Shown piece by piece: positions 1 to 64,000 of a stretch of 64,000 bases of DNA (within the stretch, counting starts at the first letter, position 1; each line of letters starts with the position of its first letter). The translations under genes and the position numbers were made by a program. The stretch lies in NCBI GenBank assembly GCA_035649735.1, contig DASRIZ010000347.1, forward strand, positions 1,321 to 65,320, given 5' to 3'. Source of the DNA: Blastocatellia bacterium. Its GTDB lineage: Bacteria > Acidobacteriota > Blastocatellia > UBA7656. The notes below the pieces were generated by a model. The model was not told the origin of the DNA. It did no database searches and worked only from the letters and a program-made list of their open reading frames with translations.

Positions 1-448
1 AGCCGAGCTCAGCGCAGCCGATGCCGCGTTGTTTATGTTGAGCACCTCGTTGAGCAAAGACCTCTACAAGGCTTTTATCAATCCGACGGCGACAGACGAG
101 CGGCTGATGCGAATCGCGAAGATCTCGGCGATTGCGTGCGGAGTGGCGGGCGCGGTGTTGGGAAGTTTTCTTCCGACGGTGATTTCGGCGCTGAGGATCT
201 TCTATACTCTTCTGGCGGCGGCGCTGACGCTGCCTCTCATCGCGGGTTTGTACACTCGAAGAGTCAAAGCACGCGCCGCGATCCTATCGATGCTCGCGTC
301 TGTTTTTGTGACCTTCGCGCTGGAGCTGATCACTGAAGGAAGAGGTGTTCGCGGTGTTCCGTCGTTGATCGTCGGCATCGCCGCCGGCGCGGTGGTGATG
401 TTGCTCGTCAATTCTGTTGAGAAGCGCGCGAGTAGTTATTCGACATGA
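1..448 (+). CDS. Sodium:solute symporter (SSF)-type transporter, C-terminal fragment; the 5' end lies outside the window
   Basis: The frame of ORF 29..448 stays open back to nt 2. The product is a series of hydrophobic helices and includes AADAALFMLSTSLSKDLYK. The family call is from memory of SSF C-termini. Confidence 0.55.
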   Translation, partial: AELSAADAALFMLSTSLSKDLYKAFINPTATDERLMRIAKISAIACGVAGAVLGSFLPTVISALRIFYTLLAAALTLPLIAGLYTRRVKARAAILSMLASVFVTFALELITEGRGVRGVPSLIVGIAAGAVVMLLVNSVEKRASSYST

Positions 449-487
449 TTAGCCCGCTCGTACTTTGATTCTCAATGAGGCCGATGA

Positions 488-1270
488 ATGGACTATAAGA
501 ACCTGTTTAACCTGGACGGCCGCGTGTCGGTAGTCATAGGAGCGGGATCGGGGATCGGACAATCCGCGGCAAGAGGGCTCGCCGCTCACGGTGCATTCGC
601 TGTCTGCGCCGATTTGCAAAGAGAACTCGCCGTCCAAACCGCTGCTGAAATCGGAAGCCATGCGACGGCGATGTCCGTTGACATCACCCAAACCGAAAGC
701 GTCGTCGAGCTCCTACGGTCTGTCATCGATCAGCATAAGCGGCTGGACATCGTCGTCACTACGCCGGGCGCTAATGTCCGCAAACAGATCTCTGACTATC
801 AGGACATAGACTTCGATCGGGTGATCGAGCTGAACTTGAAAGGAACGTTTCGGGTCTTGCGCGAAGCGGGTCGAATCATGTCCGACCGCTGCGGCGGCAG
901 CATCATAGCTTTCTCGTCGATTCGTTCACAGGTGGTCGAGCCTGGGCAGGGTGTTTATGCCGCGACAAAGGCGGGAATCGTTCAAGTTGTTCGCGCGCTT
1001 GCAGCGGAGCTTGGGCCGAAAGGAGTTCGAGTGAATGCGATAGCCCCGGGAGTTGTCGAAACTCCGCTGACGCGGCCCATCAAAGACCATCCAGATTGGT
1101 ACGCCGCTTATGCCGCGAAAAGCGTATTCGGTCGGTGGGCAAGCGCCGACGAGATGGCAGGACCGGTAATTTATCTTGCGTCCGATGCATCGAGCTATGT
1201 CACCGGTTCGCTGCTGTTCGTGGATGGCGGATGGACGGCGGCGGACGGACGGTTCGATCCTCCGTTGTAG
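488..1270 (+). CDS. Short-chain dehydrogenase/reductase (SDR) family oxidoreductase
   Basis: 260 aa. Rossmann motif VVIGAGSGIGQ, catalytic YAATK (YxxxK) and NAIAPG are present. The substrate cannot be inferred. Confidence 0.85.
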   Translation: MDYKNLFNLDGRVSVVIGAGSGIGQSAARGLAAHGAFAVCADLQRELAVQTAAEIGSHATAMSVDITQTESVVELLRSVIDQHKRLDIVVTTPGANVRKQISDYQDIDFDRVIELNLKGTFRVLREAGRIMSDRCGGSIIAFSSIRSQVVEPGQGVYAATKAGIVQVVRALAAELGPKGVRVNAIAPGVVETPLTRPIKDHPDWYAAYAAKSVFGRWASADEMAGPVIYLASDASSYVTGSLLFVDGGWTAADGRFDPPL

Positions 1271-1397
1271 ATTTGGTTTCTGGTTTCTGGTTTTTAATTC
1301 CTGGTTTCTGGTTTCTGGTTTATGGTTTCTCGGTTCTGGTCCTACACTCGACCGCGTCCGAACTAGAAACTACGAACCAGCAACTAGAAACCAAGCT
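1271..1397. repeat. Heptamer-array hairpin: (TGGTTTC)n left arm and (GAAACYA)n right arm, filling the spacer between convergent genes
   Basis: Read directly. Left arm, nt 1274-1341: tggtttctggtttctggttttt..ctggtttctggtttctggtttatggtttctcggttctgg. Right arm, nt 1359-1395: gaactagaaactacgaaccagcaactagaaaccaa. Period is 7, and the arms are imperfect reverse complements. Confidence 0.8.
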
Positions 1398-2069
1398 TTA
1401 AGCGATCCGCCCATCCACGATATTGATTATCCGATGCGCCAGCGCGGAGTTCTCAGGATTGTGAGTCACCATAAACACCGTCTGTCCCTGCTCGTTAAGT
1501 TTCAAAAACACTTCCATAACTTCGTGGCCCGTCTTTGTATCGAGCGAGCCGGTCGGTTCATCGGCTAGAATCAGCGGCGGCTCGTTTACTATCGCTCGGG
1601 CGATCGCCAGCCGGCCTTGCTCGCCGCCTGAAAGCTGATTGGGGAGCCTCGGCCCCTTATCCGCGAGCCCGACTTTTTCCAATACATTCATCGCGCGGTC
1701 GCGCTTCTCTCTCGCGCTCGCGTGGGTCGTCGCCAGCGGCAGCATCGCGTTCTCGAGCGTGCTGAGATAAGGCATCAGGTGATGTTGTTGAAAAACGAAC
1801 CCGAGATACTCCCGGCGAAAATCGGCTCGGCGCTCATCCTCCAGACCGTACACGTCGATTTCATCTACGAGCACCCGCCCTTCGGTTGGATGGTTCATGG
1901 CTCCAACGATTGTTAGAAGGGTGCTTTTGCCCGAGCCTGAGGGTCCCATCAAGCAGACGAACTCGCCTTCAGCGAGTTCGGCGTTGACATCCGAAAGCAC
2001 GCGAACAGCCGGCGACTCGCCGTTCGCTTCATAAACCTTTGTGACGTTTTCTATCGAAAGGAAGGGCAT
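1398..2069 (-). CDS. ABC transporter ATP-binding protein (MacB/LolD-like)
   Basis: 223 aa. Walker A GPSGSGKST, ABC signature LSGGEQGRLAIARA and Walker B LILADEPTGSLD are present. Confidence 0.9.
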   Translation of the reverse strand: MPFLSIENVTKVYEANGESPAVRVLSDVNAELAEGEFVCLMGPSGSGKSTLLTIVGAMNHPTEGRVLVDEIDVYGLEDERRADFRREYLGFVFQQHHLMPYLSTLENAMLPLATTHASAREKRDRAMNVLEKVGLADKGPRLPNQLSGGEQGRLAIARAIVNEPPLILADEPTGSLDTKTGHEVMEVFLKLNEQGQTVFMVTHNPENSALAHRIINIVDGRIA

Positions 2070-2118
2070 CGGTCAGTTACGCGAGCGGTAGAGGCATAGT
2101 CAGGTTACGGTAGTTATT

Positions 2119-2542
2119 TGGTTGACTGACCAAGCAGCGGAGCTGCCAAATCAAGGTACCATCTCAATACTCTTTCTTGATGGCCTGTCTGATAGGCATA
2201 AGGTTATCAGGTATGCTGGGGCTAGATTCCAGACAATACCGGCAGATATTCTTGCGATCCATTGCCAAACGGTGCTCGGACCGGACTCAGTACCGATCAT
2301 CATCTCCGGTAGCATCGCAATGTAGAAAACGAAGGTAAAGATGAAGTTGAAGAACTCACTTCTGATCGGACTTACTATCAAAAGCAATACGTACTTTGTC
2401 GCCTCAAGTCCCATCGCTATCAAACCCAGCCGCTTGAAGTCATTCCTTTGCGCGGCTAACGCTAAGATCGGCAAAGCGACACAGATTGTGATTAAGAGTG
2501 CCACCATTCCGCTTCTCCGCTGCTTGGTCAGCCAACTATATG
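2119..2542. mobile_element. TIR-bounded insert of ~0.42 kb, AT-richer than its flanks by eye (MITE- or cassette-like), between the ABC permease and ATPase genes
   Basis: ctgaccaagcagcggag at 2126-2142 is the perfect reverse complement of ctccgctgcttggtcag at 2515-2531. Flanking ttgg motifs extend the match. The interior is visibly AT-richer than the flanks and carries one small ORF. Confidence 0.35.
2151..2507 (-). CDS. Hypothetical small membrane protein (about 4 TM helices) carried inside the TIR-bounded insert
   Basis: 118-aa ORF with four hydrophobic segments. Its ATG at 2507 is preceded by GCGGAG from the right TIR, which acts as an SD-like sequence. I recognise no family. Confidence 0.45.
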   Translation of the reverse strand: MVALLITICVALPILALAAQRNDFKRLGLIAMGLEATKYVLLLIVSPIRSEFFNFIFTFVFYIAMLPEMMIGTESGPSTVWQWIARISAGIVWNLAPAYLITLCLSDRPSRKSIEMVP

Positions 2543-2552
2543 ATTACTCAAG

Positions 2553-3827
2553 TTACACATATCGGACTGCTTCCGAGGGGTCCAGCCTCGACGCGCGAAC
2601 GATCGGATAAAAGCTGCTGATGGTGCCGATCACCAATCCGGCCACAACTGACGCTACTGCCAGCGCCGGTTGAAACTCGAAGACCACTCTGGTCTCCGCG
2701 AAATAAGGCAGCGCAAGCCAGGCTGCGAGCTGTCCCGTTCCCCATCCCAACAAACCGCCAATCAGGCTAATTACCGCGACCTCGATCATCAGCCCCTTGA
2801 TGATGTGAGTTCGTCGAAACCCTATCGCTCGAAGGACTCCGATCTCTTTTGTCCGTTCGATAACCGAGCCCATCATCGTTGTGAAGATCATCAACGCTCC
2901 GATTGCCAGAACCACCGCCGCGACGACCGCGGAAAAACGAGTCAGCCGCTCGACGGTTTCCGAACGGGCGCGAACCGACTGCTGAATCGCGGAGACCTTC
3001 GCGTGGGGAATTCGTTCGCTGATCTGCGCGACGATGTCTTCGATAGGACAATCCTTACACAGGGCGCTCACCTCGATCAGGCTCAATTGTCCGGACTTGT
3101 TTAACAGCGTCTGAACGTGGGGCAACGAGCCGAAGATCATTCGATCCTCGGGTCCGCTGGTCTGGGAGATCACCCCGGCGACGTGGTGGTCTTGGTCGGC
3201 GATCTTCACCCGATCGCGGACGATCCTGAATTGAAATTGGTCCTCGCTGCTATCGTGCGAACCACCGTGCGAGACCTGCTGGTCGGCGGGGACGGGCGTC
3301 GTACCCTCGATCAATGACAGCGCGCGGGCGACCTCATAGCCAACCAGAAGTTCCTGCTCTCCCTCCGGATTGCGCCCGGCGATATGCCACCAGCGCTTGA
3401 GGGTCAACTCGCTGTCGAAATCAACGCCGGCCAAAAGGATCTCGCGACCCTCGACCTCAACAGCGCCGAGCAGCTTCGGCGAAACATTGCTGATGCGATT
3501 GCGAAATGGAATGTCCAACACAGCGTTTGCGTCTTCGTTCTTGAGCTGCTTTACGTCAAACGAGACACTCGAGACGGAGAGCCCGCCGTAATCCAGGGAG
3601 AGGCTATTTGACTGAGGCACGACGACAATGTTCGCGCCGAAGCGATCGAGTTGCGAACCGATCTCTTCTTTGATCGAACTGCTCAAGCTAAGCAGGGCGA
3701 CTGCCGTTCCGATGCCGATGGCGATACCCAGAGTAAGAAAGATGGCCTTGCCTTTTCGTCGCTTGAGATTTGCAAATGCAATCGTCGAGATGCGCATTGA
3801 TTTAGAAGTAGCCTCCGCGGCTTTCAA
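2553..3827 (-). CDS. ABC transporter permease, FtsX/MacB family
   Basis: 424 aa. N-terminus IAFANLKRRKGK followed by a TM helix, a large periplasmic domain, and a C-terminal FtsX-type 3-TM bundle. An alternative start at M11 (nt 3797) would remove the 26-nt overlap with the upstream gene. Confidence 0.85.
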   Translation of the reverse strand: MKAAEATSKSMRISTIAFANLKRRKGKAIFLTLGIAIGIGTAVALLSLSSSIKEEIGSQLDRFGANIVVVPQSNSLSLDYGGLSVSSVSFDVKQLKNEDANAVLDIPFRNRISNVSPKLLGAVEVEGREILLAGVDFDSELTLKRWWHIAGRNPEGEQELLVGYEVARALSLIEGTTPVPADQQVSHGGSHDSSEDQFQFRIVRDRVKIADQDHHVAGVISQTSGPEDRMIFGSLPHVQTLLNKSGQLSLIEVSALCKDCPIEDIVAQISERIPHAKVSAIQQSVRARSETVERLTRFSAVVAAVVLAIGALMIFTTMMGSVIERTKEIGVLRAIGFRRTHIIKGLMIEVAVISLIGGLLGWGTGQLAAWLALPYFAETRVVFEFQPALAVASVVAGLVIGTISSFYPIVRASRLDPSEAVRYV

Positions 3828-4353
3828 GCTCGCTCGCTTTAATCACAAGCTGATTTCCATCGATGGTTCGTGGAAGACCAATCGGATTGCAGCCGCCGTG
3901 CACCTCGTTGATCTTGGCTGAATGAAAGTGCAACCCGCAGTTGTTGCAAATCATGTCATCGCCTTCCTGATGATAACCTTTCTTCGCGTGATAGCAGGTA
4001 TCGCAGGCGTCAAGCGCCGCTCGATAGACGCCATCCGAACTCTTCAGCACGAAGAAGCGAACCGGTCTGTTATCGGACAACTTATAGTCAAAGAACTTCG
4101 CCGTGCTGCTGAGGTCCGAAAGCGAGATTCTTATGTCGCGAGACTCCGGAGCAGTCGAAGCAGTCGAAGCCGGACCGGTCGAAACGGCAGTCGCGGTTGG
4201 GTTGTCTTTTGAAGCGCCGATCACCAAGTATATGGCTACGCCGACCAAAACCACCGCAACCGCCGCAAGGATGAGCGTCGACTTCCCCTTGCGTTCGGGC
4301 GGTTCGGAAAACTCTGCCTTCTTTCTCTCTCTTGCCTCTGACTTAGTGTTCAT
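3802..4353 (-). CDS. Membrane-anchored Cys-rich protein, DUF2318-like (putative metal or Fe-S binding)
   Basis: 183 aa. One N-terminal TM helix, then CDTCYH...CNNCGLHFH...HGGCNP. First gene of the permease-ATPase operon. The family call is from memory. Confidence 0.6.
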   Translation of the reverse strand: MNTKSEARERKKAEFSEPPERKGKSTLILAAVAVVLVGVAIYLVIGASKDNPTATAVSTGPASTASTAPESRDIRISLSDLSSTAKFFDYKLSDNRPVRFFVLKSSDGVYRAALDACDTCYHAKKGYHQEGDDMICNNCGLHFHSAKINEVHGGCNPIGLPRTIDGNQLVIKASELESRGGYF

Positions 4354-4433
4354 TTGGAATATACCTCCGACCGCTTCATCGAAACTGGGTCATTATACCA
4401 ACTCAGAAACACGAGCACTATTACAGCGGCGTA

Positions 4434-4623
4434 GCGTAGACTGTCCAGTCTGCGCTCAGTCTTCAGCGCCGACGCAGCACGGAATGTAAGCGTAGACTGT
4501 CCAGTCTGCGCTCAGCCTTCAGCGCTAACGCAGCGCGGAATGTAAGCGTAGACTGTCCAGTCTGCGCTCAGTCTCCAGCGCCGACGCAGCACGCGTGTAG
4601 CGCAGACTGGACAGTCTACGCTA
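4434..4623. repeat. 56-bp tandem repeat x3 plus a terminal inverted copy of its 24-nt head; the core is the palindrome AGACTG-TC-CAGTCT
   Basis: Units start at 4434, 4490 and 4546 (gcgtagactgtccagtctgcgctcag + ~30 nt). Nt 4599-4622 (agcgcagactggacagtctacgct) is the exact reverse complement of 4545-4568. Confidence 0.9.
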
Positions 4624-4636
4624 CATTCTAGCAACA

Positions 4637-5392
4637 GTGAGCGAACAAGCTCTTATAGATCAACTCAGAACAATGCTTGCCGCCAGCAGACGTGCAGTCG
4701 TCTTTACCGGAGCAGGCATCAGCACCGAGTCAGGCATCCCCGATTTCCGCAGCCCGGGCGGTCTCTGGACAAAGTATCAGCCGATCGACTTTCGCGAGTT
4801 CCTGTCTTCTGAAGAAGCACGCCGAGAAACCTGGCGAAGAAAGATCGCCGTTGACGAGGCAGTCGCTAAAGCCGAGCCGAACCGCGGCCATCTGGCGATC
4901 GCACGGCTCGTCGCCCAGGGAAAAGTCTCGAGCGTCATCACTCAAAACATCGACGGTCTGCATCAGCGATCCGGAGTTCCCCACGAACAAGTAATCGAGT
5001 TGCACGGCAATGGAACCTATGCGGCATGCCTCGATTGCGCGAAGCGTTACGAGCTGGTCGATGTGTTCGCGGCATTCAAGGAAAACGAGGAGCCGCCGGT
5101 TTGTGACTGCGGAGGGTTCATCAAGAGCGCGACGATTTCATTCGGGCAACCGATGCCCTTTGAACCGATGCGCCGCTCTCAAGCCGAGGCCAAGAGCTGT
5201 GATCTGTTCCTGGCCATCGGGTCTTCGCTTGTGGTTTATCCCGCTGCTTCTTTCCCCGCGGTCGCTAAGCAAAACGGCTCACGTTTGGTGATATTGAATC
5301 GAGAGCCGACGGACCTCGACTATTTAGCCGACCTGGTGTTGAATTTGGAGATCGGGCCGACGCTGGAGGCCGCGACCGCCATTACTGAATAG
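4637..5392 (+). CDS. cobB: NAD-dependent protein deacylase, Sir2 family
   Basis: 251 aa with a GTG start. GAGISTESGIPDFRS, TQNIDGLH and the Zn-binding pair CLDC...CDCGG are present. Confidence 0.9.
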   Translation: MSEQALIDQLRTMLAASRRAVVFTGAGISTESGIPDFRSPGGLWTKYQPIDFREFLSSEEARRETWRRKIAVDEAVAKAEPNRGHLAIARLVAQGKVSSVITQNIDGLHQRSGVPHEQVIELHGNGTYAACLDCAKRYELVDVFAAFKENEEPPVCDCGGFIKSATISFGQPMPFEPMRRSQAEAKSCDLFLAIGSSLVVYPAASFPAVAKQNGSRLVILNREPTDLDYLADLVLNLEIGPTLEAATAITE

Positions 5393-5412
5393 GTGTACCG
5401 TCAGCTAGAACT

Positions 5413-6561
5413 ATGAAGACTCTTCGTCTATCTCTCGCATCGTTCCTTTTTTTGACCCTGATTCTGTTTGGACTTGAAGTCGCTTCGGCGGGACAGCAGA
5501 AGAAGCGTGATACACAACCGAGTCCACCGGAAGCCGCGGTATCAGCCGAAGAGGCTGCGCAACTTGAAGCTGTCGTGACTACCGATCTTGGAGTCATCCG
5601 CTTCGAATTCTTTCCTAACAAGGCTCTCAAGCACTCACAGCAATTCGTAAAGCTTGCGCGAGCGGGTTTCTACGACGGGTCGGCGTTTCATCGAGTGATC
5701 CAACGAGGACTCATTCAGGGCGGCGACCCGCTGCTTAAAGATCCGCAAACGCCTCGCGAGCGCTGGGGAACAGGCGCCCTAAAGCAGATCGCGGATGAAT
5801 TCAGCGATGTCAAACACGTTCGGGGCACGGTCTCGGCGGTGCGGATTCCGGGTCAGCCAAACAGCGGGGGCGCGCAGTTCTTCATATGCGCGTCGCCTCA
5901 GCCGCAGCTCGACGGCCAATTCTCGGCTTTTGCCCAGGTCACCGAAGGGATCGAGGTCGTCGAACGAATCTCGCTCGCACCAACCGACAGCAACGGGTTA
6001 ACCGTTAACCCAATAAAGATCGTCAGCATCAAGATCGAACCCAGGAAACTTGAACCATTCAAAGACGCCACTGTCGATCAGATGCGGAGAGACGTTCTGT
6101 TGCACACGAGTCTCGGCGACATAACGCTTGAGATGGATCCGGAATTGGCTCCCGAACACGTGCGCAACTTTTTGAAGCTTGTGGAAAGCGGCTGGTACGA
6201 TCACACCGCGTTTCACCGCGTCATACCGGGATTTGTGATTCAAGGCGGAGTCGGCTCTACTCGCGCGGACAACAATCCGCATCCGGCGGACAAATGGGTT
6301 CACAAGCTAAAGGGCGAATTCAGCCGCACCGCGCTTCACATACGCGGCGCCCTGTCTATGGCTCGTACCAGCGACCCCGATTCGGCGGACACATCGTTCT
6401 TTATCGTGCTGGGACCGGCGACGCATCTGGATGGCAAGTACACGATCTTCGGAAAGGTAGTCGATGGCTTTGACACGATGGAGCTGATCGAGAAGGCGCC
6501 CCGTCAGGGTGAAACTCCGGTTCAACGTATCGAGCTGATTGAAGCGACGATAAAAAAGTAA
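5413..6561 (+). CDS. Secreted peptidyl-prolyl cis-trans isomerase with two cyclophilin-type domains
   Basis: 382 aa. Signal peptide, then two copies of the cyclophilin core (FHRVIQRGLIQGGDP and FHRVIPGFVIQGG). Confidence 0.9.
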   Translation: MKTLRLSLASFLFLTLILFGLEVASAGQQKKRDTQPSPPEAAVSAEEAAQLEAVVTTDLGVIRFEFFPNKALKHSQQFVKLARAGFYDGSAFHRVIQRGLIQGGDPLLKDPQTPRERWGTGALKQIADEFSDVKHVRGTVSAVRIPGQPNSGGAQFFICASPQPQLDGQFSAFAQVTEGIEVVERISLAPTDSNGLTVNPIKIVSIKIEPRKLEPFKDATVDQMRRDVLLHTSLGDITLEMDPELAPEHVRNFLKLVESGWYDHTAFHRVIPGFVIQGGVGSTRADNNPHPADKWVHKLKGEFSRTALHIRGALSMARTSDPDSADTSFFIVLGPATHLDGKYTIFGKVVDGFDTMELIEKAPRQGETPVQRIELIEATIKK

Positions 6562-6598
6562 ACTCGAAATGCGGCTTACAAAGCTGCCTATCAATCTT

Positions 6599-6883
6599 TT
6601 ATCTCGTTGGAGGACGTCGCGCTGAATGAAACACGTCGATCACTTCGACGCGATTTCGCCGGACTCGGTAGATAATTCGATAAGGTGGTTCAATCAGTTC
6701 GTGAATATTTGGACGGCGTGAATGAGGAAGAATACGGCCCGAAAGTGGGAACGCCGAGAGCTGATCACCCCTCTTTAGAATGCGATCGATAACCCGATGG
6801 GCGTTTGTCTCTGAGTCAACGGCGATGTGTGCGTGGATCGCGGCTAAAGACCTTAGAGCCCGGTCCGACCAGACAACTTTCAT
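6599..6883 (-). CDS. Type II toxin, RelE/ParE family
   Basis: 94 aa. C-terminal YRIIYRVRRNRVEVIDVFHSARR is typical of ParE/RelE. It overlaps the upstream antitoxin ORF by 4 bp. Confidence 0.8.
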   Translation of the reverse strand: MKVVWSDRALRSLAAIHAHIAVDSETNAHRVIDRILKRGDQLSAFPLSGRILPHSRRPNIHELIEPPYRIIYRVRRNRVEVIDVFHSARRPPTR

Positions 6884-7071
6884 TGAGACATTCCAAGCTT
6901 TTCACGGATCTCGTCGCTACTCCAAACACGACCTGCTTCGATGTCAGCTAGTCCTTCCTCAATCAACTGTCGTTCGAGCATCAGACGCGTTAGGTCTTCC
7001 CAAGTGGCGTCGTCGGGTAGAGATTCTATAAGCTTAAGCGCTTCCTCTTTGATGTGTGTGGTTTCCTGCAT
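6880..7071 (-). CDS. Type II antitoxin (addiction-module component) paired with the RelE/ParE toxin
   Basis: 63 aa from the ATG at 7071, which is preceded by GGAGGA + 6 nt. The longer ORF back to 7101 has no SD. The product is acidic and helical (LPDDATWEDL...) and its stop overlaps the toxin start. Confidence 0.7.
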   Translation of the reverse strand: MQETTHIKEEALKLIESLPDDATWEDLTRLMLERQLIEEGLADIEAGRVWSSDEIREKLGMSQ

Positions 7072-7246
7072 TGCGATTCCTCCGCGCGGACATTCTACCA
7101 CAGGCTACGCATTAGGTTTGACCATCCATTATTCTTCTTCGCCGAGTGATTTTAACCTTTATTACTAAAATGTATACTTCCCGCTCGACCCCTTTTAACC
7201 GGGAAACAAAACCAGGTTTTGGGGCGTATAAAAAACTCGATTCAAA

Positions 7247-7506
7247 ATGCTATCACTGGCGAAGAGCAGCTACGCAAACAGTAGTCGAGTTGTACGCATG
7301 GTGACCCAGTTTGGGGACGCCCGACGCAGTCGGTGCTCGACCGGATTCCGGTTCTCGAAAAGGAAATCGCCGACGCAAACTCAGCATTCGAATCGATCAT
7401 CGGGAAAGAGCTCGCAGTGGTGAATGCGAAGCTTGCAGCCAAGAAATTCGATCCCATAAAGGTTATGACCAGGGAAGAGTACGACAAGAAGCAGGAAACC
7501 AGGTAA
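7247..7506 (+). pseudogene. Frameshifted C-terminal remnant of a larger gene
   Basis: The frame from 7247 reads ..SSYANSSRVVRMVTQFGDA. The frame from 7321 continues PTQSVLDRIPVLEKEIADANSAFESIIGKELAVVNAKLAAKKFDPIKVMTREEYDKKQETR*. A 1-nt shift at ~7321 joins them, and there is no plausible N-terminus. Confidence 0.35.
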
Positions 7507-7612
7507 TCCGTTGATTGAAGATCGCGCGATCAAAGGAAAGCTGGTACTCTACATGCCGTTCGGTCGAGACGTATTGTTCGTTCCGCTCTAACAAAAACAT
7601 TAGGAGGCAGAT

Positions 7613-10594
7613 ATGCGACTCAAGAATCGAGCTGTGTTGTTCGTTTTGGTGCTTGCGCTCTCCGGCGCGTCGAGCCTTCCATTCAAAGCATCCGCTCAGA
7701 CCCAACAAGCGGCAACAGCCCAACGCCCAATCGAACTGGCCGATAGTCTGGCCTGGAAGCGCGTCGCATCGCCGAGCATCTCCAACGACGGGCAATGGTT
7801 CGCGCACAAGCTGACGCCGAACGAAGGAGACAGCGAGCTCGTCTTGCGCCGCATTGGCGACGGCAAGGAGTGGCGTTTCCCGGTCGGCGAAGCCCAGGAC
7901 GGCGGCGGCGGCCCGGCCTTTTTCGGCGGCGCCCGAGCGGCGGAGATCGCATTCTCGGATGATTCAAAATGGTTCGCCTTCACAATCTCGCCGACCTTCA
8001 AGGATGGCAAACGGCTGAAAAAAGAGCGGAAGCCACTGCAGAACAAAGTTGCGGTCATCAATCTGTCGACCGAAAAAAAGGTTGAATTCGAAAAGGTTAA
8101 ACGATTCGCTTTCTCAGGTGAGAACGCGTCCTGGATTGCCCTTCACAAGTACGGGGCTGAATCGCAGGGGCCGCCACCCGGCGCGCCGCCTGCATCAGCC
8201 TCGGGCGCTTCGACACCCGCGCCGGACAGGGCTACCGGCTCCGATCTGATACTGCGCGAGCTCGCCAGCGGTAATGAACTGAACGTAGGAAATGTTGCCG
8301 ACTATTCGTTTAACAAAAAAGGCGATTGGCTGGCCTGGACGATCGACGCCAACGAAAAGAGCGGCAACGGCGTGCAGGCGCGCAATATGGATTCGGGCGC
8401 GGTGCTCCCGCTCGACAGCGGCAAGGCCATCTACAGGGGTTTGAATTGGACCGAAAAGGGCGACGGTTTGGCGGCGGTCAAAGGCGTCGAAGATCGGGGC
8501 TACGAAGACAAGCTCTACGGCGTCGTGGCATTCAATGGTTTTGGCAATGCCGGCGGCCCAACAAAAGTTATCTACGATCCTCAAAAGGGCGAAGACAAAT
8601 CGTTCCCGTCAGGCATGACTGTTAGCCCTAATCGACCGCCGACGTGGACGGACGATTTCAGCGCTGTGCTCTTCGGCATTCACGAAGTTAAAAAGAAGAA
8701 GCCCGGGGCGCAGAGAGAAGCCCCCAAAGACGACGAGGCCAAACCTGACGTTGCCCAGATGAAGAAGCCGGAAGACGAGCCGGAGAAGCCGGATCTGGTC
8801 TTGTGGCATTGGCAGGACAAACGTCTGCAATCGCAGCAGCAGGTCGAAGAGAGCCGCGACAAGAACTTCAGTTACCTGTCCATCTATCGCGTGGCCGACA
8901 AGAAATTCATTCGTCTGGCCGATGAAGACCTGCGAAACGTAACTGCCGCGCCGAAACAGAAATTTGCCATCGGCTCCGACAACCGCGATTACGAGCCTTT
9001 GGGCAATCTGGACGGGCGGCGTTATCAGGACATCTACGTCGTTGACTTGAAGACTGGCGCGCGCAAGCTGGCGGTCAAAAAGAATCGCTGGAGCTCCGGC
9101 GCCTCGCCCGACGGAACGCACTTTGTGTATTACGACGAGGGCCACTTCTTCACCTACGACATGGCCACGGGCAAATCCTACAACGTGACCGAGAAAGTTC
9201 CCTCGGTCTTCTGGGATCAGGAAGACGACCACAACGTCGTTAAGCCGCCGACAAATGTTGTCGGCTGGACAAAAGACGGCGTGTCGGTGCTGCTGTCGGA
9301 CAACTGGGACATCTGGAACGTCCCAGTTCATGGCGGCCAGGCGGTGAACCTGACCGTCAACGGCAAAAAGGATCGTATCCGTTATCAGAACCGCTTCCGC
9401 ATTGATCCTGATGAGAAGGGGATTGATCTCGGCTCGCCGGTCTATGTTCGGGTTTACGGCGAATGGACTAAGAAGATGGGCATCGCGCGCATTGACGGCG
9501 GCAAGCCGGGCGCGAAGATGCTGCAATGGGACGACGCCGGATTCGGCGGCGTGATGAAAGCCCGTAAGGCGGATGTCTGGCTCTACTCACGCGAGACCTA
9601 TCAGGACGCTCCGAGCTACTATGTGGCAGATGCCGCGCTCGCCAACGGGAAAAAGATTACGGATGCCAACCCGCAGCAGAAAGATTTCCTCTGGTCATCC
9701 GGTTCCAAACTGATCGAATACACCTCGGCCAAAGGCGATAAGCTGCAAGGCGCGCTCTTTCTTCCCGCAAACTATCAACCGGGCAGGAGCTATCCGACCA
9801 TTGTCTACATCTATGAAAAACTCTCTCAGGGCTTGAACAGTTACGCCATTCCGACGACCAACGGCTTTAACAAATCCGTGTATACCAGCAACGGCTATGC
9901 GGTGTTGATGCCGGACATCGTTTACAAGGTCAACGATCCGGGGATGTCTGCAGTCTGGTGCGTGCTGCCCGCGCTTGAAGCGGCAATCAAAACCGGCGTG
10001 GTGGACAAGGACCGCGTCGGCATTCAGGGTCATTCGTGGGGCGGGTATCAGACTTCGTTTCTGGTCACCCAGACCGATGCATTCAAGGCCGCGATTGCCG
10101 GCGCGCCGCTAACCGAGATGATCTCGATGTACTACTCGATCTACTGGAATTCCGGCGGCGGCAACATGGCCATTTTTGAAAGCAGCCAGGGTCGTTTTAC
10201 CGGCAGCCCGATAGACGTAACCGATGCCTATGTTCGGAACTCGCCGATCTCGCACGCGAAGAACGTCAAGACTCCGCTGGTCATCCTGCACAACGACAAG
10301 GACGGCGCGGTGGACTTCACGCAGGGGATCTTTTATTACAACACGCTGCGGCGCTTGCAGAAGCCCGTGGTGATGCTGCAATACAAAGGCGAAAACCATG
10401 GCTTGAGAGTGCCTGCAAATATGAAGGACTACACTGTGCGAATGCGTGAGTTTTTCGATCACCACCTGAAGGGTAAGCCGGCGCCAAAATGGTGGACAGA
10501 AGGCGTACCGCTCCTTAAGTTGAAAGAGCACCTGGAGGAGCGCGCGCCCGGGAAGCCGCCGACGATTGATCCGCTGAACAACGACAACAGGTAG
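7613..10594 (+). CDS. Secreted S9 family serine peptidase (prolyl oligopeptidase/DPP-like) with a long N-terminal propeller region
   Basis: 993 aa. AGGAGG RBS and a signal peptide. Nucleophile motif GHSWGGYQT, followed by HNDKDGAVD and ENHGL (Asp/His). Confidence 0.9.
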   Translation: MRLKNRAVLFVLVLALSGASSLPFKASAQTQQAATAQRPIELADSLAWKRVASPSISNDGQWFAHKLTPNEGDSELVLRRIGDGKEWRFPVGEAQDGGGGPAFFGGARAAEIAFSDDSKWFAFTISPTFKDGKRLKKERKPLQNKVAVINLSTEKKVEFEKVKRFAFSGENASWIALHKYGAESQGPPPGAPPASASGASTPAPDRATGSDLILRELASGNELNVGNVADYSFNKKGDWLAWTIDANEKSGNGVQARNMDSGAVLPLDSGKAIYRGLNWTEKGDGLAAVKGVEDRGYEDKLYGVVAFNGFGNAGGPTKVIYDPQKGEDKSFPSGMTVSPNRPPTWTDDFSAVLFGIHEVKKKKPGAQREAPKDDEAKPDVAQMKKPEDEPEKPDLVLWHWQDKRLQSQQQVEESRDKNFSYLSIYRVADKKFIRLADEDLRNVTAAPKQKFAIGSDNRDYEPLGNLDGRRYQDIYVVDLKTGARKLAVKKNRWSSGASPDGTHFVYYDEGHFFTYDMATGKSYNVTEKVPSVFWDQEDDHNVVKPPTNVVGWTKDGVSVLLSDNWDIWNVPVHGGQAVNLTVNGKKDRIRYQNRFRIDPDEKGIDLGSPVYVRVYGEWTKKMGIARIDGGKPGAKMLQWDDAGFGGVMKARKADVWLYSRETYQDAPSYYVADAALANGKKITDANPQQKDFLWSSGSKLIEYTSAKGDKLQGALFLPANYQPGRSYPTIVYIYEKLSQGLNSYAIPTTNGFNKSVYTSNGYAVLMPDIVYKVNDPGMSAVWCVLPALEAAIKTGVVDKDRVGIQGHSWGGYQTSFLVTQTDAFKAAIAGAPLTEMISMYYSIYWNSGGGNMAIFESSQGRFTGSPIDVTDAYVRNSPISHAKNVKTPLVILHNDKDGAVDFTQGIFYYNTLRRLQKPVVMLQYKGENHGLRVPANMKDYTVRMREFFDHHLKGKPAPKWWTEGVPLLKLKEHLEERAPGKPPTIDPLNNDNR

Positions 10595-10688
10595 GAAAAG
10601 AAGAAGGCAGAAGGCGGAAGGCAGAGGGCAGTTCGTGTAAGCTGCTTTCTGCCTTCTGCTTTCTGCCTTCTGGCTTCTGTCTTCCGCC
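10595..10688. repeat. Heptamer-array hairpin, (GAAGGCA)n / (TGCCTTC)n family
   Basis: aagaaggcagaaggcggaaggcagagggcag - ttcgtgtaagc - tgctttctgccttctgctttctgccttctggcttctgtcttccgcc. It starts 1 nt after the peptidase stop. Confidence 0.85.
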
Positions 10689-10746
10689 GATGTGACCCTA
10701 TTAGGCGCTGTGGCCGGAACTGGCCGGTCTCGGTTAGACTGATTCT

Positions 10747-11202
10747 ATGAGTACACCAATGGAAGCAAAAGTCATAACTTGTCCAGCGTGCGGAGCAAAG
10801 AACCGAGTTCCGGCCGAGAAGCTTCGCGAGGGGCTCCAACCAGTCTGCGGACAGTGCCAGAGTACGCTTGCAGTTTCAACAATTCCCACAACAGTGACCG
10901 ATGCGAACTTCGCTGAAGAAGTGGAGCGTTCGCCGCTGCCGGTGTTGTTGGACATGTGGGCGCCCTGGTGCGGACCTTGTCGGATGATCGCTCCGGTAAT
11001 CGAACAGCTCGCAGGCGAGCTTGCCGGCCGGGTGAAAGTAGCCAAGCTAAACACCGACGAGAACCCGATGACTGCATCGCGATTCAACGTCCGCAGCATT
11101 CCGACGCTCCTGGTGATAAAGGGCGAGAAAGAGATCGATCGCCTGGTCGGAGCAATGCCTAAACAAGAGATCCTGCGCAGGATCGAGCCGCTGATCAAAT
11201 GA
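10747..11202 (+). CDS. trxC: Thioredoxin with an N-terminal zinc-finger extension (Trx2 type)
   Basis: 151 aa. CPACG...CGQC zinc finger, then WAPWCGPCR. Confidence 0.85.
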
Positions 11203-11918
11203 CCCGAAACTGCGAGACGGTGGTCGCAAGAAGGGGCCGGCCCTCGACATCGATAGCTCTGAGGCTCGGTCTGCAATCTGTACTTCTCGTCGCAGTTCTA
11301 CACTCCGGTTACCGAGTCGAAGCTCAGGGGCCGCCCAAGGAAGCCGGCACTTTCCGGAAGCCGGATCTCATCGAACTTATCAAACTCGATCGCACCATCA
11401 GGCTCGACATTCGATACGCGACTTCGAACAACTTTCTCGGAAAGCCGGTCTATAAACAGGCTAGAGCGTTTCTGCAGCGCCCCGCCGCGGAAGCCCTGGT
11501 GCGGGCAAACAAAGCTCTTCGAAAAAACGGCTACGGTTTGCTCATCCACGATGGTTATCGCCCGTGGTCGGTGACCAAAATGTTCTGGGACGCGACGCCC
11601 GCGGAAAAAAAAGAATTCGTGGCTGATCCGTCCCAGGGCTCGCGTCACAACCGAGGCTGCGCTGTTGATCTCTCGCTGTTTGATGTGAGAACCGGAAAGG
11701 CTGTCATGATGCCGTCAGGCTATGACGAGATGACCGAGCGATCGCATATAAACTATACCGGCGGGACCGATGAGCAGCGCCGGCTGCGCGATATGCTCCG
11801 CACAGCTATGGAGGCCGAGGGCTTCGCTGTTTACGAACCGGAGTGGTGGCACTACGATTACAAGGACTGGAAAGAGTATCCAATCCTGAACATCGCGTTT
11901 TCGGAAATCCACAAGTAA
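11199..11918 (+). CDS. ddpX: D-alanyl-D-alanine dipeptidase (VanX/DdpX, M15D)
   Basis: 239 aa. [18 protein letters not shown] and EWWHYD are present. An ATGA overlap links it to the trxC stop. Confidence 0.85.
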
Positions 11919-11931
11919 AAGTGAGCGAGGC

Positions 11932-13422
11932 TTACCGAATCTCTTTCCGCGCGAGCTGGAGCGCAAGCTCGAGATCCCTGTCCTTCCCAGCAATCAAATC
12001 TTCTATCGTGTGCTCGACTGGATAGTCCGGGACAATTCCGCGCGAAGCGGCTTTGTATCCGCTGACTGCCATGTAATAAGTCACGATTGGCACCACGACA
12101 CCAACCTGAGTGTTGGGTAGTTTCACCAGCGGCGAGAACCCCGAGCTGTTGCCGTAGTAACCTCCGGCCGATTCTTCTCCAATAAAAGTTGCTCGTTTTA
12201 GATAATGTGCGTGTGAGGAAAACTCGGATGTTGCGGAGAAGCTGCCACCGTTGATCAGGATGTAAACCTTACCGTTAAATGTCGGCTTGTTCGGTTGATT
12301 GATGCCCCAATTCGGATGACCGCTCAGATGGATCTTGCCATCCGCGTCGCGGGTGTACATTTTCTCCGGCGGTTTAAAGTTGGGCTGATTGGTGTATTTC
12401 AAAAAGCTGAATGTGTCGCTATTTGCGACCAGGTCCTCGTAATACTTGAACGGCTTGTCGATCAAATATGAAAGCAGCAGCTTTCCAAGTTCGTCTTCTC
12501 CGCCGCCGTTGTTTCGCAGATCAAGGATAAGCGCGCGAGTACCCTTGGTCTGCAGCTCCTCGAAGGACTCCTTGAAAAAGGCCCTGAGTCCCTTTTTGGT
12601 CTCCAGATCGGAAAAGCCGCCGAATTGATAGATCTTCATCTGCGCAGTCCTGCCATCATCGAGATATTTAATTTCGGCCGCTCGCCCGGATGGTATGTCC
12701 TGCGGGTACGCCGCCCTGGAGATCTCTTGCAGTTTCGGAAGCGGGACGCCTTCAAGCCTCGCCTTCTGTTCGCGCTTCATCTTCGCGTCCCAAAGAACCA
12801 CATCGTAAGGGCTCTTCAAAGCTAACATCGAAATGAGCAAGTTTGAGAATCGCAAGTCGCCGATACGCGTTTGCCTTGACGTCTCCACATCGCCGTCTCC
12901 TGAAGCCGCGGCCATCATCGTCTCAACAATCCTTCTCGCCGCGACACCATTGATCGAGCGAATCTCCATTCCGGCAAGCTGCCCGACATTCGAATAGTCT
13001 CTAAACACATACGGCTTCTTTGCAATGACGCGAACCCTAAGCGGCAACAGAGGCGCACGAGTGTTCAACTCCGCGCGCAACGCTTCCGGCAATATCACCG
13101 ACGTATGTCCGCACTTGATTTGATTCACAGCAGGACTTAGCACGCGAAAGAATTCGTATGCGTCCATCGGATGATTTAGAGATCGTGCAGCTTGATTGAA
13201 GATCTGGTCGAGCCTGGCCTTGGGCGTGTAACGATAGATCCCGCTATGGCCTTCTTCGAGAGCCCGGCGAGCAATCTGAAAGTCCTCGAGTAATTGCGCA
13301 GGCGTGAACTTTGGAAGGTTAGCTTCAGCGTTGTCGCCAGAGGCCGCGGGCCAAGCCTCGCAAAACGCAAAACTCGCGGGCAGGAGGAGGAGCGCACACG
13401 CCACTGCGAGAAGTCTTTTCAT
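11932..13422 (-). CDS. Secreted S41 family peptidase (tail-specific protease-like)
   Basis: LDLRNNGGG and GGSFSATSEF motifs. Start set at M18 (MKRLLAVACALLLLPASFA signal peptide; GAGGTG + 7 nt upstream). Confidence 0.85.
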   Translation of the reverse strand: MKRLLAVACALLLLPASFAFCEAWPAASGDNAEANLPKFTPAQLLEDFQIARRALEEGHSGIYRYTPKARLDQIFNQAARSLNHPMDAYEFFRVLSPAVNQIKCGHTSVILPEALRAELNTRAPLLPLRVRVIAKKPYVFRDYSNVGQLAGMEIRSINGVAARRIVETMMAAASGDGDVETSRQTRIGDLRFSNLLISMLALKSPYDVVLWDAKMKREQKARLEGVPLPKLQEISRAAYPQDIPSGRAAEIKYLDDGRTAQMKIYQFGGFSDLETKKGLRAFFKESFEELQTKGTRALILDLRNNGGGEDELGKLLLSYLIDKPFKYYEDLVANSDTFSFLKYTNQPNFKPPEKMYTRDADGKIHLSGHPNWGINQPNKPTFNGKVYILINGGSFSATSEFSSHAHYLKRATFIGEESAGGYYGNSSGFSPLVKLPNTQVGVVVPIVTYYMAVSGYKAASRGIVPDYPVEHTIEDLIAGKDRDLELALQLARKEIR

Positions 13423-13651
13423 CGAAGTGCACCTCTTAAATTGTTGCGAACTAAGCTCAGGTGGCACGCACAATTTGATTACCGAGCCTTAGAAGATTGC
13501 ACGACACCTACTGCATAAACAATACGGCTAACTCACGTTAGCGAGTGCAATGACAATGAGTTGCCACAGCACCTCGCCACTACTATTCTATTCATCGCAT
13601 TCGGCTTGGCGATCGTCACGATCGTACCCCGGTCGGAGAAAAGGAGAACCA

Positions 13652-14206
13652 ATGCCTCTGTCAAAGAAGATTCAGGAGCTCGTCGACAGGATAACGCACA
13701 CCCGGAAGAAGCTCCTTCAATCCGTCTCCGGGCTCAGCGAGTCGCAGTTAAAGCACAAGGCTGAAGAAACCGGGTGGTCGATCAGCGACATCCTGAGCCA
13801 TGTTTCGCTGACCGATGAGGCGAACGCAAAGCTCACATCACTCCTGCTCAAGCGCGCGCGCGCCACCACCCTGCCTCCGGATCCCTCGCCTGACGCCTCG
13901 GAGATTCATTCGACGGACGAAATACTCCCGAAGATGAATGCGGCGAAGTTCCAGGCGCCTGAAATCGTCAAGCCGCATCCGAACGCGCCTGTAGACGAGT
14001 CATTGTCCCGGCTGAAGATTGCCAGAGAAAGGATGCTCGCGAATATCGAACAGCTTGATGGGTTTGATCTGTGCGGGCTGACCTACCCGCACCCTTTTGC
14101 GGGCGAGCTGAACGCCTATCAGTGGATTCTGATGGCTGGCGCGCACGAGGCCCGACACGCGGAACAGGTCATTCGAATGAAATCGGAGCCGGGGTTTCCG
14201 GGTTAG
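13652..14206 (+). CDS. DinB-fold family protein
   Basis: Start set at the ATG at 13652 (AAGGAG + 5 nt). Four-helix DinB-like pattern with C-terminal AGAHEARHAEQV. Confidence 0.75.
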   Translation: MPLSKKIQELVDRITHTRKKLLQSVSGLSESQLKHKAEETGWSISDILSHVSLTDEANAKLTSLLLKRARATTLPPDPSPDASEIHSTDEILPKMNAAKFQAPEIVKPHPNAPVDESLSRLKIARERMLANIEQLDGFDLCGLTYPHPFAGELNAYQWILMAGAHEARHAEQVIRMKSEPGFPG

Positions 14207-14407
14207 TGCGCGCCCTTTTTTGGAGTGCGCCGCCCTCTTCCGCAATGAGTGACTCTCGCATGCGTGGCGGCGCTTTGGCCTCTTGAACTTTGCCAACGAG
14301 CGGTGTTGTCCGGCGTCTCCGACCAATGCTGCAAAAGCGCCGCCACGCATGCGTTAGTCACGCAATGCGAAAAGGGCGGCGCATTCCAAATAGGGCGTGC
14401 ACTAACC
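14201..14407. repeat. Long imperfect inverted repeat (~77-nt arms, ~52-nt spacer) bridging two convergent stop codons; each arm contains GCGCCGCC...GGCGGCGC
   Basis: The reverse complement of 14330-14407 aligns base-for-base with 14201-14277, with a handful of mismatches or indels (ggttagtgcRcgccct..tgcgccgccct..cgcatgcgtggcggcgcttt). Confidence 0.8.
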
Positions 14408-14412
14408 TGACC

Positions 14413-15663
14413 CTAAGGCCGCGGCGTCACTTGCAGGTTCTGGTTATCCAGCGTAAACCCTACAAAACCGATCATCATCTCATCCCAGGTCTGCGGGCCC
14501 CAACGAACAGTTTTCGCAGGATCGGGATTCCATTTGTTGGCAGGCGAATTGTCGAAATGAGCTACGCAGATCAGCCGGGCGCCCTTTGGCGCCGCCACTG
14601 GTTCTTTGAATTCATAACGAGTCTGCCAGTTAAAGCTGTAGCGCGGCACGGACAGGATCACCTTTGATGTTCCATCGGGATAGATCAATCGATATTCAAA
14701 GTCTTTGCCGCGCACGTGCATGTGCGGCATCAGGTTCATGATGTGCGAGTCTTCTTTGAACGTATGTGAAGAGCTAACCTCATAGTTACCGTCGCCTGGC
14801 GGAATCGCGAACCTTCGGTTCATCGCCGCGCCGCCGATTGCAGCCTTCTCGATCGCTTTCCGACTGAAGATCAACCCTACAGAGGTTCGATCTTTTTGCG
14901 CGGTCCCGTTCGGTGTGTAATGCACCTGCAAGACAAGAATTGAACCGGCCTTTATTAAACGTCCGACTCCATCAGGCAGGATTACTCCGGCTTCGCCCGG
15001 GGCAGTGCCGACTAGTCCGTCGATGCCGCCCTCCCCAAACAACGACAGCCGCTGTCTGAGCGATTCGGTGTTTGCGACGAATACGATAACGTGATGTACA
15101 ACTGCGCGGTTGCCGGGTCTGACCTCGGCTGCTTGAATCCACTTGTCTTCGGTAAACCCGGTCGGCACCAGGAAGTATTGATAGTTGACTACGCCCTCGG
15201 CGGGAACGTTGTACTCCTTGGACATGGTAAGCACGACATCGGGTTTCCCGATCTGCCAGCCTTCGGTGAATTGCGGGGCACGCGGGAGATCTCTGGGATT
15301 GCCTTCAACTGCGCCGCCATCAACCCATCGAACTATCGTGTCGATATCTTTTTTGGAGAGCCGCCGATCGTTCTTAAAGCTGCCGTGTTGGGGATCGGCG
15401 TGCCAGGGCGGCATCGTGCCCTCGGCGACTTTTTCGCGAATCGACTTGGCCCAGGGCCTTGCGTCTTTGAAACTCATCAATGACATGGGAGCGATCTCGC
15501 CGGGGCGATGACAGGTCGCGCAGTTCTTGTAGAAGATCGGGGCGACGTCTTTGTTGAATGTCACCGCCGCGGGGGATGAGCTTGCGCGAGAGCTGCCTCC
15601 AAACGAGACGAAGACCACTCCCAACAAGATCGCGGGAACGACGATCAATCGAATGCTTCTCAT
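14413..15663 (-). CDS. Secreted cytochrome c domain fused to a PHM/DBH-like copper monooxygenase-fold domain
   Basis: Start set at M54 (GGAGGAG RBS and signal peptide). Heme motif [15 protein letters not shown], with His clusters HHVIVF and HMHVRGK. Confidence 0.7.
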
Positions 15664-15866
15664 GGTGCTCCTCCGAAAAGTGCTGCTGCCTGAGTCTGGT
15701 AAGACTAAATCAACGATTCGGCGGTTTGATTTTTTGCCGGCGCTGAGCGTTGCTCGCTGCGCCCAAACTTTACCCTCAAGCCTGGATGCCATCCTATGGA
15801 GCGAAAGACCGGAATGCAACATCCTGTGCTAGAATCCACCCACGATTTCGCTCAGGAGGCCGATAG

Positions 15867-16274
15867 TTGAACGAGAACCACGTTCAAATAACGACGATGA
15901 TCGCAGCCGCAATCGCAGATCACGCGCGTCGCGAGCACCCCGCGGAATGCTGCGGATTGCTTAGCGGCAGCAACGGCTTGATTACCGATATTCACCAGCT
16001 TCGTAATGATGCTGACAAACCACAGACCCGGTATTTCGCCACCCCCGAAGAGTTGTTTGCGGCGATGCGGCGAATACGCGAGTCGGGACAGTCGTTGCTG
16101 GGTGTCTATCATTCTCATCCGCGCACGCCGGCTTACCCCTCGGCCTCGGATGTCGAGATGGCTTTCTACCCCGAAGCGTTCTACTTTATCATTTCGCTCG
16201 AGCCGGTCATCGAGCTTCGAGCATTCAAGATAGAGGATTCAAGAATTGAAGACGTGCAAGTCTCAATAACCTAG
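15867..16274 (+). CDS. JAMM/MPN+ metalloprotease (Mov34 family)
   Basis: 135 aa. TTG start 7 nt after GGAGG. ECCGLL and the JAMM motif HSHPRTPAYPSASD (HxHx7SxxD) are present. Confidence 0.85.
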   Translation: MNENHVQITTMIAAAIADHARREHPAECCGLLSGSNGLITDIHQLRNDADKPQTRYFATPEELFAAMRRIRESGQSLLGVYHSHPRTPAYPSASDVEMAFYPEAFYFIISLEPVIELRAFKIEDSRIEDVQVSIT

Positions 16275-16334
16275 ACAACTATATTACTTCTTCGGAAGAA
16301 GACGATTGAATGACTGGCGAACGAGCAGCGTGAA

Positions 16335-17033
16335 ATGACAGACGGAAACGCGATCAAGGTGTCCGCACTACTCTTCGGACAGGCTCGAGAATGGGTTGGT
16401 TCTTCAAACGTGGATCTCACCCTCGAAGCCCCGGCAACAGTTCAAGACGCTTTCGCAATACTAAAATCAATGCATCCGCGGCTCGCCGAAATGGAGCGTA
16501 GCCTGTTGTTTGCGGTAAACGAGGAATACGCCTCGCATTCGCATCCCCTATCGGATGGCGACCGTCTTGCAGTTCTTCCTCCGGTGAGCGGCGGAGAAAC
16601 AAACAACCGCGACATCTTTGAGATAACCCGCGAACCGATCGACATTGCAGACCTGCGAGCACGCCTGCTCGAGGGAGACTCAGGCGCGGTGGTCATATTT
16701 GATGGAGTCGCCCGCAACAATACTAAAGGCCGGCCGACGCAATATCTTGAATACGAGGGCTACGAGCCAATGTCACTCCGGACGATGGAACAGATCGGAC
16801 GCGAGATACACGAGCGCTGGGCGATCAATCGGGTCGGGATCATCCATCGCCTGGGCCGGATCGATACGACTGAATCAAGCGTTGTCATTGTTGTAACGTC
16901 GGCTCATCGCAAGATCGCATTCGAAGCCTGTCACTACGCCATCGATCGCCTAAAGAAGATCGTGCCGATTTGGAAGAAGGAGTTCTTCGAAGACGGCGCG
17001 GTGTGGGTAGAGAATGAAGAGGCGCGGAGATAG
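16335..17033 (+). CDS. Fused molybdopterin synthase MoaD-MoaE (MoaX-like)
   Basis: Residues 1-87 form a MoaD/ThiS beta-grasp ending PPVSGG (GG codons at 16590-16595). The rest is MoaE (LEYEGY, HRLGRI, SAHRKIAFEAC, PIWKKE). Confidence 0.85.
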   Translation: MTDGNAIKVSALLFGQAREWVGSSNVDLTLEAPATVQDAFAILKSMHPRLAEMERSLLFAVNEEYASHSHPLSDGDRLAVLPPVSGGETNNRDIFEITREPIDIADLRARLLEGDSGAVVIFDGVARNNTKGRPTQYLEYEGYEPMSLRTMEQIGREIHERWAINRVGIIHRLGRIDTTESSVVIVVTSAHRKIAFEACHYAIDRLKKIVPIWKKEFFEDGAVWVENEEARR

Positions 17034-27494: not shown

Positions 27495-29561
27495 ATGCCA
27501 AATGCAAGAGACGAGCGCCATCGTTACGGACAGCATTACACACCTCGTGAGGTAGCCAGACTACTCGCAGCTTTCGCGATTAGTTCGCCGGGTGATCTGG
27601 TGTTAGACCCGAGCTGCGGTGACGGCAGGTTGCTTCAGGAAGCCGTGCGGTTCAAGCAACAGCTTTGCAAGAATCGTCGCTCAACAAAGGCCTTATCGAA
27701 TCAGGTATTCGGAGTTGAACGCTCGAAGTCCGCCGTGCAAGCCGCAACAAGCACGGGGGCTTGTATTTCAATGGCGGACTTCTTTGATGTCGATCCCGGC
27801 GCGCCTATTAAATCGACTGTTAAATCATTGACGGGTGCCGGCCAGCTCTCATCCACTCCCAGCTCGCTTCCGGTGGAATTCGACGCCATAATCGGGAACC
27901 CTCCATACATTCGTCAGGAAGTGATCGGCTCACTAGGCAAGCGACGCATCGAAGCCCGCCTCGAACGCGATCGCGAGGCTTGCCCCGAAGTGTTCTGGCC
28001 GCGTTGGTCCGGCCGCTCGGATATCTATGTATACTTTTTTGCACATTCGATTCGTTTTTTGAAGAAGAACGGACGGCTGGTTTTTCTAACCGCCAGCAGT
28101 TGGCTCGACGCTGGATATGGTGAAGCGCTTCGTGAGTTTTTGCTTAGGAATTTTCGCGTTGTCGCGGTCATCGAATCCGCCACCGAAAGTTTTTTCACCG
28201 ACGCGTCGATAAACACCTGCATCACCGTGCTTGAGCGCGAAGCCGAGCCGCGCATCAGGGAAGACAATCCAATCAGATTTGTGCGGTTTAATCGCGCCTT
28301 GAACTACGTTCTTGCCGGCCAGTACGCTGAAGGAGCGGGGGTTGATGCTGCGGTGCGTCTAGCTTGCGTCATCCGCGACGAAGATACGAATTCGTGCGAC
28401 TCTTACCGAGTGCGCAGCGTGACCCAGTCTCAGTTATTGAACACCGCGGTCAGTGAGCAGCCTACCGGCGCAGCCCTGGTCCGGGGCTGGGGCAGGTACC
28501 TGCGCGCAGACGATGTCTTTTTCAAGGTAATCGAGCGAGGAGGTTCGAAATTACTCAACCTGTCGCAGATGGCAAGCGTCCGCTTTGGCGTAAAAACGGG
28601 GGCGAATAAGTTCTTCTACGTAAGAGAAGACGATCGTAGTTCGCATCGTGATCGATCCGGGCTGCTCGAGTTGGGAGACGTGGCTTCGGTGCGTCGCGGA
28701 ATTACAACCGGAGCGAACGATTTTTTTTATCTTAGCCCCATCGATCCAATGATTGCGCAAGGCTCGGATCCCCGAGGCTCATCCAACGGTCTCATTGCAG
28801 TGCGTGACTCCGCTGGAAAGCGGCGCGACATCGAACCGAAATTGCTCTCGCTTGTTGTTTTTTCTTTAAAAGAGATTCCAGGAATCCTGCTTGAACGAGT
28901 CGAAGCGCGGCATATGTTATTCAACTGCGCGTTAACCCGGAGCGAGCTTGCCGGCACTCGAGCGCTCGAATACATCGAGAGTGGTGAGCGCGCCGGATAT
29001 CAAAGGCGGCCAACGTGCTCAAATCGCGACCCGTGGTATTCGGTCGCAAGGGGTATGAAGCCCGCGCCGCTGATCTTTCCATCAAAGATTGGAGAGCGCT
29101 GGGTGGTGGCGGTGAATCGGGCGCAGGTTTTCGAAGACAAAAAACTCTACGGCGTGTTCCCGGCTCGTGGTGTCTCGATATTGTTGCTTGCGGCGCTTCT
29201 GAATTCGACGTGGGCGCGTTATTACGCCGAGCTGACTTGCCGCCAGATGACAGGGGCGCAGGCGATCGCCGACATCGACGTAGCTGTAGCCGAACACATC
29301 ATACTATCCGATCCGCACACGTTATCGGCGCGCACAAAGAAGAAGCTCGAAGCTGCGGTTATTGAGTTGTCGAAGCGGCCAATCCTTTCGATCTTCGAAG
29401 AGATCAAACGCGCAGACCGGCGCAGACTCGACTCGGCGACGCTTGAAGCGATCGGCTTTCGGGAAAAAGTCGAGCGAGAATTGGTACTTGATCAGTTGTA
29501 CGACGCGGTGACGGAGCTTGTACGAGCGCGTCTTATCAAATCGCGAGGACGCAATCAATGA
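27495..29561 (+). CDS. Orphan gamma-class N6-adenine DNA methyltransferase (TaqI/Eco57I-like) with a long C-terminal target-recognition region
   Basis: 688 aa. YGQHYTPREVARLL (motif X), LDPSCGDGRLL (motif I) and IIGNPPYIRQE (motif IV) are present. The TRD-type motif G-x-x-TGAN-x-FFY occurs twice. Confidence 0.85.
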   Translation: MPNARDERHRYGQHYTPREVARLLAAFAISSPGDLVLDPSCGDGRLLQEAVRFKQQLCKNRRSTKALSNQVFGVERSKSAVQAATSTGACISMADFFDVDPGAPIKSTVKSLTGAGQLSSTPSSLPVEFDAIIGNPPYIRQEVIGSLGKRRIEARLERDREACPEVFWPRWSGRSDIYVYFFAHSIRFLKKNGRLVFLTASSWLDAGYGEALREFLLRNFRVVAVIESATESFFTDASINTCITVLEREAEPRIREDNPIRFVRFNRALNYVLAGQYAEGAGVDAAVRLACVIRDEDTNSCDSYRVRSVTQSQLLNTAVSEQPTGAALVRGWGRYLRADDVFFKVIERGGSKLLNLSQMASVRFGVKTGANKFFYVREDDRSSHRDRSGLLELGDVASVRRGITTGANDFFYLSPIDPMIAQGSDPRGSSNGLIAVRDSAGKRRDIEPKLLSLVVFSLKEIPGILLERVEARHMLFNCALTRSELAGTRALEYIESGERAGYQRRPTCSNRDPWYSVARGMKPAPLIFPSKIGERWVVAVNRAQVFEDKKLYGVFPARGVSILLLAALLNSTWARYYAELTCRQMTGAQAIADIDVAVAEHIILSDPHTLSARTKKKLEAAVIELSKRPILSIFEEIKRADRRRLDSATLEAIGFREKVERELVLDQLYDAVTELVRARLIKSRGRNQ

Positions 29562-29624
29562 CACATCAGGACGACATTTGATAATTCGTGCTGGCCGACA
29601 TAGAATCGCACGCGAGAATGACCA

Positions 29625-30800
29625 ATGACCTCTAAGGGCCCTTTCAATCGAATTGTGCTGGTCGTACTCGACAGCGTTGGCATCGGAGAGATGCCCGATG
29701 CCCTCGATTATGGAGACCTGGGCGCGGACACGTTGGGTCACGCGCTTGGCTCGCGTGAGGTCCACCTTCCTCACTTGCGAGAGATGGGTTTGGCCAACAT
29801 CAGGAGCCTGCCAATCGCTCCCGTTGAAAGCCCAAACGGCGTGTTCGGAAAAGCGGCTACTTCTTCGCGAGGCAAGGACACAACGACCGGTCATTGGGAG
29901 ATGAGTGGCATTATTACCGAACGGCCGTTCCCAACTTATCCAAACGGGTTTCCGGCGCGAGTAATTGGACGGTTCGAGCTCGCGATTGGAAGAAAGGTGC
30001 TCGGCAACAAACCGGCTTCGGGGACCGAGATCATTAAAGAACTGGGAGAAGAACACGTTAGAACCGGCCGGCCGATTGTCTACACTTCAGCCGACAGCGT
30101 CTTTCAGATAGCGGCCCACGAAGAAATCGTGCCGCTCCAACAGCTCTACGAATGGTCCGAGATCGCCCGCGCACAACTGACTGGCGAAGACGAAGTGGGG
30201 CGGGTAATCGCACGGCCGTTTGTCGGCGAGCCAGGCGGCTTCCGGCGCACAGAAGCGCGGCAGGACTACGCTATCGATCCGCCGGAGGAAACCTTGCTGG
30301 ATCTAGTTAAGTCTGCGGGGCTTGCAGTGGCGGCGGTTGGCAAGATCGGCTCGATCTTCTGCCATCGCGGCACTACCGAAGAATTGAAGGCCGGTAACAA
30401 CAACGCGAGCATCGATCAAACGCTGCGGGCGCTCGAGGGGACCGGCCGAGGTTTGATCTTCACCAACCTTGTAGATTTCGATATGCTGTACGGCCATCGA
30501 AACGATGTCGAAGGCTACGCGCGATCGCTTGAGGAATTTGATCTGCGACTGCCGGAAATCCAACACGCAATGCGCGAGGACGACTTGCTGATGATAAGCG
30601 CCGATCACGGATGTGATCCGGGAGATGTTTCAACCGATCACACGCGCGAGTATGTTCCGGTGCTCTGTTGGGGGCGCCGGGTTCGAGCGGGAGTCGATCT
30701 TGGGACTCGATTATCCCTGGCGGATATAGGTCAGACGGTGGCCGAGAACTTTGGATTGACTCTACAGGCCGGTAGCAGTTTCTTAACTGAGATTTCATAG
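29625..30800 (+). CDS. deoB: Phosphopentomutase
   Basis: 391 aa. VLDSVGIGEMPDA, TTGHWE and SADHGCDP motifs are present. Confidence 0.92.
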   Translation: MTSKGPFNRIVLVVLDSVGIGEMPDALDYGDLGADTLGHALGSREVHLPHLREMGLANIRSLPIAPVESPNGVFGKAATSSRGKDTTTGHWEMSGIITERPFPTYPNGFPARVIGRFELAIGRKVLGNKPASGTEIIKELGEEHVRTGRPIVYTSADSVFQIAAHEEIVPLQQLYEWSEIARAQLTGEDEVGRVIARPFVGEPGGFRRTEARQDYAIDPPEETLLDLVKSAGLAVAAVGKIGSIFCHRGTTEELKAGNNNASIDQTLRALEGTGRGLIFTNLVDFDMLYGHRNDVEGYARSLEEFDLRLPEIQHAMREDDLLMISADHGCDPGDVSTDHTREYVPVLCWGRRVRAGVDLGTRLSLADIGQTVAENFGLTLQAGSSFLTEIS

Positions 30801-30852
30801 ACGATCATCGATTTGGTTCCGTGCGGCACTATTGGCGGCGATCTGAGATCAT

Positions 30853-31638
30853 ATGAAGCTGAGCATCCTCCTCACAATCATTCTTACAGTGACCACCCAG
30901 GCGCAAATCGGGGTGTCGAGTACCACGCAAGAGTCATCTCCGCCTGGTGCCACAACGCAGGACAGGTCGAAAGTTGATGAGATCGCGCGCATGCTGGAGC
31001 GCGTCAAGAGTCGCTCGACCGCTGAGCGTCGCGAGGCGATCGATCAACTCGCCGAGGCCGGTGACCTGCGCGCGGTGGAACCGGTTATCGCCGCGCTTAA
31101 GGACCAGGAGGGGGACGTTCGGGCTTCGGCGGCGAACGCGCTCGGCCAACTCGGAGACAAGCGGGCAGTCGAACCGCTGATCCTAATGCTCAACGACGAG
31201 GTGTCATTCGTGCGCGCGGCGGCGGCAAGGGTACTGGGGCAGCTTGGCGACGCAAAATCAGTCGACCCGCTGACTACATCGCTGAAAGACGGGAACTCGA
31301 CGGTTCGAGGGGCCGCGGCGATGGGTCTCGGATCTTTGAAGGAAGTGAGAGCGGTGCCGGCATTGATTTCGGCGTTGAGAGACGAAGCGCCAGACGTCCG
31401 GTCGGCAGTCGCCGCGGCACTGGGCGATCTGCGTGACAAACGAGCGATCGATCCGCTAATTCACTCGTTGAAGGACGAGTACCGGATGGTCAAGCTTGCG
31501 GCCGCGTTGGCTCTCGCGGACATCGGCGACAAGCGCGCGGTGGCGGCGCTTAGCGAGGCCCTGGCGAGTGAGAAAGATGAGGAAACACGGTCGCAAATGA
31601 AGGAAGCGCTCCAGAGGCTGATGGCCGTGCCTGAGTGA
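30853..31638 (+). CDS. Secreted HEAT-repeat (PBS-lyase type) protein
   Basis: 261 aa. Signal peptide, then ~7 repeats of ..VRxxAAxALGxLGDxRAVxPLIxxLxD.. Confidence 0.8.
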
Positions 31639-31765
<127 letters not shown>

Positions 31766-31772
31766 TGCAAGA

Positions 31773-31802
31773 TTGACACTCGCGGCGTTCGTTGTGTAAG
31801 CT
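31773..31802 (+). promoter_or_regulatory. Putative sigma-70-type promoter for rpsU (TTGACA-N18-TAAGCT)
   Basis: TTGACA at 31773-31778 and TAAGCT at 31797-31802. GGAGG at 31824-31828 is followed after 6 nt by the GTG start at 31835. Confidence 0.3.
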
Positions 31803-31834
31803 TTCCGCTCATCAATTGCATACGGAGGTCTTGA

Positions 31835-32044
31835 GTGGCACAGGTAAAGGTTCACGATAACGAAAGCATCGAAAGCGCAATCCGACGCTTCAAGCGACAA
31901 GTGGCCCGCGAAGGGATCATAACCGACACTAAGAAGCACGCCTTCTATCTAAAACCTGGTGAGCGCCGCCGCCTAAAATCTCAGGTTGCCAGGCGCCGGG
32001 CCAGAAAGAGCCTCCGCAAACGGAACACCTCTCACGAAGAATGA
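31835..32044 (+). CDS. rpsU: 30S ribosomal protein S21
   Basis: 69 aa with a GTG start. [41 protein letters not shown] is the S21 signature. Confidence 0.92.
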
Positions 32045-32059
32045 AATAGAGCCCAGATA

Positions 32060-32206
32060 CCAAAGGCAGAAGGCAGAAACCAGAAGGCAGAAGGCAGTCA
32101 CCAGTCCTTCTGCCTTCTGCCTTCTGCCTTCTGCCTTCTGCCTTCTGCCTTCTGCCTTCTGCCTTCTGCCGTCTGCCGCTGCCTTCTGCCCGCTGCCTTC
32201 TGCCAG
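32060..32206. repeat. Heptamer-array hairpin, (CAGAAGG)~5 / (CCTTCTG)~14, strongly asymmetric
   Basis: The left arm is 32066-32094. The right arm has 9 perfect consecutive CCTTCTG units from 32106 to 32168, then ~5 degenerate units up to 32202. Confidence 0.9.
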
Positions 32207-32217
32207 CTTCCTCTAAG

Positions 32218-33216
32218 CTATCGCAACGCGATTCGGGGGTCGCGAGCCCGCGGCACCTCGTACCACACGCTGTCGCATTGATCCAACTCTTCCTTATCAA
32301 GTTCCAAATCGACGCCTCCGAGCGCATCTCGGAGTTGCTCCGCACTTGTCGCTCCGACGATCGCCGAGGTCACCGCTCGCTGCCGTAGCACCCACGCAAT
32401 CGATACGTGTGTGAGCGACTTTCCGCGCGCTTCAAAAAAAGCTCGCAAGCGCTCGACAACCTCGAAGCTAGCTTCATTCCAATATCGGTCGAGATAGAGT
32501 TTTCCTGCTACTGCGAAGCGGGTGTTGTCTGCGGGGGGCGCGCCGCGACGATGTTTTCCTGTGAGGAAGCCTCCCGCAAGCGGGTTGTAGACAATCATTC
32601 CGACGCCCTGGTCTTCGCAAAGCGGGACCACCTCGTGTTCAATTTCGCGAAACAGAAGGTTGTACCGAGGCTGCGTGGAATCGAATCTCGCCAGGCCAAG
32701 CCGATCACTGGTCCATAAAGCGCGGGCGAGTTGCCATGCCTGAAAGTTGGAGCAGCCGATATATCTCGCCTTGCCGCTCTGAACGATTGTATCCAAAGCC
32801 TTGAGCGTTTCGTCGATGGGTGTTTCGGAATCAGGTGCGTGAACCTGATAAAGATCAATATAATCGGTTCCCAACCTACGCAGGCTCTCATCAATGGCTG
32901 CCAGCACGTGCTTCCGGGACAGACCGCTGTCGTTTGGCCGAGGTCCCATTTGCATTCGGCACTTGGTGGCAAGAATGAAGTCGTCTCTCTTGCCTCGCAG
33001 CCATCGACCAACAATCTCTTCGGTTCTACCCGCGGTTTCAAGAGAAACCGGTATCGGATAAACATCCGCTGTGTCGATGAAGTTAACGCCGGCATCGGCG
33101 GCGGCGTTCAGGATAGCAAAAGATGTTTGCTCGTCGCATTGATGACCAAATGTCATGGTTCCGAGGCATACCTCAGTCACCTTGAGACCGGTTCCACCCA
33201 ATCGTCTTATCTTCAC
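32218..33216 (-). CDS. Aldo/keto reductase family oxidoreductase
   Basis: Start set at the GTG at 33216 (GGAGG + 7 nt), giving [24 protein letters not shown], the usual AKR N-terminus. The ORF is open back to 33279. Confidence 0.88.
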
Positions 33217-33560
33217 CTTCGTTCCTCCGGACAAGAGATTATCATCGGCGTTTCGCTCAAGGCGAGTAAGGGACGGCAAGGCCGGGACATTCTTGATCTT
33301 GTGGAATTTTGGAACGGCTGGTTATACTTTCCTCTTGTCGTCGGAGCTGCCTTGGCCAACAGGAGTCGTGTCCTGCTTGGAGGTTCTTGCCATTAGAATT
33401 GCAAGCTTTCACCCGGCTCGCCTTCTATTAGTGTCGGTTTTGACATTCGAGCAGATTGAGTCCGGGGAATTATCACTAATTCGTGAGCCAGTCGAGTTCG
33501 TCGGATAAACAACCGAGATTCTCGGCGCGCCTAGGTGTTCATAACAGGAGTAGAGAAGGG

Positions 33561-35786
33561 ATGAGGAAGTCAGTTAGATACATAGCAGTATTTGTTTTGA
33601 GCTTTTCGGGGCTGTTCTTGCCCGACGTGATCCACGAGCTAAACGTAAGAGCACAAGCAGAGGCGCCCAGCCTGAAGAAGATGCGCCCAAGGACAGTAAC
33701 CGCCGGTACCCGGACATTTACGATACGACTGGAGGGAAAACGGTTTGCAAGCGGGGCAAATGTGTTGTTCGATGGCGTCCCACTCGCCTCACCGCGAATT
33801 CAGCGGAAAGGCAAGCTCCTGCTTGCAGATGTGGACGCGTCGCTGGTTGCGTCGCCCGGAACCCATACAATTCAGGGCGTCAATCCGGACGGCTCCGCGA
33901 GTCCAGTAGAGACATTGACGGTTGGCGCTCAAGACCCAGACTTGCGGATAGTGCTCGACGGCAACGCGGTGCAGGAGGATTCCGGATTAATATTCCTACC
34001 CAACCTTTTGACCGATTCGTTTAGTAAGGGGGCCGATGTCCAGGTGTGGGGCAGGAGCACAGCCGTTACCGAGGTCCCAGGCGGGGTTCAGATCGAGATC
34101 CCTGCTGACTTTGTAGACGATCCAGCGGCCATCCCAATAACTCTATTCGACAAGGACGGAAATCTCTCTAACACGGAGCTTTTCTTTGTGGTTCCGATTC
34201 CGGCCGAGATCAACTCGGTGGAACCTGACTCGCTTGAAGTTGGAACCGAGGATGTCCCTTTTATCGTAAGAGGCGTTTTTAAACCGGGCGCTATCATCGT
34301 GGTGAACGACATGCCGCTGCCGACGACCGTCGGCAAGAATCAGCGCCTCGAGGCGACTCTCCCAGGAAACCTCCGAAGCCAACCGACTCAGCTAATATTC
34401 CGCGTCGAACAGGAAGGTATCCAGTCATTGGACACGATTGTTCCAGTCGCACCGACAACTGGCCCTTTTATCTTCAACGTAGCGCCGATTCTCATTCGAC
34501 ATATGGAGAACAAGCCCTCCATTGAAGTCTTTGGGGCAAACTTCACCAAGGAGATGACGGCGTTGGTAGATGGCCAAGAGGCGTTTGTTCGCGATTTCGG
34601 GAAGAGCCACCTAACCGTTGCGCTCGAGCGTGACATACCGATCGGCGTTCACACGGTTCAGGTGAAAGATACGGAAGGCAACATCACCGAGTTGGCGACA
34701 TTTAAGGTGGTTCCGGACCTAATCGTATCTACATTCGTAGGAACGGAAAAGCTCGGGTTTAGCCTTGGATGCGTAAGCCGCGAAGAAGCGGAGTTTCGTC
34801 GTCCAAGACGAATGACGATCGCGCCGGATGGCTTGCTTTACATAACCGATCAGCAGAATCACGCGATCCGGACCATTGATCTCAACACAGGTCAAACCTG
34901 CACCGTGGCCGGCACAGGTCTCGAGGGGTACCACGATTCGGGAAACTCGGCAGGAAAGCCGCCAACGTTCTCTTTCCCCAACGGCGTCGCCGTCGACAAC
35001 AGCGGGACGATTTTTGTCACTGAAAACGGCAACAGCGTTGTGCGCCGGATCAGAAGATCGGGCGGGAACATAACTGTCGACACGGTGGCAGGTATGTTTA
35101 ATGAGGTGACTAGCGAAGACCGGCAGGACCGCTACAACAGCACACGCCAGGGAATTGCGAGCTACAGAGACGCAGGTCTGTTTGATTCCGCGTTCAGACT
35201 TCCGGACGACATTCTGATTGCGCCCGACGGATCGCTTTACATTGCGGACGCGGGCAACGCCGTGATCCGGCGAATATCGCGAGACGGCGTCGTTGAGACC
35301 ATAGCCGGAAACGGGGTTCCCGGTTTCGCGGACGGCGCGGCTAAACAGGCTCGGTTCAACACCCCGACGGCTATGGCGCTTTCCGCCGACGGCAGGTTCC
35401 TTTTCGTAGCCGACACCAACAACAACAGGGTGCGAAAGGTCGACCTGGTAAACAAGCGGGTCAGTACCTTTGCGGGTGGCGCTACATCCGGCTCGACCGC
35501 GGACGGACCGGGAGGACAAGCGATACTCGTCCGGCCGATCGGACTCGCACTGGATTCGGACGGCACGCTTTACGTAGCCGAACTCGAAGTCAGTGATATT
35601 CGCCGGATTGATCCCCAGGGAAATGTAACAACGGTTGCCGGTGGTGGAAGTCAGAAGCTTAAAGACGGACCGGGCATTGACGCTCGGTTCAACAAGCCGC
35701 GAGGGCTCGCTGTCGACACCCAGCGTGGGATTTTGTACATCGCTGACTACGAGAACTTTGTCATCCGAAGCATCGCTTTACGCTAG
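33561..35786 (+). CDS. Secreted IPT/TIG-repeat plus six-bladed NHL-repeat beta-propeller protein
   Basis: Start at M27 with a signal peptide. N-terminal Ig-like repeats, then six NHL blades (YITDQQNHAIRTIDL, IFVTENGNSVVRRI, LYIADAGNAVIRRI, LFVADTNNNRVRKVDL, LYVAELEVSDIRRID, LYIADYENFVIRSI). Confidence 0.8.
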   Translation: MRKSVRYIAVFVLSFSGLFLPDVIHELNVRAQAEAPSLKKMRPRTVTAGTRTFTIRLEGKRFASGANVLFDGVPLASPRIQRKGKLLLADVDASLVASPGTHTIQGVNPDGSASPVETLTVGAQDPDLRIVLDGNAVQEDSGLIFLPNLLTDSFSKGADVQVWGRSTAVTEVPGGVQIEIPADFVDDPAAIPITLFDKDGNLSNTELFFVVPIPAEINSVEPDSLEVGTEDVPFIVRGVFKPGAIIVVNDMPLPTTVGKNQRLEATLPGNLRSQPTQLIFRVEQEGIQSLDTIVPVAPTTGPFIFNVAPILIRHMENKPSIEVFGANFTKEMTALVDGQEAFVRDFGKSHLTVALERDIPIGVHTVQVKDTEGNITELATFKVVPDLIVSTFVGTEKLGFSLGCVSREEAEFRRPRRMTIAPDGLLYITDQQNHAIRTIDLNTGQTCTVAGTGLEGYHDSGNSAGKPPTFSFPNGVAVDNSGTIFVTENGNSVVRRIRRSGGNITVDTVAGMFNEVTSEDRQDRYNSTRQGIASYRDAGLFDSAFRLPDDILIAPDGSLYIADAGNAVIRRISRDGVVETIAGNGVPGFADGAAKQARFNTPTAMALSADGRFLFVADTNNNRVRKVDLVNKRVSTFAGGATSGSTADGPGGQAILVRPIGLALDSDGTLYVAELEVSDIRRIDPQGNVTTVAGGGSQKLKDGPGIDARFNKPRGLAVDTQRGILYIADYENFVIRSIALR

Positions 35787-35809
35787 ACCGAGCGTTTGGC
35801 GGGTGACAG

Positions 35810-36031
35810 TTAGCTGCGGTGTCTATAGGTGATGCGCCCCTTGGTTAAATCATAGGGCGATAGCTCTACGGTCACCTTGTCACCCGCCAATACCTTGATG
35901 AAGTTCTTCCTCATCTTGCCCGACAGATGGGCGAGGATCTCGTGCCCGTCACCTATTTGCACCTTGAAGGTGGCATTCGGGAGGGATTCCATCACGGTTC
36001 CCTCCACTGGGATCATGTCTTCTTTTGGAAT
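35810..36031 (-). CDS. infA: Translation initiation factor IF-1 (probable AUU start)
   Basis: S1-fold sequence ..[49 protein letters not shown] lies 7 nt upstream of the ATT at 36031. The alternatives, ATG at 36016 and TTG at 36085, lack an SD. Confidence 0.85.
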
Positions 36032-36278
36032 AGCGGAACCTCCTTTTAAGCTCTGAGCTCTCCGAGCTGAAGAATTGGCTGTCAATTACCCGCTAAGAAT
36101 ACCCCAACATCGCAATTCAGTCTACGAATCTTGTTGCGGCGGATGACCCGGTCCAGCCAACCTGCGCAGGCGACGTACGTGACAACGATTTCCCCATTAA
36201 CTTGGCCTTCTCGACCCTCAGGCTACCCCTAATCACCCCGATCCCCTAACCGAAAACCCGGCCAAGGCTGTTGAAAAC

Positions 36279-36307
36279 TTGACAGCGATGCGCTCATATT
36301 TTATGCT
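36279..36307 (+). promoter_or_regulatory. Putative sigma-70-type promoter for the J-protein/clpB block (TTGACA-N17-TATGCT)
   Basis: TTGACA at 36279-36284 and TATGCT at 36302-36307, ~50 nt upstream of the ATG at 36358. Confidence 0.3.
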
Positions 36308-36357
36308 GCTTCCGTCGCAGATTATAAACATCAGGTGAGGGCTAGGTCGGGATATCG

Positions 36358-37380
36358 ATGGCGGTCAAGTTCAAGGACTACTATGAGGTGCTTGGCGTCA
36401 AGAGGGACGCCAACGACGAGCAGATTCGCCAGGCGTATCGGAAGCTCGCCCGCAAACATCATCCGGATGTGAATCCCGGCGACAAGATTGCCGAAGACAA
36501 ATTCAAAGAGATCAACGAGGCCAACGAAGTACTCTCCGATCCCGAGAAGCGCAAACGCTACGATCAGCTCGGACCCAATTGGAAGAACGGAGCGGAGTTC
36601 ACGCCGCCGCCGGGCTGGGGACGAGTCAATGTGCAGTTCGACGATCTTGGCAGCATGTTTAGCGGGGGCGGTTTCAGCGATTTCTTCGAGACGCTTTTTG
36701 GTGGAGGAAAGACTTCGGGCCCAACCGATCAGCGGCGCCGAGGTACGCGCTCCCGAAGCGGTCGCGGTCAGGATGCGGAAGCCGAAATGGAGATCTCGCT
36801 TGAAGACGCACACGGCGGAGGACGGCACAGGATAACGCTCCAGGGAACCCGGACTTGTTCGGCTTGTGGAGGAAAAGGAACGACTTCGGGCGGAGTAGTT
36901 TGCACAGTATGCAGAGGGGCAGGCCAGGTTCTGCATCCAAAGACGATCGACGTCAACATACCTCCCGCCGCGCGCGAAGGCTCGGTGATTAAGGTAAGCA
37001 AGCACGGCCAGGGCGGAACAAGCGATCCTGGAGACCTCTTTATAAAGCTCAAGATAAAGCCTCACCCGATCTTCACCGTGTCAGGTGACGATATCACCGC
37101 CGAGGTGCCGATCTCCGCCTCAGAGGCGGTCTTGGGATCAACGATCGAGGTACCTACGATCGACGGCAAGGCCGAGGTGAAGATACCTGCCGGATCTCAG
37201 GGGGGGCAGCGATTGCGGCTGCGAGGCCAGGGTTTGAACAAACGCGGCGGCGGACGCGGAGATCAGTACGTGAGATTGAAGGTGGTGGTGCCGACTCATC
37301 CGACCGATCGAGAAAAAGAGCTCTATCGCGAACTGAGCGGGGCAGGCCATTTTAATCCGCGGGCCGGGTTTGAAAAGTGA
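36358..37380 (+). CDS. J-domain co-chaperone (DnaJ/CbpA-like)
   Basis: 340 aa. DYYEVLGV...KLARKHHPDVNP (HPD), a G/F region, a reduced Zn finger (CSACGGKG...CTVCRGAG), and DnaJ C-terminal domains. Confidence 0.87.
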   Translation: MAVKFKDYYEVLGVKRDANDEQIRQAYRKLARKHHPDVNPGDKIAEDKFKEINEANEVLSDPEKRKRYDQLGPNWKNGAEFTPPPGWGRVNVQFDDLGSMFSGGGFSDFFETLFGGGKTSGPTDQRRRGTRSRSGRGQDAEAEMEISLEDAHGGGRHRITLQGTRTCSACGGKGTTSGGVVCTVCRGAGQVLHPKTIDVNIPPAAREGSVIKVSKHGQGGTSDPGDLFIKLKIKPHPIFTVSGDDITAEVPISASEAVLGSTIEVPTIDGKAEVKIPAGSQGGQRLRLRGQGLNKRGGGRGDQYVRLKVVVPTHPTDREKELYRELSGAGHFNPRAGFEK

Positions 37381-37411
37381 TACGTGATGCGTGATACGTG
37401 ATGCGTATTGG
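37377..37411. repeat. One-armed heptamer array (GTGATAC/GTGATGC) x4-5 overlapping the J-protein stop codon
   Basis: gtgatac gtgatgc gtgatac gtgatgc gtattgg. It fills most of the 45-nt spacer before the clpB ATG. Confidence 0.8.
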
Positions 37412-37425
37412 AGGGACGGTAGCAA

Positions 37426-40056
37426 ATGGACATCAATAGATTCACCGAAAAAGCACAGGAAGCGGTTCGCGCGGCGCAAACGCTCGCCACCAGATACAGC
37501 AATCAGCAGATCGAAGTTGAACATCTTTTGTTCGCACTGCTGGATCAGCAGAGCGGGCTCGTGCCTTCGGTTCTAAGTCGTGCCGGTGTAAACGTCGATC
37601 CTTTGAAAGCGGCAGTCGAGCGCGAAATAAACAAGATGCCAAAGGTGACTGGACCTTCCGGCCCGGTCGACCAGGTGTACATAACGGCCCGGCTGAATAA
37701 GGTCTTTGTAGCGGCCGAAGACGAAGCCAAGAAACTAAAAGACGAATACGTCAGCGTCGAACACCTCTTGCTGGCGATCATCGAAGACGGGGGCGCTGCC
37801 GCGCGAGCCTTGAAGACGGCCGGCGCGACTCGGGACCGCATTGAAAAAGCTCTAATGGAGGTCCGCGGCCACCAGCGAGTAACCTCACAGAACCCGGAAG
37901 CCACTTATGAGGCCCTCGAGCGATATGGACGGGATCTAACGAAGGCTGCGGCTGCCGGTAAACTCGATCCGGTAATCGGCCGCGATGACGAAATCCGCCG
38001 CGTGATTCAAGTGCTTTCACGCAGAACCAAGAACAACCCGGTGCTTATCGGTGAGCCGGGCGTCGGGAAGACCGCTATCGTAGAAGGCCTGGCGCAGCGG
38101 ATCATTCGAGGGGATGTGCCGGAGAGCTTGAAGAACAGACGGATCGTCTCGCTCGACATGGGCGCGCTCGTCGCAGGCGCGAAATATCGCGGTGAATTTG
38201 AGGAACGTCTCAAAGCGGTGTTGAAAGAGATTCAAGCCTCAGAAGGCGAAATCATCTTGTTCATTGACGAGATGCACACAATCGTAGGCGCGGGGGCTGC
38301 GGAAGGTGCAGTCGACGCGTCGAACCTTCTCAAACCAATGCTTGCGCGCGGGGAGCTGCATTGCATCGGGGCAACGACGCTCGACGAATATCGCAAGCAT
38401 GTAGAGAAAGACGCCGCGCTCGAGCGCCGCTTTCAGCCGGTTATCGTGGATCAGCCCACGGTTGAAGACACGATCTCGATTCTGCGCGGTTTGAAAGAAC
38501 GGTACGAAGTGCATCACGGAGTACGCATCAAAGATTCGGCGTTGGTCTCAGCGGCTGTGTTGTCGCACAGGTATATCACCGACCGTTTTCTGCCGGACAA
38601 GGCCATCGATCTTGTCGATGAGGCAGCAGCAAAGCTCAGGACTGAGATCGACTCTATGCCGGCGGAACTCGATGAGATCCTTCGGCGGGTGATGCAGCTG
38701 GAAATCGAGCGGGAGGCTTTGAAGAAAGAGACCGACTCATCCTCACGTCAGCGGCTCGAGAAACTGGAGAAGGAGCTTGCCGACTTGAGAGCAAACGCGG
38801 ACCAACTCCAGGCGCAGTGGCAAGGCGAGAAAGAAGCGGTCCAGAAGATCCGATCGATTCGCGAAGAAATCGAGCAAACAAAAGTTGCCGTCGAGCAGGC
38901 GCAGCGCGAGTACGATCTCAACCGAGCTGCCGAACTCCAGTACGGGAAACTGACTCAGCTCGAGAAGCAATTGCGTGAATACGAGAACGGGCTCGATCAA
39001 CAGAGCAACAGGACCCGCCTGCTGAAGGAAGAGGTCGACGAGGAAGATATTGCCGAAGTGGTAAGCAGGTGGACGCACATTCCTGTTTCCAAGCTGCTCG
39101 AGGGCGAGCTTCAGAAGCTGCTGTCGCTTGAACAGCATTTACACAAGCGCGTAGTAGGGCAGGACGAAGCCGTGAGCGCTGTTGCCGACGCGGTGATTCG
39201 CGCTCGCTCCGGGCTAAAGGACCCAAATCGGCCAATCGGCTCTTTCATCTTTCTTGGTCCGACCGGAGTTGGCAAAACCGAGCTTGCTCGCGCCCTGGCG
39301 GTTTTTCTGTTCGACGACGAGCACGCGATGATTCGCATAGACATGTCTGAGTATCAAGAGAAGCACGCGGTCGCGCGCCTGATCGGCGCGCCTCCTGGTT
39401 ATGTAGGCTACGAAGAAGGCGGGCAGCTGACTGAAACCGTCAGGCGTCGGCCATACTCAGTAGTGCTGTTTGATGAGATCGAAAAGGCGCATCACGATGT
39501 ATTTAACGTCTTGCTTCAGATACTCGACGATGGGCGGCTGACCGATGGACAGGGCCGGGTCGTAAATTTCAAAAATACAATCGTGATAATGACCAGCAAC
39601 ATCGGAAGCCAATTGATACTGGAGTATCAGGGAAAGGCCAGCGGTGACCAGTACGAGCGAATAAAGGACCGGGTGCTTGACGCACTCCGGCATCACTTTA
39701 GACCCGAGTTTTTGAATCGCGTGGACGAGATCATCGTTTTCCATTCGTTATCCGAGGCTGATTTGAAGCAGATCGTCGACATCCAACTCAACCGATTGCG
39801 CGCACGGTTGGCGGAGCGACGGATAACGCTCGATCTTACGGATGAAGCGAAGACTCATCTTGCTTTATCGGGCTACGATCCGGTGTATGGGGCTCGGCCG
39901 CTAAAGCGAGCGATCCAACGTGAGATCGAGACGCCGCTGTCGAAGTTGATCCTAAAGGGCGATGTGAAGGAGAACGCTTTGGTTAGTGCTCAAGTGTCCG
40001 AGGGAAAGATCGCATTTTCAATCGGGCCGCTCGCGGCTGAAGTCAGTAGTCAGTAG
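37426..40056 (+). CDS. clpB: ATP-dependent chaperone (disaggregase) ClpB
   Basis: 876 aa. Clp N-domain, two AAA+ modules (GEPGVGKTA and GPTGVGKTE), and a long coiled-coil middle domain. Confidence 0.97.
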
Positions 40057-40099
40057 CAGAATATAGGTCCAATAGGTCCAATAGGTCCTATATTGGTTG
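40057..40099. repeat. ATAGGTCC-triplet element (direct orientation), immediately after the clpB stop
   Basis: cagaatataggtccaataggtccaataggtcctatattggttg. Confidence 0.8.
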
Positions 40100-40138
40100 C
40101 TACAAGGTGCATCGCCGGTGCTATCATGAAGGTGATCG

Positions 40139-40486
40139 ATGGAGGTCAATCGTATGAGTGAGATGTTCGTTGGGCGTCGCGCTGATGGCGAACTCTTCAC
40201 TGAAAGAATTGACGGCAAGTGGATCGTACCTCTTTGGTCCAGCAAGGACGCACTGGCTCGATACAAGGAACGCAACCCTGAACTACTGACTTTTCTGCCG
40301 GCTCGCCTGACTGGCTCGCTGCTGCATCGCATACGAAGCGGTCAGGCCGGACCGGAAATCACCGCTTTCTTTCTACTGACCGACGACGATCCCGACGCCG
40401 ATCTTGACGATGGTAGACCGATCTCACTGGACGGAATCACGCTTGAGAGTGAACCTGCAACGCAGCCTGCACAAGTACAGCTTTAG
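40139..40486 (+). CDS. Hypothetical small cytoplasmic protein with an acidic C-terminal tail
   Basis: 115 aa, or 110 aa from the ATG at 40154, which has GGAGG + 8 nt. DDDPDADLDDG tail. I recognise no family. It lies 74 nt upstream of the eRF1-like gene. Confidence 0.55.
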   Translation: MEVNRMSEMFVGRRADGELFTERIDGKWIVPLWSSKDALARYKERNPELLTFLPARLTGSLLHRIRSGQAGPEITAFFLLTDDDPDADLDDGRPISLDGITLESEPATQPAQVQL

Positions 40487-40560
40487 CGCATTCACAAGGC
40501 GCAGCGCGGTACTATCATCCGGACCTGGCATGTACAAGCAAGGTGACAAGGAGGAAGGGT

Positions 40561-41697
40561 ATGATTTCGCACGAAGACTTAAGCCAGCTACACAGCTACT
40601 CATCTGGCCCTGAGTCACTCATTCTGAGCCTTTACGTGAACATAGATCAATCGGATGCCGCGAACCTCAACCGCGGGTTTGAAACCAGAGTCGAAAGCCT
40701 GTTCCGGCAGGCTGCGGAGAATCACAACTCCCACGAGGGAAGCCGGGAGAGATTTGACGCGGAGTGCCAGCGAGTTCGCGATTTTTTACGAGAGTATGTA
40801 CCGAAGGGTAAAGCTCTGGTGCTGTTCAGCGACTCAAAGCGGGATTTCTGGTGGCAACGCGATCTGCAGGTTGAATTGCCAACCGGCGTGCGCTGGTCGC
40901 CGGAGCTGTGGGTGCGGCCCTTGCTCGAAGTCATTGAAGAACACGATCGCTTCGCCGTCGTGTTGATTGATAAACACCACGCTCGCGTCCTGACTTTCGA
41001 TGCCGGCGGATTGGAACAGCAAACCGAAATCGTCTCTGATGTGCCTAATAAACACGCAACCACTGGAACAGATCACATCTGGTCTCAGGGACAGATGGAT
41101 CGCGATCATTTAAATCATGTTCAGTCCCACGCCAGGCGAGTGACGGATGAGCTGACGACGGTGATCGAGCGGATGAAGCTAAAAAGGATAGTCATTGGAG
41201 GACCGGTGGAAGCGACTTCCGTTTTTACCAGCGGGCTTCCGAAGCGTCTACAGCAGATGATTATCGGAACGATTTCCGCCCCGGTAGATGCCAATCGCGA
41301 CCGGATAATCGCCGAGATGAGGTCGGTGCAGGCAAATACCGAGCACGAAGACGAAACTAAGATGGTCGATTCTATGATCACTGCTGCAATGAAAGGCGAC
41401 CGCGCGGTGATTGGAGTCTCAGACACGCTGGGCGCGATCCAGGAAGGCCGGGTCTACCGTCTGGTGGTTGCGCGGGATTTCCGAGCCGAGGGTAAGGAGT
41501 GCGTGGCCTGTCACGTGCTGGTTGCGGACGGAATGGAAAACTGCCCGTTCTGCGCGGGTAAGCTGGAAGCGGCGCCTGATCTGGTTAACCGAGCATCACA
41601 CCGGGTGCTCGACATGGGCGGCACGATTCAACACGTCTCCGGCGAAGCCGCCACGCGGCTTGCGCAAGCGGGGATTGGCGCGGTGTTGAGATTTTGA
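40561..41697 (+). CDS. eRF1/Pelota/Vms1-like (bacterial aeRF1-type) protein with a zinc-ribbon insert
   Basis: Start at the ATG at 40561 after [21 protein letters not shown] opening, central [20 protein letters not shown] loop, and a C-terminal domain-3-like segment [25 protein letters not shown]...CVAC..CPFC...AGIGAVLRF. Confidence 0.65.
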
Positions 41698-41710
41698 ATT
41701 AGTCCGTGGT

Positions 41711-41753
41711 CAGAATATAGGTCCTATAGGTCATATAGGTCCTATATTCAGAC
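41711..41753. repeat. ATAGGTCC-triplet element (direct orientation), after the eRF1-like gene
   Basis: cagaatataggtcctataggtcatataggtcctatattcagac. It has the same first 14 nt and the same terminal ataggtcctatatt as the copy at 40057. Confidence 0.8.
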
Positions 41754-41788
41754 TTCTGACTTTTAACTTGAGACTTAAAAAGGACCAA

Positions 41789-42415
41789 ATGGTATTAATC
41801 CCCACAGTTGTTGAAACAACCGGCAGAGGCGAACGTCACTACGATATCTATTCAAGACTTCTCAAGGAACACATCATTTTTCTCGGAACCGAGATCGACG
41901 AGCCGATCGCAAACATCGTCGTGGCTGAACTGCTTTATCTGGAATCCGAGGATCCTGACCGCGAGATCTCGATCTATATCAACAGCCCGGGAGGATCGAT
42001 TACCGCCGGCCTTGCCATCTATGACACGATGCGTTTTATCAGGCCGGATATTGTGACTATCTGCATGGGTCAGTCGGCCTCGATGGCGGCGCTCCTTCTT
42101 GCCGCGGGAACAAAGGGAAAGAGGTTCTCGCTTCCCCACTCGAGAATAGTGATTCATCAGCCGTCGGTCGAAGGCATAGCCGGCCAGGCGACTGATGTGA
42201 AGATCTACGCGGAGGAACTGTTGCGAACCCGAAACCTGTTGTCGAAAATTCTCGCTGATTTGACGGGACAGTCTTTTGAAAAGACCGACCGTGACGTGGA
42301 ACGAGACTTTATTCTGAGCCCAACGCAAGCCGTGGAATACGGACTCATCGACAGTGTTCTTTCGTCTCGCGATTTGGGGGTTGGTGACCTGGTCGAAACC
42401 GCGAATCTGACATAA
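41789..42415 (+). CDS. clpP: ATP-dependent Clp protease proteolytic subunit
   Basis: Start at [25 protein letters not shown]. Catalytic Ser in GQSASMAA and His in VIHQP. Confidence 0.95.
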
Positions 42416-42491
42416 ATCGTAACCTGGTCCTCGTCTGTGTAGTTTGCACACCAGCGACACAGACCGAGGTCTGAGCTTCCAGTGGAGCTAG

Positions 42492-42854
42492 ATGATGATG
42501 TCAAGAAGCAAGAAGATTTTTATAGAGCGCATCAGCAGCGAGTATCGCCGTCCGAGCGGCCCTTTGTGGCAGCCGGCGGTAGATATTTACCGATGTCCCG
42601 AAGGATGGACGATAAAGTTCGATCTCGCCGGGGTGAAACTCGAGGACATTCAGGTGCTGATCGCCGAGGACAAGTTGATAGTGCGCGGCGTCCGTCGGGA
42701 CACCGTGATCACTGAGGGGTGGAGCTATCATCAACTGGAAATAACCTATAGCCGCTTCGAGCGCATTCTGAAGATCCCCTGCGATCTTTCCCGCACCGAG
42801 ATTCAACCCGAAAGCCGGGACGGCTGGTTAATCCTGCGTTTGACCTGTGTTTGA
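42492..42854 (+). CDS. Hsp20/alpha-crystallin family small heat-shock protein
   Basis: 120 aa. The alpha-crystallin domain pattern is PAVDIY....W.IKFDLAGVK.EDI.V....L.VRG.R. Confidence 0.85.
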   Translation: MMMSRSKKIFIERISSEYRRPSGPLWQPAVDIYRCPEGWTIKFDLAGVKLEDIQVLIAEDKLIVRGVRRDTVITEGWSYHQLEITYSRFERILKIPCDLSRTEIQPESRDGWLILRLTCV

Positions 42855-42931
42855 CGAAAATGGGCGGGCCGCGGCAGCCTGTTTGCTGTCAGCCGCTGAC
42901 GCGCCGTCGAGACCCTAGAGGTATAAGCAAA

Positions 42932-45358
42932 ATGACAGAAACGAAAATCTTGGAGCTGCCGATCCTGCCGTTGAGAAATACAGTGATTTTTCCGTCGGGC
43001 ATTACGCCGCTCACGGTGGGCCGCCCATTGTCGCTCGCGGCCGCAGAGGCCGCCCTGTCCACCGAAGAAAAACTGCTCGGCGTGGTGGCTCAGCGCGAGG
43101 ACAATGAAGCCGAACCTACGCCCGAAAATCTGTATAAGACCGGCACGGTCGTGGTCATAAATCGAATGATGCGCTCGCCGGGCGCCGAAGAGGTCCTGCA
43201 TCTTATAGTCCAGGGTCAGGAGCGTTTCCGTGTGATTGAATTCACCGGTCAGACGCCTCACCTGAAAGCTCGCGTCGAGGTCTTGCCCGAACCCATACGC
43301 GAGAAAACTCCGGAGGTCGAAGCGCTTCAAAGGAACATTCAGGTCCTCGTTCAAAAGGCGTTGAGCCTGCTTCCGAACGTGCCGCCGGAGATTCGCAACA
43401 TTATCGTTCAGGCCGACGACGCGGTGCGCCTCGCTTACTTCCTGGGTTCGGTGCTCGATCTGAATGTTACCCAGGAGCAGGCGCTGCTGGAGGCCGATAC
43501 CGAAAGCGATGTGCTTCACCTGATGCACACCTACCTCGCTCGCGAAGTCGAGGTATTGGAGATCAGGAGCAAGATCGCGAATCAGGCGCAAGAGGAGCTC
43601 GGAAAAGCGCAGCGTGACTTCATCCTGCGTGAACAAATGAAGCAGATCCAAAAGGAACTCGGCGAAGGCGAAGGCGGCGAGCAAGCCGAGGCCCAGCTTC
43701 TCCGCGAGAGAATAGAGAAGGCCGAGCTGCCTGATGAGGTTCGCGCCGAAGCGGATCGCGAGCTCAAACGGCTCGAGCGCTTGCCTACCGCAGCCCCGGA
43801 TTATCACGTCATTCGAACCTATCTTGACTGGATTCTTGACCTGCCGTGGAAAAAATCGACCGAGGAGGCGTTGGATCTCAACAAAGCGCAGGAGGTGCTC
43901 GACGAGGATCATTACGATTTGGAAGACATAAAACAACGGATCCTCGAGCACCTGGCAGTGATCAAGCTCAATCCCAGGACAAAGGCCCCGATACTCTGCT
44001 TTGTCGGCCCGCCGGGGGTTGGCAAGACAAGTCTGGGTCAATCCATCGCGCGGTCGATGGGTCGCAAGTTCGAGCGAATGTCGCTTGGCGGAATGCGCGA
44101 CGAAGCGGAGTTGCGCGGGCATCGACGAACCTACATCGGTTCAATGCCCGGACGAATCATTCAGGCGCTCAGACGAGCGGGCGTCAACAACCCGGTGATG
44201 ATGCTCGACGAAGTCGACAAGCTCGGGATGGATTTCCGCGGCGATCCGGCTTCCGCGCTGCTCGAGGTCCTCGACCCAGCTCAGAACTTTTCGTTTAGGG
44301 ACCATTATTTGGATTTGCCGTTCGATCTGTCGAAGGTGTTTTTCATAGCGACCGCAAACACCCTGTCGCCCATACCGCCTGCCCTGCGCGACCGCATGGA
44401 AGTGATCCGTCTTTCGGGATACACCGAAGAGGAAAAGCTTCATATTGCCATTAGATATCTTGTGCCGCGTCAGGTCCGGGAAGCCGGGTTGACCGATGAG
44501 CAGATCAAGTTCGCGGATGAAGCGCTTCAGGGGATCATCAGCCGTTACACGCGCGAGGCCGGCGTCCGGCAGCTTGAGAGAAACATCGGAAGCGTCGCTC
44601 GCAAGATCGCGCTCAAGGTCGCGCAAGGCAAAGGCGAGGCGTTCACCATCAAACCCGAGGAGCTTGAAGAGTATCTCGGTCACGAGATGTTCTTCCACGA
44701 GATGGCCCGGCAAAAGCTTCCGGCCGGAGTTGCGACCGGGATGGCCGTGACCGAGATGGGCGGAGAGGTCCTGTTTGTCGAGGCGACCTTACTGCCTGGT
44801 TCGAAGGGTCTGACGCTGACCGGCCAGCTCGGCGATGTGATGCAGGAATCGGCAAAAGCCGCGCTGAGCTATCTGTGGTCGCACTCGAATGAGCTGGGGT
44901 TTGATTGCGCTGAGAAGTTCGGAAACAGCGGTGTGCACGTACACGTCCCAGCGGGGGCAACTCCAAAGGATGGACCATCGGCTGGGGTCGCAATCATATC
45001 CGCGCTCGCATCGTTGTGCACGGGACGTCCGGTGCGCAGCGATACGGCGATGACCGGCGAAATCACGTTGAGCGGATTGGTGCTCCCGGTAGGCGGGATA
45101 AAGGGCAAAGTCCTTGCGGCTCGCCGATCGGGAATGAAGCGAGTTGTGTTGCCAAAAAAGAACGAAGCCGATCTCAAAGATATTCCCGAGGAGGCGATGC
45201 GCGATCTCGAGGTTGTGCTTGTGGAGAGAATCAATGAGCTTCTCCCTCAAACGCTGATTCCCTCGGAGGAAGCGCAACCCGAGATGCCCATACCAGAATC
45301 GCAACCTTCGACGTCGGGCACGGAAGTGCGCGTCGAAGGTGGCGAAGCTCATGCGTAA
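42932..45358 (+). CDS. lon: ATP-dependent Lon protease
   Basis: Start at MTETKILELPILPLRNTVIFP (LON N-domain). Walker A GPPGVGKTS and catalytic PKDGPSAGVA...K. Confidence 0.97.
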   Translation: MTETKILELPILPLRNTVIFPSGITPLTVGRPLSLAAAEAALSTEEKLLGVVAQREDNEAEPTPENLYKTGTVVVINRMMRSPGAEEVLHLIVQGQERFRVIEFTGQTPHLKARVEVLPEPIREKTPEVEALQRNIQVLVQKALSLLPNVPPEIRNIIVQADDAVRLAYFLGSVLDLNVTQEQALLEADTESDVLHLMHTYLAREVEVLEIRSKIANQAQEELGKAQRDFILREQMKQIQKELGEGEGGEQAEAQLLRERIEKAELPDEVRAEADRELKRLERLPTAAPDYHVIRTYLDWILDLPWKKSTEEALDLNKAQEVLDEDHYDLEDIKQRILEHLAVIKLNPRTKAPILCFVGPPGVGKTSLGQSIARSMGRKFERMSLGGMRDEAELRGHRRTYIGSMPGRIIQALRRAGVNNPVMMLDEVDKLGMDFRGDPASALLEVLDPAQNFSFRDHYLDLPFDLSKVFFIATANTLSPIPPALRDRMEVIRLSGYTEEEKLHIAIRYLVPRQVREAGLTDEQIKFADEALQGIISRYTREAGVRQLERNIGSVARKIALKVAQGKGEAFTIKPEELEEYLGHEMFFHEMARQKLPAGVATGMAVTEMGGEVLFVEATLLPGSKGLTLTGQLGDVMQESAKAALSYLWSHSNELGFDCAEKFGNSGVHVHVPAGATPKDGPSAGVAIISALASLCTGRPVRSDTAMTGEITLSGLVLPVGGIKGKVLAARRSGMKRVVLPKKNEADLKDIPEEAMRDLEVVLVERINELLPQTLIPSEEAQPEMPIPESQPSTSGTEVRVEGGEAHA

Positions 45359-45389
45359 GATGTGATGGACGGGATTGGCGATAGTCGTT

Positions 45390-46829
45390 ATGTACACCGA
45401 GTTATTCGAGACAATCTATCCGATCAACACCAAAAAAGAGAAAGGCGTGGTGGTAACCGCGGTGGACCCGTTCGCCCTCGGTGACCGACTCGGTATTCAG
45501 CCCGGCGACCGCATAGTGAAAGTCAACGGCCGCGACCTGCACGACTTCCTCGATTTTCAGTTCTACACCGGAAGCGAAGACTGCGTCCGCCTCGAGATCG
45601 TCAAGAAATCCGGAGAGGCGGCAGCCGTCGAAACTGAAGTGGGCGAAGGCGAAATCTGGGGTCTCGATTTTGAATATTTCTCGCCGCGACAGTGCGCGAA
45701 CGACTGCATATTTTGTTTTTGCAACCAGAACCCTGCCGGCTCACGCGAGTCTCTGTTCTTTAAGGACGAAGATACGCGGCTGTCGTTTCTTCACGGCAAC
45801 TACACAACGATGTCTTCGATCTCAAAAATCGAGCTCGATCGCATTGTCGAACAGCGGCTGTCGCCACAATATGTCTCCGTACACGCTACAGATCCAGAAG
45901 TTCGCCGCTATCTGCTTGGCCGCAAGCGGCCAGATGACGTGCTTGGTAAGATGCGATACCTCGCGGCTAACGGCATCGAGCTTCACGCTCAAATAGTTTT
46001 GTGCCCATCCATCAACGACGGTCAGGTGCTAAAACGCACAATAGACGATCTGGCGGAACTCCATCCCGGTTTACGTTCGGTTGCCGTAGTTCCGGTCGTA
46101 TTCACCAGACTGCATAACTATAGAGACAGGATGACCGCGGTGACGGAGGCGTTCGCTAAGGCGCTGATCAAGGAGGTTCGGCAGTGGCAGCGCGAGTTTC
46201 GAAGACAACTGGGGACAACTTTTGTGTTTCTTGCCGATGAGTTTTATCTGCGCGCTGGTGTGTCCTTGCCGGGACGCGCCCACTATGGTGACTATCCGCA
46301 GATCGAAGACGGTGTGGGAATGGTGCGCAGATTCGTGGTCGATGCGAAGAGAACGCTGAGTCACGATCTTGTTTCTGATTTCCAGTTAAGACCGGGTTCG
46401 CTGCGAGGCACAATTGCGACGGGTGAACTCTTCTACCCAATACTTGCGCAGTACGTAGACCAGATAAACAGAATGTGCGGCACGAGACTCAAGATTAGCG
46501 CAATCCGAAATCGGTTCTTTGGCGAGGAGGTAACCGTGGCCGGGCTGATCGCGGGAAGCGACGTGCTGGCGGCCCGAGATTCGATCCAGGGAGAGTTCCT
46601 GATCGTCCCCGAGCAGGCGTGCCTGAAGTCAGGCAACACATTTCTCGATGACCTTACGGTGGAGCAACTGGAAGGTGAACTTCAGATGCCCGTCTCGCAC
46701 GGGGGCGGATCGGTCCTAAGCCTCATCACCCAGGCGTCGGCGCTTGAGCAGCGTCTCGAGGCCGGTTCAGGAACGGTAACTAGCCGGAACCTTACACAAG
46801 CCTCTGCAAATCTCACGGCTCGTCGATAA
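45390..46829 (+). CDS. PDZ-domain radical-SAM-like protein (DUF512-type)
   Basis: N-terminal PDZ (GIQPGDRIVKVNGRDL) and a CANDCIFC (Cx3Cx2C) cluster. The start could be TTG at 45375 or ATG at 45390. Confidence 0.75.
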   Translation: MYTELFETIYPINTKKEKGVVVTAVDPFALGDRLGIQPGDRIVKVNGRDLHDFLDFQFYTGSEDCVRLEIVKKSGEAAAVETEVGEGEIWGLDFEYFSPRQCANDCIFCFCNQNPAGSRESLFFKDEDTRLSFLHGNYTTMSSISKIELDRIVEQRLSPQYVSVHATDPEVRRYLLGRKRPDDVLGKMRYLAANGIELHAQIVLCPSINDGQVLKRTIDDLAELHPGLRSVAVVPVVFTRLHNYRDRMTAVTEAFAKALIKEVRQWQREFRRQLGTTFVFLADEFYLRAGVSLPGRAHYGDYPQIEDGVGMVRRFVVDAKRTLSHDLVSDFQLRPGSLRGTIATGELFYPILAQYVDQINRMCGTRLKISAIRNRFFGEEVTVAGLIAGSDVLAARDSIQGEFLIVPEQACLKSGNTFLDDLTVEQLEGELQMPVSHGGGSVLSLITQASALEQRLEAGSGTVTSRNLTQASANLTARR

Positions 46830-47115
46830 CCACATTGAGTCGTTCCTTTGGGGCGTCTGTCAACATGGCGGCCCGAAACATCCACTGCTTTTCTTGAATC
46901 CCCTGTTTAACCTAGATCTTGTAAGGAATTCGATTTCCAATTTTTCGTAGATACTTCCAGAATCTTGGAAGGCAACGGCATGTTTTGGCGTGGTCACTTT
47001 CATCTAAGAGCTTGCTCAAGTACGATTTGAGCAACTGGAACGCTCGCGGTACCGGGATTGCTTATTCAACTACCGCACATCCTTAGAATCTCTACCATTC
47101 TGTTCTGAACTTGGG

Positions 47116-47158
47116 GAGAGGTCGTCACTCGGGCACAGTGGCGACCTCCAATTTTTTT
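47116..47158 (+). terminator. Rho-independent terminator (orphan, in a long ORF-free spacer)
   Basis: Stem 47118-47129 (gaggtcgtcact) pairs with 47137-47148 (agtggcgacctc). The loop is 7 nt, followed by caa + T7. Confidence 0.6.
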
Positions 47159-47244
47159 GTTACCCCTAAACGAAACCGAAATCGGCCTGGCGCTACTCCA
47201 AATTGCCTGGGTGCCGGCCTCGGTATCTCCTTCGTTCGGTTAGT

Positions 47245-49317
47245 CTAGGATTGAGATCTTGGCTTCAAGTGGTTGTCGAACCATTCGAGGACCGTGTTGT
47301 ACCATAGTTCCGAGTTTTGCGGCTTGAGGATCCAGTGTCCTTCATCCGGATAAATCAGCAGCTTTGACTCGACGCCCTGGCGCTGCAGCGCGGTAAACAG
47401 CTGCAGACCTTCTCCGACGGGCACTCGATAATCCAGCTCACCGTGAATCACCAGCATCGGCGTCTTGAAGTCTTTCACAAAGGCGTGCGGCGACCACTTC
47501 GCGTACATTTCCGGGTTTGTCCACGGCATACCCTTGAATTCCCACTCAGGAAACCAGAGCTCTTCGGTGGCGCCGTACATGCTCGTCAGATTATAAACAC
47601 CGGCGTGCGAAACAAGCGCGCTGAACTTAACACGAGGGTCTGTGTTGTGGCCTTCTATCCAGTTGACCATGTACCCGCCGTAGCTTCCTCCTGCGGCCCC
47701 GATTCGCTCGCGATCGATGTACGGCATTGCGGCGACGTACGCGACACCATTGAGTATGTCGGCGTAGACCTTGCCGCCCCAATCGCCGGAAATGTCATCG
47801 ACAAACTTTTGACCATAGCCGGTCGATCCGCGCGGATTTGGGGAGAACACTACATATCCGGCTGCTGCAAACAGCTGGGGGTTCCAACGATAGCTCCACG
47901 AATCGTTCCAGGACCCTTGCGGTCCGCCGTGTATCAAAACAATCAGCGGCCACTTCTTTGCCGCGCTGAAATTTGCCGGCTTGGTTATGAAGCCGTGCAC
48001 CCGCGAGCCGACTGCGCCTTCCCACGAGACTTCTTCCGCAGGCTTGAGATTGAAGTCGCCAATAAACGCTTCGTTGGTTTTTGTTAGTTGTGTAATCGCC
48101 GCGCCAATTGAGTTGGCTTTGTAGATTTCAACGGGCTGGGCGAGGCTCTGCCTGGTGAATACCAGCATCTTTCCATCTTTGCTCACCTGCAGATCGTCGT
48201 TGAACCCCTCATTTATTACCTTCTTGCCGGGCCCGCCGCCCAACGGGACTTCATAGATCGGTTGGCGACCTTGATCAAGAGCCGTCAAATAGATCCTCTG
48301 ACCATCTGCGGAGAAGGTGAAGCTTTCGACGGATGAATCGAATTGTTCAGTTAACGAATGGCTTTGCCCGGTCTTTCGATCATAGATCATCAATCGCCAG
48401 CGATCTGCTTCGAAACCTGATTTCGCCTGGGCTCGATACGCGATGTATCGGCTGTCGGGCGAGTACAAAGGCGTCAGATCGTTAGCCGGATTCTCACCGG
48501 TGATGCGCCTGGGTTCGCCGCCGCCAACCGGCACAATGAAAAGATCGCCGTTTGTCGATCTAGCCTCATCCTTGTCGGTGTTGCGCGCAAACGCGAGTTC
48601 TTTTGAGTCGGGCGAGAAGGCATAGTCAACTTGTCCGCCAAGACTAAACGGAGGCGCATCGTAGTCGCCCGGCGTCAGGTCGCGGAATTCGCCGCTGTCG
48701 GCGGAAGCGACAAACACATGAGAACGCTTGCCTTCCTTCCACGAGCTCCAGTGCCGAAACAACAATCGATCGGCGATCTTCGCTTTGACCTTGCTGGCGG
48801 CCGCCTTTTCGGCGCGCTGTTTGTTGCAATCATCGGATTTGCACTCCGGATAAACTTCGGAGGTAAATGCGAGCCACTTTCCATCGGGCGACCAAACCGG
48901 CCCGTCCGCGCCGGTTGATATGTTGGTGATCTTTTTAGGGCTTGTGCTGGTTTCCGACGGTTCGAGGGTCCAGATTTGAGATTCGCCGTCGCGCGCCGAA
49001 ACAAAGGCAAGACGTTTTCCGTCGGGCGACCATCGTGGTGAATGGGATGATTGCTTGTCGTTTGTAAGACCGCGGGGTTCTCCGCCATCGGTGGAGATCA
49101 AATAGATCTGAGTAGTTCGTCTGTTGGCAGCTTTATCGGTATCGGCAATCGTATAGGCTATCCACCGGCCGTCCGGCGAAAGTTGCGGATCCGCCACGCG
49201 CCGGACCTTTAGCAGATCATCAATCGTGAAGAGTCGACCCGGTTGCTGCTCCCTGGCCGCCCCGATCGAAACCAAACACAGAACGATAATAGTAACTAAC
49301 GCGAAGACGCGTCTCAT
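47245..49317 (-). CDS. Secreted S9 family serine peptidase with a TolB-like beta-propeller
   Basis: 690 aa with a signal peptide. WD40-like/PD40 repeats (SPDGKRLAF, SPDGKWLAF), nucleophile GGSYGGYM, and HGELDYRV..DEGH. Confidence 0.9.
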   Translation of the reverse strand: MRRVFALVTIIVLCLVSIGAAREQQPGRLFTIDDLLKVRRVADPQLSPDGRWIAYTIADTDKAANRRTTQIYLISTDGGEPRGLTNDKQSSHSPRWSPDGKRLAFVSARDGESQIWTLEPSETSTSPKKITNISTGADGPVWSPDGKWLAFTSEVYPECKSDDCNKQRAEKAAASKVKAKIADRLLFRHWSSWKEGKRSHVFVASADSGEFRDLTPGDYDAPPFSLGGQVDYAFSPDSKELAFARNTDKDEARSTNGDLFIVPVGGGEPRRITGENPANDLTPLYSPDSRYIAYRAQAKSGFEADRWRLMIYDRKTGQSHSLTEQFDSSVESFTFSADGQRIYLTALDQGRQPIYEVPLGGGPGKKVINEGFNDDLQVSKDGKMLVFTRQSLAQPVEIYKANSIGAAITQLTKTNEAFIGDFNLKPAEEVSWEGAVGSRVHGFITKPANFSAAKKWPLIVLIHGGPQGSWNDSWSYRWNPQLFAAAGYVVFSPNPRGSTGYGQKFVDDISGDWGGKVYADILNGVAYVAAMPYIDRERIGAAGGSYGGYMVNWIEGHNTDPRVKFSALVSHAGVYNLTSMYGATEELWFPEWEFKGMPWTNPEMYAKWSPHAFVKDFKTPMLVIHGELDYRVPVGEGLQLFTALQRQGVESKLLIYPDEGHWILKPQNSELWYNTVLEWFDNHLKPRSQS

Positions 49318-49438
49318 AAAACCCCCTTTGACAACTGCGTTGCTTTGCTATGGATTTCGAGTGAAGCAAACGCGATTCAGCTTGAAAATGATCGCAAATA
49401 GTTAAGCAAGTAGGCTACCGAAGCGACTAAATGAAGTC

Positions 49439-49486
49439 AATAGGTCCTTTAGAAATATAGGTCCGATCGGTCATATAGGTCCTATT
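49439..49486. repeat. ATAGGTCC-family element
   Basis: aataggtcctttagaaatataggtccgatcggtcatataggtcctatt. It ends 3 nt before the esterase stop. Confidence 0.75.
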
Positions 49487-49489
49487 TCG

Positions 49490-50428
49490 CTACGGCTTTT
49501 TTTCCAAGGTCGGACCGGTCAAATTGTGCTTGCTCAGAAAATCTCGAATTGCTGAAAAGGCCCGCACCGTCTGATCGTGGCTGAATCCGCCGTGTTGGCC
49601 GCCGGGAATGGTTACAAGTTGATTGGGAACTCCTGCCTTGTTGAGCGCCTCTTGAAGACGAACTGCGTGGGAGTAAGGCACAACCGGATCTGCATCACCG
49701 TGAATCGTAATGATCGGAGGCAGCCCCGCACGAACGTACGACAGCGGAGAGACGCGACGCGCCACTTCCTCACGATTCGACATCCCGCCGAGCCACGTGA
49801 CTGCGTATTCTTTCATGTTAGCGCCGTCGAGAAGATCGACGACATCAGTGATGCCAAACCAATTTACGATGGCCGCGACTTTCAGCGTTTCGCCGCCCGG
49901 ACACTCGCGATCAAGCCCCGCGGACGACGGCAGCATTCCCGTAGTGAGCGAAAGGTGGCCGCCCGCCGAGTGTCCCGTTACCACCAACTTTGTCGTATCG
50001 AAGTTATATTGCTTGGCGTTTCGCATTACCCAGCGAAGAGCGCAGCGGCAGTCTTCTACCGCTGCTGGAGCGAGCGAGATGCGCGCGAGTCGATACGAAA
50101 CGTTGACCACCGACCATCCGGCTTCGAGGTATGGCAACAATTGAAGCCAGGATGATTCTCTTGCGCCCCCAACCCATCCGCCGCCGTGTATGTAAATCAG
50201 CGTAGGATTCGGCGCGGCTCCCTCGCGAGGCACGATTACGTCGAGCCGCGCCTCCCAATTGTTCGCTGTCAGATAAGTAATATTTGAAACAATACGATAG
50301 CGATTCGATAGATCGGCGGCACGACCCGCCGCTTCCACGGATTGACTCTTCGCCGATTCCGGCGCTCCCAGCGATGATAAGGTCAGGACGGACAGGATCG
50401 ACGCAAGACACACAGATTTCTTGAGCAT
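49490..50428 (-). CDS. Secreted alpha/beta hydrolase (esterase/lipase, HGGG type)
   Basis: 312 aa. Signal peptide, oxyanion HGGGW, nucleophile GHSAGGH, and HGDADPVV. Confidence 0.8.
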   Translation of the reverse strand: MLKKSVCLASILSVLTLSSLGAPESAKSQSVEAAGRAADLSNRYRIVSNITYLTANNWEARLDVIVPREGAAPNPTLIYIHGGGWVGGARESSWLQLLPYLEAGWSVVNVSYRLARISLAPAAVEDCRCALRWVMRNAKQYNFDTTKLVVTGHSAGGHLSLTTGMLPSSAGLDRECPGGETLKVAAIVNWFGITDVVDLLDGANMKEYAVTWLGGMSNREEVARRVSPLSYVRAGLPPIITIHGDADPVVPYSHAVRLQEALNKAGVPNQLVTIPGGQHGGFSHDQTVRAFSAIRDFLSKHNLTGPTLEKKP

Positions 50429-50609
50429 GGAATCTCCTCCCTGGCTTAAGGTGGCGAGATTCTATGCTGAAAGCGGAGGGTTGTAAACGAAGCTGAATGT
50501 GCTACGGTGGACCTCCGCGGAGCGCGGGACGGCTGCCCGAACTTGCACGCTGGGGAGGCGGGCAAGCGTCTGCGCTCCAGGAGAATCCACAAAGCCGACA
50601 GGTAGTTCC

Positions 50610-52568
50610 TTACTTGCCGGCGTCCAAGCCACGTAGATACTTATCGAGAAAGTCCAGAATAGCCTTGTATCCTCTGATCTCGTTAACCTTCTTGGTGAAG
50701 CCGTGACCTTCGTCGTCAAACAAAACGTACTCCACAACGCCGCCTTTCTTCTTGACTGCTGCGACTATTTCGTCGGACTCAGGTTTGATTACGCGTGGAT
50801 CGTTCTTGCCTTGCAACACCATCAAAGGCTTCACGATTTTATCGGAGTGAAAGAGCGGAGAAACGGCTTTAAGCTTCTCACGATCGGTGGTTGGGTCACC
50901 GACTTCCTTGTAAAGCGCCTTGCGGAAAGACTCCCAGTAGGGCGGAATTGATTCCAATGTTCGGAGCCAGTTGGAAATACCAAACAAATCTACGCCTACC
51001 GCAAACTCGTCGGGCTTGAACGCAAGCGCGGCAAGAACCATGTACCCGCCGTAACTTCCGCCCAGGATTCCGATCTTCGATGTGTCGACATAACCGAGCG
51101 ACGCTAGATATTTCTTCGCCTCAACGCAATCCCATAGCGGTTCGCGGCCGTGCTTCTGATCATCGGCGGTGAAAAACGTCTTGCCGTATCCCGAGCTTCC
51201 GCGATTGTTGACTCCCAGAATCACGTAACCGTGGTTTACGAGGTACTGAATTACTCCGCTGTAACCCGTTCGGGTCTGACCACCAGGACCTCCGTGAATC
51301 CACAGCAGCGCCGGGGCCTTCTTCGTAGCGCTCGCCTGATGGGGTTTGTACAGGATGGAGGGGATCTCCATCCCATCAAACGATTTGAAGCGGATTACTT
51401 TTGACTCGACCAGATCGGCCGTGTCGATTTCGGGGTTCAAGCTATCAGTGAGCTTGAGTACCTTTTTTGTCGCGAAGTCGTAGACGTAAAGGTTGCTCGG
51501 CGATCGGGACCCGTTGAAATAGAACGTCATCAACTGCTCGCTCCGGGAAATGTTCACCGAGGTTATGTCCCCTTCAGGAAAAGCCGGCAACGCGATCGGC
51601 TTGCCGGTTGCTGTGTCGTAGATCTTTATCTTTGTGCGCGCGTCTTCATTGACACCCGAGACTCGATACTTGCCGTTGTGCGAAAAATAGGTGAACGCGA
51701 CATCCCAGTTCACTTTTTCAATCGGCTCTTTCTTTCCAGTCGTCAAGTCGTATCGAGCGACATATGAGAATTCGCTTCCTTCGTCGGTTTGGTAATACAA
51801 GTATCTTCCCGCCGGGTCGAAGGCTGCCGGGCTTGAAGCAACGTCGCCCTGGTGCGGGGTTATGTTCTTCATTTCTTTTGTCGCGACGCTGTAAAGATAA
51901 ATGTCTGAATCGGAGGTCGTGCTAGGTTTCGCGAAGGCGATGAATTTACCGTCGCCGGAAATGTCGCCGACCTGATAGCCGACATTGTCCTGATAAACCA
52001 GCGTTCGCGCAAAGCTGGCGGCATCCAGCTTGTAGATATCAAAAAAACGCTGATCGCGCTCGTTGGTGTAAATGTAAAAAGCGCTGCCGTCGCGAGTCCA
52101 ACTGAGGAACTGTGCCTTGAGCTTATCGCCCGGCGTGAGGTCCTTCTCGTGGCCGTTCGCACCAAGTACGTAAATGTGGTTGTTTTCGTTACCGCCCTGG
52201 TCGTGTGTGTACAGGATGCGCGAGTCTTTCGGGAAGTAATCTATGCTGAAAGTACTCTCAGTCGTCGAGCGAGTGAGTTGCTTTGGCTCGCCGCCGCTAA
52301 CCGGAACGCTGTAAACATTGTAGATCCCGCTCTTGTTACTTGAGAATAGGATCGACTTTTCATCCGGTGAGAAAGAGCTGCCTCGGATTGATGTAGTAGT
52401 CAGAAACTGTTCAATTGTGTACTGCTTGACCGCCCGCGTCGGACTGCCTTTTTTGGCGCCCTGGCCAAACGACGGCGCGATTAACGATGCCAACACCATG
52501 AAAACGGCTATAGCCGCTGCAAATCGGGGTTTTCGCTCTGGTAACATATTTCGCAATTTCATAAACAT
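50610..52568 (-). CDS. Secreted S9 family serine peptidase (third paralogue)
   Basis: 652 aa. Signal peptide, propeller region, GGSYGGYM, and QGKNDPRV...DEGHGF. Confidence 0.9.
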   Translation of the reverse strand: MFMKLRNMLPERKPRFAAAIAVFMVLASLIAPSFGQGAKKGSPTRAVKQYTIEQFLTTTSIRGSSFSPDEKSILFSSNKSGIYNVYSVPVSGGEPKQLTRSTTESTFSIDYFPKDSRILYTHDQGGNENNHIYVLGANGHEKDLTPGDKLKAQFLSWTRDGSAFYIYTNERDQRFFDIYKLDAASFARTLVYQDNVGYQVGDISGDGKFIAFAKPSTTSDSDIYLYSVATKEMKNITPHQGDVASSPAAFDPAGRYLYYQTDEGSEFSYVARYDLTTGKKEPIEKVNWDVAFTYFSHNGKYRVSGVNEDARTKIKIYDTATGKPIALPAFPEGDITSVNISRSEQLMTFYFNGSRSPSNLYVYDFATKKVLKLTDSLNPEIDTADLVESKVIRFKSFDGMEIPSILYKPHQASATKKAPALLWIHGGPGGQTRTGYSGVIQYLVNHGYVILGVNNRGSSGYGKTFFTADDQKHGREPLWDCVEAKKYLASLGYVDTSKIGILGGSYGGYMVLAALAFKPDEFAVGVDLFGISNWLRTLESIPPYWESFRKALYKEVGDPTTDREKLKAVSPLFHSDKIVKPLMVLQGKNDPRVIKPESDEIVAAVKKKGGVVEYVLFDDEGHGFTKKVNEIRGYKAILDFLDKYLRGLDAGK

Positions 52569-52718
52569 CTCCTGTCCTTTAATCCGTAACGACTCGGATG
52601 CTGAAGCATTAACAACGCGAGCGGTTTACAACAAAGCGGTTGTACGCACGAGACATCCGCAAGGTTCCTGCCGGCGCCCTCGACCCTGGTCTACTTGAGA
52701 GGTGAGTGAGCCGAGGCG

Positions 52719-54920
52719 CTAATCCTTCACAACTGAAAAATCTATTAAGTGACGGACTTGATCAACGCGGTTCACCGATACCCACACTCGATCGCCAAGC
52801 CGATACTCGCGTCGCGTGCGTTGACCTACCAGCCGATGCTTACGCTCCTGAAAAACGTAAACATCATCGGTAAGAACCGATACATGTACCAACCCTTCGA
52901 TAAAGAACTCGTCCAGCTCGACGTAAAACCCGTACTCCTTGACTCCGGTGATGACGCCGCCGAATTCATCGCCAACGCGATCGACCATGAACGATGCCTT
53001 GCGCCAATCCATCAGTTCGCGTTCGGCATCGGCGGCGGCACGCTCTCGCTCGCTGGATTGATCGCCGATCGCCTCGAACCCGGCGCGAAGCTGGGTTTCG
53101 CGCTCTTCATCGAGCACCGGCAGCGATACGCGTTTCAATGCATGCCTGGCCCCAAAATCGACGTCATTCCAGGAGCCCTTACCCGCCCGCTCGATGACTT
53201 CGCGGAGCACTCGATGAACGATCAAGTCAGGATACCGGCGAATTGGCGAAGTGAAATGGGTGTATGTCTTCATCGCCAGCCCAAAATGTCCTTCATTGTG
53301 GGGCGTGTAGCGCGCGCGTTGCATTGACCGCAGCATCAGGTACGAGAGCATGCGCTCTTCGGGCTTTCCTTGAATCTCGCCCGCGAGCTGCTGAAAGCCA
53401 CGCTGGGGAATGGGACCGTGCATCGAGAACTTATGCCCAAACGACGCGGCGATCTCGGCGAACTCCGCGATCTTCTCCGGGTTCGGCTCTTCGTGAATTC
53501 GGTAGAGCAACGGAACGTCAAGGGATTCAAGATGACCAGCCACCGTTTCGTTTGCCAGCAGCATGAATTCTTCGATCAATCGATGGGCTATGTTGCGCTC
53601 CGACCGCGCGATGCCGCCGATCTGGCCCTCATCGTTGAACCACAATTCGGCCTCGGGCAAATCGAAGTCTATCGCTCCGCGTTTCTCTCTTGCCTTGATC
53701 AGCAAAAGCGTCAGCTCATGCATCTCGAGAATCATGTCTTTGACGTGCGCGTATCTAACCGCTGTCTCACCTTCAGGATTGGTGATGATCTCGTTGACCG
53801 CGGTGTAAGTCATTCGCTCACGGCTATGAATTACTGAAGGAGTCAGCCGATAGTCAACGACCCGTCCGTTTCGGTTAAGCTCAATAAGCGCCGACATCGT
53901 AAGGCGGTCGACTTGGGGCTTGAGAGAGCATATGTCATTGGACAACCGCTCGGGCAGCATCGGGATCGCCCGCTCAGGAAAGTAGACCGAGGTGCCACGC
54001 TCCAACGCCTCTTCGTCGAGAGGGCTTCCTTCGCGTACGTAATAGCTCACATCGGCAATGTGCACGCCCAGAAGAAGTCTTCCGTTTGGTAGCTCCTCCA
54101 GACAGACGGCATCGTCAAAATCGCGAGCGGTCTCGCCGTCGATGGTAATGGTCAGCCGCTCTCGCAGGTCTTCTCTTCCCGCAAGTTGTCCGTCCGTGAT
54201 CTCGGCGGGGATGGCTTCGGCCTGGGCAAGCACGGCTTCCGGAAAAATGTGTGAAAGACGATGTTTTCTGATGATGATTTCCAGATCGATGCCGGGCTGT
54301 TCGGGCCGTCCGAGAATCTCGATTACTCGACCCCACGGGCGCTGTCCGGCGATTGGAGGCCTGTTGATCTCTACGTTGACGATGTCCCCGTCATTCGCGC
54401 CCCCTGAATCCGCTGTAGGTATGCTGATCTCGTACAGAAGTCGTTCCTCGATTGGAGTGACAAAGGTCTCGGATTTGAGGCGTACAAATGTTCCAATGAT
54501 CGTTCGATTTGCGCGATGCAACACAGCTTCGACGCGGCCCTCGCGCCCACGTTCGCGCGCGCCGGTCACCCGAGCGATCACAATGTCTTCGTGCAAACCG
54601 GCGCCCATCGCGCGAGCGTTAACAAAGAGGTCTCCCCTCTCACGCTCGCTGGGGTCCTCCGGCACAACAAACGCGTGACCCGAACGAGTGCCCCTAAGCG
54701 TACCGATCAGAAACCCGGGAGCGTGTTTACGCCAGTAGCGTCCCCCTTTAGCGGCTGCGAGCCCGGCACGAACAAACTCTTTCAGGAATGCTTCAGCCTT
54801 CTCCCTTTGTGATTCAGAAAGGTGTAGGGCTTCGGCGAGGCGATCTGCGGTGATAGCTCGCTCTCGAGACTTTGGGAGCACTTGAAGAAGTTTTTGCGGC
54901 GATAAGCCTGTTGTGACCAT
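52719..54920 (-). CDS. rnr: Ribonuclease R
   Basis: 733 aa. N-terminal HTH/cold-shock-like region, RNB catalytic domain (DFDDAV, HFTSPIRRYPDL), and a C-terminal S1 domain (GVITGVKEYGFYVELDE). Confidence 0.93.
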   Translation of the reverse strand: MVTTGLSPQKLLQVLPKSRERAITADRLAEALHLSESQREKAEAFLKEFVRAGLAAAKGGRYWRKHAPGFLIGTLRGTRSGHAFVVPEDPSERERGDLFVNARAMGAGLHEDIVIARVTGARERGREGRVEAVLHRANRTIIGTFVRLKSETFVTPIEERLLYEISIPTADSGGANDGDIVNVEINRPPIAGQRPWGRVIEILGRPEQPGIDLEIIIRKHRLSHIFPEAVLAQAEAIPAEITDGQLAGREDLRERLTITIDGETARDFDDAVCLEELPNGRLLLGVHIADVSYYVREGSPLDEEALERGTSVYFPERAIPMLPERLSNDICSLKPQVDRLTMSALIELNRNGRVVDYRLTPSVIHSRERMTYTAVNEIITNPEGETAVRYAHVKDMILEMHELTLLLIKAREKRGAIDFDLPEAELWFNDEGQIGGIARSERNIAHRLIEEFMLLANETVAGHLESLDVPLLYRIHEEPNPEKIAEFAEIAASFGHKFSMHGPIPQRGFQQLAGEIQGKPEERMLSYLMLRSMQRARYTPHNEGHFGLAMKTYTHFTSPIRRYPDLIVHRVLREVIERAGKGSWNDVDFGARHALKRVSLPVLDEERETQLRAGFEAIGDQSSERERAAADAERELMDWRKASFMVDRVGDEFGGVITGVKEYGFYVELDEFFIEGLVHVSVLTDDVYVFQERKHRLVGQRTRREYRLGDRVWVSVNRVDQVRHLIDFSVVKD

Positions 54921-54933
54921 TTCGATCTTGAAT

Positions 54934-55018
54934 GTGCGATTTGCGATCTAGATATGTGAATCTAGGCTTCTTGCTCGCCAATCTCAATCGAAAATCGGCA
55001 ATCGCCAATCGGAAATTC
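54934..55018. repeat. GAAATCG-family heptamer array with a short inverted partner, in the divergent rnr / tRNA spacer
   Basis: gtgcgatttgcgatctagat...gccaatc tcaatcg aaaatcg gcaatcg ccaatcg gaaattc. The period-7 units span 54976-55017. Confidence 0.7.
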
Positions 55019-55019
55019 A

Positions 55020-55049
55020 TTGACACTGTTTGCGAGCGCTCGTTACTAT
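55020..55049 (+). promoter_or_regulatory. Putative sigma-70-type promoter for tRNA-Leu (TTGACA-N18-TACTAT)
   Basis: TTGACA at 55020-55025 and TACTAT at 55044-55049, ~35 nt upstream of the tRNA 5' end. Confidence 0.3.
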
Positions 55050-55083
55050 ATTTTCGCTTCGTTTGAATGCAATGCCCGATCAT

Positions 55084-55169
55084 GCGGATGTGGCGGAATG
55101 GCAGACGCGCAGCGCTCAGGACGCTGTGGGAGCAATCCTGTGGAGGTTCAAGTCCTCTCATCCGCACCA
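55084..55169 (+). tRNA. tRNA-Leu (anticodon CAG), type II with a long variable arm; CCA is encoded
   Basis: Acceptor GCGGATG/CATCCGC. Anticodon stem CAGCG/CGCTG with loop CTCAGGA. Variable arm TGGGAGCAATCCTGTG, T-arm GAGGTTCAAGTCCTC, and a terminal ACCA. Confidence 0.93.
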
Positions 55170-55182
55170 ACCTTCTGATGCA

Positions 55183-55208
55183 GCGTAGACTGTCCAGTCT
55201 GCGCTCAG
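55183..55208. repeat. Solo copy of the 26-nt head of the 4434-4623 tandem repeat
   Basis: gcgtagactgtccagtctgcgctcag is identical to the three heads at 4434, 4490 and 4546. It lies 14 nt after the tRNA CCA end. Confidence 0.9.
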
Positions 55209-55315
55209 CGACCACGACAGGCTGACCACGCATAGACTAAACTACACTACTTGCAAGATCGGAGTTTCGGTTACTAGATTTTGCCTCGCCTCCGACTTGT
55301 AGCCCGGTAACACAA

Positions 55316-56710
55316 GTGCTCTCAATTCGCGCAAAACTGACTCTCTGGTACTTCGGCCTCGCAGCATTGGTGTTGGCGGCCTTCGCCGTCGCTATCTACT
55401 TCTATTTCTCACGCGGTTTGATAAACACGATCGATGCGTCGCTGAGAAATCACGCGGAGCGAATCGCTCAGGCGGTGGGTCACCCGTCGACTATCGACGA
55501 GCCCGGAAACCCGGGGGGACTCATTCTAGCGCCCCAGTTCGTATCGGTGCTTAACCGAGATGGCCAGGTCACCGATCAGATCACCGACGCCGAAGGTCAC
55601 GAGGTCCCGGTAATCAAATTAGCCCTCGAACGCGCTACGACGGAATGGAAGCCTCAGTTCGACGAGGCATCGCTTTCACCCACCGAGCACGTCCGCATCA
55701 TCACCTGGCCCGCGCGCGATGAAGAGGGCGAAACGTTTTTCGTCGTAGTCGGTCAATCACTCAGAGACATTCAGCCCGTCGAGAAACAATTGGTGTTTCT
55801 GCTAGTGGTCGCAAATCCGCTTGCACTTCTACTGGCAAGCCTCGGCGGTCTCTGGCTCGCCAATAAAGCGCTGAGTCCGGTCGATCGACTGACGCGCGCC
55901 GCAGAGCGCATTGGTCGCGGAAACTTGAGTGAACGTGTCGAGGAGCATCGCTCTCAAGACGAAATCGGCAGATTGGCCGCGACTTTCAACCAGATGATTG
56001 GCCGTCTCGAACAAGCTTTCGAACGCGAACGCCGCTTTACGGCAGATGCTTCGCACGAGTTGAAGACGCCTCTGGCGGTTCTTCGCGGCGATATCGAAGT
56101 GGCCCTGCGACGGGAGCGCACACCCGATGAGTATCGACGGGTACTTCAGTCCAGCCTGGAAGAAATCGCGCGGCTCACCAAGCTGACGGAAGACCTGTTG
56201 ACGCTCGCGCGATCGGACGCCGGCGAGTCGGTACTCGATCTGGAGCAGGTGCAACTCGACCAGCTCGCATCCGACGCGAGACTGTTCATCGCGCCGCTGG
56301 CCGAGTCGGCAGGCGTCGCATTGACCTATGATGCGCCGACATCACCGATTGTAATCGAAGGTGACCAGAAACGGCTCAAACAACTGCTGGTGAACCTGAT
56401 GGATAATGCGATCAAGTATACGCCGGCTGGAGGCAACGCCAGACTTTCTCTTTCAGTGAAGAACTCAAGCGCGGTGATTGAAGTGTCCGACAGTGGCCGA
56501 GGTATCCCTGGTTCATCCCTCCCGCACATCTTCGAGAGATTCTATCGGCAGACCGATCCTCGAGACTCACGAGTGTCCGGATTCGGGTTGGGTTTAGCGA
56601 TCTCAAAATGGATTGTCGATGCGCACGGAGGCTCGATTGAGGCCGATAGCACCGAAGGCCGCGGTTCAACGTTCACAGTTCACCTGCCGCTCGCTCGAGC
56701 AGACTCTTAA
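55316..56710 (+). CDS. Sensor histidine kinase (2 TM, HAMP, HisKA, HATPase_c) with no adjacent response regulator
   Basis: 464 aa with a GTG start. H-box FTADASHELKTPL, N-box LMDNAIKYT, and G-boxes DSGRGI and GFGLGLAI. Confidence 0.88.
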   Translation: MLSIRAKLTLWYFGLAALVLAAFAVAIYFYFSRGLINTIDASLRNHAERIAQAVGHPSTIDEPGNPGGLILAPQFVSVLNRDGQVTDQITDAEGHEVPVIKLALERATTEWKPQFDEASLSPTEHVRIITWPARDEEGETFFVVVGQSLRDIQPVEKQLVFLLVVANPLALLLASLGGLWLANKALSPVDRLTRAAERIGRGNLSERVEEHRSQDEIGRLAATFNQMIGRLEQAFERERRFTADASHELKTPLAVLRGDIEVALRRERTPDEYRRVLQSSLEEIARLTKLTEDLLTLARSDAGESVLDLEQVQLDQLASDARLFIAPLAESAGVALTYDAPTSPIVIEGDQKRLKQLLVNLMDNAIKYTPAGGNARLSLSVKNSSAVIEVSDSGRGIPGSSLPHIFERFYRQTDPRDSRVSGFGLGLAISKWIVDAHGGSIEADSTEGRGSTFTVHLPLARADS

Positions 56711-56797
56711 GATGCCGCCGTTTCGTGACCAAATTCAGATTCGACACTCGCCGCACCGGCATGCCAGAATCAATAGTCGAGGTTGTTGTAGGATTTC

Positions 56798-59278
56798 ATG
56801 AAGCGAGTCAGGTTGTTATCCGCCGGTAAGGCTGCCGCTCTTGCACTGTTTATCGCCATCGCGGTCGCGCTGGTGGTGTACCTCTTCTTTCGAACAAGGC
56901 ACGCCCAACCGGAACAGACCCGACCGAAGCTTCAAGGAAAAGTTGTCGCGGTCTTCACCAACACTCATTATTCCCACGAAGTCAGCGGCCAGGTGCGGTT
57001 CAACATCACGGCGGGAACCGACAGAACTTACGAGGATGGCACTCACGAGCTTGAGCAGGTCAAGCTTGAATCCTACGGCTCGGCCGGCGAACGGCACGAC
57101 GTCGTAACCTGCGATCGCGCGAAGGTGAGCGATCCCGCCGATCTCAGTAAACTCGATGCGGAATTCATCTCAAATGTCGTCGTGCAAACCTCGGACGGGC
57201 TAACTCTCAAAACCAGTTACTTGCACTATGATCAAACGAAAAACACCGTCGATACGAAGGAGCCTGTCGAGTTCGAAGGCCGCAATTATTCCGGGAAGGC
57301 CACAGGCATGGTCATCGAGGCCGCGACCGAGCGAGCGAGTCTGCTGAATGACGTCGACGTAACCATAAAACCTGAAAGCGAAGCTGACCGGGACAAGAGA
57401 GCTCGCGGCGCCACGGAAAGCGCCCAGCAGCGCGAAGAAACACCTGAGCAGAGAAATGCGCGGCGGGCTCGCAAACTAGCGCGCAAAGAAAAACGCAGAC
57501 GCGCCGCTGAACTGGCTCAGGTGGAACCAGAAGGCAGAAGGCAGAAGGCAGAAGGCAGAAGGCAACGGGCAGAGGTCAATGGTCAGAGGTCAGAAGTCAG
57601 AGGTCAGATGCAACCGGCGGTGAACAAGCCGACAAGAATAAGAAGCGAGTCTGCCCTACTCGAAAAAAAGGAGCATCGAGTGACCTTTGACGGCAACGCG
57701 GTCGTGACGCAGGGGGCTGATGAGTTCCGCGCGGCGCGAATGGTCAGCTTCGCGGACGCTTCCAATCATATCGAGCGCATCGAGGCGCGCGGCGGCGCCT
57801 ATCTGAAACAATCGGACAAAGCGGAGATCAAATCTCCCGATATGGATTTCTTCTTCGCCGAGTCACACCAACTCGCGCGGGCGGTAGCGATGGGAGGCGC
57901 CTCGACGCGTTCGCTGGGACCCGAACCGATCAGAGAAGCTAGAGCCGACACGATCGAAGCAACCTTTGTTCAAGGCCCGCAGGCAAATGTTGTCGACGCG
58001 ATCACCGCTCACGGAAGCGCCGCATTGAAGATTCACGCACCTCCTCCGGCTAGCAACTCCGATAACCCCACCGCGCGCGAGCTTGCCGCCGACACGGTGA
58101 CGATGCAGTTCTTTCCGGATGGAAAAAACATCAAGCACGCTGAAGCAGCCGGTAAAGCAGTTATGACTATTACGCCGGTTCGAGCCGAACAACGCGCCGA
58201 CAAAAAGACAATTCACGCTCCCAGAATGGACGCCCTGTTTTTTGAAGAAGCCAACCGAGTAAAGACGTTTAGCGCCACCGATGGCGTGAGGGTTGAAATC
58301 GAAGCGACGATTCCGGACGATCACCCGTCGCGAGTAACGACCAGCAAATCGGCGCGCGCGGAGTTTCTAAAGGACTCGCAGGATATTGACCGCCTGTCGC
58401 AGGAAGGCAACTTCAAGTACGTCGAGGGCGAGCAAAATGCTCTTGCAGAAAGCGCGGTTTACGACGGCCAGAAAGAGATTCTCAATCTAAGAGGCAAGCG
58501 TCCGATGGCATGGGATGCGAAATCGCGAACCCAAGCCGATGAGATCGATTACGACCGCCGCCATGATGAGAGCCATGCGAGAGGCGATGTTCGCACCACT
58601 TACTACAGCCGCGAAACAACCAACGATTCGACGCCGTTCAAAAACGCCAAATCGCCGGTGTTCATAACTGCCGAACGCGCCGATGCCCAGAACAAGGCCG
58701 GCATCGCGATCTATACGATCAATGCCCGCGGCTGGCAAGACGATAACTTTATCAAGGCTGACAGAATCGAGCTCTATCAGGATGACAAGCGCATGGTCGC
58801 AATCGGCAATGTGGAGAGCGCTCTCTATCAGGCAAAACAAGAGACATCGCCTGGAAAGCGGGAGGTCGTTCCGGGTTTTGCGACAGCCGACAGGATGAGC
58901 TACTCGGACACAGAGCGAAAGATCCGTTATGAAGGCGGCGTGAAGTCCCGGCAAGGCACCGACCGCCTCGAAGCATCATCCGTCGATGTGTTTCTGATGC
59001 AGGAAACAAACGAGGTCGATCACCTGAACGCCGACGGCAACGTCGTGCTTACGCAACCGGGACGCCGGGGCGTCGGTGACAAGCTTGCGTACACGTCCGA
59101 AGATGGCCGCGCAGTTTTGACTGGAAAATCTGCCCGTGTAGACGACGTCGAGAAAGGGGCGACCATGGGCTCTCAATTGACGTTCTATAGTCGCGATGAT
59201 AGGATTTCGGTCGAGAATCAGCAGGGTACGGGCCGTGTCCGATCGACTCATCGTTTGACAAAGAGCAGACAGAATTGA
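56798..59278 (+). CDS. Fused LptC-like / multi-module LptA(OstA)-like LPS-transport protein
   Basis: 826 aa. N-terminal TM anchor and an LptC-like beta-jellyroll (aa ~40-200). A K/R/E-rich linker encoded partly by a heptamer array. Then repeated OstA-type segments (VTFDGNAVVTQGADEF.A, VAIGNVES, LNADGNVVLTQPG..GVGDKLAY). It lies directly upstream of lptB. Confidence 0.7.
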   Translation: MKRVRLLSAGKAAALALFIAIAVALVVYLFFRTRHAQPEQTRPKLQGKVVAVFTNTHYSHEVSGQVRFNITAGTDRTYEDGTHELEQVKLESYGSAGERHDVVTCDRAKVSDPADLSKLDAEFISNVVVQTSDGLTLKTSYLHYDQTKNTVDTKEPVEFEGRNYSGKATGMVIEAATERASLLNDVDVTIKPESEADRDKRARGATESAQQREETPEQRNARRARKLARKEKRRRAAELAQVEPEGRRQKAEGRRQRAEVNGQRSEVRGQMQPAVNKPTRIRSESALLEKKEHRVTFDGNAVVTQGADEFRAARMVSFADASNHIERIEARGGAYLKQSDKAEIKSPDMDFFFAESHQLARAVAMGGASTRSLGPEPIREARADTIEATFVQGPQANVVDAITAHGSAALKIHAPPPASNSDNPTARELAADTVTMQFFPDGKNIKHAEAAGKAVMTITPVRAEQRADKKTIHAPRMDALFFEEANRVKTFSATDGVRVEIEATIPDDHPSRVTTSKSARAEFLKDSQDIDRLSQEGNFKYVEGEQNALAESAVYDGQKEILNLRGKRPMAWDAKSRTQADEIDYDRRHDESHARGDVRTTYYSRETTNDSTPFKNAKSPVFITAERADAQNKAGIAIYTINARGWQDDNFIKADRIELYQDDKRMVAIGNVESALYQAKQETSPGKREVVPGFATADRMSYSDTERKIRYEGGVKSRQGTDRLEASSVDVFLMQETNEVDHLNADGNVVLTQPGRRGVGDKLAYTSEDGRAVLTGKSARVDDVEKGATMGSQLTFYSRDDRISVENQQGTGRVRSTHRLTKSRQN
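57528..57611. repeat. 12-unit heptamer array (CAGAAGG x5, then CAACGGG/CAGAGGT-type units) in frame inside the lptC-lptA ORF
   Basis: 12 x 7 = 84 nt = 28 codons, encoding [27 protein letters not shown]. The unit is the same as in the intergenic GAAGGCA hairpins, but only one arm is present. Confidence 0.9.
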
Positions 59279-59287
59279 AGCTACAAG

Positions 59288-60085
59288 ATGGCAGAAGAAG
59301 TGTCCGTGATCGAAACCCCGACCGGTGAAGCCGAGCCGCAAGCACCACTCCCCTTACAAAAAACAAGCGTTCTTTCCGTAGAGGGCCTGCGGAAATCGTA
59401 TCGCAAGCGAACGGTCGTCGATAATGTATCGCTCGATATACATCAGGCGGAGATTCTTGGGCTTCTTGGTCCAAACGGGGCGGGCAAGACGACTGTTTTC
59501 TACATGATCGTGGGGCTCGAGCGGCCGGATGCCGGTAAGATCTATCTCGATTCAAAAGATATTTCGCGGCTGCCGATGTATCTGCGAGCGCGGGACGGGA
59601 TTAGTTATTTGCCGCAAGAAGCGTCCGTTTTTCGGAAGCTAACGGTCGAGGAGAACATCCTGTTAGTGCTTCAAACCCTGCCGCTCACAAAAGCCGAACG
59701 GGATCACCGTCTCGAGGTGCTGCTCAGCGAACTCGACATCGCTTATGTGCGTCATACTAAAGCCTATCAGCTCTCGGGTGGTGAGCGCCGAAGGACGGAG
59801 ATTGCGCGTTGTCTGGTGATTGAGCCTAGATTCATCCTGCTTGATGAGCCGTTCGCCGGAATTGATCCGATCGCGGTGATTGACATACAGCGGATCTTGC
59901 AAAAATTGCGCGAGCGTGGAATCGGTGTGTTGATAACAGATCACAATGTGCGCGAGACTCTGGCGATTACAGACAGAGCGTATATAATTAATGACGGCAA
60001 GATTTTCCGCGCGGGAACTCCCGATGAGCTAACTCGGGACGAAGACGTGAAGCGGGTATACTTAGGGGAGAATTTTAGAATGTAG
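59288..60085 (+). CDS. lptB: LPS export ABC transporter ATP-binding protein
   Basis: 265 aa. [24 protein letters not shown] and [12 protein letters not shown] are present. The position before rpoN is the canonical one. Confidence 0.93.
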
Positions 60086-60176
60086 TCATTTCTCATTGGT
60101 CATTAGTCATCGGTCATCAAAGGCAACTTTGGAAAACATTGACCAATGACAAATGACCAATGACAAATGACCAATA
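60085..60176. repeat. Heptamer-array hairpin (GTCATTK)n / (AATGACM)n between lptB and rpoN
   Basis: gtcattt ctcattg gtcatta gtcatcg gtcatca - aaggcaactttggaaaac - attgacc aatgaca aatgacc aatgaca aatgacc aat. It ends 4 nt before the rpoN ATG. Confidence 0.9.
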
Positions 60177-60180
60177 AGTT

Positions 60181-61755
60181 ATGTCGGTCAAGCCACATCT
60201 GAGCACAAGCCTTTCGCAGCGGCTGGTCCTAACGCCACAGATGCGTCAGAGGATCGAGCTTCTGGCGATGACCAAGCTCGAACTTGCGGACATGGTTCAG
60301 ACCGAGCTATCGGCTAATCCTGTGCTCGACGAAGTGGCGCCCGGCGAAGGCGTTGATGACAACTCACCGCTCGCTGACGAACTCGCGGCGGTCGACGCGA
60401 CCACAGCCGACATCACCAGCCCGGGTGAAACTACCCCCCAGCAGCAATCTACACAGGAAGCCGGACTGAGCGAGAATTTGTCATCTATCGAAGCGCCCAG
60501 CCTCATAACCAGCACGCCTGAATCCGGACCGGTTGACGGCGAGGCCGAGCCCGAACGCGAGCGAGATCCGTTTGAAGAAGTCGACTTCGGTTCGACGTTT
60601 GAAGAGTACCTCGATCCCGGGTACAAGACCCACGAATACGAAGCAAAGGACGATGTCTCGTTTGAGAATATGCTCACGCGGCGAGACTCGCTTTGTGAGC
60701 AGCTTATCTGGCAACTGCATCTGACCGAATGCTCGGATGACGTGAGAACGGCTGGCGAGGCAATCATCGGCAATCTCGACGAGAATACGGGCTTTTTGGA
60801 TGCAACCGCCGAAGAGATCGCCGCGATGGGTCCCTGGCCGGTCGAGACGGTCGAACAGGCGGCCGCACTGGTGCAGCGGTTGGATCCGGTTGGATGCGCT
60901 GCCCGCGACGTGCGCGAATCGCTGCTGGTTCAGCTCGACTACTTTGGTTTTGGGGACCGGCTTGCGGCACAAATGGTGCGCGATCACCTCGAGAGTCTGC
61001 AGACCCATAAACTGCCTGATCTGGCAAAGATACTTGGCGTCCCGCTCGAGCAAGTAATCGAGGAGATGGAGATTATCAAGAAGCTGGACCCAAAGCCGGG
61101 CCGCAAGTATTCGTCAGAGGAAGCCCAACCTGTGGTTCCTGAGGTGACGATCGAGAAAGTCGGCGATGACTATATGATCCGCTTCGAAGACGACGGTCTG
61201 CCGCATCTGCGCATCAACCGGACGTATAGACAGATGATGGAGTCCAAGGATTCATCGAAAGAGACACGAGACTACATCAAGGAGCGGTTCCGGTCGGCGG
61301 TCGATCTGTTGAAAAACATCGAGCACCGCCGGCAGACAATTTATCGAGTCTGTCATTCTATTGTAGACCGCCAGCGCGAGTTCCTTGATCACGGCATTGA
61401 ACACCTGAGGCCAATGATGCTGAAGGACATCGCCGAAGACATCGGCATGCACCTGAGCACCGTCTCGCGCGTGGTGAATCGCAAATACGTGAACACGCCG
61501 CAGGGAGTCTACGAATTACGCCGGTTCTTTACCGAGGGAATGAGAAGCGATACCGGCGAGGATGTTTCGACGCGCGTGCTCAAGCTGAAGATCAAGAAGA
61601 TGATCGAGGCAGAAGATCCCCACCACCCCATTACTGATGATGAAGTGGCCAAGCGTTTGGCCAGGGACGGCGTCAAAATGAGCCGTCGCACCGTCGCAAA
61701 GTATCGCGATCAAATGCGCATCCCGGGCTCTCGAGAGCGTCGTGCCATCGTCTAG
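60181..61755 (+). CDS. rpoN: RNA polymerase sigma-54 factor
   Basis: 524 aa. Gln/Leu-rich region I, an acidic region II, and a C-terminal HTH and RpoN box (SRRTVAKYR). Confidence 0.95.
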
Positions 61756-61850
61756 CTTGAATCTGTCCGATCGACGGTTCGGATTCTTAAATGACTCTCA
61801 AATCAACTTTCGCCTATCCCCCCGCAATCCAAGAAACGGAGAATAGATAG

Positions 61851-62384
61851 ATGGAATTCGAGTTCACCGGCCGCCACATTGACATAACCCCGGCAGTAGA
61901 GGAACTGGTCCGCAAGGAGCTTGGCAAGCTCGATCGAGTGCTGGATTCGGCGCCGATGAGGGCTCACGTGACGGTTTCCTCAGAGAAGCATCGGAAACGA
62001 ACAGAGATCGTCGTCTACTGGCGCGACAACGTGTTCACTGCGGTAGGCGAGAACGCCGATCTGACTCAATCGGTTGCGACAGCAGCGATCAAGGTTCAGA
62101 AGCAAGGTCTGCGGCTCAAAGAAAAGTTCCAGGCAAAGAAACGCGGCCGCCAACCAGCCGGGAAAGTTGCTCCGGTTCCAGGCGGCACCATCGAAGCGGC
62201 TCCGGGCGCACCCCGAATTATTCCTCAGCGCCGGTATCGGGTTAAGCCGATGACACCCGAGGAGGCCGCGATAATCCTGGCCGACTCGGATGATCAGTTC
62301 ATAGTGTTCCGAGACGCCGAGACCAATCGAGTAGGCGTGTTGTACAGCCGTACGGATGGAAACTTGGGCCTGATCGAACCGTGA
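61851..62384 (+). CDS. hpf: Ribosome hibernation-promoting factor, long form
   Basis: 177 aa. S30AE/RaiA N-domain (FTGRHIDITPAV) plus a C-terminal dimerisation domain (PMTPEEAAIIL...FIVFRDAETNRVGVLY). Confidence 0.9.
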   Translation: MEFEFTGRHIDITPAVEELVRKELGKLDRVLDSAPMRAHVTVSSEKHRKRTEIVVYWRDNVFTAVGENADLTQSVATAAIKVQKQGLRLKEKFQAKKRGRQPAGKVAPVPGGTIEAAPGAPRIIPQRRYRVKPMTPEEAAIILADSDDQFIVFRDAETNRVGVLYSRTDGNLGLIEP

Positions 62385-62487
62385 AAAGACGGAAGGCAGA
62401 AGGCAGAAGGCAGCCTTCACAATCCGACTGGCTTCTGCTTCCTGCCTTCTGCTCTCTGCCTTCTGCTTTCTGCCTTCTGCCTTCTGG
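62385..62487. repeat. Heptamer-array hairpin, (GAAGGCA)n / (TGCCTTC)n family, between hpf and rapZ
   Basis: aaagacggaaggcagaaggcagaaggcag - ccttcacaatccgactgg - cttctgcttcctgccttctgctctctgccttctgctttctgccttctgccttctgg. It starts at the base after the hpf stop. Confidence 0.9.
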
Positions 62488-62492
62488 TCTTT

Positions 62493-63371
62493 ATGCCTGT
62501 TCCGGTCATTATCATTACCGGTGTTTCGGGGTCGGGGATGTCCTCGGCGCTCAAGGACTTTGAAGACCTCGGCTATTTTGCGATTGACAACCTCCCGGCG
62601 CAACTGATCCCCACGTTCGTCAAGCTGTGCGATGATTCCAGTGAAATTGATCGGATCGCGTTTGTGGTCGATGTGCGTTCGCGCGAATTTCTAAGCTTGT
62701 TCCCGCGGATGCACGAGGAGCTGGAAGAGAGAGGCGTCGATGTCAGGGTGCTCTTTCTTGAGGCGGACGACGAAGTTCTGCTTCGCCGTTACAGCGAAAC
62801 AAGGCGGCCACACCCCTTGCCCGACCAAAACGTCCGTCAGGCTATCCGTCAGGAGCGGGAGCTGCTCTCCGAGATTCGTGATCTGGCTGACCACGTCATC
62901 GACACGTCAGAGCATACGGTACACTCGCTGCGCGACGTGATCAAAGATCACTTTGCCGAACAGGGCGATGCGCACGAGCTGAATGTGACGATATCGTCGT
63001 TCGGGTTTCGGCATGGAGCGCCGCGCGGTCTGGATATGATGTTCGATGTGAGGTTTCTTCCAAATCCGCACTTCGTGGCAGAACTCCGTCCGCTCACCGG
63101 CCGCGACTCGCCGGTAATCGAGTACTTGCAATCTGAAAGCGAGGTCGAGGATACTATCGCGCGATTTGCCGACTTGCTGGCATACCTGTTACCCAGGTTT
63201 CAGCGCGAAGGGAAAAGCTATCTGACGGTTGGGGTCGGGTGTACCGGCGGCCGCCACAGATCGGTCATGGTCGCCGAGTCGATAAACAAGCGTCTGAACG
63301 AACTCGGATACAAGTCGAGAGTGGTTCATCGGGACATCCTCAAGGATGAGGATCGATATAAATCAATATAG
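62493..63371 (+). CDS. rapZ: RNase adapter protein RapZ (P-loop NTPase)
   Basis: 292 aa. ITGVSGSGMSSA P-loop and C-terminal GCTGGRHRSV. Confidence 0.93.
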   Translation: MPVPVIIITGVSGSGMSSALKDFEDLGYFAIDNLPAQLIPTFVKLCDDSSEIDRIAFVVDVRSREFLSLFPRMHEELEERGVDVRVLFLEADDEVLLRRYSETRRPHPLPDQNVRQAIRQERELLSEIRDLADHVIDTSEHTVHSLRDVIKDHFAEQGDAHELNVTISSFGFRHGAPRGLDMMFDVRFLPNPHFVAELRPLTGRDSPVIEYLQSESEVEDTIARFADLLAYLLPRFQREGKSYLTVGVGCTGGRHRSVMVAESINKRLNELGYKSRVVHRDILKDEDRYKSI

Positions 63372-63398
63372 GGCCTATAGGTCCTATCGGTCCTAGAT
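63367..63398. repeat. ATAGGTCC-family element between rapZ and the EIIA gene
   Basis: atatagggcctataggtcctatcggtcctaga. It overlaps the rapZ stop codon. Confidence 0.7.
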
Positions 63399-63406
63399 TC
63401 TTTTTT

Positions 63407-63814
63407 ATGATCGGTGCGGTAATAGTAACCCACGGGCAGTTGGCGAATGAGCTGGTCTCGGCGGCAGAGATGATCGTCGGCGAGATAAACCACATCACCG
63501 CGGTGTCTATCGGGTGGCACGATGACGTCGACGTCGCACGCGAAGAGATCGAACGCGCAATTCAGCGAGTGGACACCGGGTCCGGCGTGCTGGTGCTCAC
63601 CGATATGTTCGGAGGAACACCGACCAATATCGCCGCCAGCTTCCTTGGAAGAGCCCCGGTTGAGGTGGTTACCGGCGTGAATCTGCCGATGGTCATAAAG
63701 CTGGCAACTCAGGAAGCCGACGAGACTCTGCCCGACCTCGCGCGCCGCGTTCGCGACCAGGGACAGCAACAGATTCACGTCGCGAGCGACATTCTCACGC
63801 CAAAGAAGAAGTGA
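63407..63814 (+). CDS. PTS EIIA component, mannose/fructose family
   Basis: 135 aa. MIGAVIVTHGQLANEL (active-site His) and LVLTDMFGGTPTN are present. Confidence 0.85.
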   Translation: MIGAVIVTHGQLANELVSAAEMIVGEINHITAVSIGWHDDVDVAREEIERAIQRVDTGSGVLVLTDMFGGTPTNIAASFLGRAPVEVVTGVNLPMVIKLATQEADETLPDLARRVRDQGQQQIHVASDILTPKKK

Positions 63815-63956
63815 TTGGATTGCCGATTTGCGATTTCCGATTTCACATTAAGTGACGATGTAACTCCGAGTGAAAGTGACCGCTGCCAGAAGATAAAGGC
63901 TGACGGATGAGCCCAAATGCGGAAATCGGCGATCGGAAATCGGAAATCGGAAATCT
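63815..63956. repeat. Heptamer-array hairpin (CGATTTS)n / (GAAATCG)n with a 73-nt central region
   Basis: Left arm gattgcc gatttgc gatttcc gatttca (63818-63845). Right arm gcggaaatcggcgatcggaaatcggaaatcggaaatc (63919-63955). Confidence 0.85.
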
Positions 63957-64000
63957 CCTTTCGGTCTCCAACCTACGTATTAACTTTCATACCGACGATG

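Follow-up and report, generated by a model that had tools for sequence, protein, structure and literature searches.

To our knowledge, bacterial tandem heptamer repeats have been on record since 1990, and in 2007 they were shown to be in excess; neither a function nor a reason for the number seven has been accepted. The STRR sequences of heterocyst-forming cyanobacteria, which Mazel et al. reportedly described in 1990, comprise several 7-nt tandem units in the non-coding DNA of a single genome. As summarised in two later papers, Mrazek, Guo and Shah (2007, PNAS) found long simple sequence repeats with units of 5-11 nt, among which heptanucleotides are the commonest, located the arrays mostly in non-coding DNA and proposed polymerase slippage with a 7-nt contact length as their source (PMC4679880, PMC4692102). 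In Xanthomonas, 70-75 convergent inverted pairs of GGGAATC arrays per genome have been reported (Rehm et al., 2015, PLoS One; PMC4692102); about 90% of them are intergenic, at a mean distance of 28 nt from the upstream ORF and 160 nt from the downstream one, and they are scarce between divergent genes. Direct repeats of the heptamer TAACTGA occur in Beggiatoaceae, Cyanobacteria and Bacteroidetes (MacGregor, 2015; PMC4679880). Among stem-loops of other make-up, REP and SRPS elements stabilise upstream cistrons (PMC4423207, PMC8219983). Our literature search returned nothing linking heptamer repeats to Acidobacteria or Blastocatellia. An initial sequence-only reading of the DNA studied here knew of no description of inverted heptamer arrays; the GGGAATC pairs are such a description. 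Heptamer repeats and inverted pairs are thus already published, and what is new here is the lineage and the variety of units (at least 74).

The window, a stretch of 64,000 nt from a contig (DASRIZ010000347.1) of a soil bacterium of the class Blastocatellia, contains 22 arrays of period 7, four of period 14 and one of period 21. No period-7 array was obtained in 30 dinucleotide-preserving shuffles. Most arrays are inverted pairs that give stems of 30-45 bp when folded (Table 1); for ten of the hairpins the folding energy lies between -32 and -84 kcal/mol and the z-score between -2.8 and -10.9, which bears out the long hairpins proposed by the sequence-only reading. The five or more types of 7-nt unit listed by the sequence-only reading were each recovered where it had placed them or close by. 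Besides the GAAGGCA loci and the arms given in Table 1, the repeat search delimited GTCATTK at 60085-60175, CGATTTS at 54934-55016 and 63818-63955, GTGATRC at 37377-37406 and the weak 8-nt array at 26323-26355. Its statement that the layout is always inverted was too general, as the array at 37377 has a single arm, the two at 57528-57608 are direct and lie within an ORF, and those at 54912-55020 and 26323 are weak. Arrays of GAAGGCA type occupy six loci (10602-10688, 17032-17262, 31638-31764, 32063-32204, 57528-57564 and 62392-62486), and the loop sequences of the six GAAGGCA hairpins are unrelated to one another. A scan against Rfam 15 placed no family on the hairpins, its sole match at gathering score being a tRNA at 55084-55166. 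An exact-protein look-up of the SDR protein encoded at 488-1270 returned no record.

Table 1. Heptamer arrays and related elements of the window, with their minimum free energies where folded.
Feature	Position	Strand	Fold (kcal/mol)	z	Arms and flanks
Inverted heptamer arrays	1271-1397		-47.8	-4.9	TGGTTTC x9.6 arm 1274-1340, degenerate GAAACCA arm 1359-1394; whole 127-nt convergent spacer between SDR stop (1268-1270) and ABC ATPase stop (1398-1400), flanks by Pfam
GAAGGCA / TGCCTTC hairpin	10598-10692	+	-62.3	-8.4	Stem about 32 bp; begins 7 nt past S9 peptidase stop (10592-10594); thioredoxin gene downstream
Nested hairpin	17024-17270		-117.2	-10.4	Convergent spacer, moaD/E and TPR genes; GAAGGCA outer arms 17032-17084 and 17228-17262; ATTTGAC-type inner arms (GTCATTK family) 17104-17122 and 17193-17219; both stop codons paired at stem base (GAGATAG / CTATCTC)
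Composite nested palindrome	18051-18270	-	-33.7 (inner hairpin)	-4.9	Downstream of gyrA stop (18268); outer G-rich 8/16-nt arrays; inner AATTGAA / TTGCAAT arms 18126-18163 and 18191-18226; conserved 25-nt loop
Composite palindrome, second copy	25260-25478	-	-54.4 (inner hairpin)	-10.9	From inositol-monophosphatase stop (25480) to GHMP-kinase start (25246); heptamer arms 25321-25360 and 25383-25421, 95% complementary
Weak 8-nt CTTTGCGT array	26323-26358	-			Co-directional spacer, no significant structure on folding; score 34; class membership marginal
AGGCAGT x10 / ACTGCCT x5.6 hairpin	31636-31766	+	-80.3	-8.0	Starts within TGA stop of HEAT-repeat gene (31636-31638); rpsU downstream
AAGGCAG x5 / CCTTCTG x14 hairpin	32054-32206		-84	-7.9	Convergent spacer, rpsU and aldo-keto reductase (stop at 32218)
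Single-arm GTGATRC x4.3 array	37377-37411	+			Overlaps dnaJ-like stop (37378-37380); followed by GGAGGGA Shine-Dalgarno sequence and clpB start (37426)
Weak CGATTTG / CAATCGR inverted arrays	54912-55020		-32.2	-2.8	RNase R start on one side, tRNA gene (55084-55166) on the other
Two direct arrays, CAGAAGG x5.3 and CAGAGGT x5.6	57528-57608	+			Inside 826-aa LptC-LptA fusion ORF; translated, 26 residues in inter-domain linker
GTCATTK / AATGACM hairpin	60083-60178	+	-43.5	-10.5	Fills lptB-rpoN spacer; stem from G of lptB TAG (60085) to 9 nt before rpoN ATG (60181)
GAAGGCA x3 / CTGCCTT x8.4 hairpin	62388-62490	+	-50.3	-5.6	Fills hpf-rapZ spacer; stem base 3 nt past hpf stop and 3 nt short of rapZ ATG (62493)
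GATTTCC / AAATCGG hairpin	63815-63958	+	-48.9	-3.5	Directly 3' of EIIA-Man stop (63812-63814); rare C-left (opposite) polarity

An artefact of assembly or sequencing has next to no probability as the source of the arrays. Short-read contigs do often break within GAAGGCA arrays, and in one contig (L110) the nested hairpin is missing its inner part; against this, the arrays are found at identical sites in more than ten independent samples and assemblers (ENA, JGI, Logan). Of 80 assemblies of relatives, all independent, 62 have such arrays, among them Mb-scale contigs and a 9.5-Mb chromosome, and so do about twelve independent contigs of the window's own species from soil metagenomes. One clade (L044-L048) is free of arrays. 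The 80 related loci (1.24 Mb), all from one genomic neighbourhood, contain 276 arrays of period 7. Save for period 14, a doubling of seven with 47 arrays, each other non-triplet period yields at most 18, and period 7 stands more than 15-fold above them, the enrichment that had been expected from the window. By gene calls that are crude, being the longest ORFs, 216 of 303 arrays are intergenic, although intergenic DNA makes up 12% of the sequence. Of the 78 intragenic arrays, 48 fall in the first decile of these ORF calls; they are start-codon artefacts of over-extended calls, and only the cases in the LptC-LptA linker look real. Heptamer arrays are a class-wide trait of Blastocatellia genomes, and they are long simple-sequence repeats of the STRR/LSSR kind, with a tandem 7-nt excess, copy number that changes by whole units and a mainly non-coding location.

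Contigs from independent samples, 98-100% identical to the window, carry nearly all of their indels inside arrays, in steps of 7 or 21 nt. Within the nested hairpin at 17024-17270 they lie at 17058 (21 nt), 17110 and 17197 (7 nt each); the hairpin at 31636-31766 has insertions of 21 nt (at 31638) and 7 nt (at 31734) in other strains, and the one at 62388-62490 has lost one 7-nt unit at 62392 in three independent samples. Such indels within the arrays of near-identical strains demonstrate whole-unit slippage, in the 7-nt register that had been proposed; the additional idea of a dedicated mechanism beyond ordinary slippage found no support.

The complete dataset comprises 146 inverted pairs, with a median stem of 34 bp and a mean minimum free energy of -50 kcal/mol, each typically formed by about 4-5 units per arm around a loop of some 30 nt. 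Hairpins are located at a median of 2 nt past the stop codon, close to stops as the sequence-only reading had it, and 9 nt ahead of the next start. Of 32 hairpins with 40 nt or more of spare spacer, 27 adjoin the stop. Occupancy is 18% for co-directional spacers, 9% for convergent and 5% for divergent (promoter) ones, and many hairpins sit inside operons. The window has six convergent spacers that measure 35 nt or more, and every one is strongly structured, three by heptamer arrays and three by unique palindromes, as against just one of eight divergent spacers; heptamer hairpins share this niche with ordinary 3' hairpins. We hold the origin by whole-unit slippage and the anatomy of inverted, stop-anchored pairs with high confidence. 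The proposal that the hairpins are canonical terminators had to be abandoned because no T-run follows them: the 10 nt on their 3' side contain 3.1 T on average and no T-tract. A scan for canonical hairpin-plus-T terminators gave sites at chance level, none of them on heptamer hairpins, and these do not have the short GC-rich stem, 3-8 nt loop and U-tract that define an intrinsic (Rho-independent) terminator.

It may be that slippage is all there is. This alternative, which we consider unlikely although it deserves serious weight, sees the arrays as a by-product of mutation that serves no positive function. They would be created and resized by slippage that intrinsically prefers 7 nt, inverted partners would both arise and be homogenised through intra-strand template switching (quasi-palindrome correction), and selection would be purely negative, directed against arrays in coding sequence, promoters or ribosome-binding sites, or with the C-rich arm first. 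Since deletion bias would trim the remaining spacer, arrays would end up abutting stop and start codons, and the observed stop-codon anchoring could indeed also come from such trimming of free spacer DNA around a self-renewing array. The whole-unit indels among near-identical strains favour this reading, as do the heptamer excess in unrelated phyla, ascribed to polymerase slippage in the summarised account of Mrazek et al. (PMC4679880, PMC4692102), and the failure to assign a function to the Xanthomonas repeats (PMC4692102). It is at odds with the distribution of arm lengths, which does not decay and has its mode at 4-5 units, with the convergent spacers of the window, all structured whether by arrays or otherwise, and with the rpoN-operon spacers, 34-69% of which are occupied as compared with 18% of co-directional spacers overall.

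The spacers lptB-rpoN, rpoN-hpf and hpf-rapZ carry hairpins of this kind in many relatives, built from differing units; for hpf-rapZ, orthologous hairpins are present in 35 of 51. In orthologous spacers the architecture is kept while the unit sequence is replaced, both arms changing together. When 57 two-array orthologous spacers were compared without pre-selection for complementarity, the arms were reverse complements within one mismatch in 47, and the mean distance was 0.93 from arm to arm versus 2.68 for the same arm between genomes. Unit variants are only weakly mirrored between arms (mean z 0.33 in a mirror-order test with units permuted within the arm), which indicates that whole-arm copying is not the main process; arms that co-evolve with their variant order unmirrored run contrary to the template copying invoked for a by-product. 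On the other hand, about half of the relatives' orthologous spacers lacking arrays are short and unstructured, and the window itself has lost the rpoN-hpf hairpin (z +0.8). Each hairpin is therefore individually dispensable, as a by-product would be.

Altogether 74 distinct units were found. They are shared in 14% of comparisons within a locus versus 6% between loci, and in 19% between orthologous spacers of different genomes versus 6% between different spacers of one genome; sharing mostly between orthologous spacers suggests that the units descend vertically. It is difficult to reconcile this with small mobile elements (MITE-like or REP/RAYT-like) inserted in spacers, an origin that we consider highly improbable. 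Six loci with GAAGGCA arrays in one window, the greater sharing of units within a locus and the two composite palindromes (18040-18290 and 25240-25500), which share a conserved loop and about 82% overall identity, are what such elements might leave behind. Nevertheless, the GAAGGCA loops are unrelated, flanking direct repeats do not exceed the control and reveal no target-site duplication, and the 40 window ORFs scanned against Pfam include neither a transposase nor a RAYT. The loop of the composite element has one further exact match in metagenomes, so that it does not represent a widespread family. A MITE assignment likewise fails on the missing target-site duplication, the unrelated loops and the vertical inheritance, only the composite element being present in two copies.

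The arms have a marked polarity, with the G-rich arm leading (5') in 126 pairs and trailing (3') in 15, whichever strand is read; the bias persists outside the rpoN-operon spacers (84 vs 15, p = 8e-13). Of the single arrays adjoining a stop codon, 10 have more G than C on the sense strand and 2 have less. Such polarity requires a constraint sensitive to strand order, which a by-product does not readily provide. Rotation-EM alignment of the units yielded a weak shared pattern, YCAKNNG, with 3.84 bits versus 2.8-3.5 in controls. That the units are unrelated was hence too strong a statement, as they are inherited per spacer, follow a G-5'/C-3' polarity and share this weak pattern; that they vary by locus holds. 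Variability within units is flat across positions (6-12%), so that no imprint of a reader is visible.

These data bear on a possible role of the arrays as landing pads for a protein that binds single-stranded nucleic acid with a footprint near 7 nt, for example a cold-shock-domain protein or ribosomal protein S1. The protein would coat the emerging G/U-rich 5' arm and gate the hairpin, making it an attenuator or anti-terminator switch. A cold-shock domain covers about 7 nt, equal to the array period, which we treat as a lead only. We judge landing pads improbable: that the G/T-rich arm is mostly transcribed first and that the units have a weak common pattern would suit them, as would the proposal of S1, Csp or CsrA for TAACTGA arrays (MacGregor, 2015; PMC4679880), whereas the 74 distinct units, the weakness of their common pattern, the absence of position-specific conservation within units and the lack of any candidate protein linked to the arrays speak against them. 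For a by-product, the flat variability is as expected.

In minimum-free-energy folds, G-U pairs number 204 for the sense strand and 298 for the antisense strand, and mean energies are -50.1 and -51.8 kcal/mol, respectively. The sense strand thus has no G-U excess, contrary to what selection on the sense RNA predicts, although as a test of such selection the comparison is at most mildly negative; the result agrees with a by-product, and G-U pairs no commoner on the sense than on the antisense strand are also what pairing as DNA predicts. Cruciforms or hairpins might act at the DNA level, pausing replication forks or, like BIMEs, binding gyrase or nucleoid proteins, and long perfect inverted repeats do exist in the dataset. 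Loops of about 30 nt, however, disfavour cruciform extrusion, and a DNA-level role gives no reason for anchoring 0-5 nt from the stop or for the avoidance of divergent spacers. We regard such a role as very improbable.

Our preferred reading is that hairpins built by slippage act on the transcript in the manner of REP elements or intercistronic stabilisers. Taken as a whole, this explanation seems to us evenly poised between right and wrong, and the functional part by itself, a REP- or SRPS-like action that we infer, is put forward a shade more tentatively. For the explanation as a whole we count the enrichment, the whole-unit indels, the stable folds, the position next to stops, the co-evolving arms and the polarity; the dispensability of single hairpins, the missing G-U excess and the weak mirroring of unit variants weigh against it. 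Transcribed together with the upstream gene, the spacer would form a hairpin of about 30-35 bp lacking a U-tract, which may be the analogue of a REP element or SRPS-type intercistronic stem-loop and block 3'-to-5' exonucleases. It would probably also be a processing site for a double-strand RNase and thereby mark the upstream cistron's 3' end. A stem bridging stop and start would loop out the insertion and leave both codons about 10 nt apart in space, and by this proximity translational coupling could survive. For independent initiation, stems of -50 kcal/mol ending 3-9 nt ahead of a start codon should be a hindrance and not a help. Selection would then target pairing, polarity and position, with no single hairpin being essential.

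A bolder version is unlikely in our opinion, namely that the hairpins are a selected, self-renewing operon punctuation common to Blastocatellia and Xanthomonas with a strand-order-sensitive reader. Slippage would supply an evolvable stem, and the reader, for which the candidates are the terminating ribosome, Rho loading and a single-strand binder that covers 7 nt, would enforce the G-5'/C-3' polarity and the length of 4-5 units. The hairpin would fix the position of mRNA 3' ends and decide whether adjacent cistrons are coupled or uncoupled. If correct, operon punctuation would also account for period 7 prevailing over all other periods.

Whichever reading applies, the lineage constitutes a natural experiment with hundreds of hairpins, dozens of units and orthologous spacers. 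Unit turnover, co-evolving arms, fixed polarity and a preferred length cannot be accounted for by G-quadruplexes, the explanation pursued in Xanthomonas, and the properties of the heptamer hairpins lead to concrete testable predictions. There are practical consequences as well: short-read assemblies of abundant soil Acidobacteriota break at the arrays, and ORF calls come out inflated where they run through an array.

With respect to the known repeat systems, cyanobacterial STRR belong to another lineage, and most are direct arrays, inverted pairs being few in Nostoc. The arm consensus at 60140-60175, TGACCAA, reads as STRR2 (TTGGTCA) on the opposite strand, which we take to be coincidence; STRR1-3 are ruled out here, the host being, by the relatives of its RpoN, a member of the Blastocatellia (Acidobacteriota) with 74 other units. 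The long simple sequence repeats of Mrazek et al. (2007), a study that predates the availability of Blastocatellia genomes, are direct arrays, and the description of them summarised in later papers includes no inverted pairing, stop anchoring or polarity (PMC4679880, PMC4692102). TAACTGA arrays (PMC4679880) resemble ours in being intergenic and packed against coding-sequence boundaries, and a post-transcriptional role has been proposed for them too, but they have one unit, occur as 169 direct sets versus one inverted and lie just upstream of starts. REP/BIME and SRPS elements (PMC12306157, PMC4423207, PMC8219983) are, like the hairpins described here, 3' UTR or intercistronic hairpins without a U-tract, and their proposed role in upstream mRNA protection and operon stoichiometry is the one that we infer. 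REPs, however, form a family whose members measure about 35 nt, follow a single consensus throughout the genome and are spread by RAYT transposases (PMC12306157, PMC4423207, PMC8219983), whereas the Blastocatellia hairpins have tandem-unit stems two to three times longer and no consensus. Units and loops that vary between loci set them apart from a REP/BIME defined by a single 35-nt or so consensus.

The Xanthomonas pairs (PMC4692102) share with ours the 7-nt unit, the inverted G-rich-toward-G-rich order, the capacity to form stem-loops and the polarity, and in both systems sister species share occupied spacers with variation in length and sequence, the mode in Xanthomonas being about 4 units. 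The arrangement reported by Rehm et al. (2015) is found here in 146 pairs, 126 of them with the G-rich arm on the left, at a median of 2 nt past the stop and with divergent spacers (5%) avoided relative to co-directional ones (18%). By unit, the arrays do not belong to the G-rich class of that study, defined by the unit GGGAATC or GGGGAYT and at least four G-tracts with G-quadruplex potential: a GGG tract is present in 9 of the 74 units and in none of the window's hairpin-forming array units, for which reason the G-quadruplex explanation is inapplicable here. Xanthomonas and Nostoc, members of other phyla, have a single unit family (GGGAATC / GGGGAYT; PMC4692102) as opposed to at least 74 units in this lineage, in which, unlike in Xanthomonas, unit turnover with co-evolving arms and unit indels at the population level are documented.

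Tandem Repeats Finder (TRF) detected 22 period-7, 4 period-14 and 1 period-21 arrays in the window after overlapping rows had been merged, and no period-7 array in 30 dinucleotide-preserving shuffles of it. The repeat loci named in the sequence-only reading, the TGGTTTC locus as well as all others, were recovered by TRF, which confirms the observation. Folding against controls, which that reading had asked for, gave -32 to -84 kcal/mol for ten RNA hairpins (z -2.8 to -10.9), and the nested hairpin behaved likewise (see table). The inverted layout had been said to hold always; it does not, since one array is single-armed and two direct arrays lie within an ORF. LptC and LptA are fused as a single ORF, a fusion kept in relatives, and their inter-domain linker contains heptamer arrays that translate into 7-aa repeats; in the locus of one relative, L025, another unit (AAACTCA x13, 7318-7410) stands at the matching relative position of this ORF.

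Features of the window and whole-unit length variants of same-species contigs (positions in nucleotides)
Position	Feature	Detail
1271-1397	TGGTTTC x9.6, loop, degenerate GAAACCA arm	occupies entire 127-nt gap of two convergent genes
4433-4622	56-nt unit x3.4, inverted copy at end	divergent spacer; fold -153 kcal/mol, z -11
14238-14372	unique non-repeat palindrome, 42-nt arms 86% complementary	convergent spacer, -141 kcal/mol, z -14.6
17024-17270	nested hairpin; base = paired stop codons of both convergent genes	-117 kcal/mol, z -10.4
17058	deletion	21 nt
17110	insertion	7 nt
17197	deletion	7 nt
18040-18290, 25240-25500	two paralogous nested palindromes	outer G-rich 8/16-nt arrays, inner AATTGMA heptamer arms
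26323-26358	weak array	
27432-27463, 40063-40092, 41716-41746, 49455-49485, 63367-63395	9-nt class	
31638	insertion	21 nt
31734	insertion	7 nt
37377-37411	single-armed array	
40543-41697	bacterial archaeo-eukaryotic release-factor family 10 (baeRF) protein	between clpB and clpP
47118-47148	canonical hairpin-plus-T-run terminator	
54912-55020	weak array	
55020-55049	good sigma-70-like site	TTGACA, 18 nt, TACTAT
55084-55166	tRNA gene	
56798-59278	LptC-LptA fusion	826 aa
57528-57608	two direct arrays	within ORF
60181-61755	RpoN	
61755-61851	rpoN-hpf spacer	
62392	GAAGGCA deletion	7 nt; three independent samples
63367	deletion within nonamer array	9 nt; several strains at least 99.5% identical to window

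With RpoN as query, 80 public-genome loci were obtained, nearly all from MAGs of Blastocatellia (Acidobacteriota subdivision 4), at 54-93% identity. Across their 1.24 Mb, TRF found 276 period-7, 47 period-14 and 13 period-21 arrays, 48 and 39 arrays of periods 12 and 15 (coding triplet multiples), and at most 18 of each remaining non-triplet period, counts that come from one shared genomic neighbourhood and are not independent; the excess of period 7, which the sequence-only reading had set as a test, is present. The density of period-7 arrays per 10 kb is 2.75 where RpoN is at least 73% identical, 1.73 where it is 54-61% identical, and 0 in loci L044-L048. Arrays are found in short-read MAGs, Mb-scale contigs and one 9.5-Mb chromosome, and about 30 same-species contigs (98-100% identical), found by exact-protein look-ups and coming from independent soil samples, carry the same arrays; this recurrence excludes an assembly artefact. 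Same-species short-read contigs often stop inside GAAGGCA arrays (seven contigs, with ends mapping to 62400-62413, 17063 and 31706 of the window), so the repeats fragment assemblies. One contig, L110, lacks the inner part (17085-17253) of the nested hairpin, either as a real variant or through fold-back collapse.

When these contigs were aligned to the window, whole-unit indels (see table) were accompanied by just a few others, of 1-2 nt, and gain or loss of whole units is therefore the dominant length mutation. Whole-unit indels inside arrays between near-identical contigs show slippage in a 7-nt register, as had been proposed; Mrazek et al. (2007), summarised in PMC4679880 and PMC4692102, put forward the same hypothesis.

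In most close relatives, a heptamer-array hairpin makes up the lptB-rpoN spacer, beginning at the stop codon and ending shortly before the ATG; its unit varies by lineage (GTCATTT, GTTATTT, CAGTTTT, GGCAAAA, GTCCTTT, CAGGAGT, GTCCGTA, CAGTTGC and GGTGGCC). Units also differ between lineages in the hpf-rapZ spacer (arrays in 35 of 51 loci) and the rpoN-hpf spacer (23 of 67), and the 12-nt lptCA-lptB spacer never holds an array in the relatives' loci compared. Arms are reverse-complementary within one mismatch in 47 of 57 two-array orthologous spacers, complementarity not having been pre-selected. As the mean distance is 0.93 from arm to arm and 2.68 for the same arm between genomes, both arms co-evolve. 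With one mismatch allowed, the unit is shared by 19% of orthologous spacers of different genomes, 6% of different spacers of the same genome, 4% of different spacers of different genomes and 1.9% of random heptamers, a pattern that indicates turnover during vertical inheritance, not transposition. The rpoN-hpf spacer of the window is unstructured and contains only the remnants GGATTC and CCGCAATCC; GATTGCG/CGCAATC hairpins occupy this spacer in many relatives (eight loci compared), and the window's spacer is an example of array decay.

The anatomy of the pairs was surveyed in 1.30 Mb (the window plus the 80 loci), using arrays scoring at least 30 and pairing within 250 nt. With TRF thresholds that overlook degenerate arms, 292 of 507 period-7 arrays pair up, giving 146 inverted pairs with 74 distinct units; a degenerate complementary partner lies near 36-48 of the 87 solid "single" arrays, against 1-7 in the control. 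The loop has a median of 30 nt and the hairpin a median of 95 nt and 34 bp, MFE averages -50 kcal/mol, and arms are balanced (median 4.4 units each, peak at 4-5 units). Co-directional, convergent and divergent spacers contain 104, 19 and 6 pairs, spacer occupancy being 18, 9 and 5%, respectively. With genes called heuristically as longest ORFs, and those calls compared with public ones only around rpoN, moaE and the HEAT gene, the hairpin starts a median of 2 nt past the upstream stop, close behind it as had been noted, and ends 9 nt short of the next start; of the 32 hairpins with at least 40 nt of slack, 27 adjoin the stop.

Polarity is a feature absent from the sequence-only reading. The left arm has more G than C in 126 of 146 pairs and the opposite in 15; by distinct unit the split is 53 to 10, and outside the rpoN operon spacers 84 to 15 (p = 8e-13). 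Reverse complementation leaves polarity unchanged, the G-rich arm coming first and the C-rich arm second on either strand, and stop-abutting single arrays have sense-strand G>C in 10 cases versus 2. Because nearest-neighbour thermodynamics is symmetric, the polarity suggests a process in which order matters, e.g., co-transcriptional folding; one possibility is that a C-rich, G-poor arm would be free RNA for Rho if transcribed first, and paired immediately if transcribed second.

In a second repeat class, a self-complementary 9-nt unit, ATAGGNCCN, occurs three times in tandem (18 pattern matches versus 0.36 expected); most copies directly follow stop codons and form modest hairpins. The two paralogous palindromes have a near-identical 25-nt loop, GGCGAGCGCCTANCGGTYCGACAAA, whose exact pattern has one further match only in the metagenome collection. 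Upstream of rpoN in locus L017, the palindrome GTAGC-TAGACT...AGTCTA-GCTAC is related to the 56-nt repeat. The baeRF gene adjoins a 115-aa ORF without Pfam match, and the sigma-70-like site directly follows a weak heptamer array (54985-55016), about 35 nt upstream of the tRNA gene.

In the window, each of the six convergent spacers of 35 nt or more is strongly structured (z -3.3 or below), three by heptamer arrays and three by unique palindromes, as is one of eight such divergent spacers; canonical terminators number one in window spacers. With convergent spacers all structured and canonical terminators scarce, heptamer hairpins fill the niche of gene-3′-end hairpins; as the 42-nt-arm palindrome demonstrates, this genome also has long 3′ hairpins that contain no heptamer arrays. 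The heptamer hairpins are not intrinsic terminators, having no U-tract: no T-run was found 3′ of the hairpins (mean 3.1 T per 10 nt), and a consensus terminator scan gave sites at chance level, none on heptamer hairpins. By analogy with REP- and SRPS-type stem-loops (PMC4423207, PMC8219983), the hairpins most likely work on the transcript, where they would block 3′ exonucleases, probably be substrates of double-strand RNases, and mark the end of the upstream cistron. The hpf-rapZ stem base stands 3 nt from both the stop and the start codon; a stem spanning stop to start would loop the insertion out and keep both codons near each other, so that translational coupling could persist. Substantial evidence stands against such a transcript role. 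A sense-strand G-U excess is absent from the hairpin folds, which counts against it, as does the dispensability of the hairpin: roughly half of the orthologous spacers free of arrays lack structure, and the window's own rpoN-hpf spacer has decayed. The main rival, that the arrays are a neutral, self-renewing by-product shaped by purifying selection alone, we consider possible, if rather unlikely.

The arrays satisfy the definition of heptanucleotide long SSRs. They do not belong to the cyanobacterial STRR, from which lineage and units set them apart, to REP/BIME, for want of a consensus, to MITEs, target-site duplication being absent, or to Rfam families, and our literature search found no link of such heptamer repeats to Acidobacteria. 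Among described systems, the GGGAATC repeat of Xanthomonas comes closest, with heptamer units, about 90% of repeats intergenic, 70-75 convergent inverted pairs per genome, nearness to the upstream ORF (mean 28 nt), rarity between divergently oriented genes, occupation of the same spacers, at varying length, in sister species, and a mode of four units (PMC4692102); the pairs called "convergent" by Rehm et al. have the same polarity (PMC4692102). Novelty, as claimed from the sequence alone, cannot be upheld, inverted heptamer pairs having been described there, and what is seen here is not new in kind. The Xanthomonas study centred on G-quadruplex formation and did not find a function (PMC4692102). 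Here, GGG occurs in just 9 of 74 units, which rules quadruplexes out as the shared basis. Multi-unit, polarity-fixed and orthologously retained hairpins turn the question of why heptamers, and what for, into testable predictions.

What the first reader, a model, noticed from the sequence alone, without database searches (positions are those of the whole stretch)
10595..10688. The GAAGGCA/TGCCTTC hairpin family has six loci, constant polarity and very unequal arm lengths
SEEN: The loci are 10595-10688, 17034-17095 paired with 17226-17262, 31639-31765, 32060-32206, 62385-62487, and a one-armed copy in a coding region at 57528-57611. In all five hairpin loci the purine-rich arm comes first on the given strand and the CCTTCTG arm second; the opposite order never occurs. 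Arm lengths differ widely within a locus: ~10 units against ~5 at 31639, and ~5 against ~14 at 32060, where 9 CCTTCTG units are perfect and consecutive. Units drift within an array (GGCAGAA, GGCAGTA, GGCGGAA).

INFERENCE: Unequal arms and perfect runs point to recent, ongoing expansion and contraction, so the loci are probably hypervariable. The constant polarity suggests selection on the folded RNA or on strand-specific recognition.
Basis: partly seen in the sequence, partly recalled or inferred. Interest (0 to 1): 0.6.

Follow-up and report, generated by a model that had tools for sequence, protein, structure and literature searches.

The report
Variable heptamer-repeat hairpins between genes
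The gaps between genes in this soil bacterium hold long DNA/RNA hairpins whose two arms are runs of a 7-base repeat; the arms gain and lose repeats between closely related strains and always sit in the same order (G-rich arm first), a rule that holds for every such repeat family in the genome, not only for this one.

Summary
Five GAAGGCA/TGCCTTC fold-backs and one single-armed coding copy lie at the stated places (59 two-unit matches against 0.6 expected).

They belong to a genome-wide class: 763 heptamer arrays and 203 inverted pairs in 35 unit families. The GAAGGCA type has 126 arrays and 43 hairpins.

Arm order is fixed in 203 of 203 pairs. It is unchanged by reverse complementation, so it cannot reflect strand-specific recognition. 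The general rule is "G-rich arm 5', C-rich arm 3'", not "purine arm first". It holds in co-directional, convergent and divergent spacers alike, in relatives, in other phyla, and (from the literature) in Xanthomonas.

The hypervariability inference is supported. At all four testable loci, assemblies with 97.6-100 % identical flanking genes differ by whole units in either arm. Arm lengths are almost uncorrelated.

Orthologous spacers across the genus always hold a heptamer hairpin, but unit sequence and count turn over.

I found no sign of selection on the sense RNA and no U-tract terminators.

Best reading: slippage-prone inverted microsatellite hairpins of the STRR/Xanthomonas kind, REP-like in position, whose polarity is set by how they arise or are copied. 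Function is unproven.

The parts
10595..10688 (.). GAAGGCA hairpin 1. The 5' arm has about 4-5 units (10602-10631), the loop is about 10 nt, and the 3' arm has about 7 units (10642-10688). It starts directly after the TAG stop (10592-10594) of an S9 peptidase gene and lies upstream of trxC (10747-11202).
   Evidence: fold -66.6 kcal/mol on +, -47.4 on -
17032..17262 (.). GAAGGCA hairpin 2, a composite. The outer arms are 17032-17084 (about 7 units) and 17228-17262 (5 units). They enclose a 145-nt insert that is itself built of ATTTGAC/ATTTGTC and AATGGAC heptamer arrays. It fills the convergent spacer between moaD-moaE (+) and a TPR gene (-), and both stop codons lie at the array edges.
   Evidence: five composite copies in the genome share the tier order; a strain allele of 81 nt lacks the insert
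31638..31764 (.). GAAGGCA/GTAGGCA hairpin 3. The 5' arm has about 10 units (31638-31708), the loop is 17-19 nt, and the 3' arm has about 5 units (31726-31764). It starts at the TGA stop of a HEAT-repeat gene and lies upstream of the rpsU promoter region.
31835..32044 (+). rpsU (ribosomal protein S21), the gene enclosed between hairpins 3 and 4. This segment is inverted relative to most genomes of the genus.
32054..32204 (.). GAAGGCA hairpin 4. The 5' arm has about 5-7 units (32054-32104), the loop is 8 nt, and the 3' arm has about 14 units (32106-32204), including 9 perfect CCTTCTG units at 32106-32168. It lies in the convergent spacer between rpsU (+) and an aldo/keto reductase gene (-, stop at 32218-32220).
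   Evidence: RNA contigs run from rpsU into it
62385..62492 (.). GAAGGCA hairpin 5. The 5' arm has 3 units (62392-62413), the loop is about 19 nt, and the 3' arm has about 8 units (62428-62486). It fills the whole hpf-rapZ spacer, from the TGA stop to 6 nt before the ATG.
57528..57608 (+). Single-armed copy inside a coding region: (CAGAAGG)x5 perfect, then (CAGAGGT)x5.6. It is read in frame in the linker of an LptC-LptA fusion gene (56798-59278), with no complementary arm nearby.

Best explanation
The six loci are local members of the second-largest family of a genome-wide and genus-wide class of intergenic fold-backs. Each fold-back is made of two opposed tandem arrays of a 7-nt unit. The GAAGGCA family has 126 arrays and 43 hairpins.

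Shown: each arm behaves as its own microsatellite and gains or loses whole units between near-identical strains. Arm lengths are almost uncorrelated, and variant units are barely mirrored between the arms.

Shown: the hairpin persists at orthologous spacers across the genus while its unit sequence, its copy number and even its unit family turn over.

Shown: the order 'G-rich arm 5', C-rich arm 3'' holds for every family and every spacer type.

Inferred: length change comes from replication slippage. The two arms are kept alike at the level of unit type by exchange between arms, which also flips loops and probably inverted the rpsU cassette.

Inferred: the fixed order is independent of strand and of gene context, so it is imposed by how such hairpins are born or copied, not by locus-by-locus selection.

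Inferred, least certain: once transcribed, the 20-70 bp stem right after a stop codon acts like a REP element or an rRNA intervening-sequence stem. It would be a double-stranded RNA block or RNase III site that sets mRNA 3' ends or separates cistrons.
For: Class and polarity:
- 763 arrays, 203 inverted pairs and 35 families, with 203 of 203 pairs in one order per family.
- Within 100 nt the order is 186 to 1.
- 5' arms are 32 % G and 16 % C; 3' arms are the mirror image; A equals T.
- G>C in 24 families against 4.
- The rule holds in 110 co-directional, 27 convergent and 22 divergent spacers.
- Unpaired arrays obey the same positional rule, 180 against 64.
- Relatives and other phyla give 11 R-first and 0 Y-first pairs.
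- In Xanthomonas, paired arrays are 'always' convergent (PMC4692102).

Dynamics:
- Unit-count alleles at 4 of 4 loci, with flanking genes 97.6-100 % identical; the commonest allele was recovered in 6-7 independent assemblies.
- Arm lengths correlate at rho 0.23, and 55 % of pairs differ by 2 or more units, with no bias towards either arm.
- Mirror test: mean z 0.23.

Persistence with turnover:
- The hpf|rapZ spacer holds a heptamer hairpin in 14 genomes, with units GAAGGCA, GAGGTCA, GTGGTCA or AAAAGTA and lengths of 71-245 nt.
- The moaE|TPR spacer shows the same pattern.

Exchange between arms:
- The G011 loop is the exact reverse complement of the loop in G005, G012 and G006, while the flanks stay collinear.
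- rpsU is inverted between arrays.

Position and RNA:
- Median distance is 8 nt from stop codon to array and 32 nt from array to start codon.
- RNA contigs run from rpsU into both arms.
- The Coxiella intervening-sequence stem contains strain-variable tandem heptamers cut by RNase III (PMC4990558).
- RNase III is present in all 30 relatives.
Against: - No function was shown.
- Hairpins occur in the three spacer classes in proportion to the number of spacers (p = 0.46), including 22 divergent spacers where no mRNA 3' end exists.
- Arm mismatches show no preference for G.U pairs on the sense strand.
- Half of the hairpins carry long unpaired arm excess.
- Slippage and arm-to-arm exchange are inferred from comparing sequences, not observed.
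- The loop flip rests on one genome.
- The G-rich-first bias across families is not phylogenetically independent, because families are related by mutation.
- Abundance of the unit varies from about 0 to 677 hits among congeners, and five composite copies share their tier order. Both hint at copying between loci, which pure in-place slippage does not explain.
- Short-read assemblies break at arrays, so some unit counts may be wrong.
Confidence: 0.55

Rival explanations
1. The hairpins are small non-autonomous mobile elements (MITE-, REPIN- or intervening-sequence-like, possibly 'empty' forms of cassettes that carry a PF05635 gene in the loop). They are copied to new spacers or into existing hairpin loops by an enzyme, and polarity is simply inherited from the founder of each family.
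For: - GAAGGCA hits range from about 0 to 371 in same-genus genomes and reach 677 in this one, which looks like a burst.
- Orthologous spacers carry different families in different species, while a few families fill many spacers within one genome.
- There is nested hairpin-in-hairpin architecture. Five composite copies share the tier order, two of them share a non-repeat core, and a strain allele lacks the inner element.
- 3 of 8 PF05635 genes are enclosed by opposed arrays, always with the 5'-type array first.
Against: - Loops of the simple GAAGGCA hairpins are unrelated, so there is no conserved core.
- No target-site duplications are visible.
- The four Y1 (RAYT-type) transposase genes have no arrays within 800 nt.
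- No PF05635 gene in this genome is flanked by GAAGGCA arrays.
- Loops are locus-specific and conserved between strains and some species, which fits evolution in place.
Confidence: 0.2
2. The hairpins are selected RNA structures, namely bidirectional transcription terminators or attenuators. The arm order is kept by selection on the folded transcript, for example so that a C-rich, Rho-loading arm never emerges unpaired, or so that the arm in front of a start codon carries no start codons or Shine-Dalgarno-like motifs.
For: - Arrays start a median of 8 nt after stop codons.
- The GAAGGCA family is enriched in convergent spacers, 10 of 29 against 13.7 % (p = 0.004).
- Divergent spacers are depleted per nucleotide (22 observed, 38.5 expected).
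- The structure is conserved with unit turnover across the genus.
- The 3' arm has three times fewer start codons and no SD-like 4-mers.
- Rho is present.
- At locus 1 all arm differences give G.U pairs on the sense strand (-66.6 against -47.4 kcal/mol).
Against: - No U-tract follows the stems, and the terminator scan found none.
- There is no genome-wide sense-strand G.U bias (62 against 78) and no difference in fold energy.
- Polarity is just as strict where the proposed selection cannot act: 27 of 27 convergent and 22 of 22 divergent spacers.
- The C-rich arm is the longer, partly unpaired arm as often as not (40 against 41 in co-directional spacers), which is the opposite of Rho avoidance.
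- Many hairpins sit inside operons such as hpf-rapZ.
Confidence: 0.15
3. The unequal arms and the variation are artefacts of short-read assembly across repeats.
For: - 64 of 1328 contig ends carry arrays, and 26 of 126 GAAGGCA arrays are at contig ends.
- Logan contigs break at the arrays.
- One contig end (C134) is a fold-back chimera of another hairpin.
Against: - The same alleles recur in 6-7 independent assemblies from different samples.
- Variants differ by exact multiples of 7 and go with flank SNPs.
- The arrays compared are imperfect and shorter than the k = 141 used in those assemblies.
Confidence: 0.03

Closest known systems
Heptameric GGGAATC repeats of Xanthomonas and GGGGAYT repeats of Nostoc (Rehm et al. 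2015, PMC4692102); the cyanobacterial STRR heptamers are named from my own knowledge (Mazel et al. 1990)
   Same: - 7-nt tandem units that are mostly intergenic and lie within 50 nt of stop codons.
- 70-75 paired sites per Xanthomonas genome, always convergent, which means the G-rich arm comes first.
- Repeat lengths differ between related genomes, while the type (single or paired) is preserved.
- One family here (TTGGTCA) has the same unit as STRR2; this match is from memory.
   Different: - One dominant unit per genome there, against at least 35 unit families here.
- Those units were interpreted as G-quadruplex formers needing GGG tracts. GAAGGCA has no GGG, so quadruplexes cannot explain it.
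- Here pairs are the rule (203), arms reach 19 units, hairpins are nested, and unit families are replaced at orthologous sites.
- Not described in Acidobacteriota.
REP/BIME elements and REPINs of Proteobacteria (PMC3116915, seen in the search but not read; the rest is from my own knowledge)
   Same: Abundant extragenic palindromes close to gene 3' ends and inside operons, variable between strains, with proposed roles in mRNA stabilisation and termination.
   Different: REPs are single imperfect palindromes of about 20-40 nt, with a conserved head, mobilised by a RAYT transposase that REPs flank. Here the arms are tandem heptamers, the families are many, and no Y1 transposase lies near any array.
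23S rRNA intervening sequences that carry an S23p/PF05635 ORF (Coxiella burnetii, PMC4990558)
   Same: - A long stem formed by terminal inverted repeats.
- The 5' part holds tandem heptamers (GACAGAT, then GACAGAA, one mismatch from GGCAGAA) whose number varies between strains.
- RNase III cuts in the stem.
- In this genome 3 of 8 PF05635 genes lie between opposed heptamer arrays.
   Different: The loci of this finding are in mRNA spacers, not rRNA. They hold no ORF in the loop (apart from the rpsU arrangement), and no PF05635 gene here is flanked by GAAGGCA units.
TAACTGA heptamer direct repeats of Beggiatoaceae and cyanobacteria (MacGregor 2015, PMC4679880)
   Same: Intergenic heptamer arrays shared across phyla, with indels in 7-nt steps between close strains.
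   Different: Those are direct repeats, mostly just upstream of start codons, with only one inverted case, and no hairpin is predicted.

Membership tests
Heptameric SSR / STRR-type repeats with inverted pairs (Rehm 2015) | Tandem repeats with a 7-nt unit | tested here: met
   Period-7 arrays at all loci; 763 genome-wide
Heptameric SSR / STRR-type repeats with inverted pairs (Rehm 2015) | Mostly intergenic and close to the stop codon of the 5' neighbouring ORF | tested here: met
   Median 8 nt from stop codon to array; for unpaired arrays the nearest gene is on the 5' side of the G-rich strand, 180 against 64
Heptameric SSR / STRR-type repeats with inverted pairs (Rehm 2015) | Paired arrays always convergent (G-rich strand first) | tested here: met
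   203 of 203 pairs; 186 against 1 within 100 nt
Heptameric SSR / STRR-type repeats with inverted pairs (Rehm 2015) | Unit with a G-tract of 3 or more, able to form G-quadruplexes, with a preference for 4 units | tested here: not met
   GAAGGCA has at most GG; the median is 7.2 units per array
Heptameric SSR / STRR-type repeats with inverted pairs (Rehm 2015) | Copy number differs between related genomes | tested here: met
REP/BIME/REPIN | Short conserved imperfect palindrome (about 20-40 nt) with an invariant head sequence | tested here: not met
   Arms are tandem heptamers of variable number; loops are unrelated
REP/BIME/REPIN | A RAYT (Y1 transposase) gene flanked by the repeats | tested here: not met
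   4 PF01797 genes, none with arrays within 800 nt
Intrinsic (Rho-independent) terminator | G+C-rich stem with a loop of 3-8 nt, followed by a U-tract | tested here: not met
   No T-run after any of the five 3' arms; the scan of 31400-32400 flags neither hairpin
MITE | Terminal inverted repeats around a conserved core, with target-site duplication and a related autonomous element | tested here: inconclusive
   No shared core in simple hairpins and no direct duplications seen at the flanks. However, five composite copies share their tier order, and one strain allele lacks the inner element
23S rRNA intervening sequence (S23p/PF05635 type) | Stem-loop inserted in 23S rRNA that encloses a PF05635 ORF | tested here: not met
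   The loci lie in mRNA spacers with no ORF in the loop. PF05635 genes elsewhere in the genome are enclosed by other heptamer families
23S rRNA intervening sequence (S23p/PF05635 type) | Excision by RNase III within the stem | not testable with these tools
   Needs RNA end mapping. RNase III is present in 30 of 30 relatives but missing from this draft
Known RNA families (Rfam 15) | Match at gathering score | tested here: not met
   The only hit in the window is a tRNA at 55084-55166

The most novel reading that the evidence does not exclude
A general 'polarity law' for repeat-armed hairpins: in bacteria, every fold-back built of tandem heptamers has its G-rich array 5' and its C-rich array 3' on both strands, whatever the unit and whatever the neighbouring genes. 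The cause would be that the C-rich arm is made as a fold-back (template-switch) copy downstream of a pre-existing G-rich array. Orphan G-rich arrays, such as those left by the rpsU inversion, would then regenerate a partner. Under this reading the hairpins are self-renewing palindromes, and this lineage becomes a natural system for watching palindrome birth, arm exchange and loop flipping.
Probability: 0.2. Interest if true: 0.7.

Novelty: new variant of a known kind. Interest (0 to 1): 0.5.

Why it matters
- Heptamer repeats have been known for decades in cyanobacteria and Xanthomonas, but neither their origin nor their function is understood.
- This lineage offers dozens of unit families in one genome.
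- The arm-order rule holds without exception and does not depend on G-quadruplex potential or gene context.
- Unit gain and loss is directly visible between strains.
- The hairpin stays at a spacer while its sequence is replaced.
- Together these facts narrow the possible explanations to an intrinsic birth or copying mechanism.
- The loci could also serve as strain markers (VNTRs) for an abundant but hardly cultured soil group.
- The arrays are substrates for inversions, as at rpsU, and a source of assembly breaks and chimeras in soil metagenomes.

Tried and rejected
1. Selection on the sense RNA. Locus 1 looked like it (-66.6 against -47.4 kcal/mol), but the genome-wide count of G.U-type against A.C-type arm mismatches (62 against 78) and the fold energies show no bias.
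2. 'Purine arm first' as the rule. Rejected at 18 families against 17; the rule is a G/C skew.
3. Read-level variation. I used independent assemblies instead.
4. RAYT/REP link. No arrays lie near the Y1 transposase genes.
5. Known RNA family or canonical terminator. None found.
6. True palindrome. Variant units are barely mirrored between the arms (z 0.23), so the arms are largely independent arrays.
7. Rho avoidance as the cause of polarity. The C-rich arm is the longer, unpaired one as often as the G-rich arm, and polarity is equally strict in convergent spacers.
8. A second 'loop flip' (C134 against C287). It is a chimeric contig end.
9. RNase III absence as an explanation for tolerating long stems. 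The gene is missing only from this draft and is present in all 30 relatives.
10. Cross-phylum recurrence of GAAGGCA as evidence that the unit is special. There is no control, the other units are mostly not shared, and most arrays there are single.
11. The trxC-upstream spacer in relatives. It is not syntenic, so no comparison was possible, and only one other assembly holds the protein.

Full report
**1. The observation**

- Tandem Repeats Finder reports period-7 arrays at 10602-10631 / 10642-10688, 17032-17084 / 17228-17262, 31638-31708 / 31726-31764, 32054-32104 / 32106-32204 and 62392-62413 / 62428-62486. It also reports the coding arrays at 57528-57608.
- A two-unit probe with up to 2 mismatches matches 59 times, against 0.63 expected from shuffles.
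- The perfect run of nine CCTTCTG units is at 32106-32168.
- All five hairpins fold far better than shuffles (-47 to -86 kcal/mol, z -5 to -9).

Gene context:

| Hairpin | Left neighbour | Right neighbour |
|---|---|---|
| 1 | S9 peptidase stop | trxC |
| 2 | moaD-moaE stop | TPR gene stop (convergent) |
| 3 | HEAT-repeat gene stop | rpsU promoter |
| 4 | rpsU stop | aldo/keto reductase stop (convergent) |
| 5 | hpf stop | rapZ start (fills the spacer, ends 6 nt before the ATG) |

The single-armed copy lies in the linker of an LptC-LptA fusion gene.

**2. A point of logic about 'polarity'**

A fold-back that reads [R-arm]-loop-[Y-arm] on one strand reads exactly the same on the other strand. 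The order is therefore a property of the element itself. It says nothing about the strand or about the direction of neighbouring genes. It is still a real property, because [Y-arm]-loop-[R-arm] is a different object.

**3. Genome-wide census**

The window is C347:1321-65320 of an 8.4-Mb draft of 664 contigs with 55.5 % G+C.

- My detector finds 763 period-7 arrays. Of these, 203 pairs are an array followed within 500 nt by its reverse complement. The pairs fall into 35 unit families.
- Every pair has the order typical of its family: AGTCCGT 41 of 41, GAAGGCA type 43 of 43, CTGGTTT 20 of 20, and so on.
- Without any pairing rule, the nearest complementary neighbour within 100 nt is in the standard order 186 times and in reversed order once. 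The reversed cases further out are neighbouring hairpins, such as the two around rpsU.
- The first arm is not generally purine-rich (18 families against 17). It is G-rich: G>C in 24 families against 4, and G+T>A+C in 29 against 6.
- The real 5' arms are 32 % G and 16 % C, the 3' arms are the mirror image, and A equals T in both.
- The rule holds in co-directional (110), convergent (27) and divergent (22) spacers alike.
- Unpaired intergenic arrays obey the matching positional rule. The nearest gene lies on the 5' side of the G-rich strand in 180 cases against 64.
- The families are related by mutation, so the family counts are not independent.

**4. Beyond this genome**

- The 21-mer with up to 2 mismatches gives about 0 to 371 hits in genomes of the same genus and 677 here. 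It also occurs in a second family of the class. The control pattern gives about 0. All listed nearby pairs are plus then minus.
- The exact (GAAGGCA)4 occurs in at least 120 contigs from many phyla.
- In the 80 loci I fetched, most of those arrays are single. The 11 pairs (Thermoanaerobaculia, Pyrinomonadaceae, Planctomycetota) are all R-first.
- Rehm et al. report 70-75 paired GGGAATC sites per Xanthomonas genome, 'always' convergent, close to stop codons, with lengths that differ between species.
- The polarity and the length variation are therefore already implicit in the literature for one unit. They were interpreted there through G-quadruplexes, which GAAGGCA cannot form.

**5. Are the arms dynamic?**

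Contigs from other assemblies that encode exactly the same flanking protein give a strain-level comparison.

| Locus | Flank identity | Alleles seen |
|---|---|---|
| hpf\|rapZ spacer | hpf 97.6-100 % | 108 nt (window plus 5 assemblies), 101, 116, 94 nt; same loop; differences are whole units in either arm |
| Hairpin upstream of rpsU | rpsU 99-100 % | 5' arm 10, 10, 8, 8 and >=13 units; 3' arm 5, 5, 6 and 9 units |
| Hairpin downstream of rpsU | rpsU 99-100 % | 5' arm 5 or 3 units; 3' arm 14, 14, ~21, 7 and 10 units |
| moaE\|TPR spacer | moaE >=99.3 % | 227 nt (7 cases), 220, 213 and 81 nt; one variant has a GGCAGTA arm; the 81-nt allele lacks the nested inner element |

- The common allele recurs in independent assemblies, and the arrays compared are shorter than the k-mer those assemblies used. 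The variation is therefore not assembly noise.
- Assemblies do break in arrays: 26 of 126 GAAGGCA arrays are at contig ends, Logan contigs stop at the arrays, and one contig end is a fold-back chimera.
- Genome-wide, arm lengths correlate weakly (rho 0.23). 55 % of pairs differ by 2 or more units and 29 % by 4 or more. Neither arm is the longer one more often (77 against 76).
- Variant units are hardly mirrored between the arms (mean z 0.23).
- Each arm thus behaves as its own microsatellite, and unequal arms are the norm.

**6. Persistence with turnover**

- In 14 genomes of the genus, the hpf|rapZ spacer always holds a heptamer hairpin that runs from the stop codon to a few nt before the ATG.
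- Its units are GAAGGCA (eight genomes plus a decayed one), GAGGTCA/GAAGTCA (two), GTGGTCA (two) or AAAAGTA (one). Its length is 71-245 nt.
- The moaE|TPR spacer shows the same pattern with five families. G005 carries alone the family that is nested inside the GAAGGCA arms here.
- Both arms always change together.
- In G011 the loop is the exact reverse complement of the loop of G005, G012 and G006, while the outer flanks are collinear. That is the footprint of recombination between the arms.
- The same process on a larger scale can explain rpsU. Eleven genomes have rpsU convergent with the HEAT gene. G000, G011 and G003 have it inverted, with arrays on both sides. After the inversion, the G-rich arrays again have a C-rich partner downstream.

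**7. What the hairpins do**

- They start a median of 8 nt after stop codons and end a median of 32 nt before start codons.
- Per spacer they follow the background (p = 0.46). Per intergenic nucleotide, divergent spacers are depleted (22 against 38.5 expected, p = 0.005).
- The GAAGGCA family is enriched in convergent spacers (10 of 29, p = 0.004).
- There are no U-tracts and no Rfam match.
- Two metatranscriptome contigs run from rpsU into the downstream hairpin, one of them across the loop. Array unitigs are deep in RNA runs. This evidence is weak, and DNA carry-over is not excluded.
- Arm mismatches show no preference for G.U pairs on the sense strand (62 against 78), and sense and antisense fold energies are equal.
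- The stems of 20-70 bp are long enough to be RNase III substrates (my own knowledge). In Coxiella, an intervening-sequence stem that holds strain-variable heptamers (GACAGAT, and GACAGAA one mismatch from GGCAGAA) is cut by RNase III.
- Three of eight PF05635 genes here lie between opposed heptamer arrays, with the 5'-type array first whatever the gene's direction.
- RNase III is in all 30 relatives and is missing only from this draft. Rho is present.
- A REP-like or intervening-sequence-like role as a double-stranded RNA block or cleavage site is thus plausible, but nothing here demonstrates it.

**8. Why the order is fixed**

- Selection tied to local context predicts exceptions where that context is absent. 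This applies to avoiding an exposed C-rich, Rho-loading arm in operons, and to keeping start codons and SD-like motifs out of the arm that precedes a start codon.
- There are no exceptions in 27 convergent and 22 divergent spacers.
- The C-rich arm is the longer, partly unpaired one as often as not.
- I therefore favour an intrinsic cause. Either the order is inherited when hairpins are copied, or a birth mechanism places the complementary arm 3' of a G-rich array.
- The data cannot tell these two apart. Burst-like abundance differences, nested composites and the presence/absence allele keep a mobile-element reading alive. The unrelated loops of the simple hairpins and the lack of any transposase link speak against it.

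**9. Verdict**

- The hypervariability inference is supported.
It is replaced by a class-wide, strand-symmetric rule that the G-rich arm comes first.
- The elements are a new, richer variant of the heptamer repeats known from Xanthomonas and cyanobacteria.
- The organism is a soil or rhizosphere bacterium.

Noticed in passing
window 31638-32204; loci L001-L015: The ~300-nt rpsU cassette (promoter plus gene) is inverted in G000, G011 and G003 relative to 11 other genomes of the genus, and repeat arrays bound it in all three. In G011 and G003 those arrays belong to the AGTCCGT family, not GAAGGCA, so the unit family was replaced at the same site.
   Followed up: partly
genome.fa C204:45439-46108, C343:10758-11416, C77:8690-9218: PF05635 ('23S rRNA intervening sequence protein') genes are enclosed by opposed heptamer arrays, with the 5'-type array first whatever the gene's direction. 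This is the case for 3 of 8 genes, and 2 more have an array on one side.
   Followed up: partly
whole genome G000 against G001-G030: No RNase III gene (PF14622, TIGR02191) is found in this 98 %-complete draft, while all 30 relatives have exactly one. This is probably an assembly gap.
   Followed up: partly
window 17085-17227; genome.fa C654:8012-8278, C152:5298-5583, C562:13947-14204, C634:7589-7956: Five composite hairpins share the same tier order (outer GAAGGCA arms, inner ATTTTCC/ATTTGTC arrays). Two of them share a non-repeat core. One strain allele (L210) of the window copy lacks the whole inner part.
   Followed up: partly
genome.fa C134:1-150 against C287:20816-21010: Contig C134 begins with the reverse complement of part of C287's hairpin, including 5 nt of its flank. 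This is a fold-back chimera at a contig end, and arrays lie near 64 of 1328 contig ends.
   Followed up: yes
L081-L160 (e.g. L092, a Zymobacter chromosome with at least 15 tandem matches; L152, Anabaena azotica): The exact (GAAGGCA)4 occurs in at least 120 contigs from Cyanobacteria, Verrucomicrobiota, Chloroflexota, Planctomycetota, Bacteroidota, Nitrospirota, Proteobacteria and other groups, mostly as single arrays. I ran no control for chance recurrence.
   Followed up: partly
window 62438-62488 in runs X1-X4: Word depth in soil and rhizosphere metagenomes rises from about 10 in the flanks to about 10,000 inside the CTGCCTT array, so this heptamer is extremely abundant in those communities.
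   Followed up: no
window 27432-27463, 40063-40092, 41716-41746, 49455-49485, 63367-63395: A different repeat type: short tandem arrays of a 9-nt unit (TATAGGTCC / ATAGGTCCA) at five places in the window.
   Followed up: no
window 4433-4622: A tandem repeat of a 56-nt unit, 3.4 copies, 87 % matches.
   Followed up: no
L053 (G012), upstream of trxC: A fold-back built of a 14-nt unit (GCCCTGGGAGCGCA x3, facing TGCGCTCCCAGGG), so hairpins in this genus are not limited to 7-nt units.
   Followed up: no

Follow-up and report, generated by a model that had tools for sequence, protein, structure and literature searches.

The closest described relatives of the protein that is the subject of this study belong to the Balon family, which was characterised in 2024 (Nature; PMC10901736): Balon homologues bind to the ribosome's A site and inhibit translation, holding the peptidyl-transferase centre inert and preventing premature release, so that nascent chains are not freed (PMC10901736). 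Three elements of Balon, the HP motif (decoding centre), the lasso loop (A2602) and the bL27 trap, have been defined on cryo-EM structures, and the stress operons of Balon homologues contain Hsp20, DnaK/DnaJ, RaiA, OsmY and sigma factors (PMC10901736). The solved members that we have used for comparison are the family prototype, Balon of Psychrobacter urativorans (PDB 8RD8/8RDV/8RDW), and the ribosome hibernation factor Msmeg1130 of Mycobacterium smegmatis (PDB 8V9J/8V9L). To our knowledge, only three Balon homologues have been studied so far, all of them without a catalytic-type loop and without a zinc ribbon; our search of the literature found no newer paper in which Gln-retaining Balon homologues are tested. 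According to Burroughs and Aravind (2019; PMC6514570), of all the baeRF-1 families, family 10 is the likeliest peptidyl hydrolase; in the same work, a tight constraint on loop length is linked to active families, the SQ loop, His and zinc-ribbon features are tied to catalytically active release factors, and the zinc ribbon (ZnR) is described as ancestral.

The window that we have analysed is a stretch of 64,000 nt from a Blastocatellia bacterium, in which seven + strand genes are contiguous, with spacers, from the dnaJ-like gene through lon in order, of 45, 97, 74, 70, 76 and 77 nt. The original prediction of seven + strand genes with spacers of roughly 45-100 nt agrees with this, as all of the ORFs are present and the spacers are 45-97 nt long; the row continues past lon with an eighth + strand gene.

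36358 to 37380, + strand: DnaJ/CbpA-like J-domain co-chaperone, 340 aa (Pfam DnaJ 2.8e-28, DnaJ_C 1.9e-41)
37426 to 40056, + strand: ClpB disaggregase, 876 aa (Pfam Clp_N, AAA, AAA_lid_9, AAA_2, ClpB_D2-small)
40154 to 40486, + strand: small orphan ORF, 110 aa (alignment of homologues; SD GGAGG)
40561 to 41697, + strand: 378-aa protein of the aeRF1 superfamily, baeRF-1 family 10 / Balon-like (Pfam PF18854)
41768 to 42415, + strand: ClpP peptidase subunit (Pfam CLP_protease 1e-76)
42492 to 42854, + strand: small heat-shock protein Hsp20 (Pfam HSP20 6e-10)
42932 to 45358, + strand: Lon protease (Pfam LON_substr_bdg, AAA, Lon_lid, Lon_C)
45375 to 46829, + strand: PDZ + radical-SAM-like + DUF512 protein, the eighth same-strand gene (Pfam)

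The DnaJ/CbpA-like protein scores below the DnaJ equivalog cut-offs of NCBIfam. The frame of lon is open from 42851, and the start at ATG 42932 is backed by the sequence and by the alignment start of homologues; the DUF512 gene begins 16 nt past lon, and the same order, lon then DUF512, is seen in many relatives. Among the ORFs scanned elsewhere in the window, we have found neither hpf/raiA, nor clpX, nor a second clpP; the lack of clpX had been noted before, while the absence of hpf/raiA from the window is counted against a Balon reading.

The product of the fourth gene had been assigned to the eRF1/Pelota superfamily, and this assignment is borne out by the profile and the structure comparisons against eRF1-like families, both of which are significant. 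The 378-aa protein, whose start is preceded by the SD sequence AAGGAGG 6 nt upstream, matches Pfam PF18854 (baeRF_family10) with 112 bits, above the cut-off of 27.1, over aa 117-252, the model covering the central RNase-H-like domain; Msmeg1130 itself scores 124.7 bits on this model, and the distant relatives also score best there. In the sequence search of the PDB, Msmeg1130 is the best match (aa 21-378), with an E-value of 1.7e-9 for the single sequence and of 4.5e-39 for the family profile. The view that bacterial homologues are essentially uncharacterised is outdated, because this closest solved relative, solved in the ribosomal A site, is a Balon and also belongs to Pfam family 10. The Foldseek search with the AF2 model of the protein (pLDDT 72.6, pTM 0.46) ranks Balon first (Msmeg1130 and P. 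urativorans, 3e-19 to 1e-16), then aRF1/eRF1 and then Pelota; all 41 matches with E<=1e-4 are Balon, aRF1/eRF1 or Pelota/Dom34, most of them with >370 aligned columns. The structure comparison detects the three-domain N-M-C architecture of aeRF1, in a model in which the placement of the domains is uncertain because the pTM is low. Judged by its profile matches and its predicted fold, the protein is a true member of the aeRF1 superfamily, in Pfam family 10 of bacterial aeRF1; it is a novel representative within a known family and no new system. The peptide motifs that had been quoted for it are all present, including the segments at aa 163-182 and aa 314-331 and the terminal AGIGAVLRF; LSLYVNID is present as well, at aa 22-29, where it is the first beta-strand and not the literal N-terminus.

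Two regions of the protein bear on its activity:

41047 to 41109, + strand: equivalent of the catalytic loop, aa 163-183 (HMMER alignment, clade alignment)
41500 to 41553, + strand: CxxC...CxxC zinc ribbon (C314, C317, C328, C331), an insert within the Pelota-type domain at the C-terminus (alignments)

The central loop lies where it had been placed, at the position of KHGRGGQS in eRF1, to which HMMER aligns KHATTGTD, and it carries a Gln without a canonical GGQ: TGT stands at the GGQ position, and 6 residues downstream of it comes the conserved Gln, Q176 (loop TG-TDHI-WSQ). Residue 168, G169, D171, S175, Q176, R181 and H183 are invariant within the clade (alignment A1). The short-loop relatives in the family carry an exact GGxSQ, e.g. 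KHKQGGWSQ, with which S175-Q176 is homologous, while the solved Balons are without such an SQ; compared with these relatives, the loop of the clade reads TG in place of GG and has four residues (TDHI) inserted before WSQ, being derived from GGxSQ. The loop Gln is retained in 93 of the 138 representatives, across which the length of the loop is tightly bimodal, at either 10 or 15 residues. The zinc ribbon that had been proposed within domain 3 is confirmed as a four-Cys CxxC...CxxC; its four Cys are invariant in alignment A1 and retained in 110 of the 138 representatives, and it occupies the site of the beta-hairpin with which Balon binds EF-Tu, as judged by the alignment to the hairpin region of Msmeg1130. 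The invariant Ser-Gln, with a loop that does not vary in length, H186/H190 and the intact zinc ribbon set the protein apart from the solved Balons, and are counted against a Balon reading.

The likeness to Msmeg1130 comprises the shared Pfam baeRF_family10, the best Foldseek match, three domains that align end to end, an N-terminal (L/V)SLY.N.D strand and a C-terminal G(I/V)(G/A)AVLR(F/W); neither protein has NIKS, nor GGQ at the loop position, the SQ of the 378-aa protein apart, and both are found in a stress-linked genomic context. The two differ in that their identity is only ~21-23%, that neither the SQ context nor H186/H190 nor any of the four Cys of the zinc ribbon is present in Msmeg1130, which has a degenerate beta-hairpin instead, and that the reported regulation of Msmeg1130 is by hypoxia and not in a chaperone operon. 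The 378-aa protein falls short of all the NCBIfam hibernation-factor equivalogs (MSMEG_1130, 94.5 versus 480 bits; Rv2629, 47.1 versus 320 bits; AOC03_06830, 38.8 versus 330 bits), which, together with the low identity to Msmeg1130, is counted against a Balon reading. The Balon of P. urativorans has the aeRF1-like fold of three domains in common with the protein (Foldseek 2.5e-18 to 1e-16), and also the role of the family in the stress response, but its sequence is very distant, the family profile barely detecting it (7.7e-6, N-terminal half only), and RaiA, its most frequent neighbour, is absent from the window; the same profile finds archaeal aRF1 (4.5e-18) about as close as Rv2629 (4.3e-16), and both of these profile results also weigh against a Balon reading. 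The P. urativorans alignment being weak, the HP motif, the lasso loop and the bL27 trap were not located by sequence in the 378-aa protein; the C-terminal insert at the EF-Tu-binding position of Balon is present, as an intact zinc ribbon rather than a degenerate hairpin. On its sequence scores, the protein is a homologue of the characterised Balons, but an equivalog of none of them.

With aRF1/eRF1, the protein shares the domain order, a P.KH...G loop that aligns to PKKHGRGGQS of eRF1, a GG(I/y)(G/a)..LRY-type C-terminus and, in the case of aRF1 4af1, a Cys-bearing insert at the same domain 3 site, with which the zinc ribbon aligns. It differs from them in the replacement of GGQ by TGT with the Gln displaced by 6 residues, in the absence of the NIKS and YxCxxxF stop-codon motifs from its translated N domain, and in its score on the aRF1/eRF1 model TIGR03676 (57.6 versus 234.7 bits). 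The lack of these stop-codon motifs speaks for a Balon reading, the absence of NIKS being a mark of Balon-type factors. Bacterial termination uses RF1/RF2.

The order DnaJ, ClpB, small ORF, baeRF10, ClpP, Hsp20 and Lon, with the small ORF and ClpP as its variable members, is near-invariant in Blastocatellia and is kept in 34 genome loci; the arrangement is not due to chance, dozens of genomes of relatives having it as well. ClpP is missing from its position in three loci (L006, L020 and L025). A core of baeRF10, Hsp20 and Lon recurs at 36-39% identity (L045, L046, L050 and L051). ClpB and baeRF10 are direct neighbours in a locus from Chloroflexota (L057), and the proteostasis cluster that contains baeRF10 in locus L040 has another composition, which includes HtrA and FtsH. 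Two of these loci, L050 (Hsp20-Lon) and L057 (ClpB), have lost the loop Gln but kept the context, so the linkage is independent of that residue. Gln-retaining relatives directly adjoin HPF/RaiA (S30AE) genes in L043 (43% identity) and in L049 (Halothece), and other distant relatives adjoin Usp, BON-domain, sigma-factor or Hsp20 genes; all of these neighbours match contexts that have been reported for Balon. Location in a stress operon, a further mark of a Balon, is found both in the window and in its relatives, with DnaJ, ClpB, ClpP, Hsp20 and Lon. The expectation that the eRF1-like gene stays with clpB, hsp20 and lon in relatives is confirmed by this comparison of neighbourhoods; in the literature on Acidobacteria, we found neither expression data nor an earlier description of this operon.

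The small ORF had been described as a 115-aa ORF with a DDDPDADLDDG tail. Both the ORF and the motif are real; the start has been moved from that of the 115-aa frame (40139-40486) to Met6 (ATG 40154), giving 110 aa, as GGAGG is located 7 nt upstream and the homologues, mostly of 106-110 aa, start there, and the motif is internal, aa 83-93 of the 115 forming an acidic loop that is conserved and has 22 further residues after it. The homologues, 64 in number and then 297 by a wider profile search, are all from Acidobacteriota, unnamed and without Pfam domains. The small ORF itself has nothing above threshold in Pfam, NCBIfam, the PDB sequence profile search or the wide profile search; weak matches to DUF2750 occur in 10 of 29 homologues (best E 0.0035) and to SseB in 2 of the 29, and the window protein has none. 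Its AF2 model (pLDDT 74) has a sole fold match, TTHA0547 (PDB 2z0r; TM 0.6-0.7, E 4.5e-4). The small ORF and the eRF1-like gene had also been treated as a fixed pair, which does not hold, since the former is missing from 3 of the 33 informative Blastocatellia genome loci and stands apart in L040, between htrA and ftsH and 3.4 kb from the eRF1-like gene. We have accordingly rejected an obligate partnership, the small ORF being missing in several loci (L001, L002/L044, L016 and L033) and separated from baeRF10 in L040/L041 by FtsH and a LigB-AMMECR1 gene. From the sequence comparisons, it is a real orphan, found only in Acidobacteriota, and belongs to the proteostasis cluster as a lineage-restricted accessory gene in its own right; that it may act as a regulator or adaptor is a guess.

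The intergenic features of the block are as follows:

36275 to 36325, + strand: promoter-like block upstream of dnaJ, AAACTTGACA-N8-CTCATATTTTATGCT...GCAGATT (promoter scan; 14-locus alignment)
40053 to 40103, + strand: REP-like element, three 9-bp units (A/T)ATAGGTCC in a hairpin, across the clpB stop (RNA fold)
40119 to 40127, + strand: extended -10-like element TGnTATCAT (TGCTATCAT), conserved in the spacers of relatives
40513 to 40518, + strand: degenerate second copy of TATCAT, promoter-like (TTCACA-16-TATCAT), upstream of baeRF10 (promoter scan 10/12)
41701 to 41761, + strand: second REP-like ATAGGTCC x3 element, long hairpin with 28-nt arms between baeRF10 and clpP
47118 to 47158, + strand: intrinsic-terminator-like hairpin and T-run, 12-bp stem with 7 GC pairs

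The block upstream of dnaJ is of the sigma70 type, TTGACA-17-TATGCT, with an invariant spacer segment, and its columns are invariant across 14 aligned Blastocatellia loci, the surroundings of which cannot be aligned. A sigma32-type promoter at this place (TTGAAA...GCTCATAT) was considered and rejected, the conserved elements being TTGACA-17-TATGCT and the spacing unfit for sigma32; no inverted repeats of the CIRCE or HAIR type were found in the upstream region of dnaJ or in any spacer of the block. A GTGCTATCATG-type motif is retained in the spacer downstream of ClpB in nearly all Blastocatellia loci, and in the relatives TGnTATCAT is found upstream of the small ORF or, in loci that have none, upstream of baeRF10; the element at 40119 to 40127 is a candidate for an internal promoter of the unit formed by the small ORF and baeRF10. 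The region of the TTCACA-16-TATCAT copy has a ~28-nt similarity to 40102-40127, read directly from the sequence; this copy is lineage-specific, as it was not seen in the spacers between the small ORF and baeRF10 of the relatives. The first REP-like hairpin, within which the stop codon of clpB ends at 40056, has a predicted folding energy of -19.1 kcal/mol (z -4.2), and the second one of -30 kcal/mol (z -5.9). The ATAGGTCC x3 repeats were rejected as a block-wide operator, as three intergenic sites of the window that are unrelated to the block carry them too and the equivalent spacers of the relatives do not; they behave as genome-specific REP-like elements. The transcription unit likely ends at the strong terminator-like hairpin past the DUF512 gene, the hairpin proper spanning 47118-47148.

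On balance, we consider that the 378-aa protein is probably a Balon-type stress translation-arrest factor, and its conserved position in the chaperone-protease block suggests that it pauses ribosomes in protein-folding stress; the broad reading of the locus as a stress-translation module fits both the homology and the genomic context.

A rather unlikely alternative, although the strongest of the rivals, is that the protein acts catalytically in rescue or release and would enter the A site of stress-stalled ribosomes; Q176, from an ancestral GGxSQ motif like that of VLRF1/Vms1-type factors, would trigger the hydrolysis of peptidyl-tRNA or a cut at the 3' end of the tRNA, and the freed, incomplete chains would go to the co-encoded ClpB, Hsp20, ClpP and Lon, as the original prediction had it. 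Burroughs and Aravind flagged family 10 as possibly catalytic, and the Gln is kept here; the alternative is also favoured by the clade-invariant S175, Q176, G169, D171, R181 and H183, by the retention of the Gln and the bimodal loop length among the representatives, by the exact GGxSQ of the short-loop relatives, by weak Pfam matches to acVLRF1 (PF18859; 23 bits, below the cut-off of 27.1) and eRF1_2, and by the physical linkage of the gene to proteases. The protein also resembles Vms1/ANKZF1 and the VLRF-1 clade (release or tRNA-cleaving RQC factors with GxuQ/GGxSQ) in having a tiny residue and Gln, S175-Q176, after a conserved Gly, but it keeps full classical N and C domains, is without the VLRF-1-specific N-extension, treble clef, ankyrin and VIM modules, and has a spacing from G to SQ that is four residues longer, with one Gly lost. 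The change of GG to TG and the TDHI insertion make the geometry of the loop unlike that of every proven catalytic loop; in this Pfam family, the one member that has been characterised is not catalytic, and what Balon does is to block release actively, the opposite of handing released chains to ClpB/ClpP/Lon, so that this part of the earlier model is not sustained. The HPF/RaiA hibernation genes next to Gln-retaining relatives and the survival of the chaperone/protease context after the loss of the Gln argue in the same direction, as does the absence of a motif that would sense a stop codon or an empty A site (no NIKS; loop A of Pelota not identified). Since ClpB is not a docking partner of ClpP and clpX is absent from the block, a direct path for the hand-over of chains is not evident.

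We regard it as improbable that the protein works in the A site without catalysis and for a purpose other than hibernation, e.g. in a Pelota-like way, by recognising stalled ribosomes and promoting the splitting or recycling of their subunits, or by occupying the A site so as to antagonise RelA and with it the stringent response. The predicted fold also matches Pelota/Dom34 (E ~1e-8), with which the central and C-terminal domain folds are shared, the authors of the Balon study leave room for other A-site roles, e.g. RelA antagonism, and a Dom34-like, non-catalytic rescue has been proposed for baeRF-1 proteins (Burroughs & Aravind, PMC6514570). The match to Pelota is, however, far weaker than that to Balon or aRF1 (TIGR00111, 17.5 bits versus a cut-off of 177.65), Pelota has an Sm-like N domain and loop A, its Gln-free loop is poorly conserved, in contrast to the strong conservation of the loop here, and the block is without an ABCE1-like or splitting partner. 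Finally, it is very improbable that the adjacency is an inherited gene order without functional coupling, the eRF1-like gene having its own promoter and an unrelated role: although TGnTATCAT is conserved downstream of clpB and ahead of the small ORF/baeRF10 unit, stable hairpins stand on either side of the gene in this genome, and ~12 of the 22 distant family members have no chaperone/protease gene among the neighbours tested, the linkage to Hsp20-Lon or ClpB recurs in separate lineages at 31-43% identity, the different proteostasis cluster of L040 is not predicted by simple inheritance, and an internal promoter is compatible with co-regulation.

For the Balon-type arrest factor, the family membership, the fold, the conservation of motifs and the synteny with chaperone/protease or other stress genes are observed, and from them we infer ribosome binding, the involvement of EF-Tu, induction by stress and translation arrest. 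As a tRNA-shaped, three-domain factor, the 378-aa protein would most likely enter the ribosomal A site, with EF-Tu probably contacting its C-terminal domain and zinc ribbon; by blocking the decoding and the peptidyl-transferase centres, it would arrest translation and protect the ribosome in stress. In Blastocatellia, the baeRF10 gene is integrated into the main proteostasis block: as misfolded protein builds up, a disaggregase, a holdase and proteases would be made, and the same stress response would also yield a factor that limits the supply of new nascent chains.

In Balon, an archaeal-type release-factor fold has been reused by bacteria to silence ribosomes. The Blastocatellia protein represents the large part of the Pfam family that keeps the Gln loop and the zinc ribbon, and it sits inside a core heat-shock proteostasis block. 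It is doubtful, but worth stating, that family-10 proteins with a Gln loop and a zinc ribbon still release or cleave peptidyl-tRNA, a Vms1-like step that would be wired to ClpB/Hsp20/ClpP/Lon, with the Actinobacterial and Psychrobacter Balons as catalytically dead derivatives; if true, this would be a previously unrecognised bacterial module of nascent-chain quality control. Should the protein be a hibernation factor, it would link translation arrest directly with the response of chaperones and proteases in one of the major soil phyla; a functional glutamine would make it the first aeRF1-type hydrolase of bacteria, and it would then mark the evolutionary intermediate between aRF1 and Balon.

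The 378-aa protein encoded at 40561-41697 belongs to baeRF-1 family 10 (Balon family), within which it is one of a subtype that has already been catalogued. The eRF1-like identity put forward in the original prediction is upheld by both profile and fold: the protein scores 112 bits with Pfam baeRF_family10, above the curated cut-off of 27.1, with weaker Pfam matches to eRF1 domains 2 and 3, acVLRF1 and other baeRF families, while its NCBIfam matches are sub-threshold, to aRF1 and to three "ribosome hibernation factor" equivalogs [the MSMEG_1130 family (94.5 bits vs 480), the Rv2629 family and the AOC03_06830 family]. The top match of the PDB sequence search is the Balon homologue Msmeg1130, with residues 21-378 aligned, both termini included. 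An AlphaFold2 model, with 29 homologues as input (pLDDT 72.6, pTM 0.46), is matched best by Msmeg1130 and Psychrobacter urativorans Balon in Foldseek (3e-19 to 1e-16), followed by aRF1/eRF1 (about 1e-17 to 1e-10) and Pelota/Dom34 (about 1e-8 to 1e-6). All the peptide motifs quoted in the original prediction are found in the sequence, but LSLYVNID forms the first beta-strand (residues 22-29) and not the N-terminus.

Msmeg1130, whose sequence was rebuilt from the PDB-search alignment for the Pfam scan, is itself a baeRF_family10 protein (124.7 bits); the window protein thus shares one Pfam family with a translation inhibitor of known structure, seen bound in the ribosomal A site together with EF-Tu (PMC10901736), so the premise that the bacterial homologues are uncharacterised is out of date. 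The main rival to a Balon-type function is the catalytically active release or rescue factor originally proposed, freeing nascent chains for ClpB/Hsp20/ClpP/Lon; we regard it as unlikely, and the behaviour of the sole characterised family member speaks against it.

Seven loop residues (T168, G169, D171, S175, Q176, R181 and H183) and four cysteines (C314, C317, C328 and C331) are invariant in the alignment of 29 close homologues. The invariant SQ loop and the retained zinc ribbon favour a catalytic role, whereas the altered GG spacing speaks against it: HMMER aligns KHATTGTD opposite eRF1 KHGRGGQS, placing TGT at the GGQ position and the conserved Gln six residues later. The distant relatives (25-59% identity) show, at the level of their sequences, where the window-type loop would have come from: the short-loop ones carry KH-KQGGWSQ, with an exact GGxSQ, and the window-type loop among relatives reads ..KH..T.G.DH..SQ. 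Across 138 full-length representatives, loop length is sharply bimodal (10 or 15 residues); the Gln is kept in 93, all four Cys in 110, and both together in 71. The window protein differs in these features from the CHARACTERISED Balons: in Msmeg1130 the SQ context, H186/H190 and all of the Cys are gone. In the account of Burroughs & Aravind (PMC6514570), the Pelota domain had a zinc ribbon ancestrally, which in most baeRF-1 families has degenerated to a two-strand insert. In keeping with this, archaeal aRF1 (4.5e-18) and Rv2629 (4.3e-16) score about equally with a profile built from window-like proteins, and P. urativorans Balon scores far more weakly (7.7e-6); by these scores, the window-like subfamily appears to stand between aRF1 and the Balons studied so far.

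The predicted row of plus-strand genes was recovered in the ORF list, with identities assigned by Pfam:

36358-37380, +, DnaJ/DnaJ_C
37426-40056, +, ClpB
40139-40486 as first called, +, small ORF, without assignment in the Pfam scan
40561-41697, +, 378-aa ORF (baeRF10), baeRF_family10
41768-42415, +, ClpP
42492-42854, +, Hsp20
ending at 45358, +, Lon
45375-46829, +, PDZ, radical-SAM-like and DUF512 protein, 16 nt past lon
47118-47148, strong terminator-like hairpin at the end of the row
47245-49317, 50610-52568 and 52719-54920, -, two S9-family peptidases with beta-propellers and an RNase R (RNB/CSD2/S1), downstream of the block

The intergenic spacers of the block are 45-97 nt long. The DUF512 gene, syntenic in many relatives, may share a transcription unit with lon, ending at the terminator. 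In the relatives' loci L002/L003, synteny extends to the first S9 peptidase and to RNase R, an enzyme known to be connected with the quality control of ribosomes and mRNA.

The small ORF exists as proposed, but its start has been moved to the sixth codon (ATG 40154), which follows GGAGG by 7 nt and yields 110 aa, a length like that of most homologues; DDDPDADLDDG, formerly taken for a tail, is an internal conserved acidic loop. It is a real gene: 297 homologues share its hydrophobic pattern, and its Shine-Dalgarno site is good. Pfam, NCBIfam and profile searches found no named family for it, and the fold of its model (pLDDT 74) is close only to the Thermus hypothetical protein TTHA0547, apart from a faint likeness to Tic22. 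Restricted to Acidobacteriota, it lies always within the proteostasis cluster, not always adjoining baeRF10; we regard it as accessory to that cluster.

A wide protein search returned 323 relatives of the window protein, the best 120 being 65-98% identical, and the few of these 120 with an organism name are Blastocatellia or Acidobacteriota; an exhaustive search gave 2,680 cluster representatives at E<=1e-3. The block proteins were compared by tblastn with 63 fetched loci. In the 34 Blastocatellia-type genome loci (58-85% identity), baeRF10 stays with the chaperone/protease genes, as the original prediction required, and the order (NHL protein)-(infA, opposite strand)-DnaJ-ClpB-[small ORF]-baeRF10-[ClpP]-Hsp20-Lon-(DUF512) is kept wherever flanks exist. 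The small ORF is found in 30 of 33 informative loci, and the block lacks ClpP in L020, L025 and the metagenome locus L006. Three MAG contigs with the typical block (L009, L013 and L037; 58-84% identity) are titled "uncultured Clostridia bacterium", and L046 (baeRF10-Hsp20-Lon) bears the name Rhodospirillales; mislabelled taxonomy or mis-binning probably accounts for these titles.

In a second set of 22 more distant loci, baeRF10-Hsp20-Lon is kept in L045, L046, L050 and L051 (36-39% identity), ClpB is located directly upstream of the family-10 gene in L057 (Chloroflexota, 31%), and L040 and L041 (41-43%) contain a larger cluster, DnaJ-ClpB-HtrA/DegP-small-ORF homologue-FtsH-LigB/AMMECR1-baeRF10. 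This last cluster, from a more distant Acidobacteriota genome (L040:1094-12243, also L041), is same-strand, with LigB/AMMECR1 as a fusion, and PIG-L deacetylase and CutA1 after baeRF10; in L040, a HIT-domain gene lies a few hundred bases past CutA1. The chaperone/protease context persists where the Gln is lost, in L050 (GH) and L057 (SE), and close out-group relatives adjoin HPF, both of which argue against a catalytic factor. Where distant loci lack chaperone/protease genes of this kind, the scanned same-strand genes adjacent to the family-10 gene include HPF/RaiA (S30AE; L043 and L049), universal stress proteins (L048 and L061), BON-domain proteins (L053 and L056) and DUF2267 (L049 and L054); L053 also has a ClpP-like SDH protease and a sigma-factor-like protein there, and L063 has Hsp20 and rubrerythrin. 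The S30AE genes (L043:4645-5664, L049:1030-1371) are immediately upstream of family-10 genes retaining Gln and zinc ribbon; the L043 ORF also matches sigma70 region 4, and may be a fusion, or two ORFs merged into one. Such surroundings are those described for Balon, and they include hibernation-factor adjacency for relatives in which the Gln is retained.

Upstream of dnaJ (36275-36325: TTGACA, then CTCATATTTTATGCT, then GCAGATT), the block AAACTTGACA-N8-CTCATATTTTATGCT...GCAGATT is invariant in the alignment of 14 Blastocatellia loci; it is sigma70-like by its motifs, with an unusually conserved spacer, which, together with the downstream segment, suggests a candidate regulator-binding site or leader element. 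A search for a CIRCE/HAIR repeat found none. In the spacer downstream of ClpB, TGnTATCAT (40119-40127), of extended -10 type, is kept in nearly all Blastocatellia loci, preceding the small ORF, or baeRF10 where the small ORF is absent; this conserved position makes it a candidate internal promoter, from which transcription of the small-ORF/baeRF10 unit, and perhaps of clpP-hsp20-lon, may additionally start. In this window, a degenerate TATCAT copy occurs at 40513-40518, and about 28 nt around TGnTATCAT (ACAAGG.GCA.CGC.GGT.CTATCAT) recur upstream of baeRF10, as would result from duplication of the promoter region at small-ORF acquisition.

Five intergenic sites (27433-27463, 40062-40092, 41716-41746, 49439-49486 and 63367-63397) carry a 9-bp unit, (A/T)ATAGGTCC, three times over, which gives overlapping palindromes TATAGGTCCTATA; 26 matches were counted at <=2 mismatches vs 0.21 expected. 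An Eco57I-like/N6 DNA methylase gene (27495-29561; 688 aa) lies directly downstream of one site. The two in-block copies follow clpB and baeRF10 closely, and each forms a stable hairpin with its flanking sequence, in this genome only. The element was not found in equivalent spacers of related genomes, and therefore seems to be a REP-like repeat specific to this genome.

Taken together, homology, fold, conserved motifs and genomic context make a Balon-type A-site factor the best-supported reading of the window protein, and one that we hold to be rather probable: it would be made together with the proteostasis machinery upon induction, bind the ribosome with the use of EF-Tu, occupy the A site, halt translation and shield the ribosomes.
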